This document shows positions 1-52,215 of a stretch of 52,215 nt of DNA, in pieces. Both the position numbers and the translations under genes were made by a program. Under the pieces are notes generated by a model that did not search any database, was not told where the DNA came from, and saw only the letters and a list, made by a program, of their open reading frames with translations. This DNA comes from Candidatus Woesearchaeota archaeon (GTDB lineage Archaea; Nanobdellota; Nanobdellia; Pacearchaeales; GW2011-AR1). Within the stretch, counting starts at the first letter, position 1, and every line of letters starts with the position of its first letter. The DNA lies in contig CAYQOK010000002.1 of assembly GCA_964419155.1 (NCBI GenBank), positions 7,705 through 59,919 of the forward strand, written 5' to 3'.

Positions 1-193
1 AGATTAGAAACTGTATAGATTTAAATGAATGTGGAACCATTACAGAAAAACCATTGCTTTCTAAAAGTTGCACCCCTAATCAAGATTGTATTGAAAATTG
101 GAATTGTACTAACTGGAGCTCTTGTATCAATGGAGAACAGATTAGAAACTGTATAGATTTAAATGAATGTGGAACCATTACAGAAAAACCATT
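1..193 (+). repeat. Tandem 138-bp coding repeat (nt 1-55 identical to nt 139-193)
   Basis: Direct reading shows agattagaaactgtatagatttaaatgaatgtggaaccattacagaaaaaccatt at both positions. The period is 138 nt, or 46 codons. Confidence 0.9.
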
Positions 194-806
194 CTTTAAA
201 AGAAAATGTACTAATCAACAAGAAAACTTTGAGGGATGTGAAGAATTTGGGATAAAGATTAATTGTTCACAAAAAAGTATAGAATCTGTATGGGACATTA
301 TTTTTAAGGAAAGTTCTAAAGAAATAATTATAGTCCCTAATGATTCCAACCAATTAGGATTAGAATATTGTGCTTCATACAAATCTATAGGAGATGAACT
401 GCTTATATTAGAAATTACATTATCAAACACTATCTACTCTTCAGAAATACGGGCCACCCAAGGAAAGGTTTCAGAAGATTCTATTAATGCAATTAAAGAA
501 GTTAATGGAACAAATGAATTCTATAAAATACTTCGGCTAATTAATGCAAAAGAAAAAGAAATCTCTTCTATAGATTCAGCAAAGATTGAATTTGATAACA
601 CATTCAAAATTTCTTCTGAAGATTGGAAAGAATTTAAAAATCAATATAATACAACTTTTTATTACTTCGGTATTGAACCTATGACTTCTTTTTATATCCC
701 CGACTATTCTACAGTTAACCCCCCTCCTAAAAGAGTAGAAACTGGAAAAGTGTATCAACTAATGGATTTAAAAGAATATAAATTAAACCTATTCTGTTTT
801 GAATAA
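1..806 (+). CDS. Cys-rich secreted/surface repeat protein (5-prime partial, open to window edge)
   Basis: The reading frame stays open from nt 3, so the TTG at 54 in the ORF track is probably internal. It carries tandem 46-aa Cys/Trp modules (W-x-C-x-x-W-S-x-C-x-N-G-x-Q-x-R-x-C-x-D-x-N-x-C-G), loosely TSP1-like. Confidence 0.6.
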   Translation, partial: IRNCIDLNECGTITEKPLLSKSCTPNQDCIENWNCTNWSSCINGEQIRNCIDLNECGTITEKPFFKRKCTNQQENFEGCEEFGIKINCSQKSIESVWDIIFKESSKEIIIVPNDSNQLGLEYCASYKSIGDELLILEITLSNTIYSSEIRATQGKVSEDSINAIKEVNGTNEFYKILRLINAKEKEISSIDSAKIEFDNTFKISSEDWKEFKNQYNTTFYYFGIEPMTSFYIPDYSTVNPPPKRVETGKVYQLMDLKEYKLNLFCFE

Positions 807-911
807 AGATAAGTATAGGGTTCTCTTAAAAGTTAAAGTAAATTTATTTAATTAATTCAGGTTATCAGAATATCAATAACTTTATTAAATCATTTTTCTG
901 TATATCTTAAT

Positions 912-986
912 GGTCCTGTAGCTCAGCCTGGTTAGAGCACCAGACTCTTAATCTGGGTGTCAGGGGTTCAAATCCCCTCAGGACCA
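912..986 (+). tRNA. tRNA-Lys (anticodon CUU)
   Basis: Folds by hand into a cloverleaf: acceptor GGTCCTG/CAGGACC, D arm GCTC/GAGC, anticodon arm CCAGA-CTCTTAA-TCTGG, T arm AGGGG-TTCAAAT-CCCCT, discriminator A. No CCA is encoded. Confidence 0.9.
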
Positions 987-1098
987 TAAATCTGATTAAT
1001 TTCAAAAACCTAAAAATCCACTTATAGCTAAGGCTTCTCTACTCAGATCATTTACTTATTATAAAAAGATTTTTATAACGAATAGATTTTAAAATATA

Positions 1099-1575
1099 AT
1101 GAAAAAAAGAGTTATTTTAATATTAATAATTATTTTTAATATTAGTTTTATAACTTCTTCAGAACCCATAATTAACCTGCCCCCTAAAATAATTAATTAT
1201 ACCTCTTTCTATGATGAAACTATTATTCAGGGCGATAATTTAACTTTTAATATATTTGCAACAGATAATGAAGATTTAGTTAATGATACATTAACTTATA
1301 AATGGTATTTAAATAATCTAGTAAAATCTTATGAAAATGTTTTTGAAATAAAAAATATTAGTTCAGGATTTCAAGAAATAAAGGTGGAAATTAGTGACGG
1401 AAATTTATCAATAAACCACAAATGGCAAATAAATGTAGCTACAAAAACCAAATATGAAATAAATAAAAAAGAGCCTTATTTCTTAATTCCCCCTTGGATG
1501 GGAATAGCAATAATAATTCTTTTAATACTAATAATTTTGTTTTATTATATTTTAAAAGAAATGAAAAAAGTTTAA
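1099..1575 (+). CDS. Membrane-anchored protein with a single Ig/PKD-like ectodomain
   Basis: Has an N-terminal hydrophobic signal, a beta-rich middle (LTYKWYLNN, EIKVEISDGN) and a C-terminal TM helix (GIAIIILLILIILFYYIL). Confidence 0.5.
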   Translation: MKKRVILILIIIFNISFITSSEPIINLPPKIINYTSFYDETIIQGDNLTFNIFATDNEDLVNDTLTYKWYLNNLVKSYENVFEIKNISSGFQEIKVEISDGNLSINHKWQINVATKTKYEINKKEPYFLIPPWMGIAIIILLILIILFYYILKEMKKV

Positions 1576-1581
1576 ACTATT

Positions 1582-2238
1582 ATGAATAATTCTAATATAA
1601 CCACCATAATTGAATCATTAAAAGAAAGTGTAAAAAACATAGAAGAAACAACATTAAACAAGAATTCAAAGAAATTTAATGAATTTCAAATGCTAATTGC
1701 ATGTATCATCTCATTACAAGCAAAAGATGAAAGTACAAAAGAAGCAGTAAAAAATTTATTTAAGTTAGGAAAATCACCTAAAGAAATTTTAAAAGTTCCA
1801 GACAAAAAAATTGAAAAAATATTATATAAAACAAGATTTAGGAAAAAGAAAACAAAAACAATTAAAAATATTTCAAAAATAATCTTAAAGAAATATAATA
1901 ATAAAGTACCTGATAATATTGATGAATTAATGTCTATAAAGGGTGTTGGCAAAAAAACAGCTAATATTGTTCTTTGTCTTTCATTTAATAAACCATTTAT
2001 TCCAGTTGATTCAAATATGCATAGAGTAATAAATAGAATAGGACTCTTTAAAAAAACAAAAAATCCAGAACAAACAGAAAAATTATTAATAAAAAATGTT
2101 CCTAAAACCTATTGGAAGGAATTAAACAGTATTTTTATGAGATTTGGAAAAAATTATTGCACTCCTATTTCTCCTTATTGTAGTAAATGTCCAATTAAGA
2201 AGAAATGTAAAAAAGTAAATGTAATCAAAAGCAGATAA
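1582..2238 (+). CDS. nth: Endonuclease III (HhH-GPD DNA glycosylase/AP lyase)
   Basis: Has the HhH motif LMSIKGVGKKTANIVL, a PVDSNMHRV segment and a C-terminal 4Fe-4S cluster loop C-x6-C-x2-C-x5-C (CTPISPYCSKCPIKKKC). Confidence 0.85.
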   Translation: MNNSNITTIIESLKESVKNIEETTLNKNSKKFNEFQMLIACIISLQAKDESTKEAVKNLFKLGKSPKEILKVPDKKIEKILYKTRFRKKKTKTIKNISKIILKKYNNKVPDNIDELMSIKGVGKKTANIVLCLSFNKPFIPVDSNMHRVINRIGLFKKTKNPEQTEKLLIKNVPKTYWKELNSIFMRFGKNYCTPISPYCSKCPIKKKCKKVNVIKSR

Positions 2239-2505
2239 TTAATTAATAATTCTTCTGATACTATCTATATGTTCTGCAATATCTTGACCTTTCTTTGTTA
2301 GTTTAATTAGTTTTATTCTTCCTTGTTTTTCAAAAACAACTAAATCTAACTTTTCCAATGTTTGCAAAATCTTAACTGCATGTGAATAAGTACAATCCAC
2401 TTCTTTTGCAAGAACAGAACCATATCTTGCTTTTGAAACCTTTTTAAGAGCAACCAACATTAATGATGGCTTTCTTCTAAAAAATATATCAAAGTTGTCT
2501 TTCAT
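2239..2505 (-). CDS. Small winged-helix transcriptional regulator
   Basis: An 88-aa protein with the pattern YGSVLAKEVDCTYSHAVKILQTLEKLDLVVFEKQGRIKLIKLTKKG, typical of an ArsR/MarR-like wHTH. Confidence 0.6.
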   Translation of the reverse strand: MKDNFDIFFRRKPSLMLVALKKVSKARYGSVLAKEVDCTYSHAVKILQTLEKLDLVVFEKQGRIKLIKLTKKGQDIAEHIDSIRRIIN

Positions 2506-2635
2506 TTGGTGATTTTATTGTGATTTATTTAAACTATATCCTTAAATCTATATATTAGATGATATAAAAGCAGCTTATAAAGTTTTCCCTCGTAAAATTC
2601 AACTAATCAGTAGTTAAAAGAACCAATCAAATTAA

Positions 2636-3286
2636 TTAACCAATAAATTTTTCACCAGTAAGCTCCTCATACATTGAAACATATCCCTTAGCTATTAGAT
2701 CTGTTAATGAACCTTTCATCTCAATAACTGTCAGACCATTAGAAATAGATTCTTTCATATACTCCCCGAGATCATCTGAAACCATTGCTAAAATAACCTC
2801 TTTTTTAGAAGTAATTACAGAAATATCAACAGAATCACTAAAGGATTTTTCAGTAAATATGTTTTTATTCACTATAGTAGAAGTATAATAATCTTCTCCT
2901 ACCTTAAATAATATCTTTGGATTTTTTCTAGATAAGGGATTATCATGGAGACATCCTGCACCAATAGCATATAACATATAATTAATATAAGTTTGGTTAA
3001 ACTCTTTTTCTGCCTTACTTAAAATTGATTCTAATGATAAATTATTATTTGTCAAATTGTCTTGATTAAGTTCTTTTAAAACACCATCCAGAGGATTATT
3101 TAAAATAATAGTATTATTAGTTTTTTCAAAAGAAGAAAAAATAATATGTCCTAAATAAAATAAAATAAATAAAAGAAAAAATATTAAAAAAGACTTGAAA
3201 AATAGTTTAAAATAATTTTTTCTTCTTTTTATAATCACCCCTGAATTAACCATAACAACATGAGGGCATTGGTATTTTAAAAACAT
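2636..3286 (-). CDS. Hypothetical membrane-anchored protein
   Basis: Long ORF with one N-terminal TM helix (LIFFLLFILFYLGHIIF). I recognise no motif, and the true start may be an internal Met. Confidence 0.45.
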   Translation of the reverse strand: MFLKYQCPHVVMVNSGVIIKRRKNYFKLFFKSFLIFFLLFILFYLGHIIFSSFEKTNNTIILNNPLDGVLKELNQDNLTNNNLSLESILSKAEKEFNQTYINYMLYAIGAGCLHDNPLSRKNPKILFKVGEDYYTSTIVNKNIFTEKSFSDSVDISVITSKKEVILAMVSDDLGEYMKESISNGLTVIEMKGSLTDLIAKGYVSMYEELTGEKFIG

Positions 3287-3341
3287 TTCTAAGAAAAGTT
3301 CAGATAAAAAGTTTTAAAAGATAAAAATACTTAAATAATTT

Positions 3342-4625
3342 ATGATAGATATAAAATTAATAAGAGAAAACCCTGATTTAGTTAAGGAAAACATAAAAAA
3401 GAAGTTTCAAGATGAAAAAATCCCTTTAATAGATAAAATAAAAAAACTTGACGAAGATTGGAGAAAATTAAAATATCAAGCAGATAATTTAAGATCTGAA
3501 AGAAACAAAATTTCAATAGCTATAAGCGAAGCTAAAAAATCAGAAAATAGTTCTAAAGCTAATGAACTATTAGAACATGCAAAACAAATACCTAATGAAC
3601 TTGAGAAAATTCAACAAAAAGAACAAAAATTAGAAAAACAAATTAATGAATTAATGTTTCAAATTCCAAACATAATACATAAATCAGTTCCAATTGGAAA
3701 AGATGATTCAGAAAATGTTGAACTTAAAAAAATAGGAACTCCCAAAGTTCCAGATTATCCCATAAACCACCATTCAAGAACAATTGAATCACTTGGTGGT
3801 GTTGATTTTGATTCTGCAAGGGAGACTTCTGGAAATGGATTTTATTTTATAACTGGAAAAATAGCAATATTACACTCTGCACTACTAGCATTAGCAAGAG
3901 ATTTAATGATACAACAAGATTTCGAATATGTTATTCCTCCATTTATGATAAGAAAAAAAGTTGTAGAGGGGGTCATGTCTTTTACTGATATGAACAATAT
4001 GATGTATAAAATAGAAGGAGAAGACCTTTATCTAATAGGAACCTCAGAACATTCGATGATAGGACGATTTATAGATAAAACATTAAACAAAAAAGAAATT
4101 CCAATAAAACTAACAAGTTATTCTCCTTGTTTTAGAAAAGAAGTAGGTTCACATGGGCTAGAAGAAAAAGGATTTTATAGATTACACCAATTTGAAAAAC
4201 AAGAAATGATTATAATTTGCGAACCTGAAGAATCTTATGAATGGTATAATAAAATGCTCCAGTATAGTATTGATTTATTTAAATCTCTTGAAATTCCAGT
4301 AAGAGTGTTAGAGTGTTGTTCAGGAGATTTAGCAGATTTAAAAGCAAAATCTTGCGATTTAGAAGCTTGGTCTCCGAGACAAAAAAAATATTTTGAAGTT
4401 GGTTCACTTACAAATATGGAAGAAGCACAAGCAAGAAGATTAAATATAAAAATTAATTCTCCAAAAGGAAATTATTATGCCCATACTTTAAACAATACTG
4501 TTTTAGCATCTCCAAGAGTAATAATTGCATTTATAGAAAACCATCAACAAAAAGATGGTTCAATAAAAATTCCAAAAGTACTCTGGAAGTACACTGGATT
4601 TAAAGAAATTAAACCGAAAAGATAA
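3342..4625 (+). CDS. serS: Seryl-tRNA synthetase
   Basis: Starts with the MIDIKLIRENPD N-terminal coiled-coil arm. Class II motifs are present (TSEHSMIG, SPCFRKEVGSHG, HTLNNTVLASPR). Confidence 0.95.
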   Translation: MIDIKLIRENPDLVKENIKKKFQDEKIPLIDKIKKLDEDWRKLKYQADNLRSERNKISIAISEAKKSENSSKANELLEHAKQIPNELEKIQQKEQKLEKQINELMFQIPNIIHKSVPIGKDDSENVELKKIGTPKVPDYPINHHSRTIESLGGVDFDSARETSGNGFYFITGKIAILHSALLALARDLMIQQDFEYVIPPFMIRKKVVEGVMSFTDMNNMMYKIEGEDLYLIGTSEHSMIGRFIDKTLNKKEIPIKLTSYSPCFRKEVGSHGLEEKGFYRLHQFEKQEMIIICEPEESYEWYNKMLQYSIDLFKSLEIPVRVLECCSGDLADLKAKSCDLEAWSPRQKKYFEVGSLTNMEEAQARRLNIKINSPKGNYYAHTLNNTVLASPRVIIAFIENHQQKDGSIKIPKVLWKYTGFKEIKPKR

Positions 4626-4732
4626 ATAAAAAATAATTTAAACCTTCTTTTTCTTTAAGATTAATAAATCCTTGTAACTATTAAAAAAAGATATTTTAAA
4701 AACAATATAAACTAATTAGAACATAATTAAAC

Positions 4733-5359
4733 ATGGAAAATAAAGAATCTAAAAAAACAATAGAAAAAATAAAAATATTAGCAGCAGGAGACATACACGG
4801 AGATTCAAAAAGTTGTCAAAGATTAGCAAGAAAAGCAGAAAAAGAAAATGTGGACTTAGTAATTTTAACAGGTGATTTAATAGGGCTTTTTGAAACAAAA
4901 GAAATAATAAAACCGTTTTTAAGTAAAAATAAAAAAGTTATTTTTGTTCCGGGAAATTGGGAATCCAGAGAAGATGCTGAAGAAATAAGTAAAAAGTATA
5001 ATATAAAAAACATTGAAGACCATTATTTAATTTATAAAAATACAGGGATTTTTGGAATTGGATTAGCAGATTGGAAGATAGGAAACCAAAAAGAAGGTGT
5101 TTTTGAAAAACTGAAAAGAGAAAATGAAAAATTAAAAAATCTTGAAAAAAGAATTTTAGTTAGCCACCACCATGCAGCAGGAACCAAATCAGAATTATCT
5201 GGATTTAAAGGAGATTTAGAATTAAGGAAGGCAATAGATAAATTACAACCAGATTTATTTATTTCAGGACACATTCATGAATTAGAGGGTGTTGAAGAAA
5301 AGATAGGAAAAACAAGAGTTATAAATGTAGGAAGAAAGGGAAAAATAATTGAATTATAA
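4733..5359 (+). CDS. Calcineurin-like metallophosphoesterase
   Basis: Motifs GDIHG, TGDL, PGNWE and SGHIHE occur in the canonical order. Confidence 0.8.
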   Translation: MENKESKKTIEKIKILAAGDIHGDSKSCQRLARKAEKENVDLVILTGDLIGLFETKEIIKPFLSKNKKVIFVPGNWESREDAEEISKKYNIKNIEDHYLIYKNTGIFGIGLADWKIGNQKEGVFEKLKRENEKLKNLEKRILVSHHHAAGTKSELSGFKGDLELRKAIDKLQPDLFISGHIHELEGVEEKIGKTRVINVGRKGKIIEL

Positions 5360-7613
5360 AATGCAGAAAAAAACAATTAATCAAAAACAGGATTTTATGA
5401 GTATAACAAAAGCAAAAGTTACCTATGAAGTTGAATCTCCAAAAAAACCCGCCTTAGAACAAATACAAAAAATAGAAAAAAAAGGAATTAAAAAAAACAC
5501 AAGAAAAGCAAAAACAACTAAAGAACCTAAAATAAAAAAAGAATATACTCTTATTGTTACTGAAAAACCTCAGGCAGCTACAAAAATTGCAAATGCACTC
5601 TCAAACGGAGACTACAGGGAATTAATTGATTCTGGAATAAGAAGTTATTTATTTGAGAAAAATAATAAAAAAATAATTGTTGCGTGTGCAGTAGGTCATT
5701 TATTTGGATTATCTCAAGATGAAAAGGGTGCCCATTATCCTATTTTCAATATTTCATGGAAACCTAACTTTAAGATAAGAAAAAAAGATTTTACAAAAAG
5801 ATATTATGATGTTTTAAGTAGATTAGTAAAAAAATCAAATGAAATAATTATAGCAACAGATTATGATACTGAGGGAGAAGTCATTGGATATAATATTGTT
5901 AGATTCATTGCCCATGAACCTGATGCAAAAAGAATGAAGTTTTCTTCACTAACAAAAGAAGAATTAGAGCAAGCATATCAAAATGTCCATCCAAAAATAG
6001 ATTGGGGTCAAGCAATAGCAGGAGAAACAAGACATTACATTGATTGGTATTATGGAATAAATCTGTCAAGAGCATTAATGAACTCTGTAAAGTCAACAGG
6101 AAAATTTAAAATAATGAGTATTGGAAGAATACAGGGCCCAACACTAAAACTTATTGTAGATAAAGAAAAAGAAATAAAAAAATTTGAGCCACAGGCATTT
6201 TGGAGAGTCTACATCAATATAGTAGAAAAAAAAGACAAGAAAAATAAATTAAAATTAAAATATATAAAAGATATTACAAAAAAAGATGATTTAAGAATGT
6301 TCGAAGAATTAAAAGGAGAAACAGCAGAAGTATCAACAAAGAAAACTCAACAAACAATTATTCCCCCTCCACCTTTCGACCTAACTTCACTACAAACAGA
6401 AGCATATAAATTTTTTTCAATTAACCCTGCAAGAACATTAGAAATTGCTCAAAGACTTTATTTAACAGGACTTATATCTTATCCAAGAACAAATAGCCAA
6501 AAAATACCAGATTCAGTTAATCCACAGCAAATTCTTAAAAAATTAATGAAATATTATCCGCAAATTCAAAAAATAACAAAAACTAAACCCATTGAAGGAA
6601 AAAAATCAGATCCTGCACACCCTAGTATAATGCCCACAGGAGAACTTCAAAACCTCCAAGGAGAAGAAGAAAAAATATATGATTTAATTGCAAGAAGATT
6701 TATCTCTTGTTTCTCAGATAATGCAAAAGTAGAAAACAAAACAATTACAGCTGTAACAAAATCAAAAAATCAACCAGAAAAAGAATTAACTTTCAAAGCA
6801 AGAGGATTAGAAATTAAAGAAAAAGGATGGATGGATATCTATAAAACTAAATTAAATGAAAAAGAGATTAAAGATATGGATGGTATTGCAGATATTAAAA
6901 AAGTAATTATAGAAGAAGATGAAACAAAACCCCCTAGAAGATATTCTCCTGCATCAATAATCTCAGAATTAGAAAAAAGAGACCTTGGAACCAAGGCAAC
7001 AAGAGCTGGAATATTAGAAACTCTTTATAAAAGAGATTATGTGAGGGGACAAAAATCAATTGAAGCTACACCAATTGGATTAAGATTAATTGAAAGTTTA
7101 GAAAAATATTCTCCAATTATCGTAGATGAAGAACTAACAAAAACAATGGAAAAAGATACTGAAAAAATAAGGGAATCTACAAAAGAATTAGAAAAAAAAC
7201 AAGAATTAATTTTGATAAAAGCAAGAAAAGCAGTTGAGATGATTTCACAAGACTTTCATAAAAATGAGGAAAAAATAGGAAAAGACATAATTAATGCAAA
7301 TGAAGAACTATGGAAACAACAAGAAATTGAAAATGAGTTATTTGAATGTCCTGTATGTAAAAAAGGAAAATTAACAATAAAATACTCTCCAAAAGTAAAA
7401 AAATACTTTGTAGCCTGTAATGCATATCCAAATTGCAAAACAACATTTTCACTTCCTCCAAACGGAAATTTTAAAAAAACAGATAAGATATGTGAAAAGT
7501 GTGGTTTCCGGATGTTAATGTCCTTAAAAAAAGGGAAAAAACCATGGATATTTTGTTTTAATCCAAAATGTTGGGAAAAAGAAAAAACAGAAGAAAGCTC
7601 TGGAGAAGAATAA
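5349..7613 (+). CDS. topA: Type IA DNA topoisomerase (archaeal TopA/Topo III-like) with C-terminal zinc ribbons
   Basis: Has a Toprim start LIVTEKPQAA, DYDTEGE, the active-site region ISYPRTNSQ and C-terminal CPVC...C...C zinc fingers. A Lys-rich extension of about 65 aa precedes Toprim, and the start is uncertain. Confidence 0.9.
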   Translation: MNYKMQKKTINQKQDFMSITKAKVTYEVESPKKPALEQIQKIEKKGIKKNTRKAKTTKEPKIKKEYTLIVTEKPQAATKIANALSNGDYRELIDSGIRSYLFEKNNKKIIVACAVGHLFGLSQDEKGAHYPIFNISWKPNFKIRKKDFTKRYYDVLSRLVKKSNEIIIATDYDTEGEVIGYNIVRFIAHEPDAKRMKFSSLTKEELEQAYQNVHPKIDWGQAIAGETRHYIDWYYGINLSRALMNSVKSTGKFKIMSIGRIQGPTLKLIVDKEKEIKKFEPQAFWRVYINIVEKKDKKNKLKLKYIKDITKKDDLRMFEELKGETAEVSTKKTQQTIIPPPPFDLTSLQTEAYKFFSINPARTLEIAQRLYLTGLISYPRTNSQKIPDSVNPQQILKKLMKYYPQIQKITKTKPIEGKKSDPAHPSIMPTGELQNLQGEEEKIYDLIARRFISCFSDNAKVENKTITAVTKSKNQPEKELTFKARGLEIKEKGWMDIYKTKLNEKEIKDMDGIADIKKVIIEEDETKPPRRYSPASIISELEKRDLGTKATRAGILETLYKRDYVRGQKSIEATPIGLRLIESLEKYSPIIVDEELTKTMEKDTEKIRESTKELEKKQELILIKARKAVEMISQDFHKNEEKIGKDIINANEELWKQQEIENELFECPVCKKGKLTIKYSPKVKKYFVACNAYPNCKTTFSLPPNGNFKKTDKICEKCGFRMLMSLKKGKKPWIFCFNPKCWEKEKTEESSGEE

Positions 7614-7615
7614 GA

Positions 7616-8350
7616 TTATAACCAACCTTTTTTTCTAATACCCTGATTAACAATTTCAAAATTCATTTCTTTTTGAGGCAAACTCCTATGTTTTTTTAAA
7701 ATAATCTTTCTTTTCCCACTATTATTTTGTAATTCAATAATACATTTGCTCCAATACTTTAGTATATCCCCTCCAACCATTTTTACTTCTTTTTCAATAT
7801 GAATATTACTTAAATCAGAATTTCTAAAATCAATAAAATCTGAATAAACCTGATTAGTAATAATTACGGGTATATTTTGTTTTCTTGAAATCTCTGATAA
7901 AATCCTTAATTGATGAGCAAGTTTTGAATTAACTGATTTAATTTTTTCAATATCTTTTTTTGCCTCAGCAAGCTCTAATCTGTAAAGCATAGTAATTCCA
8001 TCAACAATAATCAACCCTATATTTGATTTAGTTTTCAGCTCTTTTAATAACTGAATAAAAGATTTATCTTGTTCACTAAAATTAGTTGGCTTAAGAATAA
8101 GGACATTCTCCAAAAAATTCTTCCATCCTTCTCCTGTTATTTGTTTAAACCTCTCTGTAGAAAAACCGCCTTCAGTATCAATAAAAATAATCTTATTTCC
8201 TTTTTTTGCCTGACTAACACAAGCAAGCATACACAAATTTGTTTTTCCAGAACCGGCAGGACCATAAGTAGTAGTTATGATATCTGAATCATAACCCCCA
8301 AAAAGCCATTTATTTAAATCATAACTTCCACTAGATATTTTATTTGTCAT
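7616..8350 (-). CDS. radB: RadB-type RecA-family ATPase
   Basis: Has Walker A GPAGSGKT, then IDTEGGFSTERF and a Walker B-like LIIVDGI. Its size is typical of archaeal RadB. Confidence 0.75.
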   Translation of the reverse strand: MTNKISSGSYDLNKWLFGGYDSDIITTTYGPAGSGKTNLCMLACVSQAKKGNKIIFIDTEGGFSTERFKQITGEGWKNFLENVLILKPTNFSEQDKSFIQLLKELKTKSNIGLIIVDGITMLYRLELAEAKKDIEKIKSVNSKLAHQLRILSEISRKQNIPVIITNQVYSDFIDFRNSDLSNIHIEKEVKMVGGDILKYWSKCIIELQNNSGKRKIILKKHRSLPQKEMNFEIVNQGIRKKGWL

Positions 8351-8392
8351 AAGATTTAAAGTAATTAATCAGTTATAAGAATTATGGTAAAA

Positions 8393-8662
8393 TTAAGCTT
8401 TTAGTTCTTTTTTAAAATCATCAGATAATTTCAAAAGTTCTTTTTCAATTAAACTAATAGTAGAATCAATTATCTTTTTAGGATCTTTTCCACTTGTTTT
8501 AATTTCAAAGATAACAGGATTATCTGGATGTTGTCTTTTCCACGCAGCAAATTCAACATCAGAATCTCTATTTAAATAAACTCTTAAAAGTTCAGCAATT
8601 GTTTGATTATCTAATTCTACAACTAAATTATTCTTTTCATCTTTAATAACTTTAATTTCCAT
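8393..8662 (-). CDS. rpoL: DNA-directed RNA polymerase subunit L (Rpo11)
   Basis: An 89-aa protein matching the RpoL pattern: ELDNQTIAELLRVYL...VEFAAWKRQHP....F.IKT. Confidence 0.8.
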   Translation of the reverse strand: MEIKVIKDEKNNLVVELDNQTIAELLRVYLNRDSDVEFAAWKRQHPDNPVIFEIKTSGKDPKKIIDSTISLIEKELLKLSDDFKKELKA

Positions 8663-8746
8663 AAATTAAAGCATAATAAAGAGTTTATAAAACTTATGTT
8701 TAAACATTAATTTAAAAAATTCATAATTTTGGAAATTCAAAAATGA

Positions 8747-9628
8747 CTAATCTTCAACTAATTCGATATCTTTTCCAAGCAAATCTTCTGATTCTTTTTT
8801 TTCTTTTTCTTTTTTCTTTTTTAATAAATCATAAATACTAGGAACTTCTTTATCAGGAAACGGTTTAGAGATATTATCACTTTTAAAATTAGTGAGATTT
8901 TCTCCTTTATTCTTCTCAGTTCCAAAATCTTCTACTTGTTCTCTCCCGACCTCTTCTGAAGTTTTTTTATTAAAACTTTCATCAATTCTTTTTTGCATAT
9001 CTCTTAAATCTGCTATTGTTATCTTCTCCGTATCTTTTTTCTTAAAACTAAGATTTTTTAAAAGACTTTTTGGTTTTTGAGAATCACTATCTTTTGTTGA
9101 ATTTAATAAATATTTTTCAGATTCAGGAAGTTTACTAACTAAAAGTTTAATTTGAAAAAATTGTTCTAATTTTTTAAGTAAAAAGATATAACCCTCAGGG
9201 AACATATTTCTTTCAATAAATTTAATTGCAGTTTCGCTTTCTCCAATGTTCATTGCTAACTGAGCCTGAGAAAGTCCTTTTTTTCTTCTTTGATTTTGCA
9301 CAATCCAATAACAATTTTTAACAGGAGTAAAAAAATTAGTCTGATTATTTTGAGATATAATTTTAGAAGAATATTCCTTATCTAAACTATTTTCTTTTTT
9401 TAAAAAATCATTTGAAGAAATTGCTTTTAATCTTTGATAAACTCTCGTGTTTTTTTCAGAATCTTTTAACTGATCTATTGAAGGAATTTTAATTAAAAGA
9501 ATATTATCTTTTTCTGCACAAGCTTCACAAACTAAAACAGGTTCATTTATATAAATTCCATCAAAAAGAATAACCTCTTCTTCAGATTTTAAACATTTAA
9601 AACAATATCTCATATAAAACCAAATCAA
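8747..9628 (-). CDS. Zn-ribbon plus XRE-type HTH protein (MBF1-like) with Lys/Glu-rich tail
   Basis: Has N-terminal CFKC...CEAC, the HTH segment KKGLSQAQLAMNIGESETAIKFIERN, and a low-complexity charged C-terminus. The likely start is the internal MRYCFKC. Confidence 0.6.
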   Translation of the reverse strand: MIWFYMRYCFKCLKSEEEVILFDGIYINEPVLVCEACAEKDNILLIKIPSIDQLKDSEKNTRVYQRLKAISSNDFLKKENSLDKEYSSKIISQNNQTNFFTPVKNCYWIVQNQRRKKGLSQAQLAMNIGESETAIKFIERNMFPEGYIFLLKKLEQFFQIKLLVSKLPESEKYLLNSTKDSDSQKPKSLLKNLSFKKKDTEKITIADLRDMQKRIDESFNKKTSEEVGREQVEDFGTEKNKGENLTNFKSDNISKPFPDKEVPSIYDLLKKKKEKEKKESEDLLGKDIELVED

Positions 9629-9665
9629 TATTTGTTTTTAGATATTTCTATGATTAAAAACAATA

Positions 9666-10316
9666 TTAATTCAAAAGATTTTCTATATTTTCTAAATCAG
9701 AAATATCAAAAATAGTTTGATTTTCATTAACCAAAATAGCAGGAGAACTTTTAATATCATACTCGTTCATTAAAAAGGATATTGAATTAATGTCTAAATT
9801 ACTTGCAATTGGAATTAATATAAGAGAATTTCCTTTTTTTTGTTTTAGTTCAAATAGATATTTTGAAAAAACAGCTTGTTTTGCTTTTATTTCTGAAGAT
9901 TCAGTTTGATATTCATAAAAATAAACAATTGCATTAAAATCAGCATCACATTTTTGTTTAATGCTCAATAAATTTAACCAAAGAATAGTCCTTAAAAGAT
10001 CATATTTTTTATGTTGAAAAACTAACTCTTTTGTTAGTTTAGAAGAAGATTCATAAAGCTCTAATTGTTTTGCCTCTTCATAAACTCTATCTGCAAAATT
10101 AATAGATTCAGATTTAGCATAATCACAATTAAAATCATCTAAAGAAAAAATTTCTTGCTGAATCTTAATATCTAAAAGATCTAATTCAGATTCTTGGTAA
10201 TTTTCAAAAACTTTTTCAGTCCTATTAGACTCTAATAAATATCCTAGAAAGATACCTGATAGAAAAATAAAAATAGAGATTAAAAACGCTTCCCAAAACA
10301 CATTTTTTTGAACCAT
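9666..10316 (-). CDS. Hypothetical membrane-anchored protein
   Basis: Has an N-terminal TM helix (AFLISIFIFLSGIFLGYLL). It sits directly downstream of the GT2 gene on the same strand. Confidence 0.45.
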   Translation of the reverse strand: MVQKNVFWEAFLISIFIFLSGIFLGYLLESNRTEKVFENYQESELDLLDIKIQQEIFSLDDFNCDYAKSESINFADRVYEEAKQLELYESSSKLTKELVFQHKKYDLLRTILWLNLLSIKQKCDADFNAIVYFYEYQTESSEIKAKQAVFSKYLFELKQKKGNSLILIPIASNLDINSISFLMNEYDIKSSPAILVNENQTIFDISDLENIENLLN

Positions 10317-10353
10317 TAAATAATCATAAAATTAATTTATATAAACCTTACTA

Positions 10354-11586
10354 CTAACGCCAAATGTTTTTACCCCTGACATAATGCCACATTGAAGTTA
10401 TTGCGACAAAAGGATATATCATTAAATAAATTGTTAGATAATACAAAAATAAAAGCATATTTTGTTTTTCAAACAAATTATCTTTCATAACTGATAATAC
10501 AAATAAAGTGAAAAAAAAGAACAAAAGAAAAAGAATTATACCAAAATAATTTAAAATACTTGGGGTAATATACATTTCATTTAGAGTTAACACTGGCACC
10601 CCTGCTTGAATACTATATCCGGTAATAAGATATCTGACCATTAAGTTTTTTATAAAAACATAAAGAAATATTGACATTCCAACTAATCCCAAAATAAGAC
10701 CTAATCCAAAAAAAGGAATAATAAAATAACCTAACATAGCTTTATTCTTCATAAATGAAGATTTATATTTACTCAAACATTGTAACCCTCCAACACCCCA
10801 TCTCCTTCTTTGTCGATACCAAGGTTTTAATTTATTCGGAACTGTTGTAGTTACTTTTGAACTAAAAGACATTTTTATTTTCCAGCCATTATGTATTAGA
10901 TGCCAAGTAGCTTCAATATCTTCTGTTAAATTAGAGGGGTCAAATCCATTAATATCTAAAAGTGCTTTTTTTCTATAAATTGTAAGAGTTCCAGTAGCAA
11001 CATAGATTGAATCAATATATTCTAAAAGTTTTCTTGTAAAAGCAATCACCTTATATTCTATAACTTGCAATTTTTCTAAAAATGTTTTATTATTTCTAGG
11101 AACACAAGTAGAAGTTACCGCCCCTACTTTTTCATCTTCAAAATAACCAATCATTTTTTTTAATGAGTCTCTTGAAGGATAACTATCTGCATCAACAACA
11201 GCAATCAATTCTCCTTTTACAAATTTTAAAGCCTTATTCATACTATCTGCTTTGCCTGAATTTTTTTTATTAAGAATCTTAAGTTTATTTTTATATTTAG
11301 GAATCAATTTTCTTAGTACTTCTAAAGTCCTATCAGTAGAACCATCATTAATAACTAACACTTCTAAAAGATTCGGATAATCTAAATCAAATACATGTTT
11401 AATTGTATCTTCAATTGTTTGTTCTTCATTATATGCCGGAATTAAAATAGAAACCGAATATTCTTTTTTCATTTCAGGATAAGAAAAAACATTGTTTTTA
11501 TTTTTAAAAAATAATAATAAACTGAGAATTAAAAAATAAAATGAAATAAACATATAAAAAAAATAAACACCTGTTAAAAACTCCAT
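10354..11586 (-). CDS. Processive family-2 glycosyltransferase (integral membrane)
   Basis: Has ILIPAYNEE, NDGSTD, VDADS, TEDIE and the Q-R-R-R-W motif (YRQRRRWGVGG), flanked by TM helices. Confidence 0.85.
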   Translation of the reverse strand: MEFLTGVYFFYMFISFYFLILSLLLFFKNKNNVFSYPEMKKEYSVSILIPAYNEEQTIEDTIKHVFDLDYPNLLEVLVINDGSTDRTLEVLRKLIPKYKNKLKILNKKNSGKADSMNKALKFVKGELIAVVDADSYPSRDSLKKMIGYFEDEKVGAVTSTCVPRNNKTFLEKLQVIEYKVIAFTRKLLEYIDSIYVATGTLTIYRKKALLDINGFDPSNLTEDIEATWHLIHNGWKIKMSFSSKVTTTVPNKLKPWYRQRRRWGVGGLQCLSKYKSSFMKNKAMLGYFIIPFFGLGLILGLVGMSIFLYVFIKNLMVRYLITGYSIQAGVPVLTLNEMYITPSILNYFGIILFLLFFFFTLFVLSVMKDNLFEKQNMLLFLYYLTIYLMIYPFVAITSMWHYVRGKNIWR

Positions 11587-11588
11587 TT

Positions 11589-12113
11589 TTAAGACTCTCC
11601 ACTAATATCCTTTTTTTCAACATTAAAATAATCATAAAAATCTTGGGAGATACTTAATTCATTTGTATGTCCTGCTTTTTTAGATTTAATTAAATCTAAA
11701 TCCCTAAACTTTTTAATATGGTCATAAGCTTTATTACCCCTTATTTTTATAATTACACTTTGTTTTACTGGCTGTTTGTATGCAATTAATGCAAGAGTTT
11801 CTTGCTCTGCCTTTGTAAATTCTGTGCTTCCAGTTGCAAGCTTATTTATTAGTTCTGAATACTCTTCTTTAACATCCATCTTCCATAAACCATTTTTTTC
11901 AAGAATCTCAATAGCAGATTCTCTTTCATTATAAATTTCTCTTAATTTTTCAAGAAGCTCTTTTAAAAATAATGGATTTATATCTGTATAAGCCACTAAT
12001 TCCTGAATACTTAAAAATCTTGCAGAAATAAACAAAGTTGCCTCAATTCTTTTCAAACCCTTAACTTCTTCTAGATTATCTAATTCTTCTTGACTTTTTG
12101 AAACTAAACTCAT
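11589..12113 (-). CDS. scpB: Segregation and condensation protein B
   Basis: Has IEATLFISARFLSIQEL followed by AEQETLALIAYKQPV and IRG, a double winged-helix ScpB pattern. Confidence 0.75.
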   Translation of the reverse strand: MSLVSKSQEELDNLEEVKGLKRIEATLFISARFLSIQELVAYTDINPLFLKELLEKLREIYNERESAIEILEKNGLWKMDVKEEYSELINKLATGSTEFTKAEQETLALIAYKQPVKQSVIIKIRGNKAYDHIKKFRDLDLIKSKKAGHTNELSISQDFYDYFNVEKKDISGES

Positions 12114-12121
12114 TTTATCTC

Positions 12122-13240
12122 CTAAGATAAATTTAACTCATATCTTAATATTGCTCCGACACCTGAAAGATTCCAAAATTGTTGACCTTCTACAGTATCT
12201 ACTGATATAATTTCAATATTAGATGAAATCCCCTCTGCTTTTAATTTTAATTCATGAGATTCTGATTTTTTAAGATTCCTACTTAAAAATAAAGTATCAA
12301 CAGCAGCCAGATTTAATGCTTTTTTAACAGGTTCAAGCCCATATGCTGTTTTTTTAGGAAACTTTCCAAGCATATTAAAAAAATTCTCCAAAATCTTTTT
12401 TTCATGTATAATTTCTTGTTCTGCTAAAATGTCCTGACTTTCACCAACTAAAAGTTCAAGACCATGCTCATCTGTATAACCAATATCTTTCATCCCAATT
12501 ATTTTATCTCTTAATGCAGTAACTAAACCTCCGTCTTTAACAAAATCATCTTTTGTTGGAATCGGACCTCCAATAATTATCCCCTTTAATTTAGCTAAAT
12601 CAAAAAAATGAGTTTTTAATGCTAATGCACATTTTTTATAAAAATCCCTTGCCTTTCCTTCAATAACTCTTGAATAACGGGCAGCACTCTGCCCACCTGC
12701 TGCAACTTTTCCAGGTACTCCAGACTCTAATTTTTCAAGAACAATAATTCTCTTTCCTTCAAGAAGACCAATAGTTGCTTCTCTCCTATCAATAACAAAA
12801 AGCCCATATATTTCTTTAATCTCCAATAACTCCTTTAGAGGATCTAAAACAAATACCTGATCACATCTATAAAGTCTAGCTCCCAAAGGTTCTGGGGGTT
12901 CAATAACCCAAATCTCATGATCTTCCTGACCTTCTACCTGAGAAACATTTCCTGAGAATAACACCAATCCATTAGAAGGCGTTTGTTGAATTTGTTTTAA
13001 CTGCCTTCCAATTCGTTCTAATGCTTCAACAACATTTTTCTGAGTTGTTTTACTTTTAATATTTTTTGCAGTAGACTTTTCAGATTCTATTTGATCTGCA
13101 ACTGTATTAATATTATGTCCTGCAGGAATATACACTGAAACTAATTCAGTATGCCTTCCTCTAATCTTATCTAATTTTTCAATTAATTCACCAAGTTCCT
13201 CTTTATCTATCTTATATATTGAATCCTTTGTTATAGCCAT
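12122..13240 (-). CDS. prf1: Peptide chain release factor aRF1
   Basis: The NIKS motif (AKNIKSKTT) and GGQ motif (AAGGQSAARYSR) are both present. Confidence 0.9.
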   Translation of the reverse strand: MAITKDSIYKIDKEELGELIEKLDKIRGRHTELVSVYIPAGHNINTVADQIESEKSTAKNIKSKTTQKNVVEALERIGRQLKQIQQTPSNGLVLFSGNVSQVEGQEDHEIWVIEPPEPLGARLYRCDQVFVLDPLKELLEIKEIYGLFVIDRREATIGLLEGKRIIVLEKLESGVPGKVAAGGQSAARYSRVIEGKARDFYKKCALALKTHFFDLAKLKGIIIGGPIPTKDDFVKDGGLVTALRDKIIGMKDIGYTDEHGLELLVGESQDILAEQEIIHEKKILENFFNMLGKFPKKTAYGLEPVKKALNLAAVDTLFLSRNLKKSESHELKLKAEGISSNIEIISVDTVEGQQFWNLSGVGAILRYELNLS

Positions 13241-13288
13241 ATTATAAAAATAATGTTTAGGTTTATAAAACTAGTTAAAAAAATTAAA

Positions 13289-15688
13289 TCAAATTTTATG
13301 AGAAGCCCTAAGATCTTTTTCAAAAATTTCTAAAGATTTGGGTATTTCAATTCCCTTAACCTCATTTTTTAAAGATAATCCACTTTCTTTTTTAATTTTC
13401 CAAACAGAACTATTAAAATCAGTTAGATCTTTAATTAATTTTAAATCCATTTTTATTTTATTAGGTTCTGGAAATAAGCTAGTTAAAATATCTATATTTC
13501 TATCTCTTGCAATTAAAAAAGAAATTCTAGGAACAATTGGATAGATCAAATACAAAAACCTTTCTAAAATATAGTTCATAGCATATTTTGCAGAATCTGA
13601 TTCCTCCTTACTAAACAAATTTTCTTGATTATAGGCCCTACTTTTAACTAATTCAATATAATGTGAAGAAAATAAGTCCCAAATAAACTTTCTAAGTTCT
13701 AAGGAGGGGTTATAAAAGTCATAAACATCATAAAGATCCCTAGTTCTTTTTGTTAAATCTTCAATATAATCAATAAATAATTGATCAAGTTCAACTATTT
13801 TTTTAGGTTTATTTGGTTTTTCAAATTGATCAACAAACTTTACAATATTAATTAATTTTGTTAAAGTTTTTAATTCTGATTTTATTTTTTCTTCAGAACA
13901 TTTTAAATCCTGTTTAGAAAGATCTCCTTCTATTGCACCCCACATTCGAATTGCATCAGCACCATAATCATCTAAAAGTTTTAATGGATCAATGACATTT
14001 CCCTTACTCTTACTCATTTTATAACCTTTTTCATCTACAATATGTTGATGTATCCAAACATCATTAAAACAAGGTTCTTTTGTCTCAAAGTAACCTCTTA
14101 ATAAAGTATAATATAACCAAGTCCTAACAATCTCTTTTCCCTGCGGCCTTAAACTAGCAGGATATGCTTTTTTAAATAATTCTAAATTTTTATTATATCC
14201 AAGAATAAACAATTCAGTAATAGATGAATCCATCCAGGTATCTAAAACCCTTGATTCCCCAGTCCATTTGAGATCTTTAAAATCTGAAACAACTCCAATT
14301 TTCTTATTATTAAGATAAACTTCAAAATCAGAATCAACTTCTTGTTTCCAAGGTTCAAAATAACCTTTTTTATTTGGAATTGCAATTAATTTCTGGTTAT
14401 CTTTATAAGCAAACCATATTGGAATCGGGGTAGCATAAAATCTTCTTCTTGAAATAGGCCAATCAATTGAAATAGAATCAATCCAGGTATCTAAAATTCT
14501 TTTACTTGAAATAGGATAAAAATTTATTTTCTCAGATAGTTTCCTTATTTCTTCTCTAAAATCAAGTTGTTTAACATAATATTCATCCATTTCAATAAAT
14601 TCGATCTCAGTTCCACTTCTTTCAGAAACAGGAGTTCTATGAACAATTTTTTCTTGTTTTTCTAAAAGTCCTTTTGATTTAAGATCAGAGATTATTTTTT
14701 CTCTTGCCTCCTTTATAGTTAATCCGCAATATTGTGATGAGTTTTCATTCATTGTTCCATCTTGATTAATTGATATAATTGGTTCTAAATTTTGTTCTCT
14801 AAAAAATTGAATATCTGAAAGATCCCCTGCAGAACACATCATAACAATCCCAGTTCCTTTTTCAGGATCTGCAGCTGGATGTGATTTAATAAGAATCTCT
14901 TTATTAAAAATAGGGCTAAGAACAATTTTACCCTCTAAATGTTTGTATCTTAAATCTCCTGGATTAAAAATAACCATCCCACAAGAACAGATTAATTCAG
15001 GCCTGGTAGTTCCAATTAAAATTTCTTCACTAGAATCTTTTATCTTCCATTTAATATAGTTAAATGTTGAAGGTAGATTTTCATAGTCTATTTCTGAATC
15101 CGCAATTGTTGTTTTTAATTTTGTGTCCCAATTATTTATTCTTTTATCTTCATAAATTAAACCCTTTTTATACAAATCAATAAAAGTGGATTGAGTTAAA
15201 CTTCTAAAAGCAGGAGAATCTGTTTGATAAACAGAACCAATATGATCTCCTTCTTCATAAGAAGTAAATGAAATGCCTAATCTAGAAAATGTATCTTTTG
15301 TTGCAGTTCCTGCTTCCTTTAAAAGTTTTTTACAATAATCTAAGAATTTATCTCGTCCTACTTCAAATGCAGAAATATTAAATTTCTTTTCTGCACCCAT
15401 TTCAATAGGAAGACCATTATTATCTAATCCCAATGGAAAAATAACCTGATAACCCCTCATTCTTTTATATCTTGCAAAAAAATCCATATAACAACAGGTT
15501 AATGCCTGACCAATATGAATTGGTGCATTAACATAAGGAGGCGGGGTATCAATAGAATAAATTTTTTTATTAGAATTAATATCAAAAGAATACAAATCTA
15601 ATTCATTCCATTCAGAATTTATTTGGTTTTCAATCTCAGTAGACCAAGATTTAACATCTTTTAGACTTAACATAAGATTTTTAAACAA
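13289..15688 (-). CDS. valS: Valyl-tRNA synthetase
   Basis: Has IDTPPPYVN..IHIGQA (HIGH-like), FARYKRMRGYQV, GLDNNGLPIE and KMSKSKGN. The pattern and 799-aa length fit archaeal ValRS. Confidence 0.85.
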   Translation of the reverse strand: MFKNLMLSLKDVKSWSTEIENQINSEWNELDLYSFDINSNKKIYSIDTPPPYVNAPIHIGQALTCCYMDFFARYKRMRGYQVIFPLGLDNNGLPIEMGAEKKFNISAFEVGRDKFLDYCKKLLKEAGTATKDTFSRLGISFTSYEEGDHIGSVYQTDSPAFRSLTQSTFIDLYKKGLIYEDKRINNWDTKLKTTIADSEIDYENLPSTFNYIKWKIKDSSEEILIGTTRPELICSCGMVIFNPGDLRYKHLEGKIVLSPIFNKEILIKSHPAADPEKGTGIVMMCSAGDLSDIQFFREQNLEPIISINQDGTMNENSSQYCGLTIKEAREKIISDLKSKGLLEKQEKIVHRTPVSERSGTEIEFIEMDEYYVKQLDFREEIRKLSEKINFYPISSKRILDTWIDSISIDWPISRRRFYATPIPIWFAYKDNQKLIAIPNKKGYFEPWKQEVDSDFEVYLNNKKIGVVSDFKDLKWTGESRVLDTWMDSSITELFILGYNKNLELFKKAYPASLRPQGKEIVRTWLYYTLLRGYFETKEPCFNDVWIHQHIVDEKGYKMSKSKGNVIDPLKLLDDYGADAIRMWGAIEGDLSKQDLKCSEEKIKSELKTLTKLINIVKFVDQFEKPNKPKKIVELDQLFIDYIEDLTKRTRDLYDVYDFYNPSLELRKFIWDLFSSHYIELVKSRAYNQENLFSKEESDSAKYAMNYILERFLYLIYPIVPRISFLIARDRNIDILTSLFPEPNKIKMDLKLIKDLTDFNSSVWKIKKESGLSLKNEVKGIEIPKSLEIFEKDLRASHKI

Positions 15689-15730
15689 TGGCCTATTATA
15701 AATTTTATGGTAGAGAGCAGTAATATACTT

Positions 15731-15865
15731 ATGCCTTCAGGATCTGGAGGTTTAATGAGATATAATGAAGAATATAGAAGTAAATTAACAATAACTCCTA
15801 ATCAAGTAGTTATTCTAATAATAGCGGTGGCTGTTTCAGTTATTCTATTAAAGATTTTTGGATAA
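15731..15865 (+). CDS. secG: Preprotein translocase Sec61-beta/SecG (archaeal), absent from the ORF track
   Basis: Hand translation gives MPSGSGGLMRYNEEYRSKLTITPNQVVILIIAVAVSVILLKIFG (44 aa). This shows the G-L-M-R-Y-x-E-E signature plus a C-terminal TM anchor. Confidence 0.65.
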   Translation: MPSGSGGLMRYNEEYRSKLTITPNQVVILIIAVAVSVILLKIFG

Positions 15866-15866
15866 A

Positions 15867-16226
15867 ATGATTCCTGGAATAAACCCAAAAAAAATGCAAG
15901 CAATGATGAAACAAATGGGTATTTCTCAAGATGAAATAGATTCAAAAAGAGTTATAATTGAAAAACAAGATAACACTAAAATAATAATTGAAAATCCTTC
16001 TGTGATTAAAATAAATATGCAAGGACAAACTAATTTCCAAATCTCAGGAGATATTAAAGAAGATGAAAAAGTAGAAGATGAAGAAATTTCAGAAGAAGAT
16101 AAATTAAAACAAGATATTCAAACAATAATTGATCAAACAGGTTGTAGTCCTGATGTTGCAGCAATTGAACTTGAAAAAAATAAGGGCGACATTGTTGAAA
16201 CAATTCTTAGTTTAAAAAAAGATTAA
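15867..16226 (+). CDS. nac: Nascent polypeptide-associated complex protein (NAC plus UBA)
   Basis: Has NPKKMQAMMKQMGI, a NAC beta-barrel segment and a C-terminal UBA-like TGCSPDVAAIELEKNKGDIVETIL. The ATG at 15867 is preferred over the TTG at 15858. Confidence 0.8.
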   Translation: MIPGINPKKMQAMMKQMGISQDEIDSKRVIIEKQDNTKIIIENPSVIKINMQGQTNFQISGDIKEDEKVEDEEISEEDKLKQDIQTIIDQTGCSPDVAAIELEKNKGDIVETILSLKKD

Positions 16227-16277
16227 AATCTAATTTTAAGATTCTAAAAAGCATAATAATTTAAATCAAAAAGCAGT

Positions 16278-17453
16278 TTGATAAATATGGGGATATTTAA
16301 TTTTTTTAAAAAAAAGCAAAAAACTAGAGCGTTATTACAAGAAGTTCATTTTAATGAAGTAAATAATGTACTAAAAAACAATAAAGAAATTATAAATGCA
16401 AAAGAAGTTTCAATATTCTTAAAAATAAATAGTTCAATTAAGGAATTAATAAAAAAATTAGAAATTTTATTAGAATCACTTGAAAAAGTAAATTATAAAA
16501 AAATAAATGCAGAAGAAAAATTAAAATTAATATCAAAAAAAGGTCTTGAAAATTTTATTATTCATTTAAATGCCCTCATTCAAGACTTAAATTCTTTATG
16601 CGAACATGAAAATAATCTTGAGAACTTAATAAATAGAATAAATCAAATATTTCAAAATTTTGAAGAAAGATCAAAAATGAGCTATGAAAAAGCCACCATA
16701 TTTATTGGAGATGAAATAAGAAAAGTTAAAATAACTATATCAGAATTTTTTAAAGAAAATCATAAAATAATTCAAGAAAATAATGAGACTTTTAATAAAA
16801 AGACTTTATTAAAAGAAGTAGAAGAGTTATTAAAAAAAGTAGAAAACCTAAATAAAATAATAAAAAAATTGTCTCAAGAAAAAGAAAAAGCAAATGAAAC
16901 AATTAATGAATTTATGCAACAAATAGAACACAACTTAAAAATGATTAATGAAATCAAAAACACAGAGGAATATAAAAATAAAATAAATGAAATTGAAAAA
17001 AATCAAGAAAAATTAATTAATCTTAAAAAAGAGGTATTCAAAATTAAGGAATCTATTAATTTTAAGGCACTAACAAAAAGATATCATAAAGAGCATAAAA
17101 AAATGAGTATAATTAAAGATTTTAATGAAAATTTTTATCAAAAATTTGATGAAGATAATTTTAAAGAGTTCTTTGAAACAATTAATGAAACAGATTTAGA
17201 CAAACAAAAATTAGAAAAAAGAATAAAAGAACTTGAGAAAGAAAAAAAGATAATTGAAAAATCAAACAAACAAATAGATGAAATAGATGAACTTGAGAAA
17301 GATATTAGTTATTTAGAATTAGAAATTGAAAAACAAAATTCATTAGTTTTAGAAGTTCAAGACAAACAAGAGAAAATAAATAAAACCAAAAAAGAAAAAT
17401 TCATAGAGATTAAAGAAAAGATAAAAAAATTAGGATATGATCTATTAGAATAA
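16278..17453 (+). CDS. Long coiled-coil protein (Lys/Glu/Asn-rich), function unknown
   Basis: Heptad-like charged sequence throughout, with no enzymatic motif. It lies upstream of the paralog pair and minD. Confidence 0.5.
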   Translation: MINMGIFNFFKKKQKTRALLQEVHFNEVNNVLKNNKEIINAKEVSIFLKINSSIKELIKKLEILLESLEKVNYKKINAEEKLKLISKKGLENFIIHLNALIQDLNSLCEHENNLENLINRINQIFQNFEERSKMSYEKATIFIGDEIRKVKITISEFFKENHKIIQENNETFNKKTLLKEVEELLKKVENLNKIIKKLSQEKEKANETINEFMQQIEHNLKMINEIKNTEEYKNKINEIEKNQEKLINLKKEVFKIKESINFKALTKRYHKEHKKMSIIKDFNENFYQKFDEDNFKEFFETINETDLDKQKLEKRIKELEKEKKIIEKSNKQIDEIDELEKDISYLELEIEKQNSLVLEVQDKQEKINKTKKEKFIEIKEKIKKLGYDLLE

Positions 17454-17497
17454 ACTATAGTACATATTTTTATTAATTATAATGATTTAGATTAATA

Positions 17498-17968
17498 ATG
17501 AATAACCCTTATGAAAAAGACCTTGAAAAATCTATAAATGAACTAAAAAATGCAGAACATATATCTTTTGTAACTTACCCCCTCCTAAGGGATAAGAAGA
17601 TATTATTAACGGGATTTGAAAAAATTTATAATTCTCTAATAGCGCTAATAAATTCAATGATAAAATATGAGTATATGTTTAAAAGAGTTGGAATCTATCA
17701 AGACCCAAAAGAAAATTTGAGAACGTTTTCAGAGGAAATAGCTCCAAGATATGGCGTATCTGAAAAAGATTTGAATAACCTAAAGGAAATAATCTATCTA
17801 TTTAAAGAACATAAGAAAAGTAGTATTGAATTTTTAAGAAAGGAAAAAATAATAATTATGTCTCAAAATTTAAACACAAACTATATTAATTTAGAAAAAA
17901 TTAAAGATCAGATAAGATTAATTAAAGAGTTACATAAAAAATTTTATTTGCAGATAAATAGAAATTAA
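17498..17968 (+). CDS. Hypothetical alpha-helical protein (paralog of the next gene)
   Basis: Shares A-E/D-H-x-x-F/Y-V near the N-terminus and E-F-x-R-K...I-N-L-E near the C-terminus with ORF 18049..18492. Confidence 0.5.
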   Translation: MNNPYEKDLEKSINELKNAEHISFVTYPLLRDKKILLTGFEKIYNSLIALINSMIKYEYMFKRVGIYQDPKENLRTFSEEIAPRYGVSEKDLNNLKEIIYLFKEHKKSSIEFLRKEKIIIMSQNLNTNYINLEKIKDQIRLIKELHKKFYLQINRN

Positions 17969-18048
17969 ATCAAAAGATATAAATACCTCCACCCCTTTTT
18001 AACACTACTAAATCCATATTTAAGACCCTAAAAACCTAAAATTTAAAA

Positions 18049-18492
18049 ATGTTAGAACAAATAATCAAAGAAAAAACAAGTGCAGATCATTTACTTTATG
18101 TTAGTATGAAATACACAAAAACTTGTGAAGTTATTTTAAATTTAATTTCAAGATGGACTGTTATGATTGATTTATCTATTGAAGGTTTATTAGAACAAGC
18201 AAAGAAAAAGAAAAAAATAAAAATAATCCCTATTGCACCCAAACAAAAATTAAATCTTGCAAAATCAACATTTAAAGAAATTAAAGAAGTAACTGAAGCA
18301 TTAGAATTATATGAATTTTTTAAAATGATTCCAAAACTCCAAACATCAAGAGAACATGAATTTAGAAAAGATGTTTGTTTAAGAGTTATTGAAAATCAAA
18401 AAGAAACAGAAATAAATTTAGAAATGTTAAAGGAATATTCTATAAAACTAGAAAATTTTATAGGATATGTGAAACAATTTCTTTTATCATAA
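18049..18492 (+). CDS. Hypothetical alpha-helical protein (paralog of the previous gene)
   Basis: Similar length and shared motifs with 17498..17968. It ends 10 nt before minD. Confidence 0.5.
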   Translation: MLEQIIKEKTSADHLLYVSMKYTKTCEVILNLISRWTVMIDLSIEGLLEQAKKKKKIKIIPIAPKQKLNLAKSTFKEIKEVTEALELYEFFKMIPKLQTSREHEFRKDVCLRVIENQKETEINLEMLKEYSIKLENFIGYVKQFLLS

Positions 18493-18502
18493 ATTTTAAA
18501 AC

Positions 18503-19282
18503 ATGGGTAAAATTTTTGCTGTAGTTTCTGGAAAAGGAGGGGTTGGAAAAACCACAAGTGCAATAAACATAGGTTTTTCATTAAACTCTATTGGACATGA
18601 AGTAATAATTGTAGATACTAATTTCACAACACCAAATATTGGACTTCACCTAGGATCTCCCGTAGTTCCTGTAAATTTAAATCATATAATGTTTAATAAA
18701 GCAGATTTAGAAGAAGCAATATATGAACATGAATCTGGAACAAAGGTTTTACCCTCTTCACTATCTCTATCTGATATTAGAAACATCGAACCTTCAAAAT
18801 TAATTCCTATTGTAAACAAACTTAAGAAAATATCTGATTTTGTTATATTAGATTGCCCTGCAGGATTAGGAGAAGACACCAGATCTGCAATAAAAGCAAG
18901 TGACGAAATTATAATAATCACAAATCCCGAAATGTCTTCTATTACAGATGCATTAAGAACAATAAAACTAGCAGAACAAATGAAAAAAAACATTAGGGGT
19001 TGCATAGTTACAAGACATCAAACAAAAAAGTGGGAAATGCAACTTCCTTCAATACAAGATATGCTAGAAGTTCCAATAATAGGAGTAATTCCAGAAGATG
19101 AATCTGTTAAAAAATCTCAACAAATGAAAAATGCAGTAATTCATACACATCCAAAAAGCAAAGCATCAAAAGCATATAAAAATGTTGTTAGAGTAATATT
19201 AGGAGAAGAAATAGAAGATGTTTATAAAATTAAAAAAACAAGATTAATTAAAAGAATATTCTGGAAAATAAAAAGACAATAA
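18503..19282 (+). CDS. minD: MinD/ParA-family P-loop ATPase
   Basis: Has the deviant Walker A SGKGGVGKTT, plus ILDCPAG and archaeal MinD-like length. Confidence 0.85.
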   Translation: MGKIFAVVSGKGGVGKTTSAINIGFSLNSIGHEVIIVDTNFTTPNIGLHLGSPVVPVNLNHIMFNKADLEEAIYEHESGTKVLPSSLSLSDIRNIEPSKLIPIVNKLKKISDFVILDCPAGLGEDTRSAIKASDEIIIITNPEMSSITDALRTIKLAEQMKKNIRGCIVTRHQTKKWEMQLPSIQDMLEVPIIGVIPEDESVKKSQQMKNAVIHTHPKSKASKAYKNVVRVILGEEIEDVYKIKKTRLIKRIFWKIKRQ

Positions 19283-19321
19283 AGCAAAAACATTTTTATA
19301 TACATTAATATATCTAAAATA

Positions 19322-20602
19322 ATGAATAAATTATCAGATAAGGTAGAACCAGGAGATTTAGTTAATATAAAGACGAAGAATTCTGAAGAAATAGGAATTT
19401 TATTAGAGTCCTATGAACCAGGGGTTATATTATTAAAATTAGAATCTGGATATAACATTGGAATAAAAAGAGAAGATATAAAAAAAGTAGTTTTAATAAA
19501 AAAGCAAAAAAAAAGAGAAGATATAAAAAAAATAAAAAACTCCAATAAACCTAAAATAGATTTGATTTTATGTGGCGGAACAATTGCAAGTTCATTAGAC
19601 ACCAAAACCGGCGGCGTTAAATGGATTACCACCCCTGAAAACTTTTTTAGATTTTATCCAGAAATATTTGATATAGCAGATATTAACATAATCAATCCTT
19701 TTATGAAATCAAGTGAAAATATGAATTTAGATGATTGGTTAAAAATAGCGAAACAAGTTAAAAAATCGCTTGACAACCCCGAAGTTAAAGGAGTTATTAT
19801 AACCCATGGAACAGATTTACTACATTATACAGGGGCTGCATTAAGCTTTGCACTAAGAGATATTAACAAACCAGTTATATTAACCTATTCCCAAAGATCT
19901 ATTGACAGAGCAAGTAGTGATGCTTCTCTAAATCTTTATTGTTCTGCAAAAATTGCACTATCAGACATTGCTGAGATAATGTTAGTAGGGCATGCAAATT
20001 CAAGTGATAATTTTTGCTATGCTCTAAAAGCAAGCAAAGTAAGAAAAATGCATAGTTCTAAAAGAAGTGCATTTAAACCAATAAACGCAAAACCAATTGC
20101 AAAAGTATATAAAAATAAAATAAAGGTTTTAGGAAAATATAATAAAAAAGATAATAAAAAAATCCCTATATTAGATATAAGATTTGAAGAAAAAATTGCA
20201 TTAATTAAATTTTATCCAGGTCAAGATCCCAGTATCTTAGATTATTATGCTAATCAGGGATATAAGGGAATTATAATTGAAGTAACAGGATTAGGACATT
20301 TACTTACAGAAGGAAAAAATAACTGGATTCCCATAATAAAAAAAACAATTGAAAGAGGAATCTATATTTGCGCTGCACCCCAAACAATATATGGTTCCCT
20401 TAATCCTTTTGTTTATTCTCCTGGAAGAGAATTAAAAAAAGCTGGAGTTATTTTTTTAAAAGATATGCTTTCAGAAACTGCTTTTGTAAAATTATCTTAT
20501 GTTCTGGGCCATAAAGAATGGTCTGGAAATAATCAAGAAGTTGAAGAAAAAATGCTTGAAAATATTTCTGGGGAAATTAATGAAAGATTAGGAAAAAATT
20601 AA
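19322..20602 (+). CDS. gatD: Glu-tRNA(Gln) amidotransferase subunit D
   Basis: An N-terminal GatD-specific domain is followed by an asparaginase fold (CGGTIAS, HGTD). Confidence 0.9.
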   Translation: MNKLSDKVEPGDLVNIKTKNSEEIGILLESYEPGVILLKLESGYNIGIKREDIKKVVLIKKQKKREDIKKIKNSNKPKIDLILCGGTIASSLDTKTGGVKWITTPENFFRFYPEIFDIADINIINPFMKSSENMNLDDWLKIAKQVKKSLDNPEVKGVIITHGTDLLHYTGAALSFALRDINKPVILTYSQRSIDRASSDASLNLYCSAKIALSDIAEIMLVGHANSSDNFCYALKASKVRKMHSSKRSAFKPINAKPIAKVYKNKIKVLGKYNKKDNKKIPILDIRFEEKIALIKFYPGQDPSILDYYANQGYKGIIIEVTGLGHLLTEGKNNWIPIIKKTIERGIYICAAPQTIYGSLNPFVYSPGRELKKAGVIFLKDMLSETAFVKLSYVLGHKEWSGNNQEVEEKMLENISGEINERLGKN

Positions 20603-20607
20603 TAAAA

Positions 20608-21087
20608 TTATTTTAATTTTTTTTCTATTTTCTCTAATTGTTTTTTCATTTCTTGAATCTCTTTCCAAGATCTTCTATTAACTTGATAATCATATTCTGC
20701 CATAACCCTATCTCTTTGAGCTTGCCTATTCTGACTCATTAAAATTATTGGTGCTTGAACTGCAGCTAAACAAGATAAAAAAAGATTTAATAAAATATAG
20801 GGGTAGGGGTCAAAAGGTGTTCCTAACTGATATTTTACAAAAAAATAACTATTTAAAATCATCCAAAATGTGAGAAAACTGAAAAAAAGAATAATAAAAA
20901 TCCAACTACCTGCAAATTTAGTTAACATATCTGCAGACCTCTGACCAAAGGTCCTATATTTTTGATTTTCAAAAATAGGATGCATTCCTAATTCTAATAT
21001 ATTTTTACTAAAAAATGGGCGAAAACTAAAAGATCGTGAAATAAAAGAATTCTTAAAATTACTTTTTTTATTTTTATTAACCATCAT
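20608..21087 (-). CDS. DUF1003-type membrane protein
   Basis: Has FGQRSADMLTKFAGSW, two TM helices, PFDPYPYILLNL and QAPIILMSQNRQ, which is the DUF1003 pattern. Confidence 0.7.
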   Translation of the reverse strand: MMVNKNKKSNFKNSFISRSFSFRPFFSKNILELGMHPIFENQKYRTFGQRSADMLTKFAGSWIFIILFFSFLTFWMILNSYFFVKYQLGTPFDPYPYILLNLFLSCLAAVQAPIILMSQNRQAQRDRVMAEYDYQVNRRSWKEIQEMKKQLEKIEKKLK

Positions 21088-21182
21088 TAATCTAATTAAA
21101 AAACATTTAAGAGGTTTATGTAATCACCGTAAAGAGGTTACAATAAAGAAAGATTTATAAATAAGTTCTACTAAAAAGTACT

Positions 21183-21914
21183 ATGAACAAACAATACAAC
21201 AAAGAAGAATTTGAAAAATTTGCAATAGGACTAAAAAAAATATCTGATATTCTTAGATCAGAAAAACCTGATTTTGTTTTTGCACCTGTTGTTGGAAGTG
21301 TTCCACTTATTGATTTAATTTCAATTTCAGATCGTCATTTTAACTTAGATAGTGTCGAATATCCACCAAATTCAAGTAGGTTCTTAAAAAGAGAAGATAT
21401 TATGTCAAAATGGTATTCAAAATTTCTTAAAGAAAACTATTATGGAGAACCTATTAAAATAATCTGTATTGATGAAATAATCTCAGGTTCCTCGGCAATA
21501 AAAGGATACAAAGAATTTCAAAAAGCAATTATAAAATTTAAACAAGAAGAAAATGAAAATCTTGAAAGAAAAGTAAAATATAATATATTAGGCCCTGCTG
21601 AATTACCTAAAAACAAAAAAAGAAATCACGGAATAACAAGATTAGTTAATAAAAAAATAGCTAAAATTATTGAAGTTGGAAAAATAATTACATCTGATAA
21701 CCCAGATTTAAATTATATAAGATTAAAAAGTGGTGGGTTTAATGCTCAAGGAAGAGAGATATATTTACCTGAAATTGAGTTTTTTAAGGTTTCTCCAGAA
21801 TATATAACCCTTTTACAGAATTTTGCATCTTATATGGGTGCAGATCCAAAAAATGTAAGTGTAAACAATCTAAGTAGAATTAAAGAAAGTTTAGAAAATT
21901 ATCTTTTAGATTAA
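21183..21914 (+). CDS. Hypothetical protein, possibly phosphoribosyltransferase-like fold
   Basis: FVFAPVVGSVPL and IICIDEIISGSSAIKG resemble the PRTase PRPP loop. This is weak. Confidence 0.4.
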   Translation: MNKQYNKEEFEKFAIGLKKISDILRSEKPDFVFAPVVGSVPLIDLISISDRHFNLDSVEYPPNSSRFLKREDIMSKWYSKFLKENYYGEPIKIICIDEIISGSSAIKGYKEFQKAIIKFKQEENENLERKVKYNILGPAELPKNKKRNHGITRLVNKKIAKIIEVGKIITSDNPDLNYIRLKSGGFNAQGREIYLPEIEFFKVSPEYITLLQNFASYMGADPKNVSVNNLSRIKESLENYLLD

Positions 21915-21963
21915 AAAAATAAATAAAAGTAACCTTTAATAATCCTTTTTCTTTTCAATAATT

Positions 21964-23400
21964 ATGAAAAATCAAGATAAATTTAAATTAAAGGCAGGAT
22001 TAGAAATTCACCAACAATTAAACACTGGAAAATTATTTTGTAGGTGCCCTTCGATATTAAGAAATGATGAACCTGACTGGGTTGTCAAAAGAAAACTCCA
22101 CGCAGTTGCAGGAGAAACAGGAGAAATTGATAATGCAGTAAAACATGAAAAAGAATTAGACAGAACATTTACTTATCAGGGATATTCAGATACAAATTGT
22201 TTAGTTGAGTTTGATGAAGCACCACCATTAGAAATTGATAAAGAAGCATTAAAAATAGTTGTCCAGATAGCGATTATTCTTAATTGTAAAATACTTTCAG
22301 TCAGCCAAATTATGAGAAAAACAGTAATTGATGGTTCAAATACTAGTGGTTTTCAAAGAACTGTTTTAATTGCAAGAGATGGTTATATAGAAACATCGTT
22401 AGGAAAAGTTAAAATAGAAAGCATTAATCTAGAAGAAGATTCTGCAAGAATAATCTCAAAAACAAAAGAAAGAGCAGTATATAGACTAGATAGATTAGGG
22501 GTTCCTTTGATTGAAATAAGCACTGCTGCAGATTTGAAAACACCAGAACATATAAAAGAAACTGCACTAAAAATAGGGGAAATATTAAGAGCATTTAAAA
22601 TAAAAAGAGGTATCGGAACAATAAGACAGGATGTTAATATCTCTACTCCAGGACATCCAAGAATAGAAATAAAAGGATTTCAAGAACCAAAAATGTTTAT
22701 TAGTGTAATAAACAATGAAATTAAAAGACAACAAACAGAAGTCCTATCTAACAAACCATTAGAAAAACAAGTTCGTCAAGCAAATATTGATGGGTCTACA
22801 ATTTTTTTAAGACCTATGCCAGGAGCTGCAAGAATGTATCCTGAAACAGATTTATTATTATTAAAAATAAGTAAACAATTTATAGATCAGGCAAAAAAAG
22901 AAATACCAAAAACAATTGAAGATCAAAAAAGAGAATTAAAACAAAAAGGATTAAATGAAGAACAAGCAGTACAATTAATTAAATCTGGAAAATTTAAGGA
23001 ATTTGAAAATTTAGTTAAAATATACAGTAACCCAGAATTTATTTTTAAAGCAATATTAATATTCCCAAAAGAAATAGCTAGTCATAATAATCTGGAAAAT
23101 TATGAAGACATTTTTAATGAAGATGTAATAGAATCAATAATTCAAGAGATATCTAAAAAAACAATTGAAGAACAAGACATTAAACAAGTTTTAGAAAATA
23201 TTGCAAATAAAATTCCTCTTGAAAATGCACTAAAAATTGAAAAAATAGACTCTGGTGAACTTGAATCAGAAATCGCAAAAATAATTAGACAAAAACCAAA
23301 TCTTTCTTCAAACGCATATATGGGTCTTGTTATGAAAGATTTAAAAGGAAAAATATCTGGAAAAGAAGCAAAAGAAATAATCAATAAAATATTAAAATAA
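21964..23400 (+). CDS. gatE: Glu-tRNA(Gln) amidotransferase subunit E, compact form
   Basis: Has GLEIHQQL, VIDGSNTSGFQRT, LDRLGVPLIEI, GIGTIRQDVNIS and RMYPETD (GatE-type rather than GatB YRYFPEPD). A YqeY-like tail is present, but the protein is only 478 aa. Confidence 0.8.
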   Translation: MKNQDKFKLKAGLEIHQQLNTGKLFCRCPSILRNDEPDWVVKRKLHAVAGETGEIDNAVKHEKELDRTFTYQGYSDTNCLVEFDEAPPLEIDKEALKIVVQIAIILNCKILSVSQIMRKTVIDGSNTSGFQRTVLIARDGYIETSLGKVKIESINLEEDSARIISKTKERAVYRLDRLGVPLIEISTAADLKTPEHIKETALKIGEILRAFKIKRGIGTIRQDVNISTPGHPRIEIKGFQEPKMFISVINNEIKRQQTEVLSNKPLEKQVRQANIDGSTIFLRPMPGAARMYPETDLLLLKISKQFIDQAKKEIPKTIEDQKRELKQKGLNEEQAVQLIKSGKFKEFENLVKIYSNPEFIFKAILIFPKEIASHNNLENYEDIFNEDVIESIIQEISKKTIEEQDIKQVLENIANKIPLENALKIEKIDSGELESEIAKIIRQKPNLSSNAYMGLVMKDLKGKISGKEAKEIINKILK

Positions 23401-23434
23401 AAAAACTTAAAAAGAGTAAATCATAAAGTAAAAC

Positions 23435-24766
23435 ATGTCTCAAAAAATAAATAACTCTAAAATAGATCTTAAAAAATTAAATAAAATAAGGACCTATATT
23501 TCAGATATTACTCCAAAAGAAGATAATAAAGAAGTTACTGTAGTAGGGTGGATTTATGATTCTAGAAATCTTGGAAATATAAAATTTGCATTACTTAGAG
23601 ATATAACCGGAGAAATTCAAATTACAGGATTTAAAGGAGGAGTTATTGAAAGTATTCTTAATCAATTAACAAAAACAAACAGAGAGAGCGTAGTACTCAT
23701 AAGAGGAATTGTTAAAAAAAATACAAGAGCGCCTGAAGGAAGAGAAATAATTCCAAAAGAATTTGAAGTATTATCAGAAGCTCAAGATCCATTACCAATT
23801 GATGTCTCAGATTTTTCAAAAACAGAACTTCCAAAAAGATTAGATTATAGGTATGTTGATTTGCATAGAAAAAAAATACAAGCAATTTTTAAAATACAAT
23901 CAACATTATTAAATTCATTTAGGGAATATATGTGTGAAAATAAAGGAATTGAATGCATATTTCCGAGTATTATCTCATCAAGTTCAGAAGGGGGAACTGA
24001 ACTATACCCATTAAAATATTTTGAAAAAAATGCCTATTTAAGTCAAAGTTGTCAGTTATATAAGCAAATGCTTGCATGCTCAATGGAAAAAGTATTTGCA
24101 GTTTTTCCTGTATGGAGAGCTGAAAAGCATAATACAGTCAGACATTTAAATGAATCCCGACAATTTGATTTTGAAATGGCTTTTGCAGATGATTTTATAG
24201 CAATGAACGAATTAGAAAATGTAATAAAGTTTATGGTAAAAAAGGTTTTAGAAAAAAATGAAAAAGAATTAAAAGAACTTAAAATAGAAAATCTAAAAAT
24301 TCCAGAATCAAAATATATTACTTTTAAGGAAGCTAATGAATTACTTAAAAAAAATAAAATAAAAACAGAGGAAAAAGATTTAACAGGAGAGGGAGAAAGA
24401 AAATTATGTGAAATCTACTCAGGTAAAATAATTTTTGTTCATGATTGGCCATTAGAAGGAAAACCATTTTATATAATGCCTAAAGAAAATGGATTAAGTA
24501 GGGGTTTTGATGCATTATATAATGGAATGGAAATATCTTCCGGAGGACAAAGAATTCATATCCCAGAACTTTTAAAAGAAAGAATCAAAGCAAAAGGATT
24601 AAAACAAGAAGATTTTGAATCTTATATTAACTCTTTTAAATATGGTGCACCACCTCATGCAGGATGGGGACTCGGAGTAGAAAGATTAACAATGGTTATT
24701 TTAGGGTTACCAAATATTCGTGAAGCAGTTCTTTTTCCGAGAGATAGAGATAGATTATCACCATAA
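23435..24766 (+). CDS. aspS: Aspartyl-tRNA synthetase (archaeal type)
   Basis: An N-terminal OB fold is followed by class II motifs (FRAE-like WRAEKHNT, GGQRIH, GWGLGVERL) and the terminal FPRDRDRLSP. Confidence 0.95.
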   Translation: MSQKINNSKIDLKKLNKIRTYISDITPKEDNKEVTVVGWIYDSRNLGNIKFALLRDITGEIQITGFKGGVIESILNQLTKTNRESVVLIRGIVKKNTRAPEGREIIPKEFEVLSEAQDPLPIDVSDFSKTELPKRLDYRYVDLHRKKIQAIFKIQSTLLNSFREYMCENKGIECIFPSIISSSSEGGTELYPLKYFEKNAYLSQSCQLYKQMLACSMEKVFAVFPVWRAEKHNTVRHLNESRQFDFEMAFADDFIAMNELENVIKFMVKKVLEKNEKELKELKIENLKIPESKYITFKEANELLKKNKIKTEEKDLTGEGERKLCEIYSGKIIFVHDWPLEGKPFYIMPKENGLSRGFDALYNGMEISSGGQRIHIPELLKERIKAKGLKQEDFESYINSFKYGAPPHAGWGLGVERLTMVILGLPNIREAVLFPRDRDRLSP

Positions 24767-24809
24767 AAAAACTCCAAATATTTATAAATAATCAATTTCT
24801 TTTTGTTTT

Positions 24810-25058
24810 ATGGATAATAATGACCTTAAAGTACAGGATATAAAAAATAAAGCAAAACAAATAATAGATAATTTCTCAAAAGCACTTGAAAAAGAAAAAA
24901 TTAAAAGTTTAAATGAAAATATAACTACCATAAATGATAGAAGAAAAGAAAAAATTAATAATACAAAAAAAGTAGATTTTAAATTTAGAGAGATATTATT
25001 TCAAAATGCACCTCAAAAAAATAATGAATTTATAATTGCAGAAAAAAAACACTGGTAA
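24810..25058 (+). CDS. gatC: Probable amidotransferase subunit C
   Basis: An 82-aa protein located just upstream of gatA. Its C-terminal segment REILFQNAPQKNNEFIIAEK resembles the GatC tail. Moderate confidence only. Confidence 0.55.
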   Translation: MDNNDLKVQDIKNKAKQIIDNFSKALEKEKIKSLNENITTINDRRKEKINNTKKVDFKFREILFQNAPQKNNEFIIAEKKHW

Positions 25059-25059
25059 A

Positions 25060-25311
25060 ATGCTATACAAACTTGACTCTAATTTGCAAGAGAAACTAAA
25101 TAAATTAAGACCTGATATAAAAGAATATTTATTTAAGATAATGCCAATAAAAATGAATGAAAAAAGACCTGCAGAAATTTATGAGCATCACAAAAAAAAC
25201 ATTAGTCATTTATGCGGATGGGATTCTGAAAAAGATAAATATAACCAAAATCAATATGATGATGCAATTAGTTTAATGATAAAAATTTTAGGTTCAGATA
25301 GGTTATTTTGA
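25060..25311 (+). CDS. Hypothetical 83-aa protein wedged between gatC and gatA
   Basis: The ATG lies 1 nt after the gatC stop, and the ORF ends 3 nt before gatA. I recognise no motif. Confidence 0.4.
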   Translation: MLYKLDSNLQEKLNKLRPDIKEYLFKIMPIKMNEKRPAEIYEHHKKNISHLCGWDSEKDKYNQNQYDDAISLMIKILGSDRLF

Positions 25312-25314
25312 ATA

Positions 25315-26664
25315 ATGATAAAAGAAAAATTAAATCAGATAATATCTGGAAAATTAACAGCACAAGAAAATTTAAAAGAGTTCTTAGAAAAAATAGAAGA
25401 AGATAATAAAAACAATAAGATAAATGCTTTCACTCATCTAAATAAGAATTCATATTTGGATGCAAAAGAGGTTGATAAAAAAATACAGCAACAAAACAAT
25501 GAGGCTGGTAAATTAGCTGGCCTTGTTGTTGCTGTTAAATCTAATATCTGTGTGAAGAATTTAATTACAAATTGTGCTTCAAAAACACTTGAAAATTATA
25601 CTGCACCTTATAATGCCACAGTTATTGAAAAACTAAAAAAAGAAGGTATAATAATAATTGGAATGACTAATTGTGATGAATTTGCTTCAGGATCTTCAGG
25701 AGAAACTTCTGCATTTGGACCTACAAAAAATCCAACTGCATTAGATAGAATTCCTGGAGGAAGTTCAAGTGGTTCTGCTGCTGCAGTTTCAGCAGATTTT
25801 TGTGATTTTGCATTAGGAAGTGATACAGGAGGAAGCATTAGAAATCCTGCTTCCCATTGTGGAATTGTTGGATTTAAACCAAGTTATGGTGCTGTTTCCA
25901 GATATGGATTAATTGATTTATCAATGAGTTTAGATACCATAGGAATATTAGCTAAAAGTATAGAGGATGTAAAGATAGTATTTGAAATAATACAGGGGAT
26001 AGATGAAAAAGAAGCAACAACTCAGGATATTAAAAAATTAGATTTAAAAAAAATAAAAAATATTAAAATAGGAACAATAGACCTTAAAACTAATGAAAAA
26101 ATAGAAGAACTAATAAAAAAAAGAATTTCTAAAGTTTCTAATGAAAATAAATACACTTACAAAAAAATAAATTTAAATTATCTTAATCTTGGAATCCAAA
26201 CTTATTATCCAATAAATTATGTTGAATTTTTTTCAGGAACAAGAAAATTTGATGGAAGACGGTTTGGTAAAAAAATTGAAGAGAGTTGTGGAGAAGAAGT
26301 ATTAAGAAGAATTGAGGGTGGAAGAGAGATAAGTAAATCAGAATATAAGGGAAGATATTATAAAAAAGCATTAGAAGTAAAGGAACTAATAAAAAAAGAA
26401 TTTGAAAATGCATTTAAGGAAATTGATTGTATTATAATTCCAACAGTACCAAAACTACCTCACAAACTAAATGAAAAAATAACTATTGAAGACATGTATA
26501 ACTATGATGCACTAACTGTTTTAGCAAATCTTGCTGAGATTCCTGCAATTAGCATACCTGCAGGAAAAATAAATAATATCCCCGTAGGAATGCAAATTCT
26601 TTGTGCAAAAGGAGAAGACCGACTTTTATTAGAAATTGCACAAAAATTTGAATTAAAAGATTAA
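25315..26664 (+). CDS. gatA: Amidotransferase subunit A (amidase signature family)
   Basis: Has the amidase signature GGSSSGSAAAV, GSDTGGSIRNPAS and a Ser-cisSer-Lys context. Confidence 0.9.
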   Translation: MIKEKLNQIISGKLTAQENLKEFLEKIEEDNKNNKINAFTHLNKNSYLDAKEVDKKIQQQNNEAGKLAGLVVAVKSNICVKNLITNCASKTLENYTAPYNATVIEKLKKEGIIIIGMTNCDEFASGSSGETSAFGPTKNPTALDRIPGGSSSGSAAAVSADFCDFALGSDTGGSIRNPASHCGIVGFKPSYGAVSRYGLIDLSMSLDTIGILAKSIEDVKIVFEIIQGIDEKEATTQDIKKLDLKKIKNIKIGTIDLKTNEKIEELIKKRISKVSNENKYTYKKINLNYLNLGIQTYYPINYVEFFSGTRKFDGRRFGKKIEESCGEEVLRRIEGGREISKSEYKGRYYKKALEVKELIKKEFENAFKEIDCIIIPTVPKLPHKLNEKITIEDMYNYDALTVLANLAEIPAISIPAGKINNIPVGMQILCAKGEDRLLLEIAQKFELKD

Positions 26665-26665
26665 A

Positions 26666-27331
26666 ATGAATCTTAAGGACATTAAAATTAAATGGTTAGG
26701 ACATGATTCTTTTTTAATTAAAATTACTAAAGAAAAAAGATATATTTATATTGATCCCTTTAAAATCCCTAAAAATAGTAAAAAAGCAGACATAATATTA
26801 ATAACCCATATCCATTATGATCATTTTTCAATTAAAGATATAAAAAATATCTTAAAAAAAGATACAATAATTTTATGCACAAAAGATGTAGGAGAAAAGT
26901 TAGTTAATATTAAAGAATCAATTAATCTAAAAATAATATTTCCAAATCAAGAAATTAAATTAAACGACCTAGTTATAAAAACAATACCTGCATACAACCT
27001 AAATAAAATATTTCACTTAAAAAAGGAAAACTGGGTTGGATATATTATTGAATTGAAAAACAAAAAAATATATCATGCAGGAGATACTGATTTAATTCCT
27101 GAAATGAGGGAGTTATCTAATGAAAATATTGATATAGCACTTCTTCCAATAAGCGGAACCTATGTAATGGATATTCAAGAAGCTTTAGAAGCAGCAAAAG
27201 TTATTAAGCCAAAATTAGTTATCCCAATGCACTATGGAGAAATAATCGGAGATAAAACTACAGCTAAAAAATTTGAGGAATTATGCAGTAATAAAAACAT
27301 AAATATTAAAATACTAGAAAAACAAGAATAA
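26666..27331 (+). CDS. MBL-fold metallo-hydrolase (UPF0173-like)
   Basis: Has THIHYDH, HAGDT and PMHYG motifs. Confidence 0.8.
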   Translation: MNLKDIKIKWLGHDSFLIKITKEKRYIYIDPFKIPKNSKKADIILITHIHYDHFSIKDIKNILKKDTIILCTKDVGEKLVNIKESINLKIIFPNQEIKLNDLVIKTIPAYNLNKIFHLKKENWVGYIIELKNKKIYHAGDTDLIPEMRELSNENIDIALLPISGTYVMDIQEALEAAKVIKPKLVIPMHYGEIIGDKTTAKKFEELCSNKNINIKILEKQE

Positions 27332-27334
27332 AAA

Positions 27335-27925
27335 ATGAATAAATTTGAAAAACAAAAAAAAGATATCTTAGAAAAGTCAGATAAAAGCAGTATTGGGAAA
27401 TGGGATAAGAAAATAGTTTTGTTGTGTAATCTAATAAATAAAAGCCTGAACTACTATACAACTTCTTCTTGTTCTGGAAGAATTGTTCTTTTAAAAGATA
27501 AATCAAAAAAAGGCCCTGGAATGTTTTTTTTCAGAACCCATAATAAAACAAGTTTTAATGAGATAACTAAAGAATTAAAAAACTCCTTAAAAAATTTAAA
27601 AGAAAGAGAACAAGTTATTTATAAACAAGAATCATTTATATTACATATAGCATGTAATAATCTAGAAAACGCAAACATTCTAATATCTTTAGCTCAAAAA
27701 GCAGGTTTAAAGCAATCTTATATCTTACCTATTTCAAAAAAGCAAGAAAGAATAAATTGTGAATTGAAAAGTTCTGAGATAATTCAATTTCCAATTGTAT
27801 ATAATAAAGAGATAGTTAGAGATGAAGATTTTATTAAAAATATTATAAAAAGATCTAATAAAAACCTTGAAAAAACATGGAATAAGATAAAAAGTTTTGA
27901 AAAAATATTAAAAGAAGATTTATAA
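27335..27925 (+). CDS. taw3: tRNA wybutosine-synthesizing protein 3 homolog (Taw3)
   Basis: DKSSIGKWDKKI...LIN....YYTTSSCSGRIVL is the TYW3 signature. Confidence 0.75.
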   Translation: MNKFEKQKKDILEKSDKSSIGKWDKKIVLLCNLINKSLNYYTTSSCSGRIVLLKDKSKKGPGMFFFRTHNKTSFNEITKELKNSLKNLKEREQVIYKQESFILHIACNNLENANILISLAQKAGLKQSYILPISKKQERINCELKSSEIIQFPIVYNKEIVRDEDFIKNIIKRSNKNLEKTWNKIKSFEKILKEDL

Positions 27926-27974
27926 TATCCTATAGAAATTTATTCTCGACAATAATAAACTATTTAAATAAGAA

Positions 27975-28088
27975 AACTCCCTTCTATATACTAAAAATAA
28001 AACATTCGATATTTTGCTCTTTTCTAGTATTTAGAGGGAGTTAAAATAAACAAAGTGTAGAGATATTTAAACATTTCGAGTATCTCTA
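27975..28088 (+). promoter_or_regulatory. Two stem-loops in the taw3-ftsZ spacer (structured leader or terminator)
   Basis: AACTCCCTTCTATATACTA (27975-27993) pairs with TAGTATTTAGAGGGAGTT (28025-28042), with one bulge and one mismatch. TAGAGATA (28058-28065) pairs with TATCTCTA (28081-28088). Confidence 0.35.
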
Positions 28089-28094
28089 TACAAA

Positions 28095-28124
28095 ATGATG
28101 AAAGGAGGAAAAGAAAAAAAATAA
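28095..28124 (+). other. 9-codon upstream mini-ORF whose TAA overlaps the ftsZ ATG (TAATG)
   Basis: ATG ATG AAA GGA GGA AAA GAA AAA AAA TAA was read directly. The stop at 28122-28124 overlaps the ftsZ start at 28124. It may equally be an AGGAGG ribosome-binding region. Confidence 0.25.
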
Positions 28125-29206
28125 TGGTATTAGATTTTGCAAAAGAGGCAATAGAGAACTTAGAGCAGAACAGTATAAACTTTGATGATCTTAGAGCAGG
28201 TAAAGCAAATATAAAGGTTTTTGGAATTGGTGGTGCTGGTTGCAATGCAGTGACCTGGTTGTTTAACAAGGGCATTAACGGCGCAACAGTATATGGTGCA
28301 AATACAGATGCACTTCACCTGAGTATAACCAAAGCAGATGATAAAATTCTTATTGGAAAAGAATTAACAAAAGGACTTGGTGCAGGAGGACATCCAAATG
28401 TGGGAAGAGAAGCTGCAAAAGAATCTCTATCAGAAATAAAAAAAGCAGTAGCAGGCTCTGATATGGTATTTATTCTAGGTGGAGAAGGGGGAGGAACTGG
28501 AACTGGTGCAATGCCAGTATTTGCACAAATGTCAAAAGAATCTGGAGCAGTAGTAATCGGTGTAATTACAATGCCCTTTGAATGTGAAAAAGCGAGAATT
28601 GACAAAGCAGAATTTGGACTTCAAGAACTAAGAGACAATGTTGACACAGTTATTGTAATTGATAATAACAGACTAGTTGATATTGCTGGACAACTTCCAA
28701 TTCAACAAGCATTTGCAGTAGCAAATGAATTAATAAGCACAATGATAAAAGGAATTGTTGAAACAATTACACTACCTAGTCTTATTAATTTAGATTATGC
28801 AGATGTCTCATCAATAATGAAAAAAGGAGAAGTTGCGGTTATAGGAATTGGAGAATCAGATTCAAGTGATAGAGTTAATGAGGCAGTAAGACAGGCACTA
28901 GCACATCCACTACTAGATGTAGATTATACTGGTGCAAATGGAGCTTTAATCCACATAACCTGTGGACCAGATATGAAATTAGAAGAATTTAGTCAAATAG
29001 GAGAATTAATAACAGAAAATCTTTCTCCAGAAGCTCAAGTTATTATTGGAGCAAGAATTAATAAAGATTTTCAAGGAAAAGTAAGAGTTATAACAATCAT
29101 GACTGGAGTAAAAAGTCCATATGTGTTAGGAAAAGCTGATGAACCAGAATACTCTAAAATCTCTTCAAGTATGTCAGAATTAGGCATAGAAATTTTAAGA
29201 GATTAA
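28124..29206 (+). CDS. ftsZ: Cell division GTPase FtsZ
   Basis: Has GIGGAGCNAV, GLGAGGHPNVG and the tubulin signature GGGTGTGA. Confidence 0.95.
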   Translation: MVLDFAKEAIENLEQNSINFDDLRAGKANIKVFGIGGAGCNAVTWLFNKGINGATVYGANTDALHLSITKADDKILIGKELTKGLGAGGHPNVGREAAKESLSEIKKAVAGSDMVFILGGEGGGTGTGAMPVFAQMSKESGAVVIGVITMPFECEKARIDKAEFGLQELRDNVDTVIVIDNNRLVDIAGQLPIQQAFAVANELISTMIKGIVETITLPSLINLDYADVSSIMKKGEVAVIGIGESDSSDRVNEAVRQALAHPLLDVDYTGANGALIHITCGPDMKLEEFSQIGELITENLSPEAQVIIGARINKDFQGKVRVITIMTGVKSPYVLGKADEPEYSKISSSMSELGIEILRD

Positions 29207-29212
29207 TTTTAA

Positions 29213-29250
29213 GCCCTTTTGGGCATTTTTTATTTTTATTTTTATTTTTT
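29213..29250. terminator. GCCC-TTTT-GGGC hairpin followed by a T-rich tract between convergent genes
   Basis: Read directly: aaGCCCttttGGGCattttttatttttatttttatttttt. Archaeal termination commonly uses oligo-T. Confidence 0.35.
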
Positions 29251-29806
29251 AATCCCTCGGATCTGAAAGAGGAATCATATACTTATTTTTATATTTATCA
29301 AAATAAACATAATTAGAAAAATCAATTCTATTTTTTCTTTCTTTTTTTAAAAGTTCAAATCCGACTGGAAGAATTGCTTCAACAATTATATTATCTGGAA
29401 TATTAAGAATTTTTTTAACAGAAAAATCACAAAAAGCGCCAATCCAACAACTAGATAATTTTAAATCAGTTATTTTTAATAAAAAATTTTCAATTGAAGC
29501 TCCTGCTTGTTGCCTACTATACATTTCTGCCCGATCATAATAACTTTTTTCTAAAAGAGTTTTATCAGAACAAACAACAACAGCATAAAAAACATCTTTA
29601 AAAAAAGGTTGTTCAGAAGCATCAGATAATGCTTTAATCTTATCTTTATCTGAAACTAAAATATATCTTAAAGAAGGAATATTTCCTGCGCAAGGCGCCT
29701 TAAATGCAGATTCAACTGCAAAAAGAATCTTTCTATAATCAGGCTTTTTAGATTTTTTAAAACTTCTAACTGATTTCCTCTTTTCTATAACTTTATCTAA
29801 GTCCAT
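29249..29806 (-). CDS. Nitroreductase-family protein
   Basis: Has RKSVRSF near the N-terminus, and a central segment and overall size typical of FMN nitroreductases. Confidence 0.8.
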   Translation of the reverse strand: MDLDKVIEKRKSVRSFKKSKKPDYRKILFAVESAFKAPCAGNIPSLRYILVSDKDKIKALSDASEQPFFKDVFYAVVVCSDKTLLEKSYYDRAEMYSRQQAGASIENFLLKITDLKLSSCWIGAFCDFSVKKILNIPDNIIVEAILPVGFELLKKERKNRIDFSNYVYFDKYKNKYMIPLSDPRD

Positions 29807-29872
29807 AAAAATAATATGAATAGTAATTATTTAAATATTATGTAAAAACTAATTTAAGAAATCTAATAAGAT

Positions 29873-30169
29873 TTACTTTTTTCTTTTAATAACTCTAAAT
29901 TTTAAATCTTTTCTCTCAACCCCTAACCAAAAAGAAAGCTCCTTAAGATTAGAATAACCATATTGCCTTTCGCCTAAACAAATAGGATAACTATCTAAAC
30001 AAATATTATCAAATTTAATTTTTTTAATTTTAGAAAGAGTAAAATTAACCAATTCTTCTTGAACTCCTGATTGAATAGAAAAATTATTTGATAATTTTTC
30101 ATTATCTAAAATGTAGGTAACATAAATCTCCCCTAAATCAAAAGAATATCTTAGGTTAATATAATTCAT
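29873..30169 (-). CDS. Hypothetical protein
   Basis: A 98-aa ORF with no recognised motif. Confidence 0.4.
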   Translation of the reverse strand: MNYINLRYSFDLGEIYVTYILDNEKLSNNFSIQSGVQEELVNFTLSKIKKIKFDNICLDSYPICLGERQYGYSNLKELSFWLGVERKDLKFRVIKRKK

Positions 30170-30206
30170 TTTCAGATACTTTGTAAAATTTATTTTAAAA
30201 TATAAG

Positions 30207-30279
30207 CGTCTCGGAGAGGACTCGAACCTCTGACCCCATGATTAACAGTCATGTGCTCTACCAACTGAGCTACCGAGAC
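30207..30279 (-). tRNA. tRNA-Asn (anticodon GUU)
   Basis: The reverse complement folds as acceptor GTCTCGG/CCGAGAC, anticodon arm CATGA-CTGTTAA-TCATG, T arm AGAGG-TTCGAGT-CCTCT. Confidence 0.9.
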
Positions 30280-30335
30280 ATATTATAAATTATTTAGAAT
30301 AAAAGTCTTTAAAAGTCTTATTGTTCTTAAAATGA

Positions 30336-30842
30336 CTAATAAAATAAGTCTCCTTTAGACTTCTCTCTTTCTAAAAAAGAATAAACCTTTGAATGATTAC
30401 TACCATTTATTAATTTTATTAGTGCTCTTTCTGCAATAGACACATCTTCAAAAAGCCCAATTATGCCAATAATATTATCATGGAGAACAATAGAACAGTT
30501 ACTTAAATCCTCAATATTTCTTAATGCTCTTCCATTAGTTCCAATAACCCTACTTCTTACATCTCGAATATTTGTTCTTTTTTTAATATCTTTTAAATTA
30601 ATTTTTTTAAAGATAACTCCTTCTTCTTCTAAAGTTATTGCTTTTGGAACTGTAAACCCCAGATTAACTGCTTCTATAAATCCTAACACAAAAAAAGTAT
30701 TTTCAGATTCTCCTTCAATAAATAACAACTTTCCCTTATGAGAAAGTTTAATATTAAATGTTTTTTCAATAATTTTTTTATTTTTTGTTATTTTTTGAAT
30801 ATTTTCACAATAAATTTGTTCCATATTAAAAATCGCTTCCAA
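30336..30842 (-). CDS. KH-domain RNA-binding protein (Dim2/Pno1-like)
   Basis: Has two KH-like modules, including RVIGTNGRALRNIE. The conserved archaeal position downstream of aIF-1A supports the call. Confidence 0.75.
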   Translation of the reverse strand: MEAIFNMEQIYCENIQKITKNKKIIEKTFNIKLSHKGKLLFIEGESENTFFVLGFIEAVNLGFTVPKAITLEEEGVIFKKINLKDIKKRTNIRDVRSRVIGTNGRALRNIEDLSNCSIVLHDNIIGIIGLFEDVSIAERALIKLINGSNHSKVYSFLEREKSKGDLFY

Positions 30843-31239
30843 TGTCTTTTAAAAATCCTTTTTTCTGAAGCCATACACTATCTCCAGGTTTATAGGTAAA
30901 TATAAGATCTCCTTTTTCATCTCCTTGGAATTCCCAGGGTCTAACTAATACAATATTTCCAGGCCTAGCCCAAATTTTTCTTTTTAAACCACCAGGGATT
31001 CTACAATTTCTTGTCTTTCCATCAAAACAAACCACTACCACCCTATTTGCCCCTACTCTTTGTTCAATTTTTCCTAAAACTTCTCCATTTCTTGGAGTTC
31101 TAACTCTTACTGAAAAACCAGTATTAGTTTCACTAACACCATTATTTTTTAATAAAGTATTAATTGGTTTTTTAATCTCTTTTGAAGATTCTTCAAAGTC
31201 ACCAAAATCTTCAAACTCATCTTTAAAACTGTCTCCCAT
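30826..31239 (-). CDS. eif1a: Translation initiation factor aIF-1A
   Basis: Has the S1-like OB core GEVLGKIEQRVGANRVVVVCFDGKTRNCRIPGGLKRKIW, preceded by an acidic N-terminal extension of about 35 aa. Confidence 0.9.
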   Translation of the reverse strand: MGDSFKDEFEDFGDFEESSKEIKKPINTLLKNNGVSETNTGFSVRVRTPRNGEVLGKIEQRVGANRVVVVCFDGKTRNCRIPGGLKRKIWARPGNIVLVRPWEFQGDEKGDLIFTYKPGDSVWLQKKGFLKDIGSDF

Positions 31240-31324
31240 AATAAATCAAATAACAGACTATTTTTAAACCTTGGGATAAAAACTTATATACATGAATCCT
31301 GTAATTATTTAATAAAAAGAAAAA

Positions 31325-33025
31325 ATGAGATACCTAGAGCTTTGTGAAGTATATGAAAATCTTGAAAAAAATCCTTCAAGATTAAAAAAAACAAAAATAA
31401 TTTCAGAATTCTTAAATAAACTAAAATTAAACTTTAATCAAGAAACAAAGCCAATAATCTACTTATTAAGAGGAAATGTATTTCCAGAATATGAAGAAAA
31501 AGAATTTGGAATATCCATACAAGTAACAATAAAAGCAATTTCAAAGGCAACAGGAGAATCTGAAAAAAATGTAATTGAAAGATATAAAAAAATAGGCGAT
31601 TTAGGAGATGTTGTTTTTGAAATAATTAAAAACAAGTTACAATCAACATTATTTGTAAATCAAATTAATATTTCTAATGTGATTAAAAATCTAAAAATGC
31701 TTCCTGAAATAGATGGAAAAGGAGCAATTGATAAAAAGATTGCATTAATATCTGAAATTCTTACAAGTGCAGAACCTATTGAAGGTAAATACCTAATAAG
31801 AACATTAATAAAAGACCTTAGAATAGGAGTTGGAGAAGGAACAATAAGAGATGCAATTGTTAAATCCTTCTTTAAAGAAGAGGAGTATAAAGAAGCAACA
31901 GTAAAAATACAAACTGCATTTGATCAATCCATAGATTTTGCATTAGTTTTTGAAAAAGCTATCAAGAATCAACTATCAGATATTTCTCTCTCACCTGGAA
32001 AACCAACAAAAGTAATGTTATTTTTAAAAACAAATAATATAAAAGAAGCATTTGAAAAAGTAGGAAAACCTGCTGCATTAGAATACAAATATGATGGTTT
32101 TAGAATGATGATAAATAAGTTTAATAATGAAAAAAATAAAGAAGAAATAAAAATTTTTACAAGAAAATTAGATAATGTTACAAAACAATTTCCTGATGTT
32201 GTAAACTCTATAAAGAATATAGATGCAGAATCATTTATAATTGATTGTGAAGCAGTTGGTTATGATCCAACCACAAAAAAATATATGCCATTTCAAGAAA
32301 TATCCCAAAGAATAAAAAGAAAGTACAATATAGAGATTATTGAAAAAAAACTTCCAGTTGAATTAAATGTATTTGATATCCTTTATTATAATGGAAAATC
32401 ATTAATTAATGAACCTTTTGAAAAAAGAAGAGAGATATTAGAAAAAATAATCACACCTATTTTTAGAAAAATAGTTTTAGCAAAACAAATTAAAACAAGC
32501 AATGAACTACAAGCACAAGAATTTTTTGAAAAAGCAATAAAAGATAATGTAGAAGGGTTAATGATAAAATCACTATCTGCCCCATATAAACCAGGAGCAA
32601 GAGTTGGATATGGAGTAAAATTAAAAGAAGAAGCAAAAGAATTAGATTTAGTAATTACAGGTGCAGAGTATGGGACTGGAAAAAGAGCTGGATGGCTAAC
32701 CAGTTATACCCTGTCTTGTAAAAAAGAAAATAAGTTTGTTGAAATTGGAAAAGCTTCTACAGGATTAAAAGAAAAAAAAGAATTAGGATTATCATTCATA
32801 GAATTAACAAAATTAATTAAAGATAAAATAATAAAATCAAAAGGAAGAGAAGTTATTGTGGAACCAAGTATTGTTGTTGAAGTAGGATATCAAAACATTC
32901 AAAAATCACCAACCTATAATTCTGGATATGCATTGAGATTTCCAAGAATAAAAAGATTAAGACCTGATAAAAACATACATCAAATTAGCACAATTGAAGA
33001 TATAAGAAAAGAAACAAGAAACTGA
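31325..33025 (+). CDS. lig: ATP-dependent DNA ligase
   Basis: Has the adenylation motif EYKYDGFR (KxDG), then EGLMIK, and LKEEAKELDLVITGAEYGTGKRAG. Confidence 0.92.
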   Translation: MRYLELCEVYENLEKNPSRLKKTKIISEFLNKLKLNFNQETKPIIYLLRGNVFPEYEEKEFGISIQVTIKAISKATGESEKNVIERYKKIGDLGDVVFEIIKNKLQSTLFVNQINISNVIKNLKMLPEIDGKGAIDKKIALISEILTSAEPIEGKYLIRTLIKDLRIGVGEGTIRDAIVKSFFKEEEYKEATVKIQTAFDQSIDFALVFEKAIKNQLSDISLSPGKPTKVMLFLKTNNIKEAFEKVGKPAALEYKYDGFRMMINKFNNEKNKEEIKIFTRKLDNVTKQFPDVVNSIKNIDAESFIIDCEAVGYDPTTKKYMPFQEISQRIKRKYNIEIIEKKLPVELNVFDILYYNGKSLINEPFEKRREILEKIITPIFRKIVLAKQIKTSNELQAQEFFEKAIKDNVEGLMIKSLSAPYKPGARVGYGVKLKEEAKELDLVITGAEYGTGKRAGWLTSYTLSCKKENKFVEIGKASTGLKEKKELGLSFIELTKLIKDKIIKSKGREVIVEPSIVVEVGYQNIQKSPTYNSGYALRFPRIKRLRPDKNIHQISTIEDIRKETRN

Positions 33026-33100
33026 AATTCATTTAAAAGCAAAAAAATACTCCTCGACAAAAATACAAGCATTTAAAAACCCTAATTACTTAAATGTATA

Positions 33101-33658
33101 ATGACAAAGACACCAGGTTCATTAAAGATACAAAATATTGTAGCTACAACTTCTCTAGAAAAAGAAATTCCATTAACAAAACTTGCAAGAACACTTACTA
33201 ATACAGAATATAATCCTGAGCAGTTTCCTGGATTAGTATTAAGAATAAAACAACCAAAATCAGCTGTTTTAGTATTTTCATCTGGAAATTTAGTATGCAC
33301 TGGAACAAAATCAGTTCAACAAGTAAAACAAGTAGTAGAAGAAGTTATAAAACAACTAAAAAAAATAAATATTACTATAAAAATAAAACCTAAAATAACT
33401 GTTCAGAATATAGTTGCATCAGGAAGCATTGATATGAATCTTAATCTCAATTTTCTTGCATTAGAACTTGAAAATACAGAATATGAACCTGAGCAGTTTC
33501 CTGGATTAGTTTATAAGTTAGAAAAACCAAATGCAACATTTTTATTATTTTCCAATGGAAAACTAGTTTGTACTGGAACAAAAAACAGAGCTCAATTAGA
33601 AGATTCAATGGAACAACTAATAAAAAAGACAAAAGAAATCACAAAAGACTCTAAATAA
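33101..33658 (+). CDS. tbp: TATA-box binding protein
   Basis: Has two direct repeats, each with IQNIVA...EYNPEQFPGLV...LVFSSGKLVCTG. Confidence 0.95.
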   Translation: MTKTPGSLKIQNIVATTSLEKEIPLTKLARTLTNTEYNPEQFPGLVLRIKQPKSAVLVFSSGNLVCTGTKSVQQVKQVVEEVIKQLKKINITIKIKPKITVQNIVASGSIDMNLNLNFLALELENTEYEPEQFPGLVYKLEKPNATFLLFSNGKLVCTGTKNRAQLEDSMEQLIKKTKEITKDSK

Positions 33659-33730
33659 TAGAGAGTTTTAATAATTAAGCTTATTCTTTAAAACAGAAAA
33701 CAATATAAAGAAAATCTATTTTCTAATACT

Positions 33731-35746
33731 ATGGCAGAAAAAAGGGAAACTGAAGAATTATTAATTGAATCAAGAGGATTTTTTGAAACTTATAAAAAAG
33801 AGATAGGAAAGAGTATAAGACAGGATAAAAAAGTAATAGAAGTTAATTTTGAAGATATTTCTACATTTTCTCCTACTCTAGCAGAAGATATCTTATCAAG
33901 ACCAGAAGAACTAATACAAATATTGGAAATTGCATTAGAAGATACGGGACTAATAAAAAATGCAAGAGTAAGATTCATAAATGTGCCTAAAACACAGGAG
34001 CTAAGGATAGCCCACATAAGAGCAAAACACCTAAATAAACTTATTTCTATGGAAGGAATTGTAAGGCAAGCCTCAGATGTAAGACCACAAGTAGTTAATG
34101 CCAAATTTGAATGTCCTAGTTGTGGAACAATTATTTCTGTATTGCAAATTGAGAAGAAATTTAGAGAACCTTCTAGATGTAGTTGTGGAAGAAGAGGTCA
34201 ATTTAATTTAATCAGTAAAGAAATGGTAGATGCACAAAGACTAATAATAGAAGAAAGTCCTGAATCTTTAATTGGTGGAGAACAACCAAGAAGAATGTCT
34301 GTCTTTCTAAAAGAAGACCTTGTTGAACCAAGAATGGAAAAAAGAACAACTCCGGGAAGTAGGGTAAGAGTTTTAGGAATTTTAAAAGAAGTCCCAATTC
34401 CACTTCAAACAGGATCTATATCAACAAGATTTGAATTAGCTGTAGAAGCAAATAATGTTATTCCCCTGGAAGAAACATTTGAAGAATTAAAAATAAGCGA
34501 CGAGGATGAAAGAGAAATTGAAGAATTATCTATTGATCCAAAACTATTTGATAAATTATCTGAAAGTATTGCTCCAAGTATCTGGGGTTATGAAGAAATA
34601 AAAAAAGCATTAGTATTACAAATGTTTGGGGGTGTAAGAAAAGTAAATTCAGATGGAAGTATTAAAAGAGGGGATGTGCACATATTTTTAATTGGAGATC
34701 CAGGAGTTGCAAAAAGTATAACTTTAAAATTTATTGCAGATATGGCTCCAAAAGGAAGATATATTGTAGGTAAAGCAGCTTCTGGAGCAGGTATAACTGC
34801 CACAGTTGTTAGAGATGAATATCTAAAAGGATGGAGTCTTGAAGCCGGAGCAATTGTCCTTGCCAATAAAGGAATTGTTTGTATTGATGAATTAGAAAAA
34901 ATGGATCCTAATGATAGAAGTGCAATGCATGAAGCAATGGAACAACAAACAGTAACAATTAGTAAAGCAAATGTTCAAGCCACACTTCAAGCACAAACAT
35001 CTGTATTAGCTGCTGGAAATCCAAAATTAGGAAGATTCGAACCTTTTCAACCAATAGCACAACAAATAGATCTTCCCCCTGCACTAATTAATAGATTTGA
35101 TATCATTTTTACATTAAGAGACCTTCCAGACAAATATAGAGATGAGTCTATAGCAGCACATGTATTATCTGAACATCAAAGAAAAATAAAAGAAGTCTTT
35201 GTGAGTAGAGATTTATTTAGAAAATATGTAGCATTTGCAAAACAAAAATTTGAACCCCTACTAACTGATGAAGCTGTTGAAGAGATAAAAAAATTCTATG
35301 TTGGACTAAGAAATATGCCTGTGATGTCAGATTCAATGTTAAGACCAATACCCATATCTGCTAGACAATTACAGTCAATTGTAAGATTAACAGAAGCTCA
35401 TGCTAGAATGAGATTAAGTAAAAAAGCTACAAAAGATGATGCAAAAGTAGCAATAGATTTGATAAAGTATTATTTAATGCAAGTAGGTTATGACAGCGAA
35501 ACAAAAACATTTGATATTGATAAAATTTCAACAGGTGTATCAACCAGCCAAAGAAGTAAGGTCATATTATTAAGAGAACTACTATCAAAATTAGAAGAAA
35601 GATTAGGCAAGTTTATTCCAATAGAAGAAGTTGAAAAAGAATTAGAAGGAAAAATGAGTATAGATGAAATAAGTGATTCAATACAAAAGTTAGTTGCTTC
35701 AGGAGATGTATTTAGACCTAGAAAAGGATTTATCCAAAGAATATAA
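33731..35746 (+). CDS. mcm: MCM replicative helicase
   Basis: Has a Zn motif CPSCG...CSCG, Walker A GDPGVAKS, Walker B CIDELEKM, the arginine finger SRFD-like NRFDII, and a C-terminal wH. Confidence 0.95.
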   Translation: MAEKRETEELLIESRGFFETYKKEIGKSIRQDKKVIEVNFEDISTFSPTLAEDILSRPEELIQILEIALEDTGLIKNARVRFINVPKTQELRIAHIRAKHLNKLISMEGIVRQASDVRPQVVNAKFECPSCGTIISVLQIEKKFREPSRCSCGRRGQFNLISKEMVDAQRLIIEESPESLIGGEQPRRMSVFLKEDLVEPRMEKRTTPGSRVRVLGILKEVPIPLQTGSISTRFELAVEANNVIPLEETFEELKISDEDEREIEELSIDPKLFDKLSESIAPSIWGYEEIKKALVLQMFGGVRKVNSDGSIKRGDVHIFLIGDPGVAKSITLKFIADMAPKGRYIVGKAASGAGITATVVRDEYLKGWSLEAGAIVLANKGIVCIDELEKMDPNDRSAMHEAMEQQTVTISKANVQATLQAQTSVLAAGNPKLGRFEPFQPIAQQIDLPPALINRFDIIFTLRDLPDKYRDESIAAHVLSEHQRKIKEVFVSRDLFRKYVAFAKQKFEPLLTDEAVEEIKKFYVGLRNMPVMSDSMLRPIPISARQLQSIVRLTEAHARMRLSKKATKDDAKVAIDLIKYYLMQVGYDSETKTFDIDKISTGVSTSQRSKVILLRELLSKLEERLGKFIPIEEVEKELEGKMSIDEISDSIQKLVASGDVFRPRKGFIQRI

Positions 35747-35770
35747 AAACCCTGATTTTTTTAAAATAAA

Positions 35771-36421
35771 ATGGCAGAAATAAGAAAAAGAGAAGTAGCA
35801 TATAAAATGAAAATAGGAAGCATAATAGGGGGAGAACCTATTATTGAAAACATAGAAGGAAAAGAAAAATTAAATTTTATATTATTAGGAAATAAACAAA
35901 TACAAAGAGTTAATGTTGTTGCAAATGTAATTGATAAGTTCATATCAGAATCTTCCCCAGAATCTAAGGGATTTGGATCCCTAACAATTGATGATGCCTC
36001 AGGACAAATTCAATTAAAAGTATTTGGTGAAGATATTTCTAAAATAGAAAATTTAGATCAAGGCGATACAGTAATTGTTATTGGATTATTAAGATCCTTT
36101 AATAAACAATTATATATTATTCCTGAAATAATAAAAAAAGTAGATATCAAATATTTATTAGTAAGAAAACTAGAATTAGAACTTCAAAATGGTTCTGAAA
36201 AATCTCAAGAAGAACCTGTTCAAGATGATAAAAAAATTCAGATAAGAGAACAGATAATCAACTTAATAAGAGAATCTGAAGAACAAGGGGGAATAACTAC
36301 AGAAGACCTTATATTAAAAGTAAATTCAGAACCTGAAATAATAAACTCTGAAATAACTAGATTATTAGAAGAAGGAATTGTTTATCAGCCCAGACCTGGA
36401 AGAATAAGATATCTTGGATAG
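35771..36421 (+). CDS. OB-fold plus C-terminal winged-helix protein (RPA32/Stn1-like)
   Basis: Has the OB pattern VNVVANVIDKF...LTIDDASGQIQLKVFG...GDTVIVIGLLRSF and a C-terminal wH (ITRLLEEGIVYQPRPGRIRY). It starts 25 nt after mcm. Confidence 0.5.
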   Translation: MAEIRKREVAYKMKIGSIIGGEPIIENIEGKEKLNFILLGNKQIQRVNVVANVIDKFISESSPESKGFGSLTIDDASGQIQLKVFGEDISKIENLDQGDTVIVIGLLRSFNKQLYIIPEIIKKVDIKYLLVRKLELELQNGSEKSQEEPVQDDKKIQIREQIINLIRESEEQGGITTEDLILKVNSEPEIINSEITRLLEEGIVYQPRPGRIRYLG

Positions 36422-36464
36422 TTATTTTCAACACTTTTAAAAACCCCTTTTGTGTATTAAATCT

Positions 36465-36866
36465 ATGGAAGATTATAACACCCTATTAGACAAGGCATAT
36501 AAAGAAATAAAGCCAGTCGAAAGCAAGATAAGCAGATTTGAAGTTCCTAAAGTAGAGGGAAGAATTGAAGGACAAAAAACAATAATAACTAATTTTAAAC
36601 ATATATGTAGTTATCTGAGAAGAGACCCAAATCAGGTGTTAAAGTTTTTACTAAGAGCAACTGCTGCACCAGGCTCAATTAAAGGTGAAAATTTAGTATT
36701 AATAAGAAAAATTTCAAGCAAAATAATTAATGAAAAAATACAACTATATGTTGAACAATATGTCTTATGTAAAGAATGCAAAAAACCAGATACTGAATTA
36801 ATTAAAAAAGACAAAATAACTTATATCCACTGTTTAGCTTGTGGAGCAAATAAACCAATTAAATAA
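36465..36866 (+). CDS. eif2b: Translation initiation factor aIF-2 beta
   Basis: Has YNTLLDKAY, TIITNF..I and the C-terminal Zn ribbon CKECKKPDT...CLACG. The ATG at 36465 is preferred to the alternative start at 36450. Confidence 0.85.
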   Translation: MEDYNTLLDKAYKEIKPVESKISRFEVPKVEGRIEGQKTIITNFKHICSYLRRDPNQVLKFLLRATAAPGSIKGENLVLIRKISSKIINEKIQLYVEQYVLCKECKKPDTELIKKDKITYIHCLACGANKPIK

Positions 36867-36873
36867 TTAATTT

Positions 36874-37548
36874 TTATAATTTATATTCTTTAAAAAACAT
36901 AATTGCTCTAAAAATCTCAGCAACAAAAAGTATGAAAAATCCAATAAAAATGATTATTGAAAAAGCACCAACAATATAAAAAATACCAATTAACTTAGAG
37001 TATTTAGGTTCTTTTTTAAATTTTAAAAAACCAATTCCTAACAAAATATAAGAAATAAAAATAAAACCAAGAGATAATAAAGCTAAAATCAAAAAAGGTT
37101 TAATTAAAAAAATAAATTCAGAATAATCTTCAGGATTTTCTAGATCAAATTGACCATTCTCTATCTTTTCATTAAAAGAATTTAATTCAGAAAAAAAAGA
37201 ATTATAATCAATTGAATTAAGTATATAAGTAACAGATATAAAATATATGATTATTAAGCAAAAATTAACAATTATAAAAATCTTAAGAAATTTATTATTA
37301 TATTTCTTTGATAAAAAATAAACTGAAATCAAACAAATTAAATTTGAAAAAAGCATTAAAATAAAAAAAATGGAATTTAAAAATAAAAGTCCAATAACAG
37401 AAACAAGAAATACAATAGAAGAAATAAATGCAACTAAAAAAAGTTTTGGATTATTCTCTAATCTTAATTTTTTATGAGGATTTTCTTTTAATTCTCTTTT
37501 AATCACTTCTTTTTTAATCACTTCTTTTTTATTGACTTTCTTAACCAT
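36874..37548 (-). CDS. Multi-pass membrane protein, unknown function
   Basis: Has at least five hydrophobic helices and a Lys-rich N-terminus. Confidence 0.5.
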   Translation of the reverse strand: MVKKVNKKEVIKKEVIKRELKENPHKKLRLENNPKLFLVAFISSIVFLVSVIGLLFLNSIFFILMLFSNLICLISVYFLSKKYNNKFLKIFIIVNFCLIIIYFISVTYILNSIDYNSFFSELNSFNEKIENGQFDLENPEDYSEFIFLIKPFLILALLSLGFIFISYILLGIGFLKFKKEPKYSKLIGIFYIVGAFSIIIFIGFFILFVAEIFRAIMFFKEYKL

Positions 37549-37675
37549 ACAATCTATTAGAATAGTAATGTTTAAAAAGTTTACTAAAATATCTAAAAAA
37601 CATTAAAATGAATTTTGAAAAAGTTTAAAAACAACTTTAACTATAGAAGATTAACTAAACTGGAGAAAGGAGGAT

Positions 37676-37849
37676 ATGGCAAAAGAAAAACTAAGTTTTT
37701 ATGACGTAAAAACAAAAGCAAAATTTGAAACAGATGAATTCAAAGTTGTTGAGAAAAGTGGAAGATGGTTTGCAGTTGCAAAATCAAAAGCAGGAACCCA
37801 TGACTGTTGGAGAGTCTTATCAAAAGATCAAGCTCAAAAGTTAAAATAG
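37676..37849 (+). CDS. Small basic 57-aa protein (possible nucleic-acid binder), absent from the ORF track
   Basis: Hand translation gives MAKEKLSFYDVKTKAKFETDEFKVVEKSGRWFAVAKSKAGTHDCWRVLSKDQAQKLK. A strong GGAGAAAGGAGGA sequence lies just upstream of the ATG. Confidence 0.6.
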   Translation: MAKEKLSFYDVKTKAKFETDEFKVVEKSGRWFAVAKSKAGTHDCWRVLSKDQAQKLK

Positions 37850-37879
37850 ATTTACAATTTTATATTTATATTTATTAAT

Positions 37880-38176
37880 ATGTTAGTAAAAATTCATTCT
37901 TCTTATAGAACTGTCGTTGCTATCTGTGATGAGGATTTAATTGGAAAAAAATTTGAAGAAGAAAATAAACAAATAGAATTAACAGAACATTTTTTTAAAG
38001 GAGAAGAAAAAACACCTGAAGAAGTTCTTGAAATAATAGAAAAACAATCGAGAGAAGATGCTACATTTAATATTGTAGGACAAAAATCAGTAAACATTGC
38101 ATTAGAATCTGGAATAATAAAAGAAGAAGGTATAATAAAAATCAAAGAAATTCCTATTGCATTAGTTTTAATTTAA
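37880..38176 (+). CDS. DUF424-family protein
   Basis: MLVKIHSSYRTVVAICDEDLIGKKFEE matches the DUF424 N-terminal pattern. Confidence 0.7.
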   Translation: MLVKIHSSYRTVVAICDEDLIGKKFEEENKQIELTEHFFKGEEKTPEEVLEIIEKQSREDATFNIVGQKSVNIALESGIIKEEGIIKIKEIPIALVLI

Positions 38177-38195
38177 AAATTAAATTTATTAAAAA

Positions 38196-38768
38196 TTACT
38201 TTCCTTTTCTATCCCAAGATCTTAAACTTGGTCTAACTTTCATATTCCTACTTTTGGTTCTTAGACCTCTGCTTTTTTTAGCTGATGAAGTTAATCCCCG
38301 ATAAACTCGTTTAGTATGTTTTGGTTTAGTTATCCATTTTAAAGTTCTATCTGACTTTATCTCTGGTTTAGTTGGATCAACCATAATTATTTCATAAAAA
38401 TAATGTTTTCCATCTTTTCCAATATTGTAACTATTTAATACTTCTAGATTATTATATTTTTTCTGAGCTCTTTGTTCAGCAATCCACTTATAATTAACCT
38501 TTAAAACCAATTTAGGAGTTTGTTTTTTAGTCATTCTTTTTTTATTTGGCCTACTCCTTCTATGACCTCCTCTCCTAACCCTGACCCTTACAATAACAAT
38601 TCCTTTTTTTGCTTTATATCCTAATGATCTTGCCCTATCAATTCTTAATGGTTTTTCTACTTTTACAACAGATTCAGATTTTCTCCACTCAATCATCCTA
38701 GTCTTTAAAGTAGAATTATCTGGCTTTTTCCAAGCTTCTCTTAAATAAGAATATAATCCTTTTACCAT
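38196..38768 (-). CDS. rpl15e: 50S ribosomal protein L15e
   Basis: Begins with GLYSYLREAWKKP and has highly basic R/K-rich segments. Confidence 0.95.
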   Translation of the reverse strand: MVKGLYSYLREAWKKPDNSTLKTRMIEWRKSESVVKVEKPLRIDRARSLGYKAKKGIVIVRVRVRRGGHRRSRPNKKRMTKKQTPKLVLKVNYKWIAEQRAQKKYNNLEVLNSYNIGKDGKHYFYEIIMVDPTKPEIKSDRTLKWITKPKHTKRVYRGLTSSAKKSRGLRTKSRNMKVRPSLRSWDRKGK

Positions 38769-38815
38769 TATAAGTTTAAAATCAGGGTGTTTTTAAATGT
38801 TATTATCTAAAAAAA

Positions 38816-38889
38816 TGAGCCTGCTCGGATTTGAACCGAGGACCCCCACCTTATCAGAGTGATGCGCTACCGGGCTGCGCCACAGGCTC
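38816..38889 (-). tRNA. tRNA-Ile (anticodon GAU)
   Basis: The reverse complement folds as acceptor GAGCCTG/CAGGCTC, D arm GCGC/GCGC, anticodon loop CTGATAA, T arm CTCGG-TTCAAAT-CCGAG. Confidence 0.85.
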
Positions 38890-38951
38890 ATAATATTTAA
38901 TCCAATAAATCAGCATTTATAAAATTTCTTATAGCAGAAAAATCTAAAAAA

Positions 38952-39608
38952 TTAGTTTTTACCTTGAAATTCTAGGAATAATTTATTATTTTTGAGATAA
39001 TAAGAAACTAATGGGAGTGAAACTGGTAGATTTTTAAACAAAACCATATCTTTATCAAAAGCCTTAATTTCAATTGAATCCTCTAATTTATTGATTAAGA
39101 GATTATCAAAAGAATCAACTTGTCCAATATCCACTTCATAAATTATTTTATTTCCAATTCTTTTTAATTTTGATTCTGTTTCTTTTCTAGGTAGTTTTAA
39201 AGATTTTTTAATTATTTTATCTGAAGGAGAAGGAAATCGAATCTTTTTTTGCTGTTTATTTAAACCAGGATTATTACCAATATTAACTCTTTGGCCATTA
39301 ATAAAAAGCTCAAAGTTACCTAATGAATTTTCAGAATTTTTTTTATCTTGTGTTTCATAATCTTTTATCGCTTTTTCCATTTCTTTTTCAATCATTGAAA
39401 AAACCTTATTAAACATCCTACCAACAAAGGGACCTCCAAAAAGGTTTTCAGAAGAGTCTTGTTTAAAATCTTCCATATTATCGTTTTTACCAAGTAATCC
39501 ATAATCAGAAGCATCGCTATCAGAATTAACTGAAAAACCACAATAAGGACAAAAAGAATGGCTTTTTTTTATTCTCTCTTTACAATTAGGACATTTTTTC
39601 CAAAACAT
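38952..39608 (-). CDS. Zn-ribbon protein with possible Hsp20/alpha-crystallin-like C-terminal domain
   Basis: Has N-terminal CPNC...CPYCG. The C-terminal beta-rich IYEVDIGQVDSFDNLLINKLEDSIEIKAF resembles an ACD, which is tentative. Confidence 0.5.
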   Translation of the reverse strand: MFWKKCPNCKERIKKSHSFCPYCGFSVNSDSDASDYGLLGKNDNMEDFKQDSSENLFGGPFVGRMFNKVFSMIEKEMEKAIKDYETQDKKNSENSLGNFELFINGQRVNIGNNPGLNKQQKKIRFPSPSDKIIKKSLKLPRKETESKLKRIGNKIIYEVDIGQVDSFDNLLINKLEDSIEIKAFDKDMVLFKNLPVSLPLVSYYLKNNKLFLEFQGKN

Positions 39609-39714
39609 AATTTATAAAATAGGTTAAATAAGTTTAAAAACCTTATTATGTCTAGAAACAAAAAATAAAATATAAATACAAAAAATTTATAATAACTAAA
39701 TAACAAAGAATAAA

Positions 39715-40380
39715 ATGGTAAAAGAGGAAATTTTAGAAAGATATAATTTAAATTTAAAAAAATTAGAAGAAGAACAGAAAAAATTATCAAAATTAATAAA
39801 AATAAAAGATATTTTTGACTTTTCTCTAATAACTAAGATAGGTGCAATAGAATGTATTGCTATAAAAAATAATGTTATAACAAGTATAATTGTTTTTTCA
39901 AAAAACATGGAAATTTTAGAACAAGCCTATGTTATAGAAAAATTAAGATTCCCATATATATTTGGTTTTAAATCATATCGATTCATACCTTCAATGATTA
40001 TGGCATTTCAAAAACTTCAAGAAAAACCAGATTTAATAATCCTTGAAGGAGAAGGAATAAATCACTTAAGATTAGGAATATCAAGTCACCTATCTCTTGC
40101 ACTTGAAGGAATACCTACAATAGGAATAACAGATAGATTATTTGAAGAAAATAAAACAAAAAAAGAAGATATTTTAATGGACAATAAAAAAGTAGGAAAG
40201 ATACTACTAAGTAAAATTGGAAGTAAACCCTTATACATCTGCCCTGGAAATAATATCTCCATAACAACTTCTTACAATCTGATTAAAACAATGATTATTC
40301 CCCCCCATAAAATGCCAGAACCCCTTCATATTACAAGAAAATATGCAAAAGGAATCCAAAAGGAATTGGGATTAAAATAA
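39715..40380 (+). CDS. nfi: Endonuclease V
   Basis: Has FPYIFGFKSYRFIP, PDLIILEGEGINHLRLGISSHL and PTIGITDRL in the EndoV order. Confidence 0.8.
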   Translation: MVKEEILERYNLNLKKLEEEQKKLSKLIKIKDIFDFSLITKIGAIECIAIKNNVITSIIVFSKNMEILEQAYVIEKLRFPYIFGFKSYRFIPSMIMAFQKLQEKPDLIILEGEGINHLRLGISSHLSLALEGIPTIGITDRLFEENKTKKEDILMDNKKVGKILLSKIGSKPLYICPGNNISITTSYNLIKTMIIPPHKMPEPLHITRKYAKGIQKELGLK

Positions 40381-40413
40381 AAAACTTAATAAATAACAAT
40401 TCCATAGAGATTT

Positions 40414-42246
40414 ATGCAAAAGAAAAAATTTTATATTACTACCCCAATATATTATCCAAACGACATCCCACATATTGGTCATGCCTATACTTCTATTGTA
40501 GCAGATGTTTTAGCAAGATGGAAAAAAATTCAGGATTATGATGTTTTTTTCTTAACTGGAACAGATGATCATGGCAAAAAAATTGCACAAGCAGCTGAAA
40601 AAAAAGGAAAAACTCCAAAGGAGTTTACAGACGAACTTATTCCCAAGTTCAAGGATGCTTGGAAAAAACTTAATATAGAATATAATCAATTTATAAGAAC
40701 AACAGATAAAAATCATGAAAATGTTATAAAAAAGATTTTACAAAAAGTTTATGATAAAGGAGATATTTATTTAGGAGAATATGAAGGATTATACTGTACT
40801 GGTTGCGAAGCATATTATACTGAAAAAGATTTAGAAGACGGTTGTTGTCCAATACATAAAACAAAAGTTGAGAATTTAAAAGAAAAAAGTTATTTCTTTA
40901 AGTTAAGCAAATACCAAGATAAACTTTTAAAGTTATATAAAGAACATCCAGAAATAATAATGCCTGAATCAAAAAGAAATGAAGTCATTAGTAGAGTTAA
41001 AGAAGGCCTTAGGGATTTAAGTGTTTCTAGAACTAATTTTAATTGGGGAATTCCATTACCCTTTGATAAAAAACATGTTTGTTATGTTTGGTTTGATGCC
41101 TTATTTAATTATTATTCTGCAACAAGAGAAAACAATAAAGAAAAATATTGGCCAACAAATATTCACTTAATTGGAAAAGATATTCTATGGTTTCATGCAG
41201 TTTATTGGCCTGCTTTTTTAATGTCTGCAGGAATTGATTTACCTAAAATGATTTTTGCTCATGGCTGGTGGACTTTTAATAAAGAAAAAATTTCTAAGTC
41301 TAGGGGAAGAGTTTTAAATATTGATGAACTAATCTCTATTGCAGGAGTTGATTCAGCAAGATATTTTTTACTTCGTGCAACACCATTTGGAGAAGATGGA
41401 GATTTTTCAGAACAAGCCCTTATAAAAAGACACAATCACGAACTAGCAAATAAATTAGGAAACTTGGTTTCAAGAACAACGACATTAGCTGAAAAATATA
41501 AAATAAAACAACCAACAAATTATAGTAAGAATAAAGCATTACTAAAAAAACTTAAAATAAAAGAAATTCAAAAAAATTTTGATAATTATGAATTTGATAA
41601 GGCATTATCAAATATCTTTAGTTTTGTTGATATATGCAATGAGTATATACAAGATAAAAAACCTTGGGAAACAAAAGATCAAACAGTTTTATATGAACTA
41701 ATTGATAGTATCAAAGCAATTGCCATTTTACTTTGGCCATTTATTCCAGAAACCAGTGAAAAGATTGCAGAACAACTTAATTTTAAAATTAAATTTAAAA
41801 ACCTAGAAAAACCCATTAAATTAATAAGTATTAAAAAATCAGATATTTTATTTCAAAAGATTAATGAAGATATAAAAAATATGGAAAAAACAAAACAAAC
41901 AGAGAGAAAAAATACTAATTTGATTAGTTATGAAGATTTTGCAAAAATCGATTTAAGAGTTGCAAAAATAATAGCAGTTGAAGAGATTCCAGGAGCAGAT
42001 AAGTTATATAAACTAACTGTTGATCTTGAAACAGAACAAAGAACAATATTAGCAGGAATTAAAAAATACTATACCCAACAAGAATTATTAAATAGAAGAT
42101 GTATCATTGTTTATAATCTACAACCTAGGAAAATGAGGGGTATTGATAGCCAGGGGATGTTATTAGCTGCAGAAAATGATGATCAATCAGAAGTAGTTCT
42201 TTTACAACCAGAAAGACCAATTAATGAAGGATCAAGAATTAGATAA
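40414..42246 (+). CDS. metG: Methionyl-tRNA synthetase with C-terminal tRNA-binding (Trbp111-like) domain
   Basis: Has the HIGH region PHIGHAYT, a CTGC...CPIH knuckle, KISKSRG (KMSKS) and the C-terminal DLRVAKI...HP-like OB domain. Confidence 0.95.
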   Translation: MQKKKFYITTPIYYPNDIPHIGHAYTSIVADVLARWKKIQDYDVFFLTGTDDHGKKIAQAAEKKGKTPKEFTDELIPKFKDAWKKLNIEYNQFIRTTDKNHENVIKKILQKVYDKGDIYLGEYEGLYCTGCEAYYTEKDLEDGCCPIHKTKVENLKEKSYFFKLSKYQDKLLKLYKEHPEIIMPESKRNEVISRVKEGLRDLSVSRTNFNWGIPLPFDKKHVCYVWFDALFNYYSATRENNKEKYWPTNIHLIGKDILWFHAVYWPAFLMSAGIDLPKMIFAHGWWTFNKEKISKSRGRVLNIDELISIAGVDSARYFLLRATPFGEDGDFSEQALIKRHNHELANKLGNLVSRTTTLAEKYKIKQPTNYSKNKALLKKLKIKEIQKNFDNYEFDKALSNIFSFVDICNEYIQDKKPWETKDQTVLYELIDSIKAIAILLWPFIPETSEKIAEQLNFKIKFKNLEKPIKLISIKKSDILFQKINEDIKNMEKTKQTERKNTNLISYEDFAKIDLRVAKIIAVEEIPGADKLYKLTVDLETEQRTILAGIKKYYTQQELLNRRCIIVYNLQPRKMRGIDSQGMLLAAENDDQSEVVLLQPERPINEGSRIR

Positions 42247-42247
42247 T

Positions 42248-42445
42248 CTAATTTTTTATTTTTCTAATAAAACCTTCTTTTTCTAAAAAATATAATGCAT
42301 CAATGGATTTACTTGTTCGTTCAGGATCTTTTAAATCATAATTTTCAATTTTTTTAATTAAATCATTTCTTTCCAATCTATAATTATTTAAATCTGAAAA
42401 AACATTAGCAATTGCATAAGATGCATAATTTATAAAATCACTCAT
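42248..42445 (-). CDS. Hypothetical 65-aa protein
   Basis: Small ORF 10 nt downstream of groEL on the same strand, with no motif. Confidence 0.35.
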   Translation of the reverse strand: MSDFINYASYAIANVFSDLNNYRLERNDLIKKIENYDLKDPERTSKSIDALYFLEKEGFIRKIKN

Positions 42446-42455
42446 TTTTAAGATA

Positions 42456-44066
42456 TTAAATACTACTTAAGTCAGGCATAGAATCTTTTTCTTTTTTATC
42501 TCCTACTTCTGAGATTATTGCATCACTAGTTAAAATAAGTGATGCTACGCTTGCTGCGCCTTGTAATGCAACCCTTACAACCTTAACTGGATCAATAACT
42601 CCCCTTTCAATTAAATCAACAATCTCTCCTGCCCTTGCATCATAACCTTGATTCTCATCATTCATTTCTTTTATCTTTTCAACGTAAACAAACCCATTTT
42701 TACCTGAATTTTCAACTAATTGAATTACAGGTTCTTCTAAAGATCTTCTTATAATATCTACGCCAATGTTTTCATCTTCTTGAAGTTTAAAATTACTTAG
42801 TGACTTAGATGCATTTAATAATGCAATTCCGCCCCCAACAACATAACCTTCTTCAACAGCAGCTCTTGTTGCGTTTAAAGCATCATCAATTCTCAATTTT
42901 TTTTCTTTAAGCTCTGTCTCAGTAGCTGCTCCAACTTCAATAACTGCAACACCACCCATTAGCTTACCAAGTCTTTTTCTCAAATTATCTTTCTCATAAT
43001 CTGAAGATTCATTTTTAATTTGTAATTCAATAGACCGAACTCTTTTTTCAATATTCTCATTATTTCCTTGCCCCCCAATAATAAGTGTTTTATCTTTAGC
43101 ACACCTAACTTTTTCAGTAGTTCCTAAATAATTAACAGCATCACTAATTTTTATTCCTTTTTCAGAACTAATTACTTCCCCGCCTGTTAAGATAGCAATA
43201 TCTTCTAAAATCTGTTTTTTTTCCTCACCAAAACCCGGACTTTTAATAGCACAACACTTTATAGTTCCTCTAAGAATATTTAAAATAAGTGTTGCTAAAA
43301 CTTCTTGACTTAATCCTTCACTAATAATCAAAAGTGGTCTGGATTCTTGCATAGATTTTTCAATTACAGGAACAAAATCTTGCACATTATTTATATTTCC
43401 ATCATAAATTAAAACAAGAGGAGATTCCAATACAGATTCCATTTTTTCTTGATCAGTAATCATATAAGGGCTTTCAAAACCCTCATTTAATTCCATACCC
43501 TCAACAACTTTTAATTTTGTTTCAATAGAATTAGATTCTTCAACAGTTATTATTCCTTCATTTCCTACTTTTTTCATAGCATCAAAAATTAATTTACCAA
43601 TTACCTCATCATTATTTGCAGAAATTGTTGCTACTTGTTGTATTTTCTCATCAGAATCAACCATTATCTTTTTATTATTTAAAAATTCAACTACATTTTC
43701 AACTGCTTTTTCAATTCCTTTTTTAATTTGAATTGAATTAGCACCAGAAGAAATATTTTTAAGTCCTTGTTTAACAATAGATTGTAATAATAATGAAGAA
43801 GTTGTTGTTCCATCTCCCACCTTTGACTGGGTTTTTTGAGCAACTTCTTTAACTAATTCAGCTCCAACTTTTTCAAAACCTTCTTCTAATTCAATTTCTT
43901 CTGCAATTGTAACTCCATCATTAACAATTTCTACACTATATCCTTTTGATAAAACAACATTTTTTCCCTGAGGTCCCAATGTAATTTTAATTGCATTTAC
44001 TGCAGTATCAATTCCATTCATTAATTGTTTTCTTGCTTCTTCTCCAAAAATTATTTTTTTTACCAT
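42456..44066 (-). CDS. groEL: Group I chaperonin GroEL (Cpn60)
   Basis: Has KKIIFGEEARKQL, ITLGPQGKNVVL, AGDGTTT-like VGDGTTT and GGGIALL. It lacks a C-terminal GGM repeat. Confidence 0.93.
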   Translation of the reverse strand: MVKKIIFGEEARKQLMNGIDTAVNAIKITLGPQGKNVVLSKGYSVEIVNDGVTIAEEIELEEGFEKVGAELVKEVAQKTQSKVGDGTTTSSLLLQSIVKQGLKNISSGANSIQIKKGIEKAVENVVEFLNNKKIMVDSDEKIQQVATISANNDEVIGKLIFDAMKKVGNEGIITVEESNSIETKLKVVEGMELNEGFESPYMITDQEKMESVLESPLVLIYDGNINNVQDFVPVIEKSMQESRPLLIISEGLSQEVLATLILNILRGTIKCCAIKSPGFGEEKKQILEDIAILTGGEVISSEKGIKISDAVNYLGTTEKVRCAKDKTLIIGGQGNNENIEKRVRSIELQIKNESSDYEKDNLRKRLGKLMGGVAVIEVGAATETELKEKKLRIDDALNATRAAVEEGYVVGGGIALLNASKSLSNFKLQEDENIGVDIIRRSLEEPVIQLVENSGKNGFVYVEKIKEMNDENQGYDARAGEIVDLIERGVIDPVKVVRVALQGAASVASLILTSDAIISEVGDKKEKDSMPDLSSI

Positions 44067-44083
44067 TTTAAATTTTAAAAAAA

Positions 44084-44350
44084 TTATTCAATTATTTTTG
44101 CAATAATATTTTTTATATCAATTATAATCAATTCTTGATTATCAACCTTAATAGATTCTTCAACATAACCAGAGTATATAACCTTATCTCCTGGTTGAAC
44201 TTTTATATTCGGACCATCTCCAATTGTAATAACCTCTGCTTGTTTTTTCTTTTCAATAGCATCCTCAGTAAGATAAATTCCAGATGCAGTTCTTAATTCT
44301 TGTTTTATGGGCTTAAGTAAAACCCTATCACCCAAAGGTTTAATGTTCAT
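44084..44350 (-). CDS. groES: Co-chaperonin GroES (Cpn10)
   Basis: MNIKPLGDRVLLKP...ASGIYL... is the classic Cpn10 pattern. It lies directly upstream of groEL. Confidence 0.9.
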   Translation of the reverse strand: MNIKPLGDRVLLKPIKQELRTASGIYLTEDAIEKKKQAEVITIGDGPNIKVQPGDKVIYSGYVEESIKVDNQELIIIDIKNIIAKIIE

Positions 44351-44528
44351 TTTTATAATTTGATTGAAAATTTATATTATATAAACTAACAAAGTTATTT
44401 AAAAATTTTATGGTAAAACAAAACATACATAAAAAAATAAAAAAGATTTAAAAAATTAAAGCTCAAAAAATAAAACCTTAATTAATAAACAAAAAGATAT
44501 ATAAAGCATTTTTAATAAAATAAATTAC

Positions 44529-45740
44529 ATGGGAAATAAAGTTCCTAAAAAAAAGGGGATAAAATCTGTTAAAAAAAATAAACAGATTAAAAAAAACATA
44601 AAAGCATATTACTTAATTGGAATCTTAATAACCGGATTAATCTTAATTTCAATAATAATTCTCTTAAAAACTAAAACAGAAATAGATTTAGGGAATAAGA
44701 CAAATATTACAAGAGAAAATATACAAAATAATGAAACTAAATCAACAACTAAAACCGCAGATAATAATCAAACAGAAGAAGATAACATCCCAAAAGACAG
44801 TTACATTAAAAAAAGTGATAATTATAAAGGTTATAAAGAAGAACCAGTAAATAACGAATCAAAACTATTAGATACAGATGGTTTTAAATTAAATGGAGAG
44901 ATAATAACATTAAATCATTGGAAAAGGGGTATTTGTTCTGATAACTCAAGCAGCTATGAGGATTCTTGTGAAGGGTCTATATTAGATGAATATTATTTGG
45001 AAGATAATGTCTGCAAATTAAATACTTTTGATTGCAATAATTTTTTAGAATTTTATAAAGAAGGAACCCAAATCGGTTGTTACAAAGGGGAATGTGTTCT
45101 TAAGGAAACTGGAAAAAACTACTCTTATAAAGGTGAAGTTATTGACAATAATCAAAAAATATATTGGGATGAATGTATTAATAATGATTTACTAAAGGAA
45201 TATTTTTTATCTGATTCATTTTCAACAGTATTTAAAGAGATTTCCTGTTCAGAAAAGTATGGTCTAGATTATTATTGTTCAGAAGGTGCTTGTATTAAAT
45301 CTGCAGATAAGAATCTTGCTTTAGATAGCGATAATGGAGAAGATATTCTAATTAAAGGAACTTGCGAATCTGTAATAAACGGAAACAATACTGATTATTG
45401 CACTGATTCAAAGAGATTAGTAGAATACTTTGTAGATTTAGAAGATAACTCTAAATGTAGTTCAAAAACAATTGATTGTCCTGGAAATTGTAGATTTGGA
45501 AAATGTAATGCAGAAGATTTTGATTTTGGAAAAAACTATACCACCCAATCATTTTGTGGGGGTATAAAAATTAATTATGATTCTTGTAACTGTTTAAATG
45601 ATGGAAATCCCTGTTATTCTCTAAAAGAATGGTTTACTTCAGAAAATACTTGCGATTATGAAATAGTTGATTGTAGAACTGTTTTAGGAAATGAACAAGC
45701 AAAATGTTATAATGGATATTGCACAATACAAAGAATTTAA
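44529..45740 (+). CDS. Membrane-anchored Cys-rich extracellular protein
   Basis: Has a Lys-rich N-terminus, one TM helix (YYLIGILITGLILISIIILL), then many spaced Cys with recurring C-x-x-G-x-C motifs. Confidence 0.6.
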   Translation: MGNKVPKKKGIKSVKKNKQIKKNIKAYYLIGILITGLILISIIILLKTKTEIDLGNKTNITRENIQNNETKSTTKTADNNQTEEDNIPKDSYIKKSDNYKGYKEEPVNNESKLLDTDGFKLNGEIITLNHWKRGICSDNSSSYEDSCEGSILDEYYLEDNVCKLNTFDCNNFLEFYKEGTQIGCYKGECVLKETGKNYSYKGEVIDNNQKIYWDECINNDLLKEYFLSDSFSTVFKEISCSEKYGLDYYCSEGACIKSADKNLALDSDNGEDILIKGTCESVINGNNTDYCTDSKRLVEYFVDLEDNSKCSSKTIDCPGNCRFGKCNAEDFDFGKNYTTQSFCGGIKINYDSCNCLNDGNPCYSLKEWFTSENTCDYEIVDCRTVLGNEQAKCYNGYCTIQRI

Positions 45741-45862
45741 ATAAATAAAAATAAAAAGCAGATATCTAAATTAAATTAGTATAATTTGGGATAACCCTAC
45801 AAAAAACTCCTAAAAAATTGTAAAAAATAAAATATTTTTATAAAAGATTTCAAGAAATATAT

Positions 45863-46291
45863 CTAAATCCCCTCATCTTGAGCATCTTCTGGATGGTGAT
45901 ATAACATATGATCTAATAATGAACATTTTGTAACTAATTGATTTTCTTTATTCCATTCAAAATTTTTAACTGAATCATAACCTGCAGATTTTAAAATAAT
46001 CCTCATATCTAATGAATTTCCATTTGCATCAGATAATCTCTTAAGTGTTACCGTAGTTAAATTATTATGGGGGTTAGTTAAATAATCTCTGCCAAAATGT
46101 CTTGCTTTTTTTACTGCACTAACTATTGCACTCAGATTATCCTCTGCAACCAGTTTTTCATTTAATTCTAAACAATCTGGATTTCTAATTCCATAACCAT
46201 AACAAACACCACAATCAATTTTAAAAGTTGCTTTATATTCCATTCTCAAAATAATAGAACAATTAGATTTAAAAGAATTATTATAATCCAA
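45863..46291 (-). CDS. Hypothetical protein (first gene of the accessory region)
   Basis: A 142-aa ORF with CGVCYGYG near the N-terminus and no recognised family. The start may be the internal MEYKATF. Confidence 0.45.
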   Translation of the reverse strand: MDYNNSFKSNCSIILRMEYKATFKIDCGVCYGYGIRNPDCLELNEKLVAEDNLSAIVSAVKKARHFGRDYLTNPHNNLTTVTLKRLSDANGNSLDMRIILKSAGYDSVKNFEWNKENQLVTKCSLLDHMLYHHPEDAQDEGI

Positions 46292-46389
46292 AATATTGTT
46301 ATATTAAATTAAAATAACATTTTAAAATTAAAAACTAATCAAAAAACTATAGATAATTCACAATTTCTTTTGATATAACATCTTAAAAT

Positions 46390-46740
46390 TCTTTAAGCTC
46401 TTTAGGAAATTTATCAAAAGTTTTATAATTATCTGGGTAGAATTGTGAGTAATATAACAATTTATTCTTAAGATTTACTTAAATGGGTTTTAACCAAAAG
46501 GTTTCCCAAACCTCACCCTTAACCCAATCTTTTTTATCTAAATCAATTCATTTTATAGAATATTTCTTAACAAACCGCCTATCAGGAATAACTATGGTTT
46601 CCCATTCTGAAATTGGTTTTTTATTTTTTAGAAATGGTTTTTTATTAATTAAAACTTGTTTTATAACACTATAGCCCCTATAAATATAATCAAAAGAAAT
46701 TGCTTCATTATTAATTCCTACAGAGATAAAAAAATGTTTT
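46390..46740 (-). pseudogene. Possible decayed gene remnant (three consecutive reading-frame pieces)
   Basis: Hand translation of the minus strand gives three pieces separated by stops or frame changes: SVGINNEAISFDYIYRGYSVIKQVLINKKPFLKNKKPISEWETIVIPDRRFVKKYSIK, then IDLDKKDWVKGEVWETFWLKPI, then VNLKNKLLYYSQFYPDNYKTFDKFPKELKEF. Confidence 0.3.
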
Positions 46741-46853
46741 TAAGAAAGAGATTATAATCAATTCCAATCTTTAGATTATTAAAACTATCTAATAAATATC
46801 ATTGATTAAATCATCTGTAGCACTTAATTAAATCTAAAAATAGCATATACAAA

Positions 46854-47321
46854 TCAAAAAAGATTATTATGTTTTTTAACTGCAAAAAACCAACACTTTT
46901 CATTATCATATTTTGGATTAGATTTCCAAATCTTCTTAAAATAAGTTAATTTGTACTTATGTTCATCACCAAAAAACGGGTCATAAAAATAAATATACTT
47001 GCCATCAATTTTTTTTAAAATAGAATAATGATCAGTTTTTTCAGGAAGATAAAAATAACAAATTATAATTATAAAACCCTTCTTTTGATATTCTTTTAAG
47101 CTATTAATTGTTGCATTTCTCATTACAATATAATTTAATTTGAATTTTTCTGCAACAATTGGAAAACTTTTATGCCAAGTACCCCTTACTTTATTTGTGT
47201 TAAGTAATTTTGCAACTTGTTTTTCAGATTTTTTAAACCCACAAAATTCAAGAACCATCCTCATAGTAGAAGCCCCACAAGTATACTTGGTTTCTTGTTT
47301 ATGAAATGGAAATCTAGTCAT
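46854..47321 (-). CDS. Stand-alone C39-like papain-fold cysteine peptidase
   Basis: Has Q-x5-C (HKQETKYTCGASTMRMVL) near the N-terminus and a downstream His (KTDHYSIL), as in Peptidase_C39/C39_2 domains. No fused ABC transporter. Confidence 0.65.
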   Translation of the reverse strand: MTRFPFHKQETKYTCGASTMRMVLEFCGFKKSEKQVAKLLNTNKVRGTWHKSFPIVAEKFKLNYIVMRNATINSLKEYQKKGFIIIICYFYLPEKTDHYSILKKIDGKYIYFYDPFFGDEHKYKLTYFKKIWKSNPKYDNEKCWFFAVKKHNNLF

Positions 47322-47506
47322 AAGTTATATGCAGTTCCTTAACTTTATATAATTATTGTTAAATCTCAAAATAAAGTTATAGGAATCACGTTTATATTGT
47401 TTTAAAATAAGATTTTTTAAGTGATGATTAAATAAAAAAGACTCTGTATTTTTTGTTTCTTTTTTTGAAAAAAAATTTAAACCTAAATACAATTACAACT
47501 AACATT

Positions 47507-47576
47507 GAGCTTAAGAAGAATTTTCAAAGTAATTGAAGATTCATGTAGAGTCTGCAAAGCGAAGCTCTTTAAGCTC
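47507..47576. repeat. CTTAAG-bounded imperfect hairpin (spacer R0)
   Basis: GAGCTTAAG (47507-47515) pairs with CTTTAAGCTC (47567-47576), with one extra T. An inner stem GAATTTTCAA/TTGAAGATTC is present. The architecture matches 52010-52133. Confidence 0.6.
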
Positions 47577-47640
47577 TGTTATGTGTTTTTTCTCCACAAA
47601 AAAAATTACATAGTGAAACAGAACAACAGTATGATACAAT

Positions 47641-48072
47641 TCAACCAGACAGATATCTTGAAATCAAGTCAACTTTTTCTTTACGATTAATTAATTGATA
47701 AAATCTTTTAGCATATTCAAGAGGCAAGATTGGAATTTTCAAATCATTCCAAAAGATTTTTTCAGTTTTATCAAACATATCTAATTCTCTATCGCCATAA
47801 GAATTAATTTCAATTTCAAAATTATTAATATCGCAAACAATAGAGTAACCATTTATTTTTTGACTGAAAAAATCTTTGATAATATATTTTTTCAGGGCGT
47901 TTCTAAAAATCTCAATGCCTTCATAATTTGTAGTAATATCTAAATCTTGAACTAAAACTTCAACACCTTGAATCTTAAGATTTGCACTACCTTCTAATCT
48001 CCAAATAAATTCTTTACCTTTAAGATTATCTAAAATGATTTGTAAAATTTCTTTGATATCTTTTTCATCCAT
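47641..48072 (-). CDS. Minimal nucleotidyltransferase-fold protein (pol-beta superfamily)
   Basis: Has G-S then D-x-D (LEGSANLKIQGVEVLVQDLDITT), the hallmark of MNT/KNTase-like NTases. Confidence 0.6.
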   Translation of the reverse strand: MDEKDIKEILQIILDNLKGKEFIWRLEGSANLKIQGVEVLVQDLDITTNYEGIEIFRNALKKYIIKDFFSQKINGYSIVCDINNFEIEINSYGDRELDMFDKTEKIFWNDLKIPILPLEYAKRFYQLINRKEKVDLISRYLSG

Positions 48073-48144
48073 AATGCTAAAAAATTCTTTAATCTATATA
48101 AATTTTCTTAAGAGGCAAACCAAGTAATATTTCGTCTAACATCT

Positions 48145-48214
48145 GGATTTAGAAAAGTTTTTACAAAGCAAAAATTTGGGAAAATCTAGAGCAGAGAGAT
48201 TTTCCCCTAAATCC
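48145..48214. repeat. Nested hairpin in spacer R1
   Basis: GGATTTAG (48145-48152) pairs with CTAAATCC (48207-48214). Perfect 10-bp inner stem GGGAAAATCT (48178-48187) / AGATTTTCCC (48197-48206). Confidence 0.6.
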
Positions 48215-48367
48215 TTATTAAACATCCAAAACGAAGTGGGGGGTGATCAAGAATTTTTCACTTCGTGAAAAATTAAAGAAGTAGTTTTATGAGTGTATCT
48301 ATATTAATTTAAGGGTAGTAATCCAAACGAAAGAGTTATAAATAAATAGTGATATCCTAAATTTATT

Positions 48368-48772
48368 ATGACAGAAAATCAAAATCCACAATATGTTAAA
48401 AAAGAAGACGGAAAAGTGACCCTTATAGAAAGAGTGACAGATGGGCTTAAAGCAATTCCCCCAATTTTAGGATGCACTGCTGGAGCTTATTTATTAGATT
48501 TTTCTGGATACATAAGCAATGTTGCTGAAATTTTGCCGGCAAATAATTTGAATTTAGGATATCATCTTGCAGCAGGTTCGGGTTTATATGGAGGATACAC
48601 TTCTAAAGAAAATAGAAAAATTGCATCACTTGTAATTTTAGCAAGTTCTTTTATCCCTGAAATTATAATGTTTACCCAAGATGGAAATTTAAGAAGTGTA
48701 GGAACAACTTCTGCTACAAAGTTGATTGGCTATGAAGTTGGTTATATAATCGGATATATTTTTGGAGAATAA
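48368..48772 (+). CDS. Gly-rich putative membrane protein with C-terminal glycine-zipper
   Basis: Has hydrophobic/Gly-rich segments (ILGCTAGAYLL, AAGSGLYGGY) and the terminal GYEVGYIIGYIFGE. No known family recognised. Confidence 0.45.
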   Translation: MTENQNPQYVKKEDGKVTLIERVTDGLKAIPPILGCTAGAYLLDFSGYISNVAEILPANNLNLGYHLAAGSGLYGGYTSKENRKIASLVILASSFIPEIIMFTQDGNLRSVGTTSATKLIGYEVGYIIGYIFGE

Positions 48773-48837
48773 ACCTTTCGCGTTCTATAATTTTAGCCCA
48801 AATCTCAAATTGAAACGAACATCACGATTAAAAAAAG

Positions 48838-48867
48838 TTAAAATTTTGGGTTGCTTCAAAATTTTAA
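48838..48867. other. Perfect 11-bp stem-loop downstream of 48368..48772
   Basis: Stem TTAAAATTTTG, loop ggttgctt, stem CAAAATTTTAA, followed by TTT. It lies 66 nt after the stop codon and is a possible terminator. Confidence 0.35.
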
Positions 48868-49063
48868 TTTAAGCGATTTTCTGCGAGATGTCTAAAGGAT
48901 TTTTTTTCTCAAAAAAAAACCGCAAAGTTGTTCGAAGGCACTTGTATTAATTTTAAAAATGGCACTTCAGGACTGCGGGACGCTGTCAAAATAAATAAGA
49001 AATGTGTGCGTCTTCTTTGCTTCTTTCTTTCTAAGAAAGAGGGGGGCACTTTTCTTTTTACTT

Positions 49064-49258
49064 TCAAAACTCTCTCCATTCAATTCCCAAATCCATAAAG
49101 TCTATTTCTGCAAATCTATTAAGATTTATCCTTCCCTTTCCTGTAAGATACTTAAAAATTTCCATTGTTTGAATATTTGCTACCGCTCCAGCAATTGGTC
49201 CGAGGTTTCCCGTCTGTCTAATGTCTCTTATCTTTTCTAAATCTTTTAGAGTGTCCAT
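49064..49258 (-). CDS. C-terminal fragment of the E1-like (ThiF/MoeB) enzyme, separated by a frameshift
   Basis: GNLGPIAGAVANIQTMEIFKYLTG matches the conserved post-crossover helix of ThiF/MoeB. It overlaps the upstream ORF by 13 nt in a different frame. Confidence 0.65.
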   Translation of the reverse strand: MDTLKDLEKIRDIRQTGNLGPIAGAVANIQTMEIFKYLTGKGRINLNRFAEIDFMDLGIEWREF

Positions 49259-50073
49259 TTTTTTTGGTATTCTAAAAAATCATCAAAAGTTTTAGTGATT
49301 CCAGGGATAATGACTGGACCAACCATTCCTAAATGTAGATTATATCCTCCTGCAACACAATAAGCAACTTGGTGATGATTAGCATATTCATCAATGATTC
49401 TTGTTGTTTCTGCAACTGATGGAGAATCAGCACAATTTACTAGAAAATTACAACCAAAAACAATATCTTCTAAATCATGATTTGGTTCGACTCTTTTTTT
49501 GAAGGGAGCTATATTTGCATCCTTCAATTTTTCTTTTACAACATCCACTTTATACTTCCCCACATCCCCAGAATCAAAAAATAATTGTCTGTTAAAATTA
49601 CTTTTCTCTACGACATCAGGGTCAGTAATTCTTATCTCCCCCACACCAATTTGATACAGCCCATTTACAATCCAAGTTCCAATTCCACCAACTCCAAAAA
49701 CAGCAACTTTGGAATTCTTTATTCTCTTTTGTATCTCTAATGTTTCTTTCCTTGAATCTGTAAGTTCGTCCAAAAATAATAATTGTCTATAATGTCTTCC
49801 TTTTTCTAAATCAGATTCATATCTTCTAACAATCCCTTCTTTTTCTAAGGCATTTAAACAAGCATCTATATCTTGAGGACTATATTTAGAAGATAATCTT
49901 TCAGTTAAACCTTGTTCTGTTTGCTCAGAATCAAGGAAAGTAATCACATCCTTAACTAGAGAATCTACTTGAAATTTTTTTATTCTTCGTGTTGCAGTTG
50001 AAATAAAGATATAGTTATCTTCAGTATCTTTCAAGACATACAAGGAATCTTTAATTTTCAACTTACTACTCAT
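49246..50073 (-). CDS. E1-like ThiF/MoeB-family adenylyltransferase with N-terminal PqqD/RRE-like winged-helix domain (truncated by frameshift at an A8 run)
   Basis: Has the nucleotide loop VAVFGVGGIGTW and ITDPDVVEKSNFNRQ. The N-terminal 90 aa have beta-beta-beta plus helices ending LNALEKEGIV, as in PqqD/RRE. Confidence 0.7.
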   Translation of the reverse strand: MSSKLKIKDSLYVLKDTEDNYIFISTATRRIKKFQVDSLVKDVITFLDSEQTEQGLTERLSSKYSPQDIDACLNALEKEGIVRRYESDLEKGRHYRQLLFLDELTDSRKETLEIQKRIKNSKVAVFGVGGIGTWIVNGLYQIGVGEIRITDPDVVEKSNFNRQLFFDSGDVGKYKVDVVKEKLKDANIAPFKKRVEPNHDLEDIVFGCNFLVNCADSPSVAETTRIIDEYANHHQVAYCVAGGYNLHLGMVGPVIIPGITKTFDDFLEYQKKWTL

Positions 50074-50641
50074 TTGAAATTATTTCTCCATATTTGATAT
50101 TTTTACTATTTGGTTCTAATAAAATCTCTCCAGAGTCATCTATCGGGGCGATAATTTTGTAATTTTTTAATCTTTTCCTCAATAAAGAATCTTTTCTTAA
50201 ATGCCAACAACCAAGAATAATAATTATTGGAAGCTTTGTTTTTGATTTATATTCCAAAATCTTTGAGAGATGGTATTTCTCCCTTTTTTCAACTAAATTA
50301 TTTAATTTTTCTTCCTCTTCTCTTGTAAGCCCTTTTTGATTTTTTATTTTTTTTTGCAAATTTTCATCAAATCCGAAATTATGAAAATCAATCCCAATTA
50401 ATTTAATCTTTTTGTCAAAACATAATTTTATCAGTTTTTCAACTTCATTAAAGGAAGTCACATCAGAAATAAATTTTTTCTCGAAAATTTCTTTAAATTG
50501 GTCTGCTTGTTCTAATTTTAAATCTTCTAATTCTTCACTTAAGATAAATTCTGGATTCATAATGTTAATAATTTCTTTTTGTTTTGAGAAATCATCTAAA
50601 AAAAAGTGAGTACTACCTATAAAAATGAAAGATAAAGCCAT
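50066..50641 (-). CDS. Putative TraB/PrgY/Tiki-superfamily metalloprotease-like protein (tentative)
   Basis: Has an N-terminal G-x-x-H (FIGSTHF), acidic ILSEEL and a C-terminal G-x-x-H (ILGCWHL), in the order seen in TraB/Tiki. GGAG lies 8 nt before the ATG. An 8-nt overlap with the E1-like gene suggests translational coupling. Confidence 0.4.
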   Translation of the reverse strand: MALSFIFIGSTHFFLDDFSKQKEIINIMNPEFILSEELEDLKLEQADQFKEIFEKKFISDVTSFNEVEKLIKLCFDKKIKLIGIDFHNFGFDENLQKKIKNQKGLTREEEEKLNNLVEKREKYHLSKILEYKSKTKLPIIIILGCWHLRKDSLLRKRLKNYKIIAPIDDSGEILLEPNSKNIKYGEIISNE

Positions 50642-50660
50642 TTTTTACTCCAAGAAAGAT

Positions 50661-50813
50661 TTACATCCAATATTTAATACTTGTTGGACCTGCGTAAACC
50701 TCATCTTTAACTTTTCGAAGCCCCTCATAAAGAGGTTTTTCTATTGTAAGGTAAGGTCTTGCTTCTTCTTTTCTTGGTGTAACTCCTTCCAAAGTTTTTT
50801 CAAGGGTTTCCAT
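50661..50813 (-). CDS. Unannotated 50-aa peptide ORF, first gene of the operon (candidate precursor peptide)
   Basis: Hand translation gives METLEKTLEGVTPRKEEARPYLTIEKPLYEGLRKVKDEVYAGPTSIKYWM. It ends 19 nt upstream of the next ATG, and a TATA-like box lies upstream. Confidence 0.45.
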   Translation of the reverse strand: METLEKTLEGVTPRKEEARPYLTIEKPLYEGLRKVKDEVYAGPTSIKYWM

Positions 50814-50860
50814 ATTTTAAGAGTAAATAGACTCCTTTATATATTTTATTATTCTGAATG
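50814..50860 (-). promoter_or_regulatory. Putative archaeal promoter of the peptide/TraB-like/E1-like operon
   Basis: The minus strand reads AATAAAATATATAAAGGAGTCTATTTACTCTTAAAATATG. An A/T TATA-like box lies about 25-35 nt before the ATG. Confidence 0.3.
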
Positions 50861-51008
50861 TGAAAAATGCCCAATTAAATCTCAAAATCTTTGATTTTGA
50901 CCATCTGTTTTTCTGAAAGAAAAACCAAGCTCACATCTCCAAATTAGGGGTGGTTGGTCGGGGGATGGCTAAAGAGAGATTTTAGCTATTTTTAATTCCT
51001 TAAGTTTA

Positions 51009-51059
51009 GTGCCTTCAAACAATTAGACATAACATTTGGTTAAACAACCCGAAGGGCAC
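51009..51059. repeat. Hairpin GTGCCTTC ... GAAGGGCAC with one extra G
   Basis: Read directly. The CGAAGGCA core recurs at 48933-48941 and 52182-52190. Confidence 0.5.
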
Positions 51060-51158
51060 GAGTGGAGCATAGCGACCTCCAAAAATTCAATTTTGATGGA
51101 GAAGTCTGCAATGCTTCGTAGTCGGTTAAGCCCGATGTTCTATTCTTCCGATAGGATT

Positions 51159-51197
51159 GGATTTTAATGCAATGTTCGGACAAAGTCCGAAAAATCC
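51159..51197. repeat. Nested hairpin present only in the left arm (insertion relative to the right arm)
   Basis: GGATTTT aatgcaatg TTCGGAC aaa GTCCGAA AAATCC. This segment lies between modules that are adjacent in the right arm. Confidence 0.55.
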
Positions 51198-51272
51198 AAA
51201 GTTCAGAAAACGGCCGTCTTTTAAATGAACGTAGTGATACATCAAGACACAAAATTGAGAGCCACGAGCTAA

Positions 51273-51917
51273 TTATTTTTTAATATTTTCTACCCAATTA
51301 GGAATATTGTTACTCTTTAGATTTTTAAATTCTGTTTGGCACCTTAATTTACCTTTATTTTCAAGATTATTACATATTTTAATATTATCTTGTGAGTAAG
51401 CAACATCAACATAACACTCAACTAAATGATATTCATCTAATTGTTTGCATAATTCAACATTTTCCTTCAATTGAGCAATATCTGATATACAATGATATTT
51501 CCAATATTCCGCATCCTTTCCTTCAAAAATACATTGAGTAACACTTTGACTTGAAACGGCTATGCAATACTGTTTTATGTATGCAGAAAAATCATAATCG
51601 TCAATCTTATCGTCTGATTTGATATTTTGACAAATAGTTGGATTCTGTGTGTTCCTCGCAATCCAACCGTAACATCTGTTAACATAATTACTTGCTATGG
51701 AAGTGTTATATTCTGTAGCGGGATGATTTTCACACAGTTTAATATCTTTATAACCGTTTGAAGCTAGATCTTGATAACAAGCTATATCTGTTTGCTCACA
51801 ATCTTCAATTTGTCTTGGAAAATTTGAATTTTCTGTTTTTTGATTTGTACATCCAATAATAATTAACAATCCTACTACAAGCAATATTACCAGAAAAATA
51901 ATTATGTTTCTTCCCAC
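51273..51917 (-). CDS. Cys-rich secreted protein, probable lipoprotein
   Basis: Has a signal peptide ending in the lipobox-like IIIGC, then about 16 Cys in recurring C-x(n)-C helical-looking repeats. Confidence 0.65.
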   Translation of the reverse strand: MGRNIIIFLVILLVVGLLIIIGCTNQKTENSNFPRQIEDCEQTDIACYQDLASNGYKDIKLCENHPATEYNTSIASNYVNRCYGWIARNTQNPTICQNIKSDDKIDDYDFSAYIKQYCIAVSSQSVTQCIFEGKDAEYWKYHCISDIAQLKENVELCKQLDEYHLVECYVDVAYSQDNIKICNNLENKGKLRCQTEFKNLKSNNIPNWVENIKK

Positions 51918-51958
51918 ACTGGAATCATTAATTAAGATTTATATAAACCTTTCTAGTG

Positions 51959-52209
51959 GCTCGTGGCTCTATCTGTTTTTCGGCCGTTTTCTGAATTGAA
52001 TAGAACATCGGGCTTAAGGGAGGTTCAATTTCCTCGAAAAAATTCTCCTCGTGAAACAGAGCTGAGAATTTTTTCAGAGCTGAAATTGAATTTGGGTGTA
52101 GTGAGGTGCAACCGAACGAAACCCTTTAAGCCCTGTTAGTTTCTTTTTACGAAGTAAAAATTGATTTTTAGTGCAACGATGCCGAAGGCAAAAAATCAAA
52201 GTTTTTGAG
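51959..52209 (-). repeat. Right arm of the inverted repeat bracketing gene 51273..51917
   Basis: Contains GCTCGTGGCTCT (51959-51970), CGGCCGTTTTCTGAA (51981-51995), GAATAGAACATCGGGCTTAA (51998-52017) and AAAAATCAAAGTTTTTGAG (52191-52209). These are reverse complements of the left-arm modules. Confidence 0.8.
52010..52133. repeat. Long three-stem imperfect hairpin (CTTAAG-bounded) in spacer R5
   Basis: GGGCTTAAGGG (52010-20) pairs with CCCTTTAAGCCC (52122-33). TTCAATTTC (52024-32) pairs with GAAATTGAA (52082-90). GAAAAAATTCTC (52036-47) pairs perfectly with GAGAATTTTTTC (52064-75). Confidence 0.7.
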
Positions 52210-52215
52210 AATGCC

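Follow-up and report, generated by a model that had tools for sequence, protein, structure and literature searches.

A probable integron-like gene cassette array in an archaeon

What separates the genes at one end of a 52,215-nt stretch of DNA from a Candidatus Woesearchaeota archaeon (GenBank assembly GCA_964419155.1, contig CAYQOK010000002.1, positions 7,705 to 59,919; ‘the window’ below), where five spacers are unusually long and relatively rich in G+C? The original prediction, made from the letters alone, was that these spacers (S1-S5) share short modules in different order and orientation, and that they represent either structured RNAs, decayed MITE-like elements or recombination-site elements separating gene cassettes of an accessory island. 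The observation proved to be real, and the interpretation was partly supported, with the last of its three alternatives receiving strong support. Archaeal integrons are known. However, the recombinase type and site layout met here appear undescribed in the papers that could be searched.

Five long spacers and the element they share

The five spacers are 291-378 nt, whereas the 47 gaps between ORFs of at least 60 aa elsewhere in the window have a median of 43 nt. Only two of those 47 exceed 250 nt and both are explained, one holding a tRNA and the other a 57-aa ORF. A count of 97 G+C in the 240 nt of 50941-51180, given in the original prediction, is exact. Whole-spacer G+C is 0.238, 0.275, 0.333, 0.397 and 0.376 for S1 to S5 respectively, with intergenic DNA elsewhere at 0.211 and coding DNA at 0.273. 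All five are therefore above the intergenic baseline, but only S3-S5 are above coding level. The DNA at 46292-46853 is not a spacer, as it holds a decayed cassette pseudogene.

Whether the shared modules exceed chance was tested in two ways. By pairwise Smith-Waterman alignment against dinucleotide shuffles only three comparisons do so: S1-S5 direct (score 48 against 23.5 +/- 3.4), S4-S5 inverted (41 against 21.5 +/- 3.0) and, at a borderline level, S4-S5 direct. In contrast, a covariance model (R1) built only from 31 copies in other metagenomes gives exactly five significant matches in the window, one per spacer and all on the minus strand, with E from 2.9e-13 to 7.8e-4 and the next hit at E = 1.8. 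Each match (H1-H5; Table 1) is an 80-150 nt imperfect palindrome of the form N6-AAC-A-GGGCTTAA...TTAAGCCC-GAT-GTT-N6, and all five sites fold as single-stranded DNA hairpins in prediction. Most of the modules originally picked out can be placed with respect to this element. TTAAGC(C/T)C...TGTT and its inverted copies are the two arms of the palindrome, and CCCAAATT is the conserved junction motif inside it. GTGCCTTC(G)AAACAA at 51009, inverted at 48926-48941, is a cassette-specific terminal inverted repeat, and CGAAGGCA at 52182 lies in a conserved branch module just upstream of the palindrome. However, CCCAAATCTCAAATT at 48797 and GTGAAACAGA at 47613 lie outside the core element.

Table 1. 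Features of the proposed array end within the window, with the observations bearing on each (L numbers denote related metagenome contigs; bits and E are from model R1; z is for the single-stranded DNA fold)
Positions	Strand	Feature	Observations
52146..52215	-	3' end of the next cassette towards the head of the array, cut by the window end; reads GGCATTCTCAAAAA[branch module]GAAACT directly before the AAC of H5	Reverse complement of the cassette start GTT|AGTTTC AATTTTTGAGAATGCC seen in L015, L044, L052, L054, L060, L088 and L100; 88-100% identical to the matching stretch in many loci
51996..52145	-	Recombination site H5 (attC-like palindrome); AAC 52137-52135, GTT 52006-52004	61.2 bits, E = 2.9e-13; z = -5.5; 97-99% identical to copies in other metagenomes (L015, L093, L077)
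51148..51995	-	Cassette a; gene for a 214-aa Cys-rich protein with a lipoprotein-like signal (51273-51917), own TATA-like box near 51937-51944; starts CTATTC (52003-51998), ends GAATAG (51145-51140)	Three perfect collinear inverted blocks flank the gene: 51126-51145/51998-52017 (20 nt), 51202-51216/51981-51995 (15 nt), 51258-51269/51959-51970 (12 nt); same cassette in L007 at 95% DNA identity, followed by a different cassette downstream
51023..51147	-	Recombination site H4; AAC 51139-51137, GTT 51033-51031; right arm diverged (TTTAACCAAATGTT)	30.5 bits, E = 2.5e-5; z = -3.6
48889..51022	-	Cassette b; 50-aa ORF (50661-50813), 191-aa ORF (50066-50641) and ThiF/E1-like gene split at an A8 run (49246-50073 plus 49064-49258); starts ATGTCT AATTGTTTGAAGGCAC; near its end GTGCCTTCGAACAA (reverse complement of 48926-48941) and AGACAT	Pfam ThiF at 6.9e-32; terminal inverted repeat 51009-51022/48926-48941; end hexamer AGACAT present but 7 nt away from the degenerate AAC position of H3
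48810..48888	-	Recombination site H3, degenerate; AAA replaces AAC at 48880-48878, GTT 48820-48818	24.7 bits, E = 7.8e-4; z = -2.0
48228..48809	+	Cassette c; 134-aa gene (48368-48772) oriented opposite to the array	No hexamer complementarity seen
48130..48227	-	Recombination site H2; AAT replaces AAC at 48219-48217, GTT 48140-48138	55.5 bits, E = 8.2e-12; z = -3.9
47589..48129	-	Cassette d; 143-aa nucleotidyltransferase-like gene (47641-48072)	Weak Pfam match to Aminoglyc_resit; 84% identical to a cassette in L040 next to that contig's own site; no hexamer complementarity
47493..47588	-	Recombination site H1; AAC 47580-47578, GTT 47503-47501	57.0 bits, E = 3.5e-12; stem GAGCTTAAG/CTTAAGCTC compensates for GGGCTTAAG/CTTAAGCCC in H5; z = -2.4
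46854..47492	-	Cassette e; 155-aa peptidase C39-like gene (46854-47321)	Pfam Peptidase_C39 at 8.8e-10; 81% identical to a cassette lying between two sites in L065
46347..46853	-	Decayed far end of the array; remnant of a right half-site (..GCTACAGATGATT, about 46800-46820), then a pseudogene cassette at 46347-46780	75% identical over 441 nt to an intact cassette gene in L122; start codon lost, one TGG changed to TGA, and a frameshift; no R1 hit

The family is far from confined to this contig. A motif scan returned at least 120 metagenome contigs, of which 106 carry a model hit, with 231 hits in 615 kb. All 74 contigs with two or more hits have every hit in one orientation. On 146 distinct copies, 94.8% of cells pair against 79.4% in shuffles, and there are 300 double-change cells against 97.5. 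The covariation score is 0.396 against 0.125 (0 of 500 shuffles reach it), with slid controls staying at or below 0.09. Such strong stem covariation, the raised G+C in an AT-rich genome, an RNA fold of S5 with z = -4.2 and a conserved unpaired CCCAAATTTTTT motif, whose T-run could stop archaeal RNA polymerase, might suggest structured non-coding RNAs or RNA-level 3' elements (terminators or stabilisers) that happen to sit between genes. However, no Rfam family matches, even at E up to 5, compensatory changes are almost only Watson-Crick to Watson-Crick, and G-U pairs are rare inside the helix. Further, as detailed below, the strongest constraint links the two ends of a cassette across the gene, which RNA folding of a single element does not explain, synteny breakpoints fall exactly at GTT, and the elements occur only in arrays next to a recombinase gene. 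A pure RNA reading is very unlikely, though a secondary role as terminator is not excluded.

Cassette ends, breakpoints and the gene at the array head

In 125 cassettes from related contigs, the six bases after GTT at the start of a cassette were compared with the reverse complement of the six bases before AAC at its end. Complementarity averages 5.08 of 6 and is perfect in 61%, whereas the two flanks of one element give 2.83 (5% perfect) and random pairs 2.71 (2.9% perfect). A further complementary run of at least 9 nt between the two ends is present in 79% of cassettes, against 3.3% for mismatched pairs. Median cassette size is 892 nt, and in 41 of 126 cassettes the longest ORF has the orientation opposite to the array, as in cassette c. 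A natural insertion polymorphism is pertinent. Two contigs, L134 and L135, have an identical recombinase and the same core flank, but L135 has one extra 3.9-kb cassette that starts ATATTC, ends GAATAT-AAC-H-ATGTT, and is inserted exactly between ...ATATATGTT and ATACGC.... The window's own cassettes recur singly in other arrays with different neighbours (Table 1), and in this respect the term accessory island was right in spirit.

Spread by transposition into intergenic DNA, as miniature inverted-repeat transposable elements or REP/ERIC-like palindromic repeats, would be in keeping with terminal inverted repeats of about 14-24 nt, element lengths of 80-176 nt, the many near-identical copies across samples, and the frequency with which contigs break inside the elements. 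Nevertheless, there are no target-site duplications, shared 4- to 6-mers in the flanks being at chance level (e.g. 0.135 against 0.150 for 4-mers), and no empty and filled sites differing only by one element plus a duplicated target were seen. Orientation is mixed in 0 of 74 contigs, no copy occurs in the other 46 kb of the window, and no transposase recurs in the loci. The two flanks of one element are unrelated, whereas those of one gene are complementary. This possibility is accordingly considered remote.

The most recurrent protein family in the related loci is a XerA-like tyrosine recombinase of about 270 aa, always upstream of the array and divergent from it. In all 17 informative loci the array begins next to this gene, at 60-110 nt, through a half or mini site that ends in TGTT. 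Six of six informative loci chosen by recombinase homology alone also carry arrays, of 3-7 sites, on that side only. No other tyrosine recombinase, and no IntI-like protein, occurs in 783 kb of loci. As the window holds no recombinase, the link for this particular array rests on related contigs, and adjacency of a Xer-type gene could reflect a neighbouring dif site rather than catalysis.

An alternative is an ordinary integron cassette cluster (a CALIN), with the H sites being canonical attC sites served by a true IntI integrase encoded elsewhere and the XerA-like gene only a neighbour. Archaeal integrons and CALINs are published, including in Nanoarchaeota and Woesearchaeales (PMC9668308), the cassette boundary lies at GTT, and H has the same box order and spacing as published attC sequences. 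For aadA7 the arrangement is GTCTAAC-AATTCA-TTCAAGCC...GGCTTAA-TTCAAGC-GTTAGAT, and for H it is GCATAAC-AGGGC-TTAACCGA...TCGGTTAA-GCCCGAT-GTTATGC. However, every informative array head abuts the XerA-like gene and, as noted, IntI-like proteins are absent from the loci. The recombinases have diverged to 32-45% identity yet keep the same site family, which argues for co-evolution rather than chance adjacency, and the motif strings are absent from the supplement of PMC9668308. The alternative is thus unlikely, though less so than the RNA and transposition readings.

A model for the array

The best explanation, held with fairly high confidence, is that 46347-52215 is the far end of a chromosomal, integron-like gene cassette array in a small-genome DPANN (Woesearchaeota-like) archaeon. 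Each long spacer carries one recombination site, H, which in the direction of most cassette genes (the minus strand) reads N6-AAC-A-GGGC-TTAA-xxx ... branched variable tip ... xxx-TTAA-GCCC-GAT-GTT-N6. As a single strand, or as a cruciform, it would fold into a hairpin whose base is a 9-bp box (N6-AAC paired with GTT-N6), followed by GGGC/GCCC, then TTAA/TTAA and then a covarying extension. In this view a gene would move as a unit made of N6, a promoter, the gene or genes, a second cassette-specific inverted repeat, a branch module, N6', and then AAC-H-GTT. Strand exchange would happen at or next to the invariant GTT, so that the six bases after GTT belong to the downstream cassette and pair with the six bases before that cassette's own AAC. 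The head of the array would lie beyond the right end of the window, and should carry a small resident hairpin site (attI-like) and a divergently transcribed XerA-like tyrosine recombinase catalysing the exchange.

Of this, the sequence comparisons demonstrate the element family and its covarying stem, the single orientation per array, the complementarity between the two ends of each cassette, the breakpoints at GTT in natural variants and the linkage of arrays to the recombinase gene. That the DNA folds, and which strand does so, the exact cleavage position, catalysis by this recombinase, and termination of upstream cassette transcription by the T-run inside H are inferences from sequence alone. 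Not everything fits. Within the window only cassette a shows perfect hexamer complementarity, and H2 and H3 lack the exact AAC. Across the family 39% of cassettes lack perfect hexamers, and one third have an opposed longest ORF. The departures from canonical attC given below are also relevant, as is the absence from the recombinase of the IntI-specific domain, which is held to define integron integrases and is reported necessary for integron recombination (Messier and Roy 2001, as cited in PMC9668308).

Comparison with known systems

The closest comparison is with integrons, i.e. an IntI integrase, an attI site and attC-bounded cassettes, including archaeal integrons and CALINs (Ghaly et al. 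2022, PMC9668308). Shared are tandem cassettes with a median of about 0.9 kb separated by co-oriented imperfect palindromes, an outer box pair ending in AAC and starting with GTT, a second box pair, TTAAxxxx/xxxxTTAA, at the same spacing, and a variable tip. Also shared are a cassette boundary at GTT, so that the first bases of a cassette pair with the start of its own site, a divergent tyrosine recombinase gene and primary insertion site at the array head, and entry of new cassettes next to that site (L134 against L135). However, the recombinase is XerA-like and what it lacks is a domain of roughly 44 aa, the outer box is 9 bp rather than 7 bp, the stretch between the boxes is paired (GGGC/GCCC) with a 2-nt bulge instead of being an unpaired central spacer, and there is no regular extrahelical base. 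In addition, cassettes carry a second, cassette-specific inverted repeat of 9-18 nt plus a conserved branch module, they seem to have their own archaeal promoters, a third have the longest ORF in the opposite orientation, and the primary site is itself a mini hairpin.

Integrative elements that exploit Xer recombinases also merit comparison (PMC5357621 is a general Xer review), above all CTX phage, which integrates through a folded single-stranded hairpin at dif. There, a Xer-family recombinase acts on a forked hairpin of about 150 nt formed by two inverted half-sites, and elements stack in tandem at one chromosomal site. Here the units are single-gene cassettes, not phage genomes, each integrated cassette keeps a complete hairpin site, arrays reach at least 7 units and no 11-6-11 dif-type duplex site is visible at the junctions. 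The pdif modules of Acinetobacter plasmids are likewise small gene modules in series, bounded by inversely oriented Xer-type sites with a variable 6-bp centre. However, pdif sites are 28-bp duplex XerC/XerD sites that alternate in orientation, whereas here the sites are 80-176 nt hairpins, all in one orientation, with one recombinase gene at the array head. The Vibrio cholerae repeats of chromosomal super-integrons are served by a true IntI (VchIntIA, PDB 2A3V), which the recombinases here match in two pieces only, with the extra domain missing. Nevertheless, the parallels extend to long sites of about 120 nt that are highly similar within a lineage, to sedentary chromosomal arrays next to core genes, and to decayed cassettes at the far end.

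The long spacers and a model of their shared element

The window is an AT-rich archaeal chromosome segment, with 26.9% G+C, and encodes MCM, an ATP-dependent DNA ligase, several aminoacyl-tRNA synthetases and FtsZ together with three tRNA genes. It also has a bacterial-type GroEL/GroES pair, whose nearest GroEL relatives in species-representative genomes are 52-53% identical in Woesearchaeota and Nanoarchaeota bins and 46% in a Patescibacteria bin. The organism is therefore a DPANN archaeon without a close sequenced relative, and GroEL used as bait in those genomes led only to distant relatives (46-53% identity) that carry no elements of the type considered here. However, a 1-kb Logan contig and a 2-kb JGI contig show that the same or a sister population exists in two other samples.

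The observation behind the original prediction, that the spacers near the right end of the window are unusually long, raised in G+C and built from shared modules, is confirmed. The five spacers (S1 to S5, numbered as the sites H1 to H5 that they hold) are 291-378 nt long against a median gap of 43 nt elsewhere in the window, their G+C is 0.238-0.397 against 0.211 in other intergenic DNA, and the original count of 97 G+C in a 240-nt stretch is exact. By local alignment against dinucleotide shuffles, only S1-S5 (direct) and S4-S5 (inverted) clearly exceed chance, with S4-S5 (direct) borderline, and pairwise comparison of this kind failed to show that S2 and S3 belong with the others. A global MAFFT alignment of S4 against the reverse complement of S5 was misleading because of large indels, and chained local blocks were used instead. 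These resolve the S4-S5 signal into a collinear set of perfect inverted blocks of 20, 15 and 12 nt that flank a gene for a 214-aa protein. Small ORFs of 43-70 aa inside S4 and S5 were considered as possible genes, but are explained by the inverted DNA blocks. S5 folds into a long hairpin whose closing stem is AACAUCGGGCUUAAGGG/CCCUUUAAGCCCUGUU, and S1 has the same architecture with a compensating A-U for G-C.

The 214-aa protein has only two homologues among 5.8 billion proteins, at 98% and 57% identity. The 98% identical copy is on a JGI contig, L007, where the same gene, with the same flanking inverted blocks, is followed by a different gene (184 aa) than in the window. That gene is itself bracketed by its own inverted repeat (ATGCTC AATTCGGGCTGGC ... 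GCCAGCCCGAA ... GAGCAT), and the palindromic element sits between the genes. Read in gene orientation, every window spacer contains (G)ATGTT-N6-AAT, and a scan of metagenome contigs for TTAAGCCCGATGTT-N6-AATT found matches in at least 120 contigs. In most of these matches the sequence upstream of the motif is a recognisable copy of the element, 80-176 nt long, and for 106 of the 120 contigs this is confirmed by a hit at E <= 0.01 to the covariance model described next. The same cassette start follows different element variants in different contigs, and the junction after GTT is therefore a recombination breakpoint. In viral contigs, a degenerate 20-mer gave two chance hits in phage coding sequence, while the exact 20-mer and the 24-nt junction pattern gave none, so that the elements are not viral.

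A covariance model, R1, was built from 31 short metagenome copies only. In the window it finds five significant matches, all on the minus strand and one in each of the five spacers, those in S2 and S3 included, with the next hit at E = 1.8. A motif hit at 29209 is not hit by the model, and is a plain terminator-like hairpin after ftsZ. In 615 kb of fetched contigs the model finds 231 copies, and all 74 contigs with two or more copies have them in a single orientation. Across 146 distinct copies, 94.8% of cells pair against 79.4% in shuffles, there are 300 double-change cells against 97.5, and the covariation score is 0.396 against 0.125, and at most 0.09 when the partners are slid. G-U pairs are rare inside the helix, which fits pairing at the DNA level, and all five window copies fold as single-stranded DNA hairpins in prediction, with z from -2.0 to -5.5.

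Rfam 15 offers no home for the elements. In the whole window only the three tRNAs reach gathering scores, and in 46000-52215 a search at E up to 5 gave only two chance-level matches (E 0.34 and 1.1), both far below their families' gathering scores and neither inside a recombination-site element. The expectations for a MITE or REP-like transposable repeat are not borne out either, as there are no target-site duplications (shared flank k-mers are at chance level), none of the 74 contigs has mixed orientation, and in the window there is no copy outside the array.

Cassette ends and the linked recombinase

AAC is exact in 206 of 236 model hits and GTT in 223 of 236; in the window H1, H4 and H5 have AAC, H2 has AAT, H3 has AAA, and all five have GTT. 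In 125 cassettes bounded by two elements, the hexamer after GTT at the start is the reverse complement of the hexamer before AAC at the end, with a mean match of 5.08 of 6 and 61% perfect, whereas the two flanks of a single element match at 2.83 (5% perfect) and random pairs at 2.71 (2.9% perfect). This is the footprint left by recombination at a fixed point in a hairpin whose base is formed by the two ends of a circular cassette, the same logic as that of integron attC sites. In the window itself the signature is uneven, cassette a being perfect, cassette b displaced by 7 nt, and cassettes c and d showing none. Beyond the hexamer, 79% of cassettes have a further complementary run of at least 9 nt between their two ends, against 3.3% of mismatched pairs. 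On the 3′ side that run is separated from the hexamer by a semi-conserved branch module of about 45-60 nt, examples being TTTTTGCCTTCGGCATCGTTGCACTAAAA...TCCTAACGGA and CCC-TTCG-GGG-type mini hairpins, which could bind an accessory protein or act as a terminator. Its presence explains why the modules had appeared to occur in different order and orientation.

A natural experiment is provided by two contigs, L134 and L135, that encode the identical recombinase (P0012) and share the same core genes on one side (RadA and others). On the other side L134 reads ...CTAGGCTTAATATATGTT|ATACGC AATTAAATTTTCAC..., and L135 reads ...CTAGGCTTAATATATGTT|ATATTC ... 3.9 kb ... GAATAT|AAC-element-AATGTT|ATACGC AATTAAATTTTCAC.... 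One cassette with complementary end hexamers and its own site has therefore been inserted exactly at GTT, next to the recombinase gene. The resident site is itself a mini hairpin, AAC TATAA TTAAACCTAG GAAA CTAGGCTTAA TATAT GTT. The inserted cassette encodes an Eco57I/N6_Mtase-type restriction-modification enzyme, and DNA methylases, TrmB regulators, radical SAM/SPASM, NUDIX and ABC ATPases recur as cassette genes in other loci.

Clustering of all ORFs of the loci gives a tyrosine recombinase of about 270 aa as the most recurrent family, present in 11 loci. It always lies upstream of the array and divergent from it, with a ...TGTT|N6|AAT junction 60-110 nt from its start. In one such locus, L106, three direct repeats of ATTAAGCC lie between the recombinase start and the first junction, recalling the accessory integrase-binding direct repeats of attI1, and in another, L067, a 1038-aa SRP54-like ORF beside the recombinase seems to carry a large intein-like insertion (C...HN boundaries). 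The best family is NF040815 (XerA), at 204-238 bits against a cut-off of 220, two of four tested proteins passing. The integron-integrase model TIGR02249 gives 172-209 bits, below its cut-off of 265, and matches in two pieces, query residues 170-190 spanning IntI4 residues 179-243. Against solved structures Pyrococcus XerA (4A8E) is best at 177.7 bits, and Vibrio IntIA (2A3V) follows at 159 bits, split so that 20 query residues span 64 IntIA residues. The IntI-specific domain is absent.

As an independent test, homologues were taken by protein search alone, 6219 being found at E <= 1e-20, named by their sources as Woesearchaeota, Pacearchaeota, Nanoarchaeota and Diapherotrites, and contigs were fetched. 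Six of six informative loci carry 3-7 elements on the upstream, divergent side and none on the other, while a seventh contig ends 432 nt upstream of the gene. Overall, a divergent recombinase gene with a primary insertion site next to it is found in 17 of 17 informative related loci. No other tyrosine recombinase occurs in 783 kb of loci, and the recombinases have diverged to 32-45% identity while keeping the same site family.

Organization of the window

The window is read as showing the decaying far end of an integron-like array, its features being collected in the table. The array runs off the right end, where the recombinase and the primary site should lie; none is in the window. Cassettes d and e, the pseudogene and cassette a each have 75-95% identical counterparts as single cassettes in other arrays with other neighbours. 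A 'minimal site' considered at 46378-46408 was rejected, because it lies inside the coding homologue of a cassette gene of another contig, L122.

Positions of features in the window and in related contigs
Feature	Location	Strand	Description
Tail of an upstream cassette	52215-52146	-	
Site H5	51996-52145	-	R1, 61.2 bits
Cassette a, 214-aa gene	51273-51917	-	Cys-rich, lipoprotein-like; no family match
Site H4	51023-51147	-	R1, 30.5 bits
Cassette b	48889-51022		Three co-oriented genes: 50-aa ORF, 191-aa ORF with no family match, split ThiF/E1-like gene
Split of the ThiF/E1-like gene	49246-49258	-	275-aa and 64-aa ORFs, at a run of eight A
Site H3	48810-48888	-	R1, 24.7 bits; degenerate
Cassette c			134-aa gene in the opposite orientation
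Site H2	48130-48227	-	R1, 55.5 bits
Cassette d			Nucleotidyltransferase-like
Site H1	47493-47588	-	R1, 57.0 bits
Cassette e			Peptidase C39-like
Half-site remnant			
Pseudogene cassette	46347-46780		
Cys-rich protein gene	44529-45740	+	N-terminal membrane or lipoprotein-like signal; no family match
GroEL/GroES	42456-44350		Bacterial-type pair
57-aa ORF	37676-37849	+	Preceded by GGAGG
Branch modules	51146-51201, 52146-52195; L007 1806-1850		
Direct repeats, recombinase start to first junction	L106 about 11440-11560 (array orientation)		Three copies
SRP54-like ORF	L067 3564-6680		1038 aa
Restriction-modification enzyme gene	L135 2362-4092		In the 3.9-kb cassette at the array head

The split of the ThiF/E1-like gene of cassette b, at ccAAAAAAAAtgg, could be a sequencing error, a decaying cassette gene or a slippery homopolymer switch. 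With a C39-like peptidase two cassettes away, the gene set of this cassette resembles a small peptide-modification or ubiquitin-like conjugation module, though PADLOC on the cassette proteins gave only generic E1-E2 (E1-domain) similarity. Away from the array, the 57-aa ORF (MAKEKLSFYDVKTKAKFETDEFKVVEKSGRWFAVAKS...) fills one of the only two other long gaps in the window, and looks like a small nucleic-acid-binding protein.

About 32 of 231 elements are cut by a contig end, and the window itself stops 70 nt beyond H5. These repeats break short-read assemblies, so arrays and their recombinase genes are likely to be split between contigs, lost from genome bins and under-represented there. Integron-finding software that requires the IntI domain would label them, at best, as orphan attC clusters.

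Interpretation and relation to integrons and Xer systems

The interpretation in the original prediction was partly supported, in that of the readings it offered (structured RNAs, decayed MITE-like elements, or recombination sites that separate gene cassettes) the third is right. What the sequences show directly is the element family with its covarying stem, the single orientation within arrays, the complementary cassette ends, the breakpoints at GTT and the linkage to the recombinase gene. The mechanism, meaning hairpin folding, exchange at GTT and catalysis by the XerA-like enzyme, is inferred from sequence logic and natural variants rather than from experiment.

A further possibility, about as likely as not, is that DPANN archaea carry a second lineage of integron-type platforms that does not depend on IntI, in which a Xer-family recombinase, possibly the cell's only XerA, recombines folded hairpin sites and stacks promoter-bearing gene cassettes next to its own gene. 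Since the recombinase scores almost as well against Vibrio IntIA as against Pyrococcus XerA, yet lacks the IntI insertion, the system could be close to the ancestral state from which IntI and attC arose, or could be an independent invention of hairpin-site cassette capture. Integrons are the textbook case of a recombinase that reads folded single-stranded DNA, the extra domain of IntI being held to be what makes this possible. A widespread archaeal cassette platform run by a plain Xer-type enzyme would show that this domain is not required for cassette capture, and would give a concrete candidate for how integrons evolved from Xer systems. It would also explain a large share of strain-level gene-content variation in ultra-small archaea.

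Full-text searches, in a searchable literature that is incomplete, for the motif strings and for XerA, integrons and cassettes in DPANN archaea found no description of this system. However, archaeal integrons and orphan attC clusters were reported by Ghaly et al. 2022, including in Nanoarchaeota and Woesearchaeales, with their integrases required to carry the IntI domain (PMC9668308). The published attC sequences, aadA7 and a Nanoarchaeota site ACATAAC-AAATCA-TTCAACCGG...CCGGTTAA-TTCATG-GTTATGG, have, as judged by eye, the same order and spacing of boxes as H. An initial concern that the inner boxes were in the wrong orientation for attC was resolved when TTAAxxxx/xxxxTTAA, rather than GGGCTTAA, was read as the inner box pair. 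Eight of 10 pairs in this inner helix show compensatory changes, and 95.7% of its cells pair.

H is inferred to work like an attC and resembles one, but differs in five ways. The outer box is 9 bp. The stretch between the boxes, instead of being an unpaired central spacer, pairs as GGGC/GCCC. In attC sites such a spacer and extrahelical bases set strand choice. There is no regular extrahelical base, the only regular asymmetry being a 2-nt bulge (GA) on the 3′ arm, while a bulged A after TTAA occurs in some variants only. There is a second cassette-specific inverted repeat with a branch module. Finally, whereas integron cassettes are mostly promoterless and co-oriented and are expressed from a common promoter, cassettes here appear, from sequence alone, to carry their own promoters, TATA-like boxes lying about 29 nt upstream in 38 of 80 cassettes, and one third (41, against 80 co-oriented) have the longest ORF in the opposite orientation. 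As the defining integrase feature is lacking, the array is not classed as an integron in the strict sense.

The site of archaeal XerA is a 28-bp duplex with two inverted 11-bp arms and a 6-bp spacer (PMC2958812). A dif-like (11-6-11) reading of the junctions was considered and dropped, because by eye the sequence after the hexamer (AATT...) is not the inverse of the arm before it (AGCCCGATGTT). The other close analogy is Xer-dependent integration of CTX phage through a folded hairpin.

Follow-up and report, generated by a model that had tools for sequence, protein, structure and literature searches.

We analysed a cassette of three minus-strand genes, about 1.8 kb in total, that lies within a 52,215-nt stretch of DNA (the window). 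A TATA-like box is followed in a row by a 50-aa open reading frame (ORF), a 191-aa ORF and a gene of the ThiF/E1 type, with conserved non-coding sequence on either side. The features, in the order of transcription, are as follows, with the evidence for each in brackets.

50814..51035, minus strand: conserved non-coding 5' flank with two hairpins or palindromes, TTTTTCT-TTC-AGAAAAA and TCAAAATC-AAA-GATTTTGA (nucleotide alignment)
~50836..50850, minus strand: TATA-like box AATAAAATATATAAA, 22-35 nt upstream of the peptide ATG (read directly)
50661..50813, minus strand: precursor-peptide gene, 50 aa, METLEKTLEGVTPRKEEARPYLTIEKPLYEGLRKVKDEVYAGPTSIKYWM (ORF call, homologous small ORFs, codon variation)
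50642..50660, minus strand: 19-nt spacer atctttcttGGAGtaaaaa with a GGAG Shine-Dalgarno-like motif, between the peptide and 191-aa genes
50066..50641, minus strand: 191-aa hydrolase-like protein of the Tiki/TraB/ChaN/Ere superfamily (model, Foldseek, distant homologues)
49246..50073, minus strand: 5' part of the RRE-ThiF-like adenylyltransferase, residues 1-272 of the intact protein (Pfam ThiF, PDB profile, AF2/Foldseek)
49258..49265, minus strand: A8 homopolymer with a 1-nt deletion relative to the intact A9, splitting the E1-type gene (alignment with L053, L007 and L009)
49064..49258, minus strand: 3' part of the adenylyltransferase, read in the -1 frame and encoding its 64 C-terminal residues (match to Pfam ThiF profile positions 174-223)
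48905..49063, minus strand: conserved 3' flank with hairpin GACAGCGTCCCGCAGTC and a T9 run at its end, 48910-48918 (nucleotide alignment)

The initial annotation had described three coupled minus-strand genes behind an A/T TATA-like box, a 50-aa ORF at 50813-50661 followed by a 19-nt gap containing GGAG, and an E1-like gene joined to the 191-aa gene by an 8-nt overlap. This layout was borne out: the coordinates of the ORF and gap were confirmed, the E1-type gene starts at 50073 and thus overlaps its neighbour by 8 nt, and a box of the TTTAAATA/TATATAAA type was found at equal distance from the peptide start in 22 inspected homologous loci. The box is a putative promoter element. The 5' flank retained 76-90% nucleotide identity in L055, L007, L009 and L010 despite a different upstream gene, and its second stem showed a four-pair AAAA/TTTT flip in two of five sequences. 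The 3' flank was 87-90% identical in L007, L009 and L010, with partial matches in L011 and L051; because of its oligo-T run, it likely contains an archaeal terminator at the T9 positions. A search of Rfam returned no known RNA family in either flank.

As assembled in the window, the E1-type gene is broken at the A8 run into a 275-aa ORF (50073-49246) and a 64-aa ORF (49258-49064). The near-identical contig L053, from a 99%-identical relative, carries A9 at this run, and the more distant relatives L007 and L009 carry AAAAAAGG; the 1-nt homopolymer deletion therefore marks the window copy as broken or mis-sequenced. Repair of the frame (...EYQKK-MDTLK...) yields a 336-aa product with 99% identity to homologue P0001. 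This is the length of more than 100 full-length homologues; all listed homologues are continuous at about 336 aa, and the 3' part is collinear with the C-termini of P0001, P0098 and P0105. Programmed frameshifting was considered, since the run offers an A_AAA_AAA slippery heptamer at which a -1 slip would restore the wild type, but the in-frame A9 of the 99%-identical relative and the AAAAAAGG of the others speak against it, and we rejected it as the main account. A sequencing or assembly indel, or strain-level inactivation, is the simpler explanation.

The adenylation domain of the repaired enzyme contains GVGGIGTW, DPDVVEKSNFNRQ, GKYK and NCADS, in agreement with the intact nucleotide loop and DxDxVxxSNxNRQ motif reported initially, and its 5' part matched Pfam PF00899 (ThiF) at 6.9e-32. 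GVGGIGTW, DPD, SNFNRQ, GKYK and NCADS were invariant across 48 homologues, and the ATP-binding motifs are intact. A profile search against the PDB returned MccB (2.6e-27) and PaaA (3.3e-24), with ThiF and MoeB at about 1e-15. Foldseek analysis of the whole AF2 model (pLDDT 90) gave MccB/PaaA structures as the 26 best matches, over 304-364 aligned columns with TMq of 0.65-0.75; ThiF and MoeB aligned over only about 250 columns. In this model the N-terminal domain comprises four β-strands and then three α-helices (residues 4-78). The initial assignment of this region as a PqqD/RRE winged helix agrees with the fold and with the full-length superposition on MccB and PaaA; the domain alone gave no PqqD/RRE match in Pfam. 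The predicted structure supports residues 1 to ~90 as a winged-helix, RRE-like peptide-clamp domain. MccB, ThiF and MoeB carry a CxxC Zn motif that is absent here, KTFDDF occupying the position of the MccB CYEC in the archaeal family, and the family consensus lacks Cys in the region matching the E1 crossover loop (~residues 243-262).

Database searches with the 50-aa peptide found 262 relatives. At their N-termini the peptides share ME.LE and at their ends Y.GL..VE(D/E)..Y..G.TSIKYWM, with a variable stretch in between; the final seven residues, TSIKYWM, hardly vary among the peptides listed. In the best 120 of the 262 relatives, 117 end in YWM and one in FWM, so that Met is C-terminal in 118 and Asn in none; the earlier observation that the peptide ends in KYWM rather than Asn, and is hence not microcin C-like, thus extends to the family. 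About 10% of peptides have Arg, Met or Val in place of Lys-3, which is therefore not the nucleophile. Homologous small ORFs were recovered by pattern at 38 of 46 GTDB loci, with further ones found by tblastn, and a 45-68-aa ORF adjoins the enzyme gene on the same strand in all informative loci. Homologous loci without a conserved small ORF would have spoken against the initial interpretation; instead, a small ORF with the near-invariant TSIKYWM was present. The C-terminal codons change synonymously with the amino acids fixed, indicating selection on the peptide at the protein level. Judged by this comparative evidence, the 50-aa ORF is a real gene. The peptide itself matched no model in Pfam or NCBIfam.

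The 191-aa protein carries FIGSTHF, ILSEEL and ILGCWHL, the ordered GxxH...E...GxxH motifs noted at the outset, and these are conserved in its family. Residues T11, H12, E36, E39, R120, G144, W146 and L148 were invariant in both family alignments (A1 and A2), with E121 and H147 invariant or nearly so; the ordered signature GxxH...E...R...GxxH is kept, and conservation of these columns extends to 78 distant relatives. The window protein had no direct match in Pfam or NCBIfam, and a sequence-profile search of the PDB with the family gave no match even at E<=10. Outside KaiC-type ATPases, the best Foldseek matches of its AF2 model (pLDDT 94) were RRSP (6a8j/6a7h), ChaN (2g5g), HopBA1 (5t09), BcR135/136 and EreC, with modest scores (E from 1.3e-3 for RRSP 6a8j to 0.4; TMq 0.39-0.51). 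Of the 78 distant homologues, 36 matched PF04187 (ChaN) and nine PF01963 (TraB) at E<=1e-3. One family member (P0392) passed PF01963 with 28.5 bits against a cut-off of 26.8, and the cassette homologues in L015 and L046 gave sub-threshold matches to PF01963/PF04187. The TraB/Tiki likeness first proposed from the sequence was thereby recovered in both the predicted fold and the distant relatives. Together, model and matches support membership of the Tiki/TraB/PrgY/ChaN/erythromycin-esterase superfamily, with which the protein shares the ordered signature and the fold. TraB and Ere proteins are much longer than this protein of ~190 aa, which itself falls below the Pfam thresholds, and its family is a small separate clade, for which a search of 1.84 billion representatives yielded only 165 at E<=1e-3. 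The protein may be a protease, or else an immunity protein or esterase.

The co-occurrence survey of archaeal genomes proposed initially placed the three genes together in 46 or more species genomes of Nanoarchaeota, with the small ORF conserved and linkage at every informative locus. In essentially every homologous locus with enough flanking sequence the three genes lie on one strand; one lineage (L001/L025) has the permuted order peptide-E1-Tiki. By these counts, their co-occurrence is far above chance. Beyond the three genes no neighbour is conserved at the homologous loci, including any transporter, immunity or regulator gene. MoaD/ThiS, E2, JAMM and YcaO were likewise absent as conserved neighbours, none of 47 loci contained a β-grasp partner ending in Gly-Gly, and neither the MccC exporter nor the MccD/E/F tailoring or immunity genes are conserved with the cassette. 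The absence of YcaO, E2, JAB or GG-ending Ubl genes, first remarked for the window, therefore holds across loci. The enzyme had also been judged not to be a MoaD/ThiS partner, consistent with the lack of such a conserved neighbour and with the poorer matches to ThiF and MoeB than to MccB and PaaA. On each point by which the initial annotation had said that its reading might fall (RRE fold, small ORF, sulfur-carrier neighbours, Tiki similarity), the outcome was favourable, which supports its proposal of a peptide substrate, a processing or immunity protease and a modifying E1-like enzyme. As a candidate leader peptidase we also weighed a C39 peptidase encoded by a stand-alone gene at 46854-47321, 1.7 kb downstream, but rejected it, as it was not found near any other cassette. 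Moreover, Pro, Lys, Arg or Tyr precedes the conserved Thr in many peptides, so that this position is not a double-glycine site.

RRE-fused ThiF-like adenylyltransferases (TLATs) that act on ribosomally synthesized peptides (RiPPs) include MccB, PaaA, GrcB, EnfB and IndF. MccB of the E. coli microcin C7 system (PDB 3H5N, 6OM4) is the best match in both sequence profile and fold (TMq ~0.75 over the full length); it combines an N-terminal peptide-clamp/RRE domain with a ThiF-type adenylation domain, as the archaeal enzyme does, and a short ribosomal peptide gene likewise lies directly upstream. In microcin C, the precursor Asn is needed for formation of the succinimide and the N-P bond. The C7 precursor is a heptapeptide with an obligatory Asn end, whereas the archaeal precursor has ~50 aa with a leader and ends in Met, which makes succinimide and phosphoramidate chemistry impossible. 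MccB also has a CxxC Zn site that the archaeal enzyme lacks, and the bacterial C7 system has MccC/D/E/F genes, unlike the cassette in its archaeal host. PaaA of pantocin A (5FF5), also an RRE-ThiF enzyme and with a ~30-aa precursor, is the second-best relative in structure and sequence (TMq 0.75). The side chains activated by PaaA are those of Glu in an EEN motif, which is missing from the archaeal peptides, conserved instead at the extreme C-terminus.

By their descriptions, IndF/IndA (Streptococcus pneumoniae indolylamide) and EnfB/EnfA (enterofaecin) are also similar, pairing an RRE-ThiF enzyme with a precursor that has a conserved aromatic/hydrophobic C-terminus. Their precursors end in NWYFI and WIVI, respectively, and the terminal carboxylate is adenylated and cyclised by minimal clusters that include a peptidase (PMC12150305, PMC11256085), NWYFI giving a Trp-Ile indolylamide and WIVI an imide (PMC12150305, PMC11256085, PMC12250964). 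The archaeal system differs in its core, TSIKYWM, in which Trp is next to the C-terminus, in a partner of the Tiki/TraB superfamily rather than an M16 peptidase, in the lack of a linked transporter and in its archaeal host. The published TLAT mining surveyed here covered bacterial RefSeq only.

From the observed gene anatomy, family assignments, co-occurrence and conservation, the cassette is probably (at about 0.72) a self-contained three-gene RiPP system of the RRE-fused TLAT kind, working by the mechanism set out here, and seems to be an archaeal offshoot, so far undescribed, of a peptide-modification route known from bacteria. What we infer is how the leader is bound, where adenylation occurs, which nucleophile acts, how cleavage proceeds and what the cassette does biologically. 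The N-terminal winged-helix domain of the E1-like enzyme would bind the peptide leader (ME.LE ... Y.GL..VED..Y), and the invariant core T-S-I-K-Y-W-M would thread into the adenylation site, where ATP/Mg2+ would turn a carboxylate, most likely the α-carboxylate of the C-terminal Met, into an acyl-adenylate. An intramolecular nucleophile would then take the adenylate, possibly the hydroxyl of the invariant Thr-6 or that of Tyr-2, the indole N of Trp-1 or, as in EnfB, a backbone amide, forming a product with a small C-terminal ring and a net loss of water. As the Trp adjoins the C-terminus, formation of an indolylamide in the manner of IndF would entail a strained ring of nine members. In graspetide loci, a leader-peptidase role has been predicted for Tiki/TraB peptidases (PMC8939145). 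In the archaeal cassette, the translationally coupled Tiki/TraB-superfamily hydrolase, its His-Glu-Arg-His set intact, would next remove the leader, or, less likely, would open or edit the product. Against the RiPP reading, the cassette has no linked transporter, immunity or regulator gene, whereas secreted RiPPs usually have one, and its core is essentially invariant across species, unlike those of typical antimicrobial RiPPs.

A further-reaching proposal, possible but doubtful, is a new peptide-derived molecule specific to DPANN Nanoarchaeota, with TSIKYWM cyclised by new ThiF-like chemistry, a Tiki/TraB leader peptidase and a cofactor or signal role. If true, the new chemistry might be a Thr-to-C-terminus macrolactone or adjacent-residue Trp acylation, and with the hydrolase the Tiki/TraB superfamily would gain its first RiPP leader peptidase. 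Given the invariant core and the lack of a linked exporter or immunity gene, the product would then be a conserved cofactor or a symbiont-host signal rather than a variable antibiotic.

The same invariant C-terminus would also suit a ubiquitin- or Pup-like tag, with the E1-like enzyme adenylating the terminal Met of the disordered 50-aa peptide and ligating this peptide to an amine of a protein, lipid or small molecule, and the Tiki-like hydrolase detaching it. Invariance across species fits a conserved intracellular partner, no exporter is linked to the cassette, and the related TLAT EnfB amidates the C-terminus of its own peptide with free primary amines in vitro (PMC11256085). However, a β-grasp fold would require a longer peptide with a less variable middle, and the peptide does not end in Gly-Gly; the enzyme falls with MccB and PaaA rather than with UbaA, MoeB or ThiF and has no consensus Cys in the crossover-loop region, and no E2 or JAMM gene is linked. 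Such tagging is thus unlikely.

The genomic contexts of the cassette vary while its own non-coding flanks are conserved, and at one locus it adjoins an IS110-like transposase. These features would accord with a conflict module (toxin/antitoxin or anti-virus defence) in which the small protein serves as regulator or antidote and the effectors are the E1-like and Tiki-like proteins. CBASS- and Bil-type defence systems include E1-domain proteins, and the bacterial toxins RRSP and HopBA1 have Tiki-superfamily folds. PADLOC, however, returned only generic E1-domain matches (<=31.8 bits) and none for the other two proteins, no cassette was found on viral contigs in IMG/VR, and the RRE-like domain and invariant peptide C-terminus point to an enzyme-substrate logic, making this explanation slightly less credible still than tagging. 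Finally, a sulfur-carrier or cofactor pathway of the ThiF/MoeB/SAMP type, with a carrier activated for thiocarboxylate formation (thiamine, molybdopterin, tRNA thiolation), is suggested by the automatic annotation of homologues as 'molybdopterin/thiamine biosynthesis adenylyltransferase' or 'SAMP-activating enzyme E1' and by partial NCBIfam ThiF/MoeB matches, but is very improbable and largely refuted by the scores of those matches, all far below cut-off (best 77.7 vs 275 bits), by the absence of a ThiS/MoaD-like neighbour, GG terminus, rhodanese domain or CxxC Zn site, and by an N-terminal peptide-clamp domain as in MccB and PaaA.

The best reading of the cassette thus remains a new archaeal TLAT-RiPP family. 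Literature searches on TSIKYWM/KYWM, on Tiki/TraB with RiPPs, on RiPP/ThiF in DPANN archaea and on RRE/ThiF-like proteins in Nanoarchaeota, Woesearchaeota or Pacearchaeota returned no description of it. TLAT RiPP enzymes are a young, fast-growing class in which each characterised member has given new chemistry (phosphoramidate, thiolactone, imide, indolylamide). To this class the cassette would bring a precursor with an almost invariant modified end, an unusual Tiki-type partner enzyme and an archaeal family spread over dozens of DPANN species with reduced genomes. DPANN archaea retain very few accessory pathways, and a conserved peptide-modification cassette in them therefore hints at a role in the symbiotic lifestyle. 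Being minimal, the system is directly testable by heterologous expression.

In a sub-branch of the cassette family, outside the window, an accessory 311-aa gene is present. Its product matched neither Pfam nor NCBIfam, and hhalign against an approximate sequence of E. coli IspA gave a probability of 0.2. A ComQ-like prenyltransferase role (ComQ/ComX type) was considered, but the matches were weak and non-significant. Six of ten weak PDB profile matches were polyprenyl synthases (E 0.2-2), and motifs in the protein resemble the Asp-rich FARM/SARM motifs of these enzymes.

Sequence and structure comparisons support the reading of the three minus-strand genes at 49064-50860 as a candidate peptide-modification (RiPP-like) system, as proposed in the initial annotation. 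As an archaeal RiPP-like system the cassette would be minimal, clean and open to testing; its copy in the window is frameshifted. Re-reading of the sequence returned the layout, GGAG spacer, motifs and 8-nt overlap between the 191-aa and E1-type genes as first described:

50813-50661, minus strand: 50-aa peptide ORF
Between the 50-aa and 191-aa ORFs, minus strand: 19-nt spacer containing GGAG
50641-50066, minus strand: 191-aa ORF with FIGSTHF, ILSEEL and ILGCWHL
Start 50073, minus strand: E1-type gene with GVGGIGTW and DPDVVEKSNFNRQ

A TATA-like box lies 22-35 nt 5' of the peptide ATG, and a similar box was found at equal distance in 22 other loci inspected.

In the window, the E1-type gene is broken into ORFs of 275 and 64 aa at an A8 run (49258-49265). 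With one A more, the gene encodes 336 aa with 99% identity to the homologous protein P0001, and more than 100 homologues are essentially that long. In form the run matches a -1 slippery heptamer (A_AAA_AAA), and the exact wild-type protein would result from slippage there by -1; programmed frameshifting was nevertheless rejected as the main explanation, since the near-identical contig L053 carries an in-frame A9 here and more distant relatives carry AAAAAAGG. The window copy therefore most likely reflects a 1-nt homopolymer deletion, arising either in sequencing or assembly or as a strain-level lesion or polymorphism, rather than conserved recoding.

Pfam placed a ThiF domain at residues 113-265 of the E1-type protein and gave no match to the first 110 residues, while the NCBIfam ThiF, MoeB and UbaA models matched partially, far under their cut-offs. 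A profile built from 48 homologues was run against all PDB sequences, and MccB was the top match (2.6e-27, query residues 63-310), followed by PaaA (3.3e-24), with ThiF and MoeB at ~1e-15. The AlphaFold2 model (pLDDT 90.4) contains an N-terminal beta-beta-beta-beta-alpha-alpha-alpha module. Its best 26 Foldseek matches in the PDB were all MccB/PaaA chains (304-364 aligned columns, TMq 0.65-0.75), whereas ThiF, MoeB and UBA5 aligned over only ~250 columns (TMq ~0.55). Together, the profile ranking, N-terminal module and Foldseek alignments identify the predicted protein as an MccB/PaaA-type enzyme with an N-terminal peptide-clamp (RRE) domain and not a ThiS/MoaD-partnering E1, and this full-length fold match bears out the earlier view of its N-terminus. 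Unlike MccB, the archaeal enzyme has no CxxC zinc site at the equivalent position.

The 191-aa protein had no direct match in Pfam, NCBIfam or PDB sequences. Besides generic KaiC-type P-loop ATPases, the top PDB fold matches of its model (pLDDT 94) were the RRSP toxin (6a8j/6a7h), ChaN (2g5g), HopBA1 (5t09), BcR135/136 and EreC, all members of the Tiki/TraB/ChaN/erythromycin-esterase superfamily; the scores were modest (best E 1.3e-3, TM ~0.5). Searched by profile, 1.84 billion representatives yielded only 165 relatives. Among distant relatives, 36/78 matched PF04187 (ChaN, Tiki superfamily) and 9/78 PF01963 (TraB/PrgY/GumN), and one family member scored above the PF01963 gathering score. Conserved columns of the family comprise G-x-x-H, E, R and G-x-x-H. 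Because predicted fold, transitive sequence matches and motif agree, the original label "TraB/Tiki-like" is supported.

ORFs of 45-68 aa adjoin the other two genes on the same strand in every locus with enough sequence, and a profile search found 262 relatives of the 50-aa peptide, so that the small ORF taken to be the substrate is conserved at homologous loci. Residues were counted over 120 listed relatives, numbered from the C-terminal end (TSIKYWM, Thr-6 to Trp-1). YWM is the ending of 117/120, and Thr-6, Ser-5 and Ile-4 are present in 118, 117 and 114 of the 120, respectively. Position -3 is occupied mostly by Lys (107), otherwise by Arg (8), Met (2), Ser (2) or Val (1). Synonymous variation is seen at codons for Thr, Ser, Ile, Tyr and Gly, so selection acts at the protein level. 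The peptide starts with a conserved ME.LE, continues through a middle that varies in sequence and length, and closes with a conserved Y.GL..VE(D/E)..Y block followed by the invariant end, the usual leader-plus-core pattern.

By analogy with characterised TLAT-RiPP enzymes, the RRE-fused ThiF-like adenylyltransferases of bacterial RiPP systems (PMC12150305, PMC11256085, PMC12250964, PMC12596934), the leader would be bound by the enzyme's N-terminal domain and the peptide C-terminus would enter the adenylation site, where the Met carboxylate would be adenylated and AMP displaced by an internal nucleophile. Thr-6, Tyr-2, Trp-1 and backbone amides are possible nucleophiles; Lys-3 was excluded because other residues replace it at position -3. 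The Tiki-like hydrolase would cut off the leader, a protease role for which the Tiki/TraB peptidases predicted in graspetide loci (PMC8939145) provide precedent. Alternatively, it may act as an esterase or editing enzyme, as in erythromycin esterases.

The cassette shares the testable defining features of bacterial TLAT-RiPPs and appears to work alike, following a logic for which bacteria already offer examples. It falls outside microcin C, as the initial annotation had held, since the archaeal peptides lack the terminal Asn and the cassette lacks mccC-F genes, and it does not fit Ubl/sulfur-carrier systems. Archaea, TraB and Tiki go unmentioned in the searchable reviews and mining papers that deal with ThiF-like RiPP enzymes, as does ThiF in a survey of archaeal RiPPs, and the KYWM/TSIKYWM motif was absent from the relevant literature searched. 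Novel aspects are the domain of life, the precursor family with its invariant core and the partner enzyme.

A scan of GTDB species representatives gave 46 cassette loci, almost all labelled Nanoarchaeota, Woesearchaeota or Pacearchaeota, ordered peptide/Tiki-like/E1, or peptide/E1/Tiki-like in one lineage. When all ORFs of at least 70 aa were clustered across 47 loci, the only ones in common were the E1 gene, present in all 47, and the Tiki-like gene, present in 44; no transporter, YcaO, E2, JAMM or ThiS/MoaD gene was shared, in keeping with the reported absence of YcaO, E2 and JAB genes and with an E1-type gene that has no recurrent sulfur-carrier neighbour. Three further features lie around the window cassette:

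50814-51035, minus strand: 5' flank of the peptide gene, about 220 nt, defined by nucleotide conservation
48905-49063, minus strand: 3' flank, about 150 nt, with hairpin GACAGCGTCCCGCAGTC and a T9 run at its end (48910-48918)
46854-47321, minus strand: 155-aa Peptidase_C39 domain protein, stand-alone (39 bits in Pfam against a cut-off of 22)

The C39 gene follows the E1 gene on the same strand at a distance of 1.7 kb, but none of the window's neighbour genes recurs at other cassette loci, and the peptidase, absent near the cassette in every other locus, is probably unrelated. The 5' flank is 76-90% conserved in loci L055, L007, L009 and L010 despite different upstream genes. Within it lie a hairpin that is invariant (TTTTTCT-TTC-AGAAAAA) and a second element, TCAAAATC-AAA-GATTTTGA, a palindrome or hairpin that in two relatives has four pairs swapped (AAAA/TTTT). 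This flank had no Rfam match and could be an operator or structured leader. The 3' flank is 87-90% conserved in L007, L009 and L010, and short pieces of it also match sequence beyond the cassette's opposite end in L007, L012 and L056. Since both flanks are conserved among closer relatives while flanking genes differ, the comparison suggests that the cassette travels as one block together with control regions of its own. The cassette was absent from the viral contigs searched, and PADLOC recognised no defence system in it. At locus L015, a 330-aa IS110-like transposase gene (1086-2078, minus strand) lies directly 5' of the peptide gene, which fits a variable genomic context and possible mobility.

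In one sub-branch, an extra gene of ~294-312 aa separates the YWM-peptide gene from a Tiki-like gene that is more divergent, at these positions outside the window:

L015: 2420-3352
L045: 2435-3370
L046: 2450-3382
L056: 3001-3885

It had no match in Pfam or NCBIfam. Its motifs, YD(I/Q)xSDxH...NGxPT and (E/D)DLIDL...KTTxP, are reminiscent of polyprenyl-synthase Asp-rich motifs, and enzymes of that kind made up 6/10 of its PDB profile matches, all weak; hhalign against IspA gave no support. The product may be a ComQ-like peptide prenyltransferase.

Cassettes also occur in MAGs labelled "bacterium", "Methanosarcinales" and "Gammaproteobacteria" (L024, L042, L049); given 56-68% identity to the proteins of Nanoarchaeota and unchanged synteny, mis-binning of DPANN contigs is a likelier explanation than real transfer. 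On Pacearchaeota contig JBBDJR010000004.1 (L004/L008), YcaO and nitroreductase genes lie ~4 kb from the cassette (L004 10747-12694); they probably form an azoline or thioamide-type RiPP locus of their own, which is not conserved with the cassette. Finally, two window stretches without a long ORF (50900-51270 and 51920-52215) have an intergenic G+C of 0.37-0.40 versus ~0.27 nearby and no Rfam match. A perfect 20-nt inverted repeat, TTAAGCCCGATGTTCTATTC (51126-51145/51998-52017), brackets a gene at 51273-51917 for a Cys-rich, signal-peptide-like 214-aa protein, and the raised-G+C stretches with this repeat could be an ncRNA or small mobile element.

Follow-up and report, generated by a model that had tools for sequence, protein, structure and literature searches.

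Long inverted repeats bracket a gene for a Cys-rich lipoprotein near the end of a 52,215-nucleotide stretch of archaeal DNA (hereafter the window), which raises the question of what kind of element the gene belongs to. The initial annotation had described the spacers on either side of the gene as collinear reverse-complement arms, and this observation held. Repeat and pattern searches confirmed three exact inverted pairs, at 51126-51145 and 51998-52017 (20/20), at 51202-51216 and 51981-51995 (15/15) and at 51258-51269 and 51959-51970 (12/12), each of which occurs only at these two places in the window, while zero matches are expected from dinucleotide shuffles. The modules are collinear, with indels between them of 56 versus 2 nt and 41 versus 10 nt. 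A global MAFFT alignment of the two arms did not place the modules in register because of these large indels, so that local BLAST and reading by eye were needed. The inner ends lie 3 nt after the stop codon and 41 nt before the GTG start, rather than the 4 and 42 nt first given. A fourth, outer module is also real, but is located at 50880-50898 and 52192-52210 and matches at 18/19 positions, instead of 17/19 at 50881-50899 and 52191-52209. This outer module does not belong to the repeat set of the lipoprotein gene, but pairs the 3' flank of the cassette upstream with a similar stretch in the 5' region of the cassette downstream. Furthermore, the arms are not private to this gene, as their central parts are copies of a widespread repeated element.

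The repeated element was found in at least 120 metagenome contigs (numbered below with the prefix L), with conservation ending sharply within GATGTT, between GATGT and the final T. It is about 115-180 nt long and forms a long imperfect hairpin, and up to 4 copies occur per contig, always co-oriented and 0.4-5 kb apart. Read in the direction of the array, which is the minus strand of the window, the element consists of 6-7 variable nt followed by AAC, 3-5 nt, GCTTAAC, the hairpin, GTTAAGC, CCGAT and G/TT with 6-7 variable nt, where the slash marks the inferred crossover. Each unit between elements, here called a cassette, starts right after a conserved ...GATG/TT and ends at ...AAC. In the consensus hairpin, 19 of 43 pairs show compensatory changes, and the fold contains an R box, a 5-nt spacer and an L box of 7-8 bp, with 2 unpaired bases on one arm. 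This is the geometry of the attC sites of integrons. AAC was present in 21 of 21 and GTT in 28 of 32 distinct boxes, whereas the strict purine-pyrimidine patterns RYYYAAC and GTTRRRY were matched by only 3 of 21 and 5 of 32, respectively.

Two such elements delimit the lipoprotein cassette, which spans 973 bp (52005-51033, minus strand) as defined by the two G/TT junctions. The first, attC-like element 1 (51998-52143, minus strand; nhmmer profile hit E=7e-44), consists of R'' GAAACTAAC (52143-52135), a spacer, L'' GCTTAAA, a long imperfect hairpin, L' CTTAAGC, the spacer CCGAT and R' G/TTCTATTC, which places the inferred crossover between 52006 and 52005. The cassette then opens with its 5' flank modules (51959-52005), a1 (TTCTATTC), a2 (TTCAGAAAACGGCCG, 51995-51981) and a3 (AGAGCCACGAGC, 51970-51959), which are exact complements of the modules in the 3' flank. 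These are followed by TTTATATAAA (51938-51947), which resembles an archaeal TATA box on the basis of the known archaeal promoter consensus and is centred about 26 nt upstream of the GTG start; if functional, it would give a cassette-internal promoter and a leaderless mRNA. The cargo gene (51273-51917, minus strand) encodes a 214-residue Cys-rich protein with an N-terminal signal and lipobox (IIIGC). Only 2 homologues were found among 5.8 billion proteins, searches of Pfam and NCBIfam returned no hit, and the AlphaFold2 model (pLDDT 83.6) is a predicted all alpha-helical repeat for which a fold search gave no significant PDB match, only generic helical-repeat matches. The 3' flank (51146-51269) carries a3' (51269-51258) and a2' (51216-51202), and then two hairpins (51201-51146), P1 (TTGGATTTT...AAAATCCAA with an inner hairpin) and P2. 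The cassette ends in attC-like element 2 (51025-51145, minus strand), which is shorter and has a degenerate 3' half, reading R'' GAATAGAAC (51145-51137), ATCGG, GCTTAAC ... GTTTAAC CAAAT G/TTATGTCT, with the inferred crossover between 51033 and 51032. Although the profile hit here is weaker (51141-51084, E=1.5e-6), the related locus L004 has the canonical ...CGATG/TTATGTCT at the same place.

The neighbouring sequences follow the same organisation. At the end of the window, 52144-52215 (minus strand) is the truncated 3' end of an upstream cassette, X, holding the cassette-specific x2' (GGCATTCTCAAAAA), a P1 stem with an inner C-TTC-G hairpin and the conserved CGTTGCACT, and the P2 hairpin. This stretch is 91-97% identical to about 30 metagenome loci, and x2' and x1' complement the 5' end of X (TTAGTTTCAATTTTTGAGAATGCC) seen in L128, L150 and L153. 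On the other side lies a terminal-type cassette, Z (48926-51032, minus strand), containing z2 (51024-51009), the conserved motif CCCCCGACCAACCACCCC (50964-50947), AAAATCAAAGATTTTGAGA (50898-50880, one half of the outer module), a 50-aa ORF, a 191-aa ORF and a ThiF-like gene, and ending at z2' (48941-48926). z2 and z2' are 14/16 complementary, and the only other match in the window allowing up to 3 mismatches is a 3-mismatch hit at 17168-17183. The same terminal motif follows the last elements in other loci. Beyond Z, a degenerate remnant ending in GATG/TTCGTTTCAAT was read manually at 48809-48897 and is one of only three GATGTTN6AAT matches in the window, all on the minus strand within 48.1-52.0 kb. 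A partial element comprising only the R' side, GATG/TTAGACGAAAT, was assigned with low confidence at 48129-48163 (E=0.65, supported by the exact junction motif), and a short degenerate element, ACACATAAC AGA GCTTAAA ... CTTAAGC TCAAT G/TTAGTTGT, lies at 47495-47586 (E=0.0085); all three are on the minus strand, and these older elements are partly called by eye.

The nature of the inverted modules became apparent when the two ends of each cassette were compared. The variable hexamer after G/TT complemented the hexamer before the next AAC at 6/6 positions in 10 and at 5/6 positions in 2 of 21 distinct cassettes, whereas random pairing gives 6/6 in 0.8% and at least 5/6 in 4.8% of cases; in the remaining 9 cassettes the hexamers do not match. 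The complementarity usually continues for 12-16 nt or more, with runs of at least 12 nt in 13 of 21 cassettes against a control mean of 7 and a 95th percentile of 9, and the 20-, 15- and 12-nt modules around the lipoprotein gene are this feature. The P1 stem also covaries across loci, as 65 of 99 distinct regions are at least 8/9 complementary, with 14 distinct stem sequences. When the junction of a hypothetical excised lipoprotein cassette was folded with DNA parameters, it formed one hairpin pairing a3 with a3', a2 with a2' and a1 with a1' collinearly (-70 kcal/mol). These data bear on the possibility, raised by the initial annotation, of a composite flanked by MITEs, which at first sight is suggested by a multicopy palindromic repeat of about 150 nt with terminal inverted repeats of 14-16 nt (GGGCTTAA...TTAAGCCC) that often sits at contig ends. 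However, the copies are clustered and co-oriented, no target-site duplication was seen, no transposase is linked, and the sequences outside the element co-vary with the far end of the cassette and not with the element's own other side. This reading is not supported and is considered very unlikely.

The possibility of an invertible segment, also raised initially, is likewise not supported. Long inverted repeats do bracket a surface-protein gene, and four of 20 cassette ORFs point against the array, but the orientation is the same in three independent assemblies (the window, L001 and L005), and among loci oriented by their elements 140 homologous segments of 300 bp or more are co-oriented and 0 are inverted. 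Moreover, the promoter-like TATA box lies inside the repeats together with the gene, so that flipping would not switch expression, and the two flanks are asymmetric, with P1 and P2 always on the 3' side. This makes phase variation the least likely of the explanations considered. In contrast, the third proposal, a recombination-exchangeable cassette, is supported in essence, and the initial interpretation was thus right only in part. A 95% identical copy of the lipoprotein cassette in L005 has a different downstream neighbour, other cassettes are found behind different neighbours, and the 5' end of X is joined after a G in more than 10 contexts. It should be noted that the difference between the window and L005 has its breakpoint on the R''/L'' side of the element, which a simple G/TT excision does not predict.

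No recombinase is present in the window, but the expectation that one might lie beyond its end received indirect support. A XerA-like tyrosine recombinase is the commonest, and the only recurrent, neighbour of the elements in related loci, transcribed divergently and located 0.8-0.9 kb from the first element in 7 of 8 contigs, and the last 72 nt of the window are the 3' end of the cassette that sits next to this recombinase in L150 and L213. Reciprocally, of 4 long contigs found through the recombinase alone, 3 have the elements directly upstream and the fourth is an empty platform. Between the recombinase gene and the first cassette lies a palindromic attI-like site ending in ...TG/TT. In 6 of 6 recombinase-bearing loci, GTT plus the complement of the first cassette's R'' hexamer was found after ...TG within 80-210 nt of the recombinase start, and the same holds in L247 and L248, although the cleavage position itself is inferred. 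In the array-less locus L250, the terminal motif seen in Z directly follows the attI-like site.

The recombinase is not of the IntI type. Matches to the profile TIGR02249 were obtained only in two pieces that skip profile positions 181-239, and the alignment to VchIntIA (PDB 2a3v) skips chain residues 208-242, corresponding to the IntI-specific additional domain of roughly 35 residues near patch III, whereas Pyrococcus abyssi XerA (PDB 4a8e) aligns end to end. The best family match is the XerA equivalog NF040815, for which 2 of the 4 proteins tested scored 237 and 225 bits, above the cut-off of 220. The gene also sits in a partly conserved core-gene neighbourhood, both with an array (L248) and without one (L250), and it may simply be the host's housekeeping XerA with no proven link to the repeats. 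A possible alternative is that the recombinase is the chromosome-dimer resolvase, that the palindrome next to its gene is the dif site, and that cassettes integrate there as duplex or folded DNA, as CTX phage does in Vibrio and dif modules do on Acinetobacter plasmids; this differs mainly in which enzyme and which site family are involved, not in the cassette logic. The attI-like region holds an imperfect palindrome with arms of 11-12 nt and a spacer of 7-8 nt (GGAKATATAACC-N7-GGTTAMTATCC), compared with the two 11-nt arms and 6-nt spacer of a dif core. The inferred crossover, however, lies 4-6 nt outside the palindrome and not at its spacer, the duplex cassette junctions lack dyad symmetry with only the left arm conserved, dif is not adjacent to xerA in Thermococcales (PMC2958812), and the site geometry and own-end complementarity are those of attC. 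This alternative is regarded as unlikely, though it is the strongest competitor.

Taken together, the results are best explained by integron-like site-specific cassette capture, with the lipoprotein gene being a mobile gene cassette in an array on the chromosome of a low-GC DPANN archaeon, probably Pacearchaeota-like, and a probability of roughly 0.68 is assigned to this reading. The repeat family, its organisation in arrays, the precise junctions, the complementarity of cassette ends, the covariation, the linkage to the recombinase and the differences in cassette content between relatives are directly demonstrated by the sequences, whereas the chemistry (the cleavage point and a single-stranded substrate), the role of this recombinase as the responsible enzyme and its presence just beyond the window end are inferred. 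By analogy with attC and attI, a tyrosine recombinase would cut at G/TT, and a cassette excised as a circle would carry one continuous hairpin site. After insertion, the outer 3' arm of that hairpin (a1, a2 and a3) would end up at the 5' end of the cassette while its partner (a3', a2' and a1') stays at the 3' end, a split that would produce the collinear inverted modules bracketing the gene.

An RNA-level role of the repeats, either as structured RNAs or as processing stems bracketing each ORF (such as archaeal bulge-helix-bulge or RNase processing that releases or circularises monocistronic RNAs), was also considered. The strong covariation, the conserved unpaired motifs (CGTTGCACT, CCAAATT, CTCTGAAAA and TTTTCGAGG), the higher GC content of the elements relative to their surroundings and the resemblance of the long 5' and 3' complementarity to rRNA processing stems would be consistent with this. 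However, Rfam searches of the arms and of eight related loci returned no match at gathering or permissive thresholds, and if the TATA box of the lipoprotein cassette is used, its own transcript would lack a1-a3. An RNA role also does not explain the precise G/TT junctions in many contexts, the linked recombinase or the cassette turnover, and this explanation is therefore considered improbable. On the array strand, 39 C-TNC-G but 0 C-GNA-G triloops were counted. In RNA these would be UUC triloops on the sense strand, which are not a known stable RNA motif, and a reading as UUCG tetraloops was rejected since the stems only close as 3-nt loops. On the complementary DNA strand they correspond to C-GNA-G triloops, from which it is inferred that the strand complementary to the cassette ORFs probably folds as single-stranded DNA, although counts of G-T versus A-C wobbles depended too strongly on the alignment to decide which strand folds.

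Integrons, both bacterial and archaeal (Ghaly et al. 2022, PMC9668308), share with these loci the divergent tyrosine recombinase gene, the adjacent attI-like insertion point and a tandem array of small, mostly single-ORF and mostly co-oriented cassettes, separated by imperfect-palindrome sites with AAC...GTT boundaries and a G/TT junction that are similar to one another within the family, with the 5' end of each cassette complementing its own R''. The cargo is in both cases largely of unknown function and includes proteins with N-terminal hydrophobic (signal- or TM-like) segments. Apart from the recombinase and the R-box pattern, the present loci appear to differ in their long sites, measuring 115-182 nt from R'' to R' (median 142) with strongly conserved interiors, where integron attC sites have 57-141 bp and a variable interior. 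Their stem continues far beyond the R box (a2 and a3) and carries the two extra hairpins P1 and P2, so that the functional site would be about 300-400 nt with the crossover in the middle of one arm. Integron cassettes are promoterless and expressed from a common Pc promoter, whereas the lipoprotein cassette, the only one checked, may differ in this respect, as it carries the promoter-like TATA box of its own. Taken alone, the window corresponds to a CALIN, a cluster of co-oriented attC-like sites lacking an integrase, except that a recombinase, which is not of the IntI type that integron finders look for, is consistently found next to the arrays once longer contigs are examined. Ghaly et al. 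list 3 attCs and 0 IntI in a Pacearchaeales MAG (GCA_001872325.1) of the same GTDB species as L248, and the family may therefore already have been scored as a CALIN. IMEX elements, CTX phage integration at dif and the pdif modules of Acinetobacter plasmids likewise involve a Xer-family recombinase and elements accumulating in tandem next to the site, with a folded single-strand hairpin as substrate in CTX phage and sites in alternating orientation bounding pdif modules, but no clear 11-6-11 dif-like core is present at the cassette junctions and the cassettes are single genes, not phages or islands. The Vibrio cholerae repeats of the superintegron are also a long (about 120 nt), highly conserved attC family in a sedentary chromosomal array, yet the host domain, the recombinase type and the extended outer stems differ.

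Integrons are the textbook system for rapid gene capture and were reported in archaea only in 2022, from a handful of IntI genes and mostly integrase-less attC clusters. The present locus and its relatives suggest that, in one of the most abundant groups of uncultured archaea, cassette arrays are tied to a Xer-type recombinase and an attI-like palindrome beside its gene. If that recombinase does the work, the definition of an integron integrase becomes wider, a concrete model appears for how integron integrases could have evolved from Xer, and a tractable recombinase and site pair becomes available, built from small protein and DNA components that can be synthesised. A more far-reaching possibility, tentative and judged slightly less likely than not, is that Pacearchaeota-like DPANN archaea carry a distinct and widespread class of gene-capture platform that works like an integron but is run by a XerA-type recombinase without the IntI domain and using composite, unusually long hairpins whose outer stems are split across each cassette. 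This would be either a convergent invention or a relative of the Xer-like ancestor from which integron integrases arose, and would mean that surveys keyed on IntI systematically miss the integrase of such arrays and score them as CALINs. The locus also points to how genome-reduced symbionts with tiny genomes may swap surface and secreted proteins such as this lipoprotein, which bears on host attachment.

A few further readings were examined and set aside. A search of GTDB genome contigs with a 14-mer returned only single chance hits in unrelated genomes. Protein-coding remnants in the arms were rejected since the indels between modules are not all multiples of 3. A guide-RNA scaffold of the TnpB or IscB type, suggested by the sharp end of conservation followed by variable sequence, was considered, but no such protein is linked and the variable part pairs with the cassette's own far end. 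Finally, a bacterial (CPR) affiliation, initially suggested by GroEL, was rejected once MCM, archaeal topoisomerase I, GatD/E and ATP-dependent ligase were found.

The initial annotation had described the lipoprotein gene as bracketed by collinear inverted repeats, and this observation held: the three inner modules are exact, with 20 of 20 matches between 51126-51145 and 51998-52017, 15 of 15 between 51202-51216 and 51981-51995, and 12 of 12 between 51258-51269 and 51959-51970. The modules are collinear and each occurs only at these two places in the window, where shuffled sequences are expected to give none, while the outer module matches at 18 of 19 positions between 50880-50898 and 52192-52210. 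The two arms are richer in G+C (0.37-0.40) than their surroundings (0.22-0.30), and a search of Rfam found nothing in them. The bracketed ORF (51273-51917, minus strand) encodes a 214-aa Cys-rich protein with a signal/lipobox N-terminus, which is predicted (pLDDT 83.6) to be an all-alpha helical-repeat protein with regularly spaced Cys pairs, and for which no solved structure matches at E<0.001.

The window encodes MCM, archaeal-type topoisomerase I, GatD/GatE and an ATP-dependent DNA ligase, and is therefore archaeal. A bacterial-type GroEL (42456-44066, minus strand; TIGR02348, 688 bits) is an oddity in this otherwise archaeal contig, and is presumably a horizontally acquired chaperonin. As homologues of the recombinase found in related loci (described below) are named Candidatus Pacearchaeota by NCBI, the host is inferred to be a Pacearchaeota-like DPANN archaeon.

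Only two homologues of the lipoprotein were found. One of them (57% identity, contig L006) lies in a higher-GC, unrelated context without the repeats. The other (98%) lies on a JGI contig (L005) in which the gene is again bracketed by the same modules, but is followed by a second, unrelated gene for a 184-aa secreted/membrane protein, which is bracketed by its own, different inverted repeats. The spacers share a core of the form ...AACAGGGCTTAAC...(hairpin)...GGTTAAGCCCGATGTT..., and a metagenome scan for TTCGAGG-N12-16-TTAAGCCCGATGT returned at least 120 contigs, in which conservation stops sharply after GATGT|T and resumes only as ..AAT. A profile of the core found 192 copies in these loci, with up to four per contig, always co-oriented and with many lying at contig ends. 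In the window, the profile found a full copy at 52143-51994 and a half copy at 51141-51084, both on the minus strand.

Read in array direction (the minus strand of the window), an inter-gene unit starts with a cassette-specific stretch (x2'), followed by CT, a stem (P1) enclosing a small hairpin and the invariant CGTTGCACT, a second hairpin (P2), and 6-7 variable nt (x1') followed by AAC. After a 3-5-nt spacer follow GCTTAAC, a long imperfect hairpin, GTTAAGC and CCGAT, and the unit closes with G|TT followed by 6-7 variable nt (x1), (C)AAT and x2. RNAalifold on 23 diverse copies gave a single long hairpin of 43 pairs, of which 19 show compensatory changes, with two bases (GA) unpaired between the outer AACA/TGTT and the GGGCTTAA/TTAAGCCC helices. 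P1 is at least 8/9 complementary in 65 of 99 distinct copies, in 14 different sequence versions. The small hairpin loops show a complete strand bias, with 39 C-TNC-G triloops and no C-GNA-G on this strand, and the complementary strand therefore carries GNA triloops. GNA triloops form unusually stable DNA mini-hairpins, whereas UUC triloops are not known as a recognised stable RNA motif.

The variable hexamer after G|TT complements the hexamer before the AAC of the next element at 6/6 positions in 10 and at 5/6 in 2 of 21 distinct cassettes, whereas random pairings give 6/6 in 0.8%. The complementarity continues beyond the hexamer, as 13 of 21 cassettes have exact complementary runs of at least 12 nt between their 5' and 3' flanks, compared to a control mean of 7 and a 95th percentile of 9. 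The 20-, 15- and 12-nt modules of the initial annotation are this property for the lipoprotein cassette, corresponding to its 5' flank modules a1 (plus the conserved L'/spacer), a2 and a3, respectively. When the 3' flank of the cassette plus its own element (51272-51033) was joined in silico to its 5' flank (52005-51918), as in a hypothetical excised circle, the result folded with DNA parameters as one hairpin pairing a3/a3', a2/a2' and a1/a1', with P1 and P2 as side branches, at -70 kcal/mol.

Clustering of all ORFs of the loci showed that the commonest neighbour is a tyrosine recombinase of 264-305 aa, present in 8 contigs, in 7 of which it is divergent from the array and 0.8-0.9 kb from the first element. 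It matches the XerA equivalog above the cut-off, but matches the integron-integrase model only in two pieces that skip the IntI-specific domain, and alignments to PDB structures show the same pattern. In 6 of 6 loci the predicted 5' end of the first cassette was found after ...TG|, 80-210 nt from the recombinase start. In the long contigs L247, L248 and L250 this point lies just past an imperfect palindrome, GGAKATATAACC-N7-GGTTAMTATCC, and the main rival to an integron-like reading is an IMEX-like use of the host XerA at a dif-like palindrome. In a reciprocal test, four long contigs were found through recombinase homologues alone, of which three have elements directly upstream and divergent, while the fourth (L250) has none. 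In L250, the palindrome is instead followed directly by the motif CCCCCGACCACCCGCCCC (6405-6430, minus strand). This conserved motif, CCCC(C/T)GACCA(A)CC(A/G)CCCC, follows the last element of arrays, being seen also in loci L131, L139 and L241, and in the window (50964-50947) it lies in the region after the last good element. L248 and L250 share flanking core genes, showing that the recombinase gene is chromosomal and syntenic. Recombinases of different loci are only 35-66% identical, while the elements can exceed 90% identity.

Comparison of loci indicated that the cassettes are mobile. The window and L005 share the lipoprotein cassette at 95% identity but differ in what follows it, several cassettes occur behind different predecessors, and the 5' end of cassette X, the one preceding the lipoprotein cassette, is joined after a G in more than 10 different contexts. 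Furthermore, independent short assemblies break within a few nucleotides of the element junctions: the Logan contig L001 (compared with window 51006-52009) ends at 52009, and the Logan contig L004 (compared with 50070-51035) starts at CGATG|TT, as would be expected if the neighbours differ within the populations. No homologous segment was inverted relative to the elements (140 co-oriented versus 0 inverted), and cassette ORFs are mostly co-directional with the array (16 versus 4). The repeats are real and functional-looking, and mark a mobile cassette rather than an invertible or MITE-flanked segment. The interpretation of the initial annotation, which had offered these three alternatives, was supported only in part. 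While the repeats, the junctions and the differences between loci were observed, the recombination mechanism is inferred, by analogy and from comparative data only.

The layout and site geometry are those of integrons, which were reported in archaea by Ghaly et al. 2022 (PMC9668308). Their table lists a Pacearchaeales MAG of the same GTDB species as L248 with 3 attCs and no IntI, and this family has therefore probably been counted as a CALIN. The XerA-type recombinase linkage, the attI-like palindrome, the outer stems split across each cassette and the P1/P2 hairpins were not found described in the literature searched. The lipoprotein cassette's own TATA-like box would also be atypical for integron cassettes, though this was examined in this one cassette only.

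On the minus strand, from its right end, the window contains the 3' end of X (52215-52144), element 1 (52143-51998), the lipoprotein cassette (52005-51033), which includes the degenerate element 2 (51145-51025), and a terminal-type cassette with a 50-aa ORF, a 191-aa ORF and a ThiF-like gene, closed by z2' (48941-48926), followed by element remnants at 48897-48809, 48163-48129 and 47586-47495. The outer module, which the initial annotation had placed with the lipoprotein gene, pairs the 3' flank of X with an X-like stretch (AAAATCAAAGATTTTGAGA) of the terminal cassette, and the same stretch occurs inside X in locus L230. In loci L150 and L213, X lies between the attI-like site and the first element. 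A recombinase is therefore likely within a few kb beyond position 52215, although X-type flanks span 0.65-6 kb in other loci. Cassette X itself (L150, reverse complement; L153:139-845) is about 860 bp and has no long ORF, but holds a GC-rich stretch of about 200 nt and, on the opposite strand, a small Lys-rich ORF of about 45 codons. It gave no Rfam hit and is tandemly duplicated in L150.

The ThiF/E1-like gene of the terminal cassette (49064-50073, minus strand) is split into 275-aa and 64-aa ORFs in the window, but is a single 336-aa gene in the 99.3%-identical Logan contig L002, which differs by one gap, reflecting either a frameshift or an assembly error. The terminal-type cassette region (46854-50813, minus strand) carries the 50-aa ORF, the 191-aa protein, which has no family match, the ThiF-like E1 enzyme, a nucleotidyltransferase-like protein and a C39-peptidase-like protein, which together could form a peptide-maturation or conjugation-like module. 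Among the related loci, two array-bearing ones carry restriction-modification or defence-type methyltransferase genes: in L165 a MAD2-like methyltransferase gene (527-3067) lies beside the recombinase, and in L247 type I R-M genes (1-6642) lie just past the last detected element. In a further locus, L204, two small adjacent ORFs (12687-13204) directly follow the last element.
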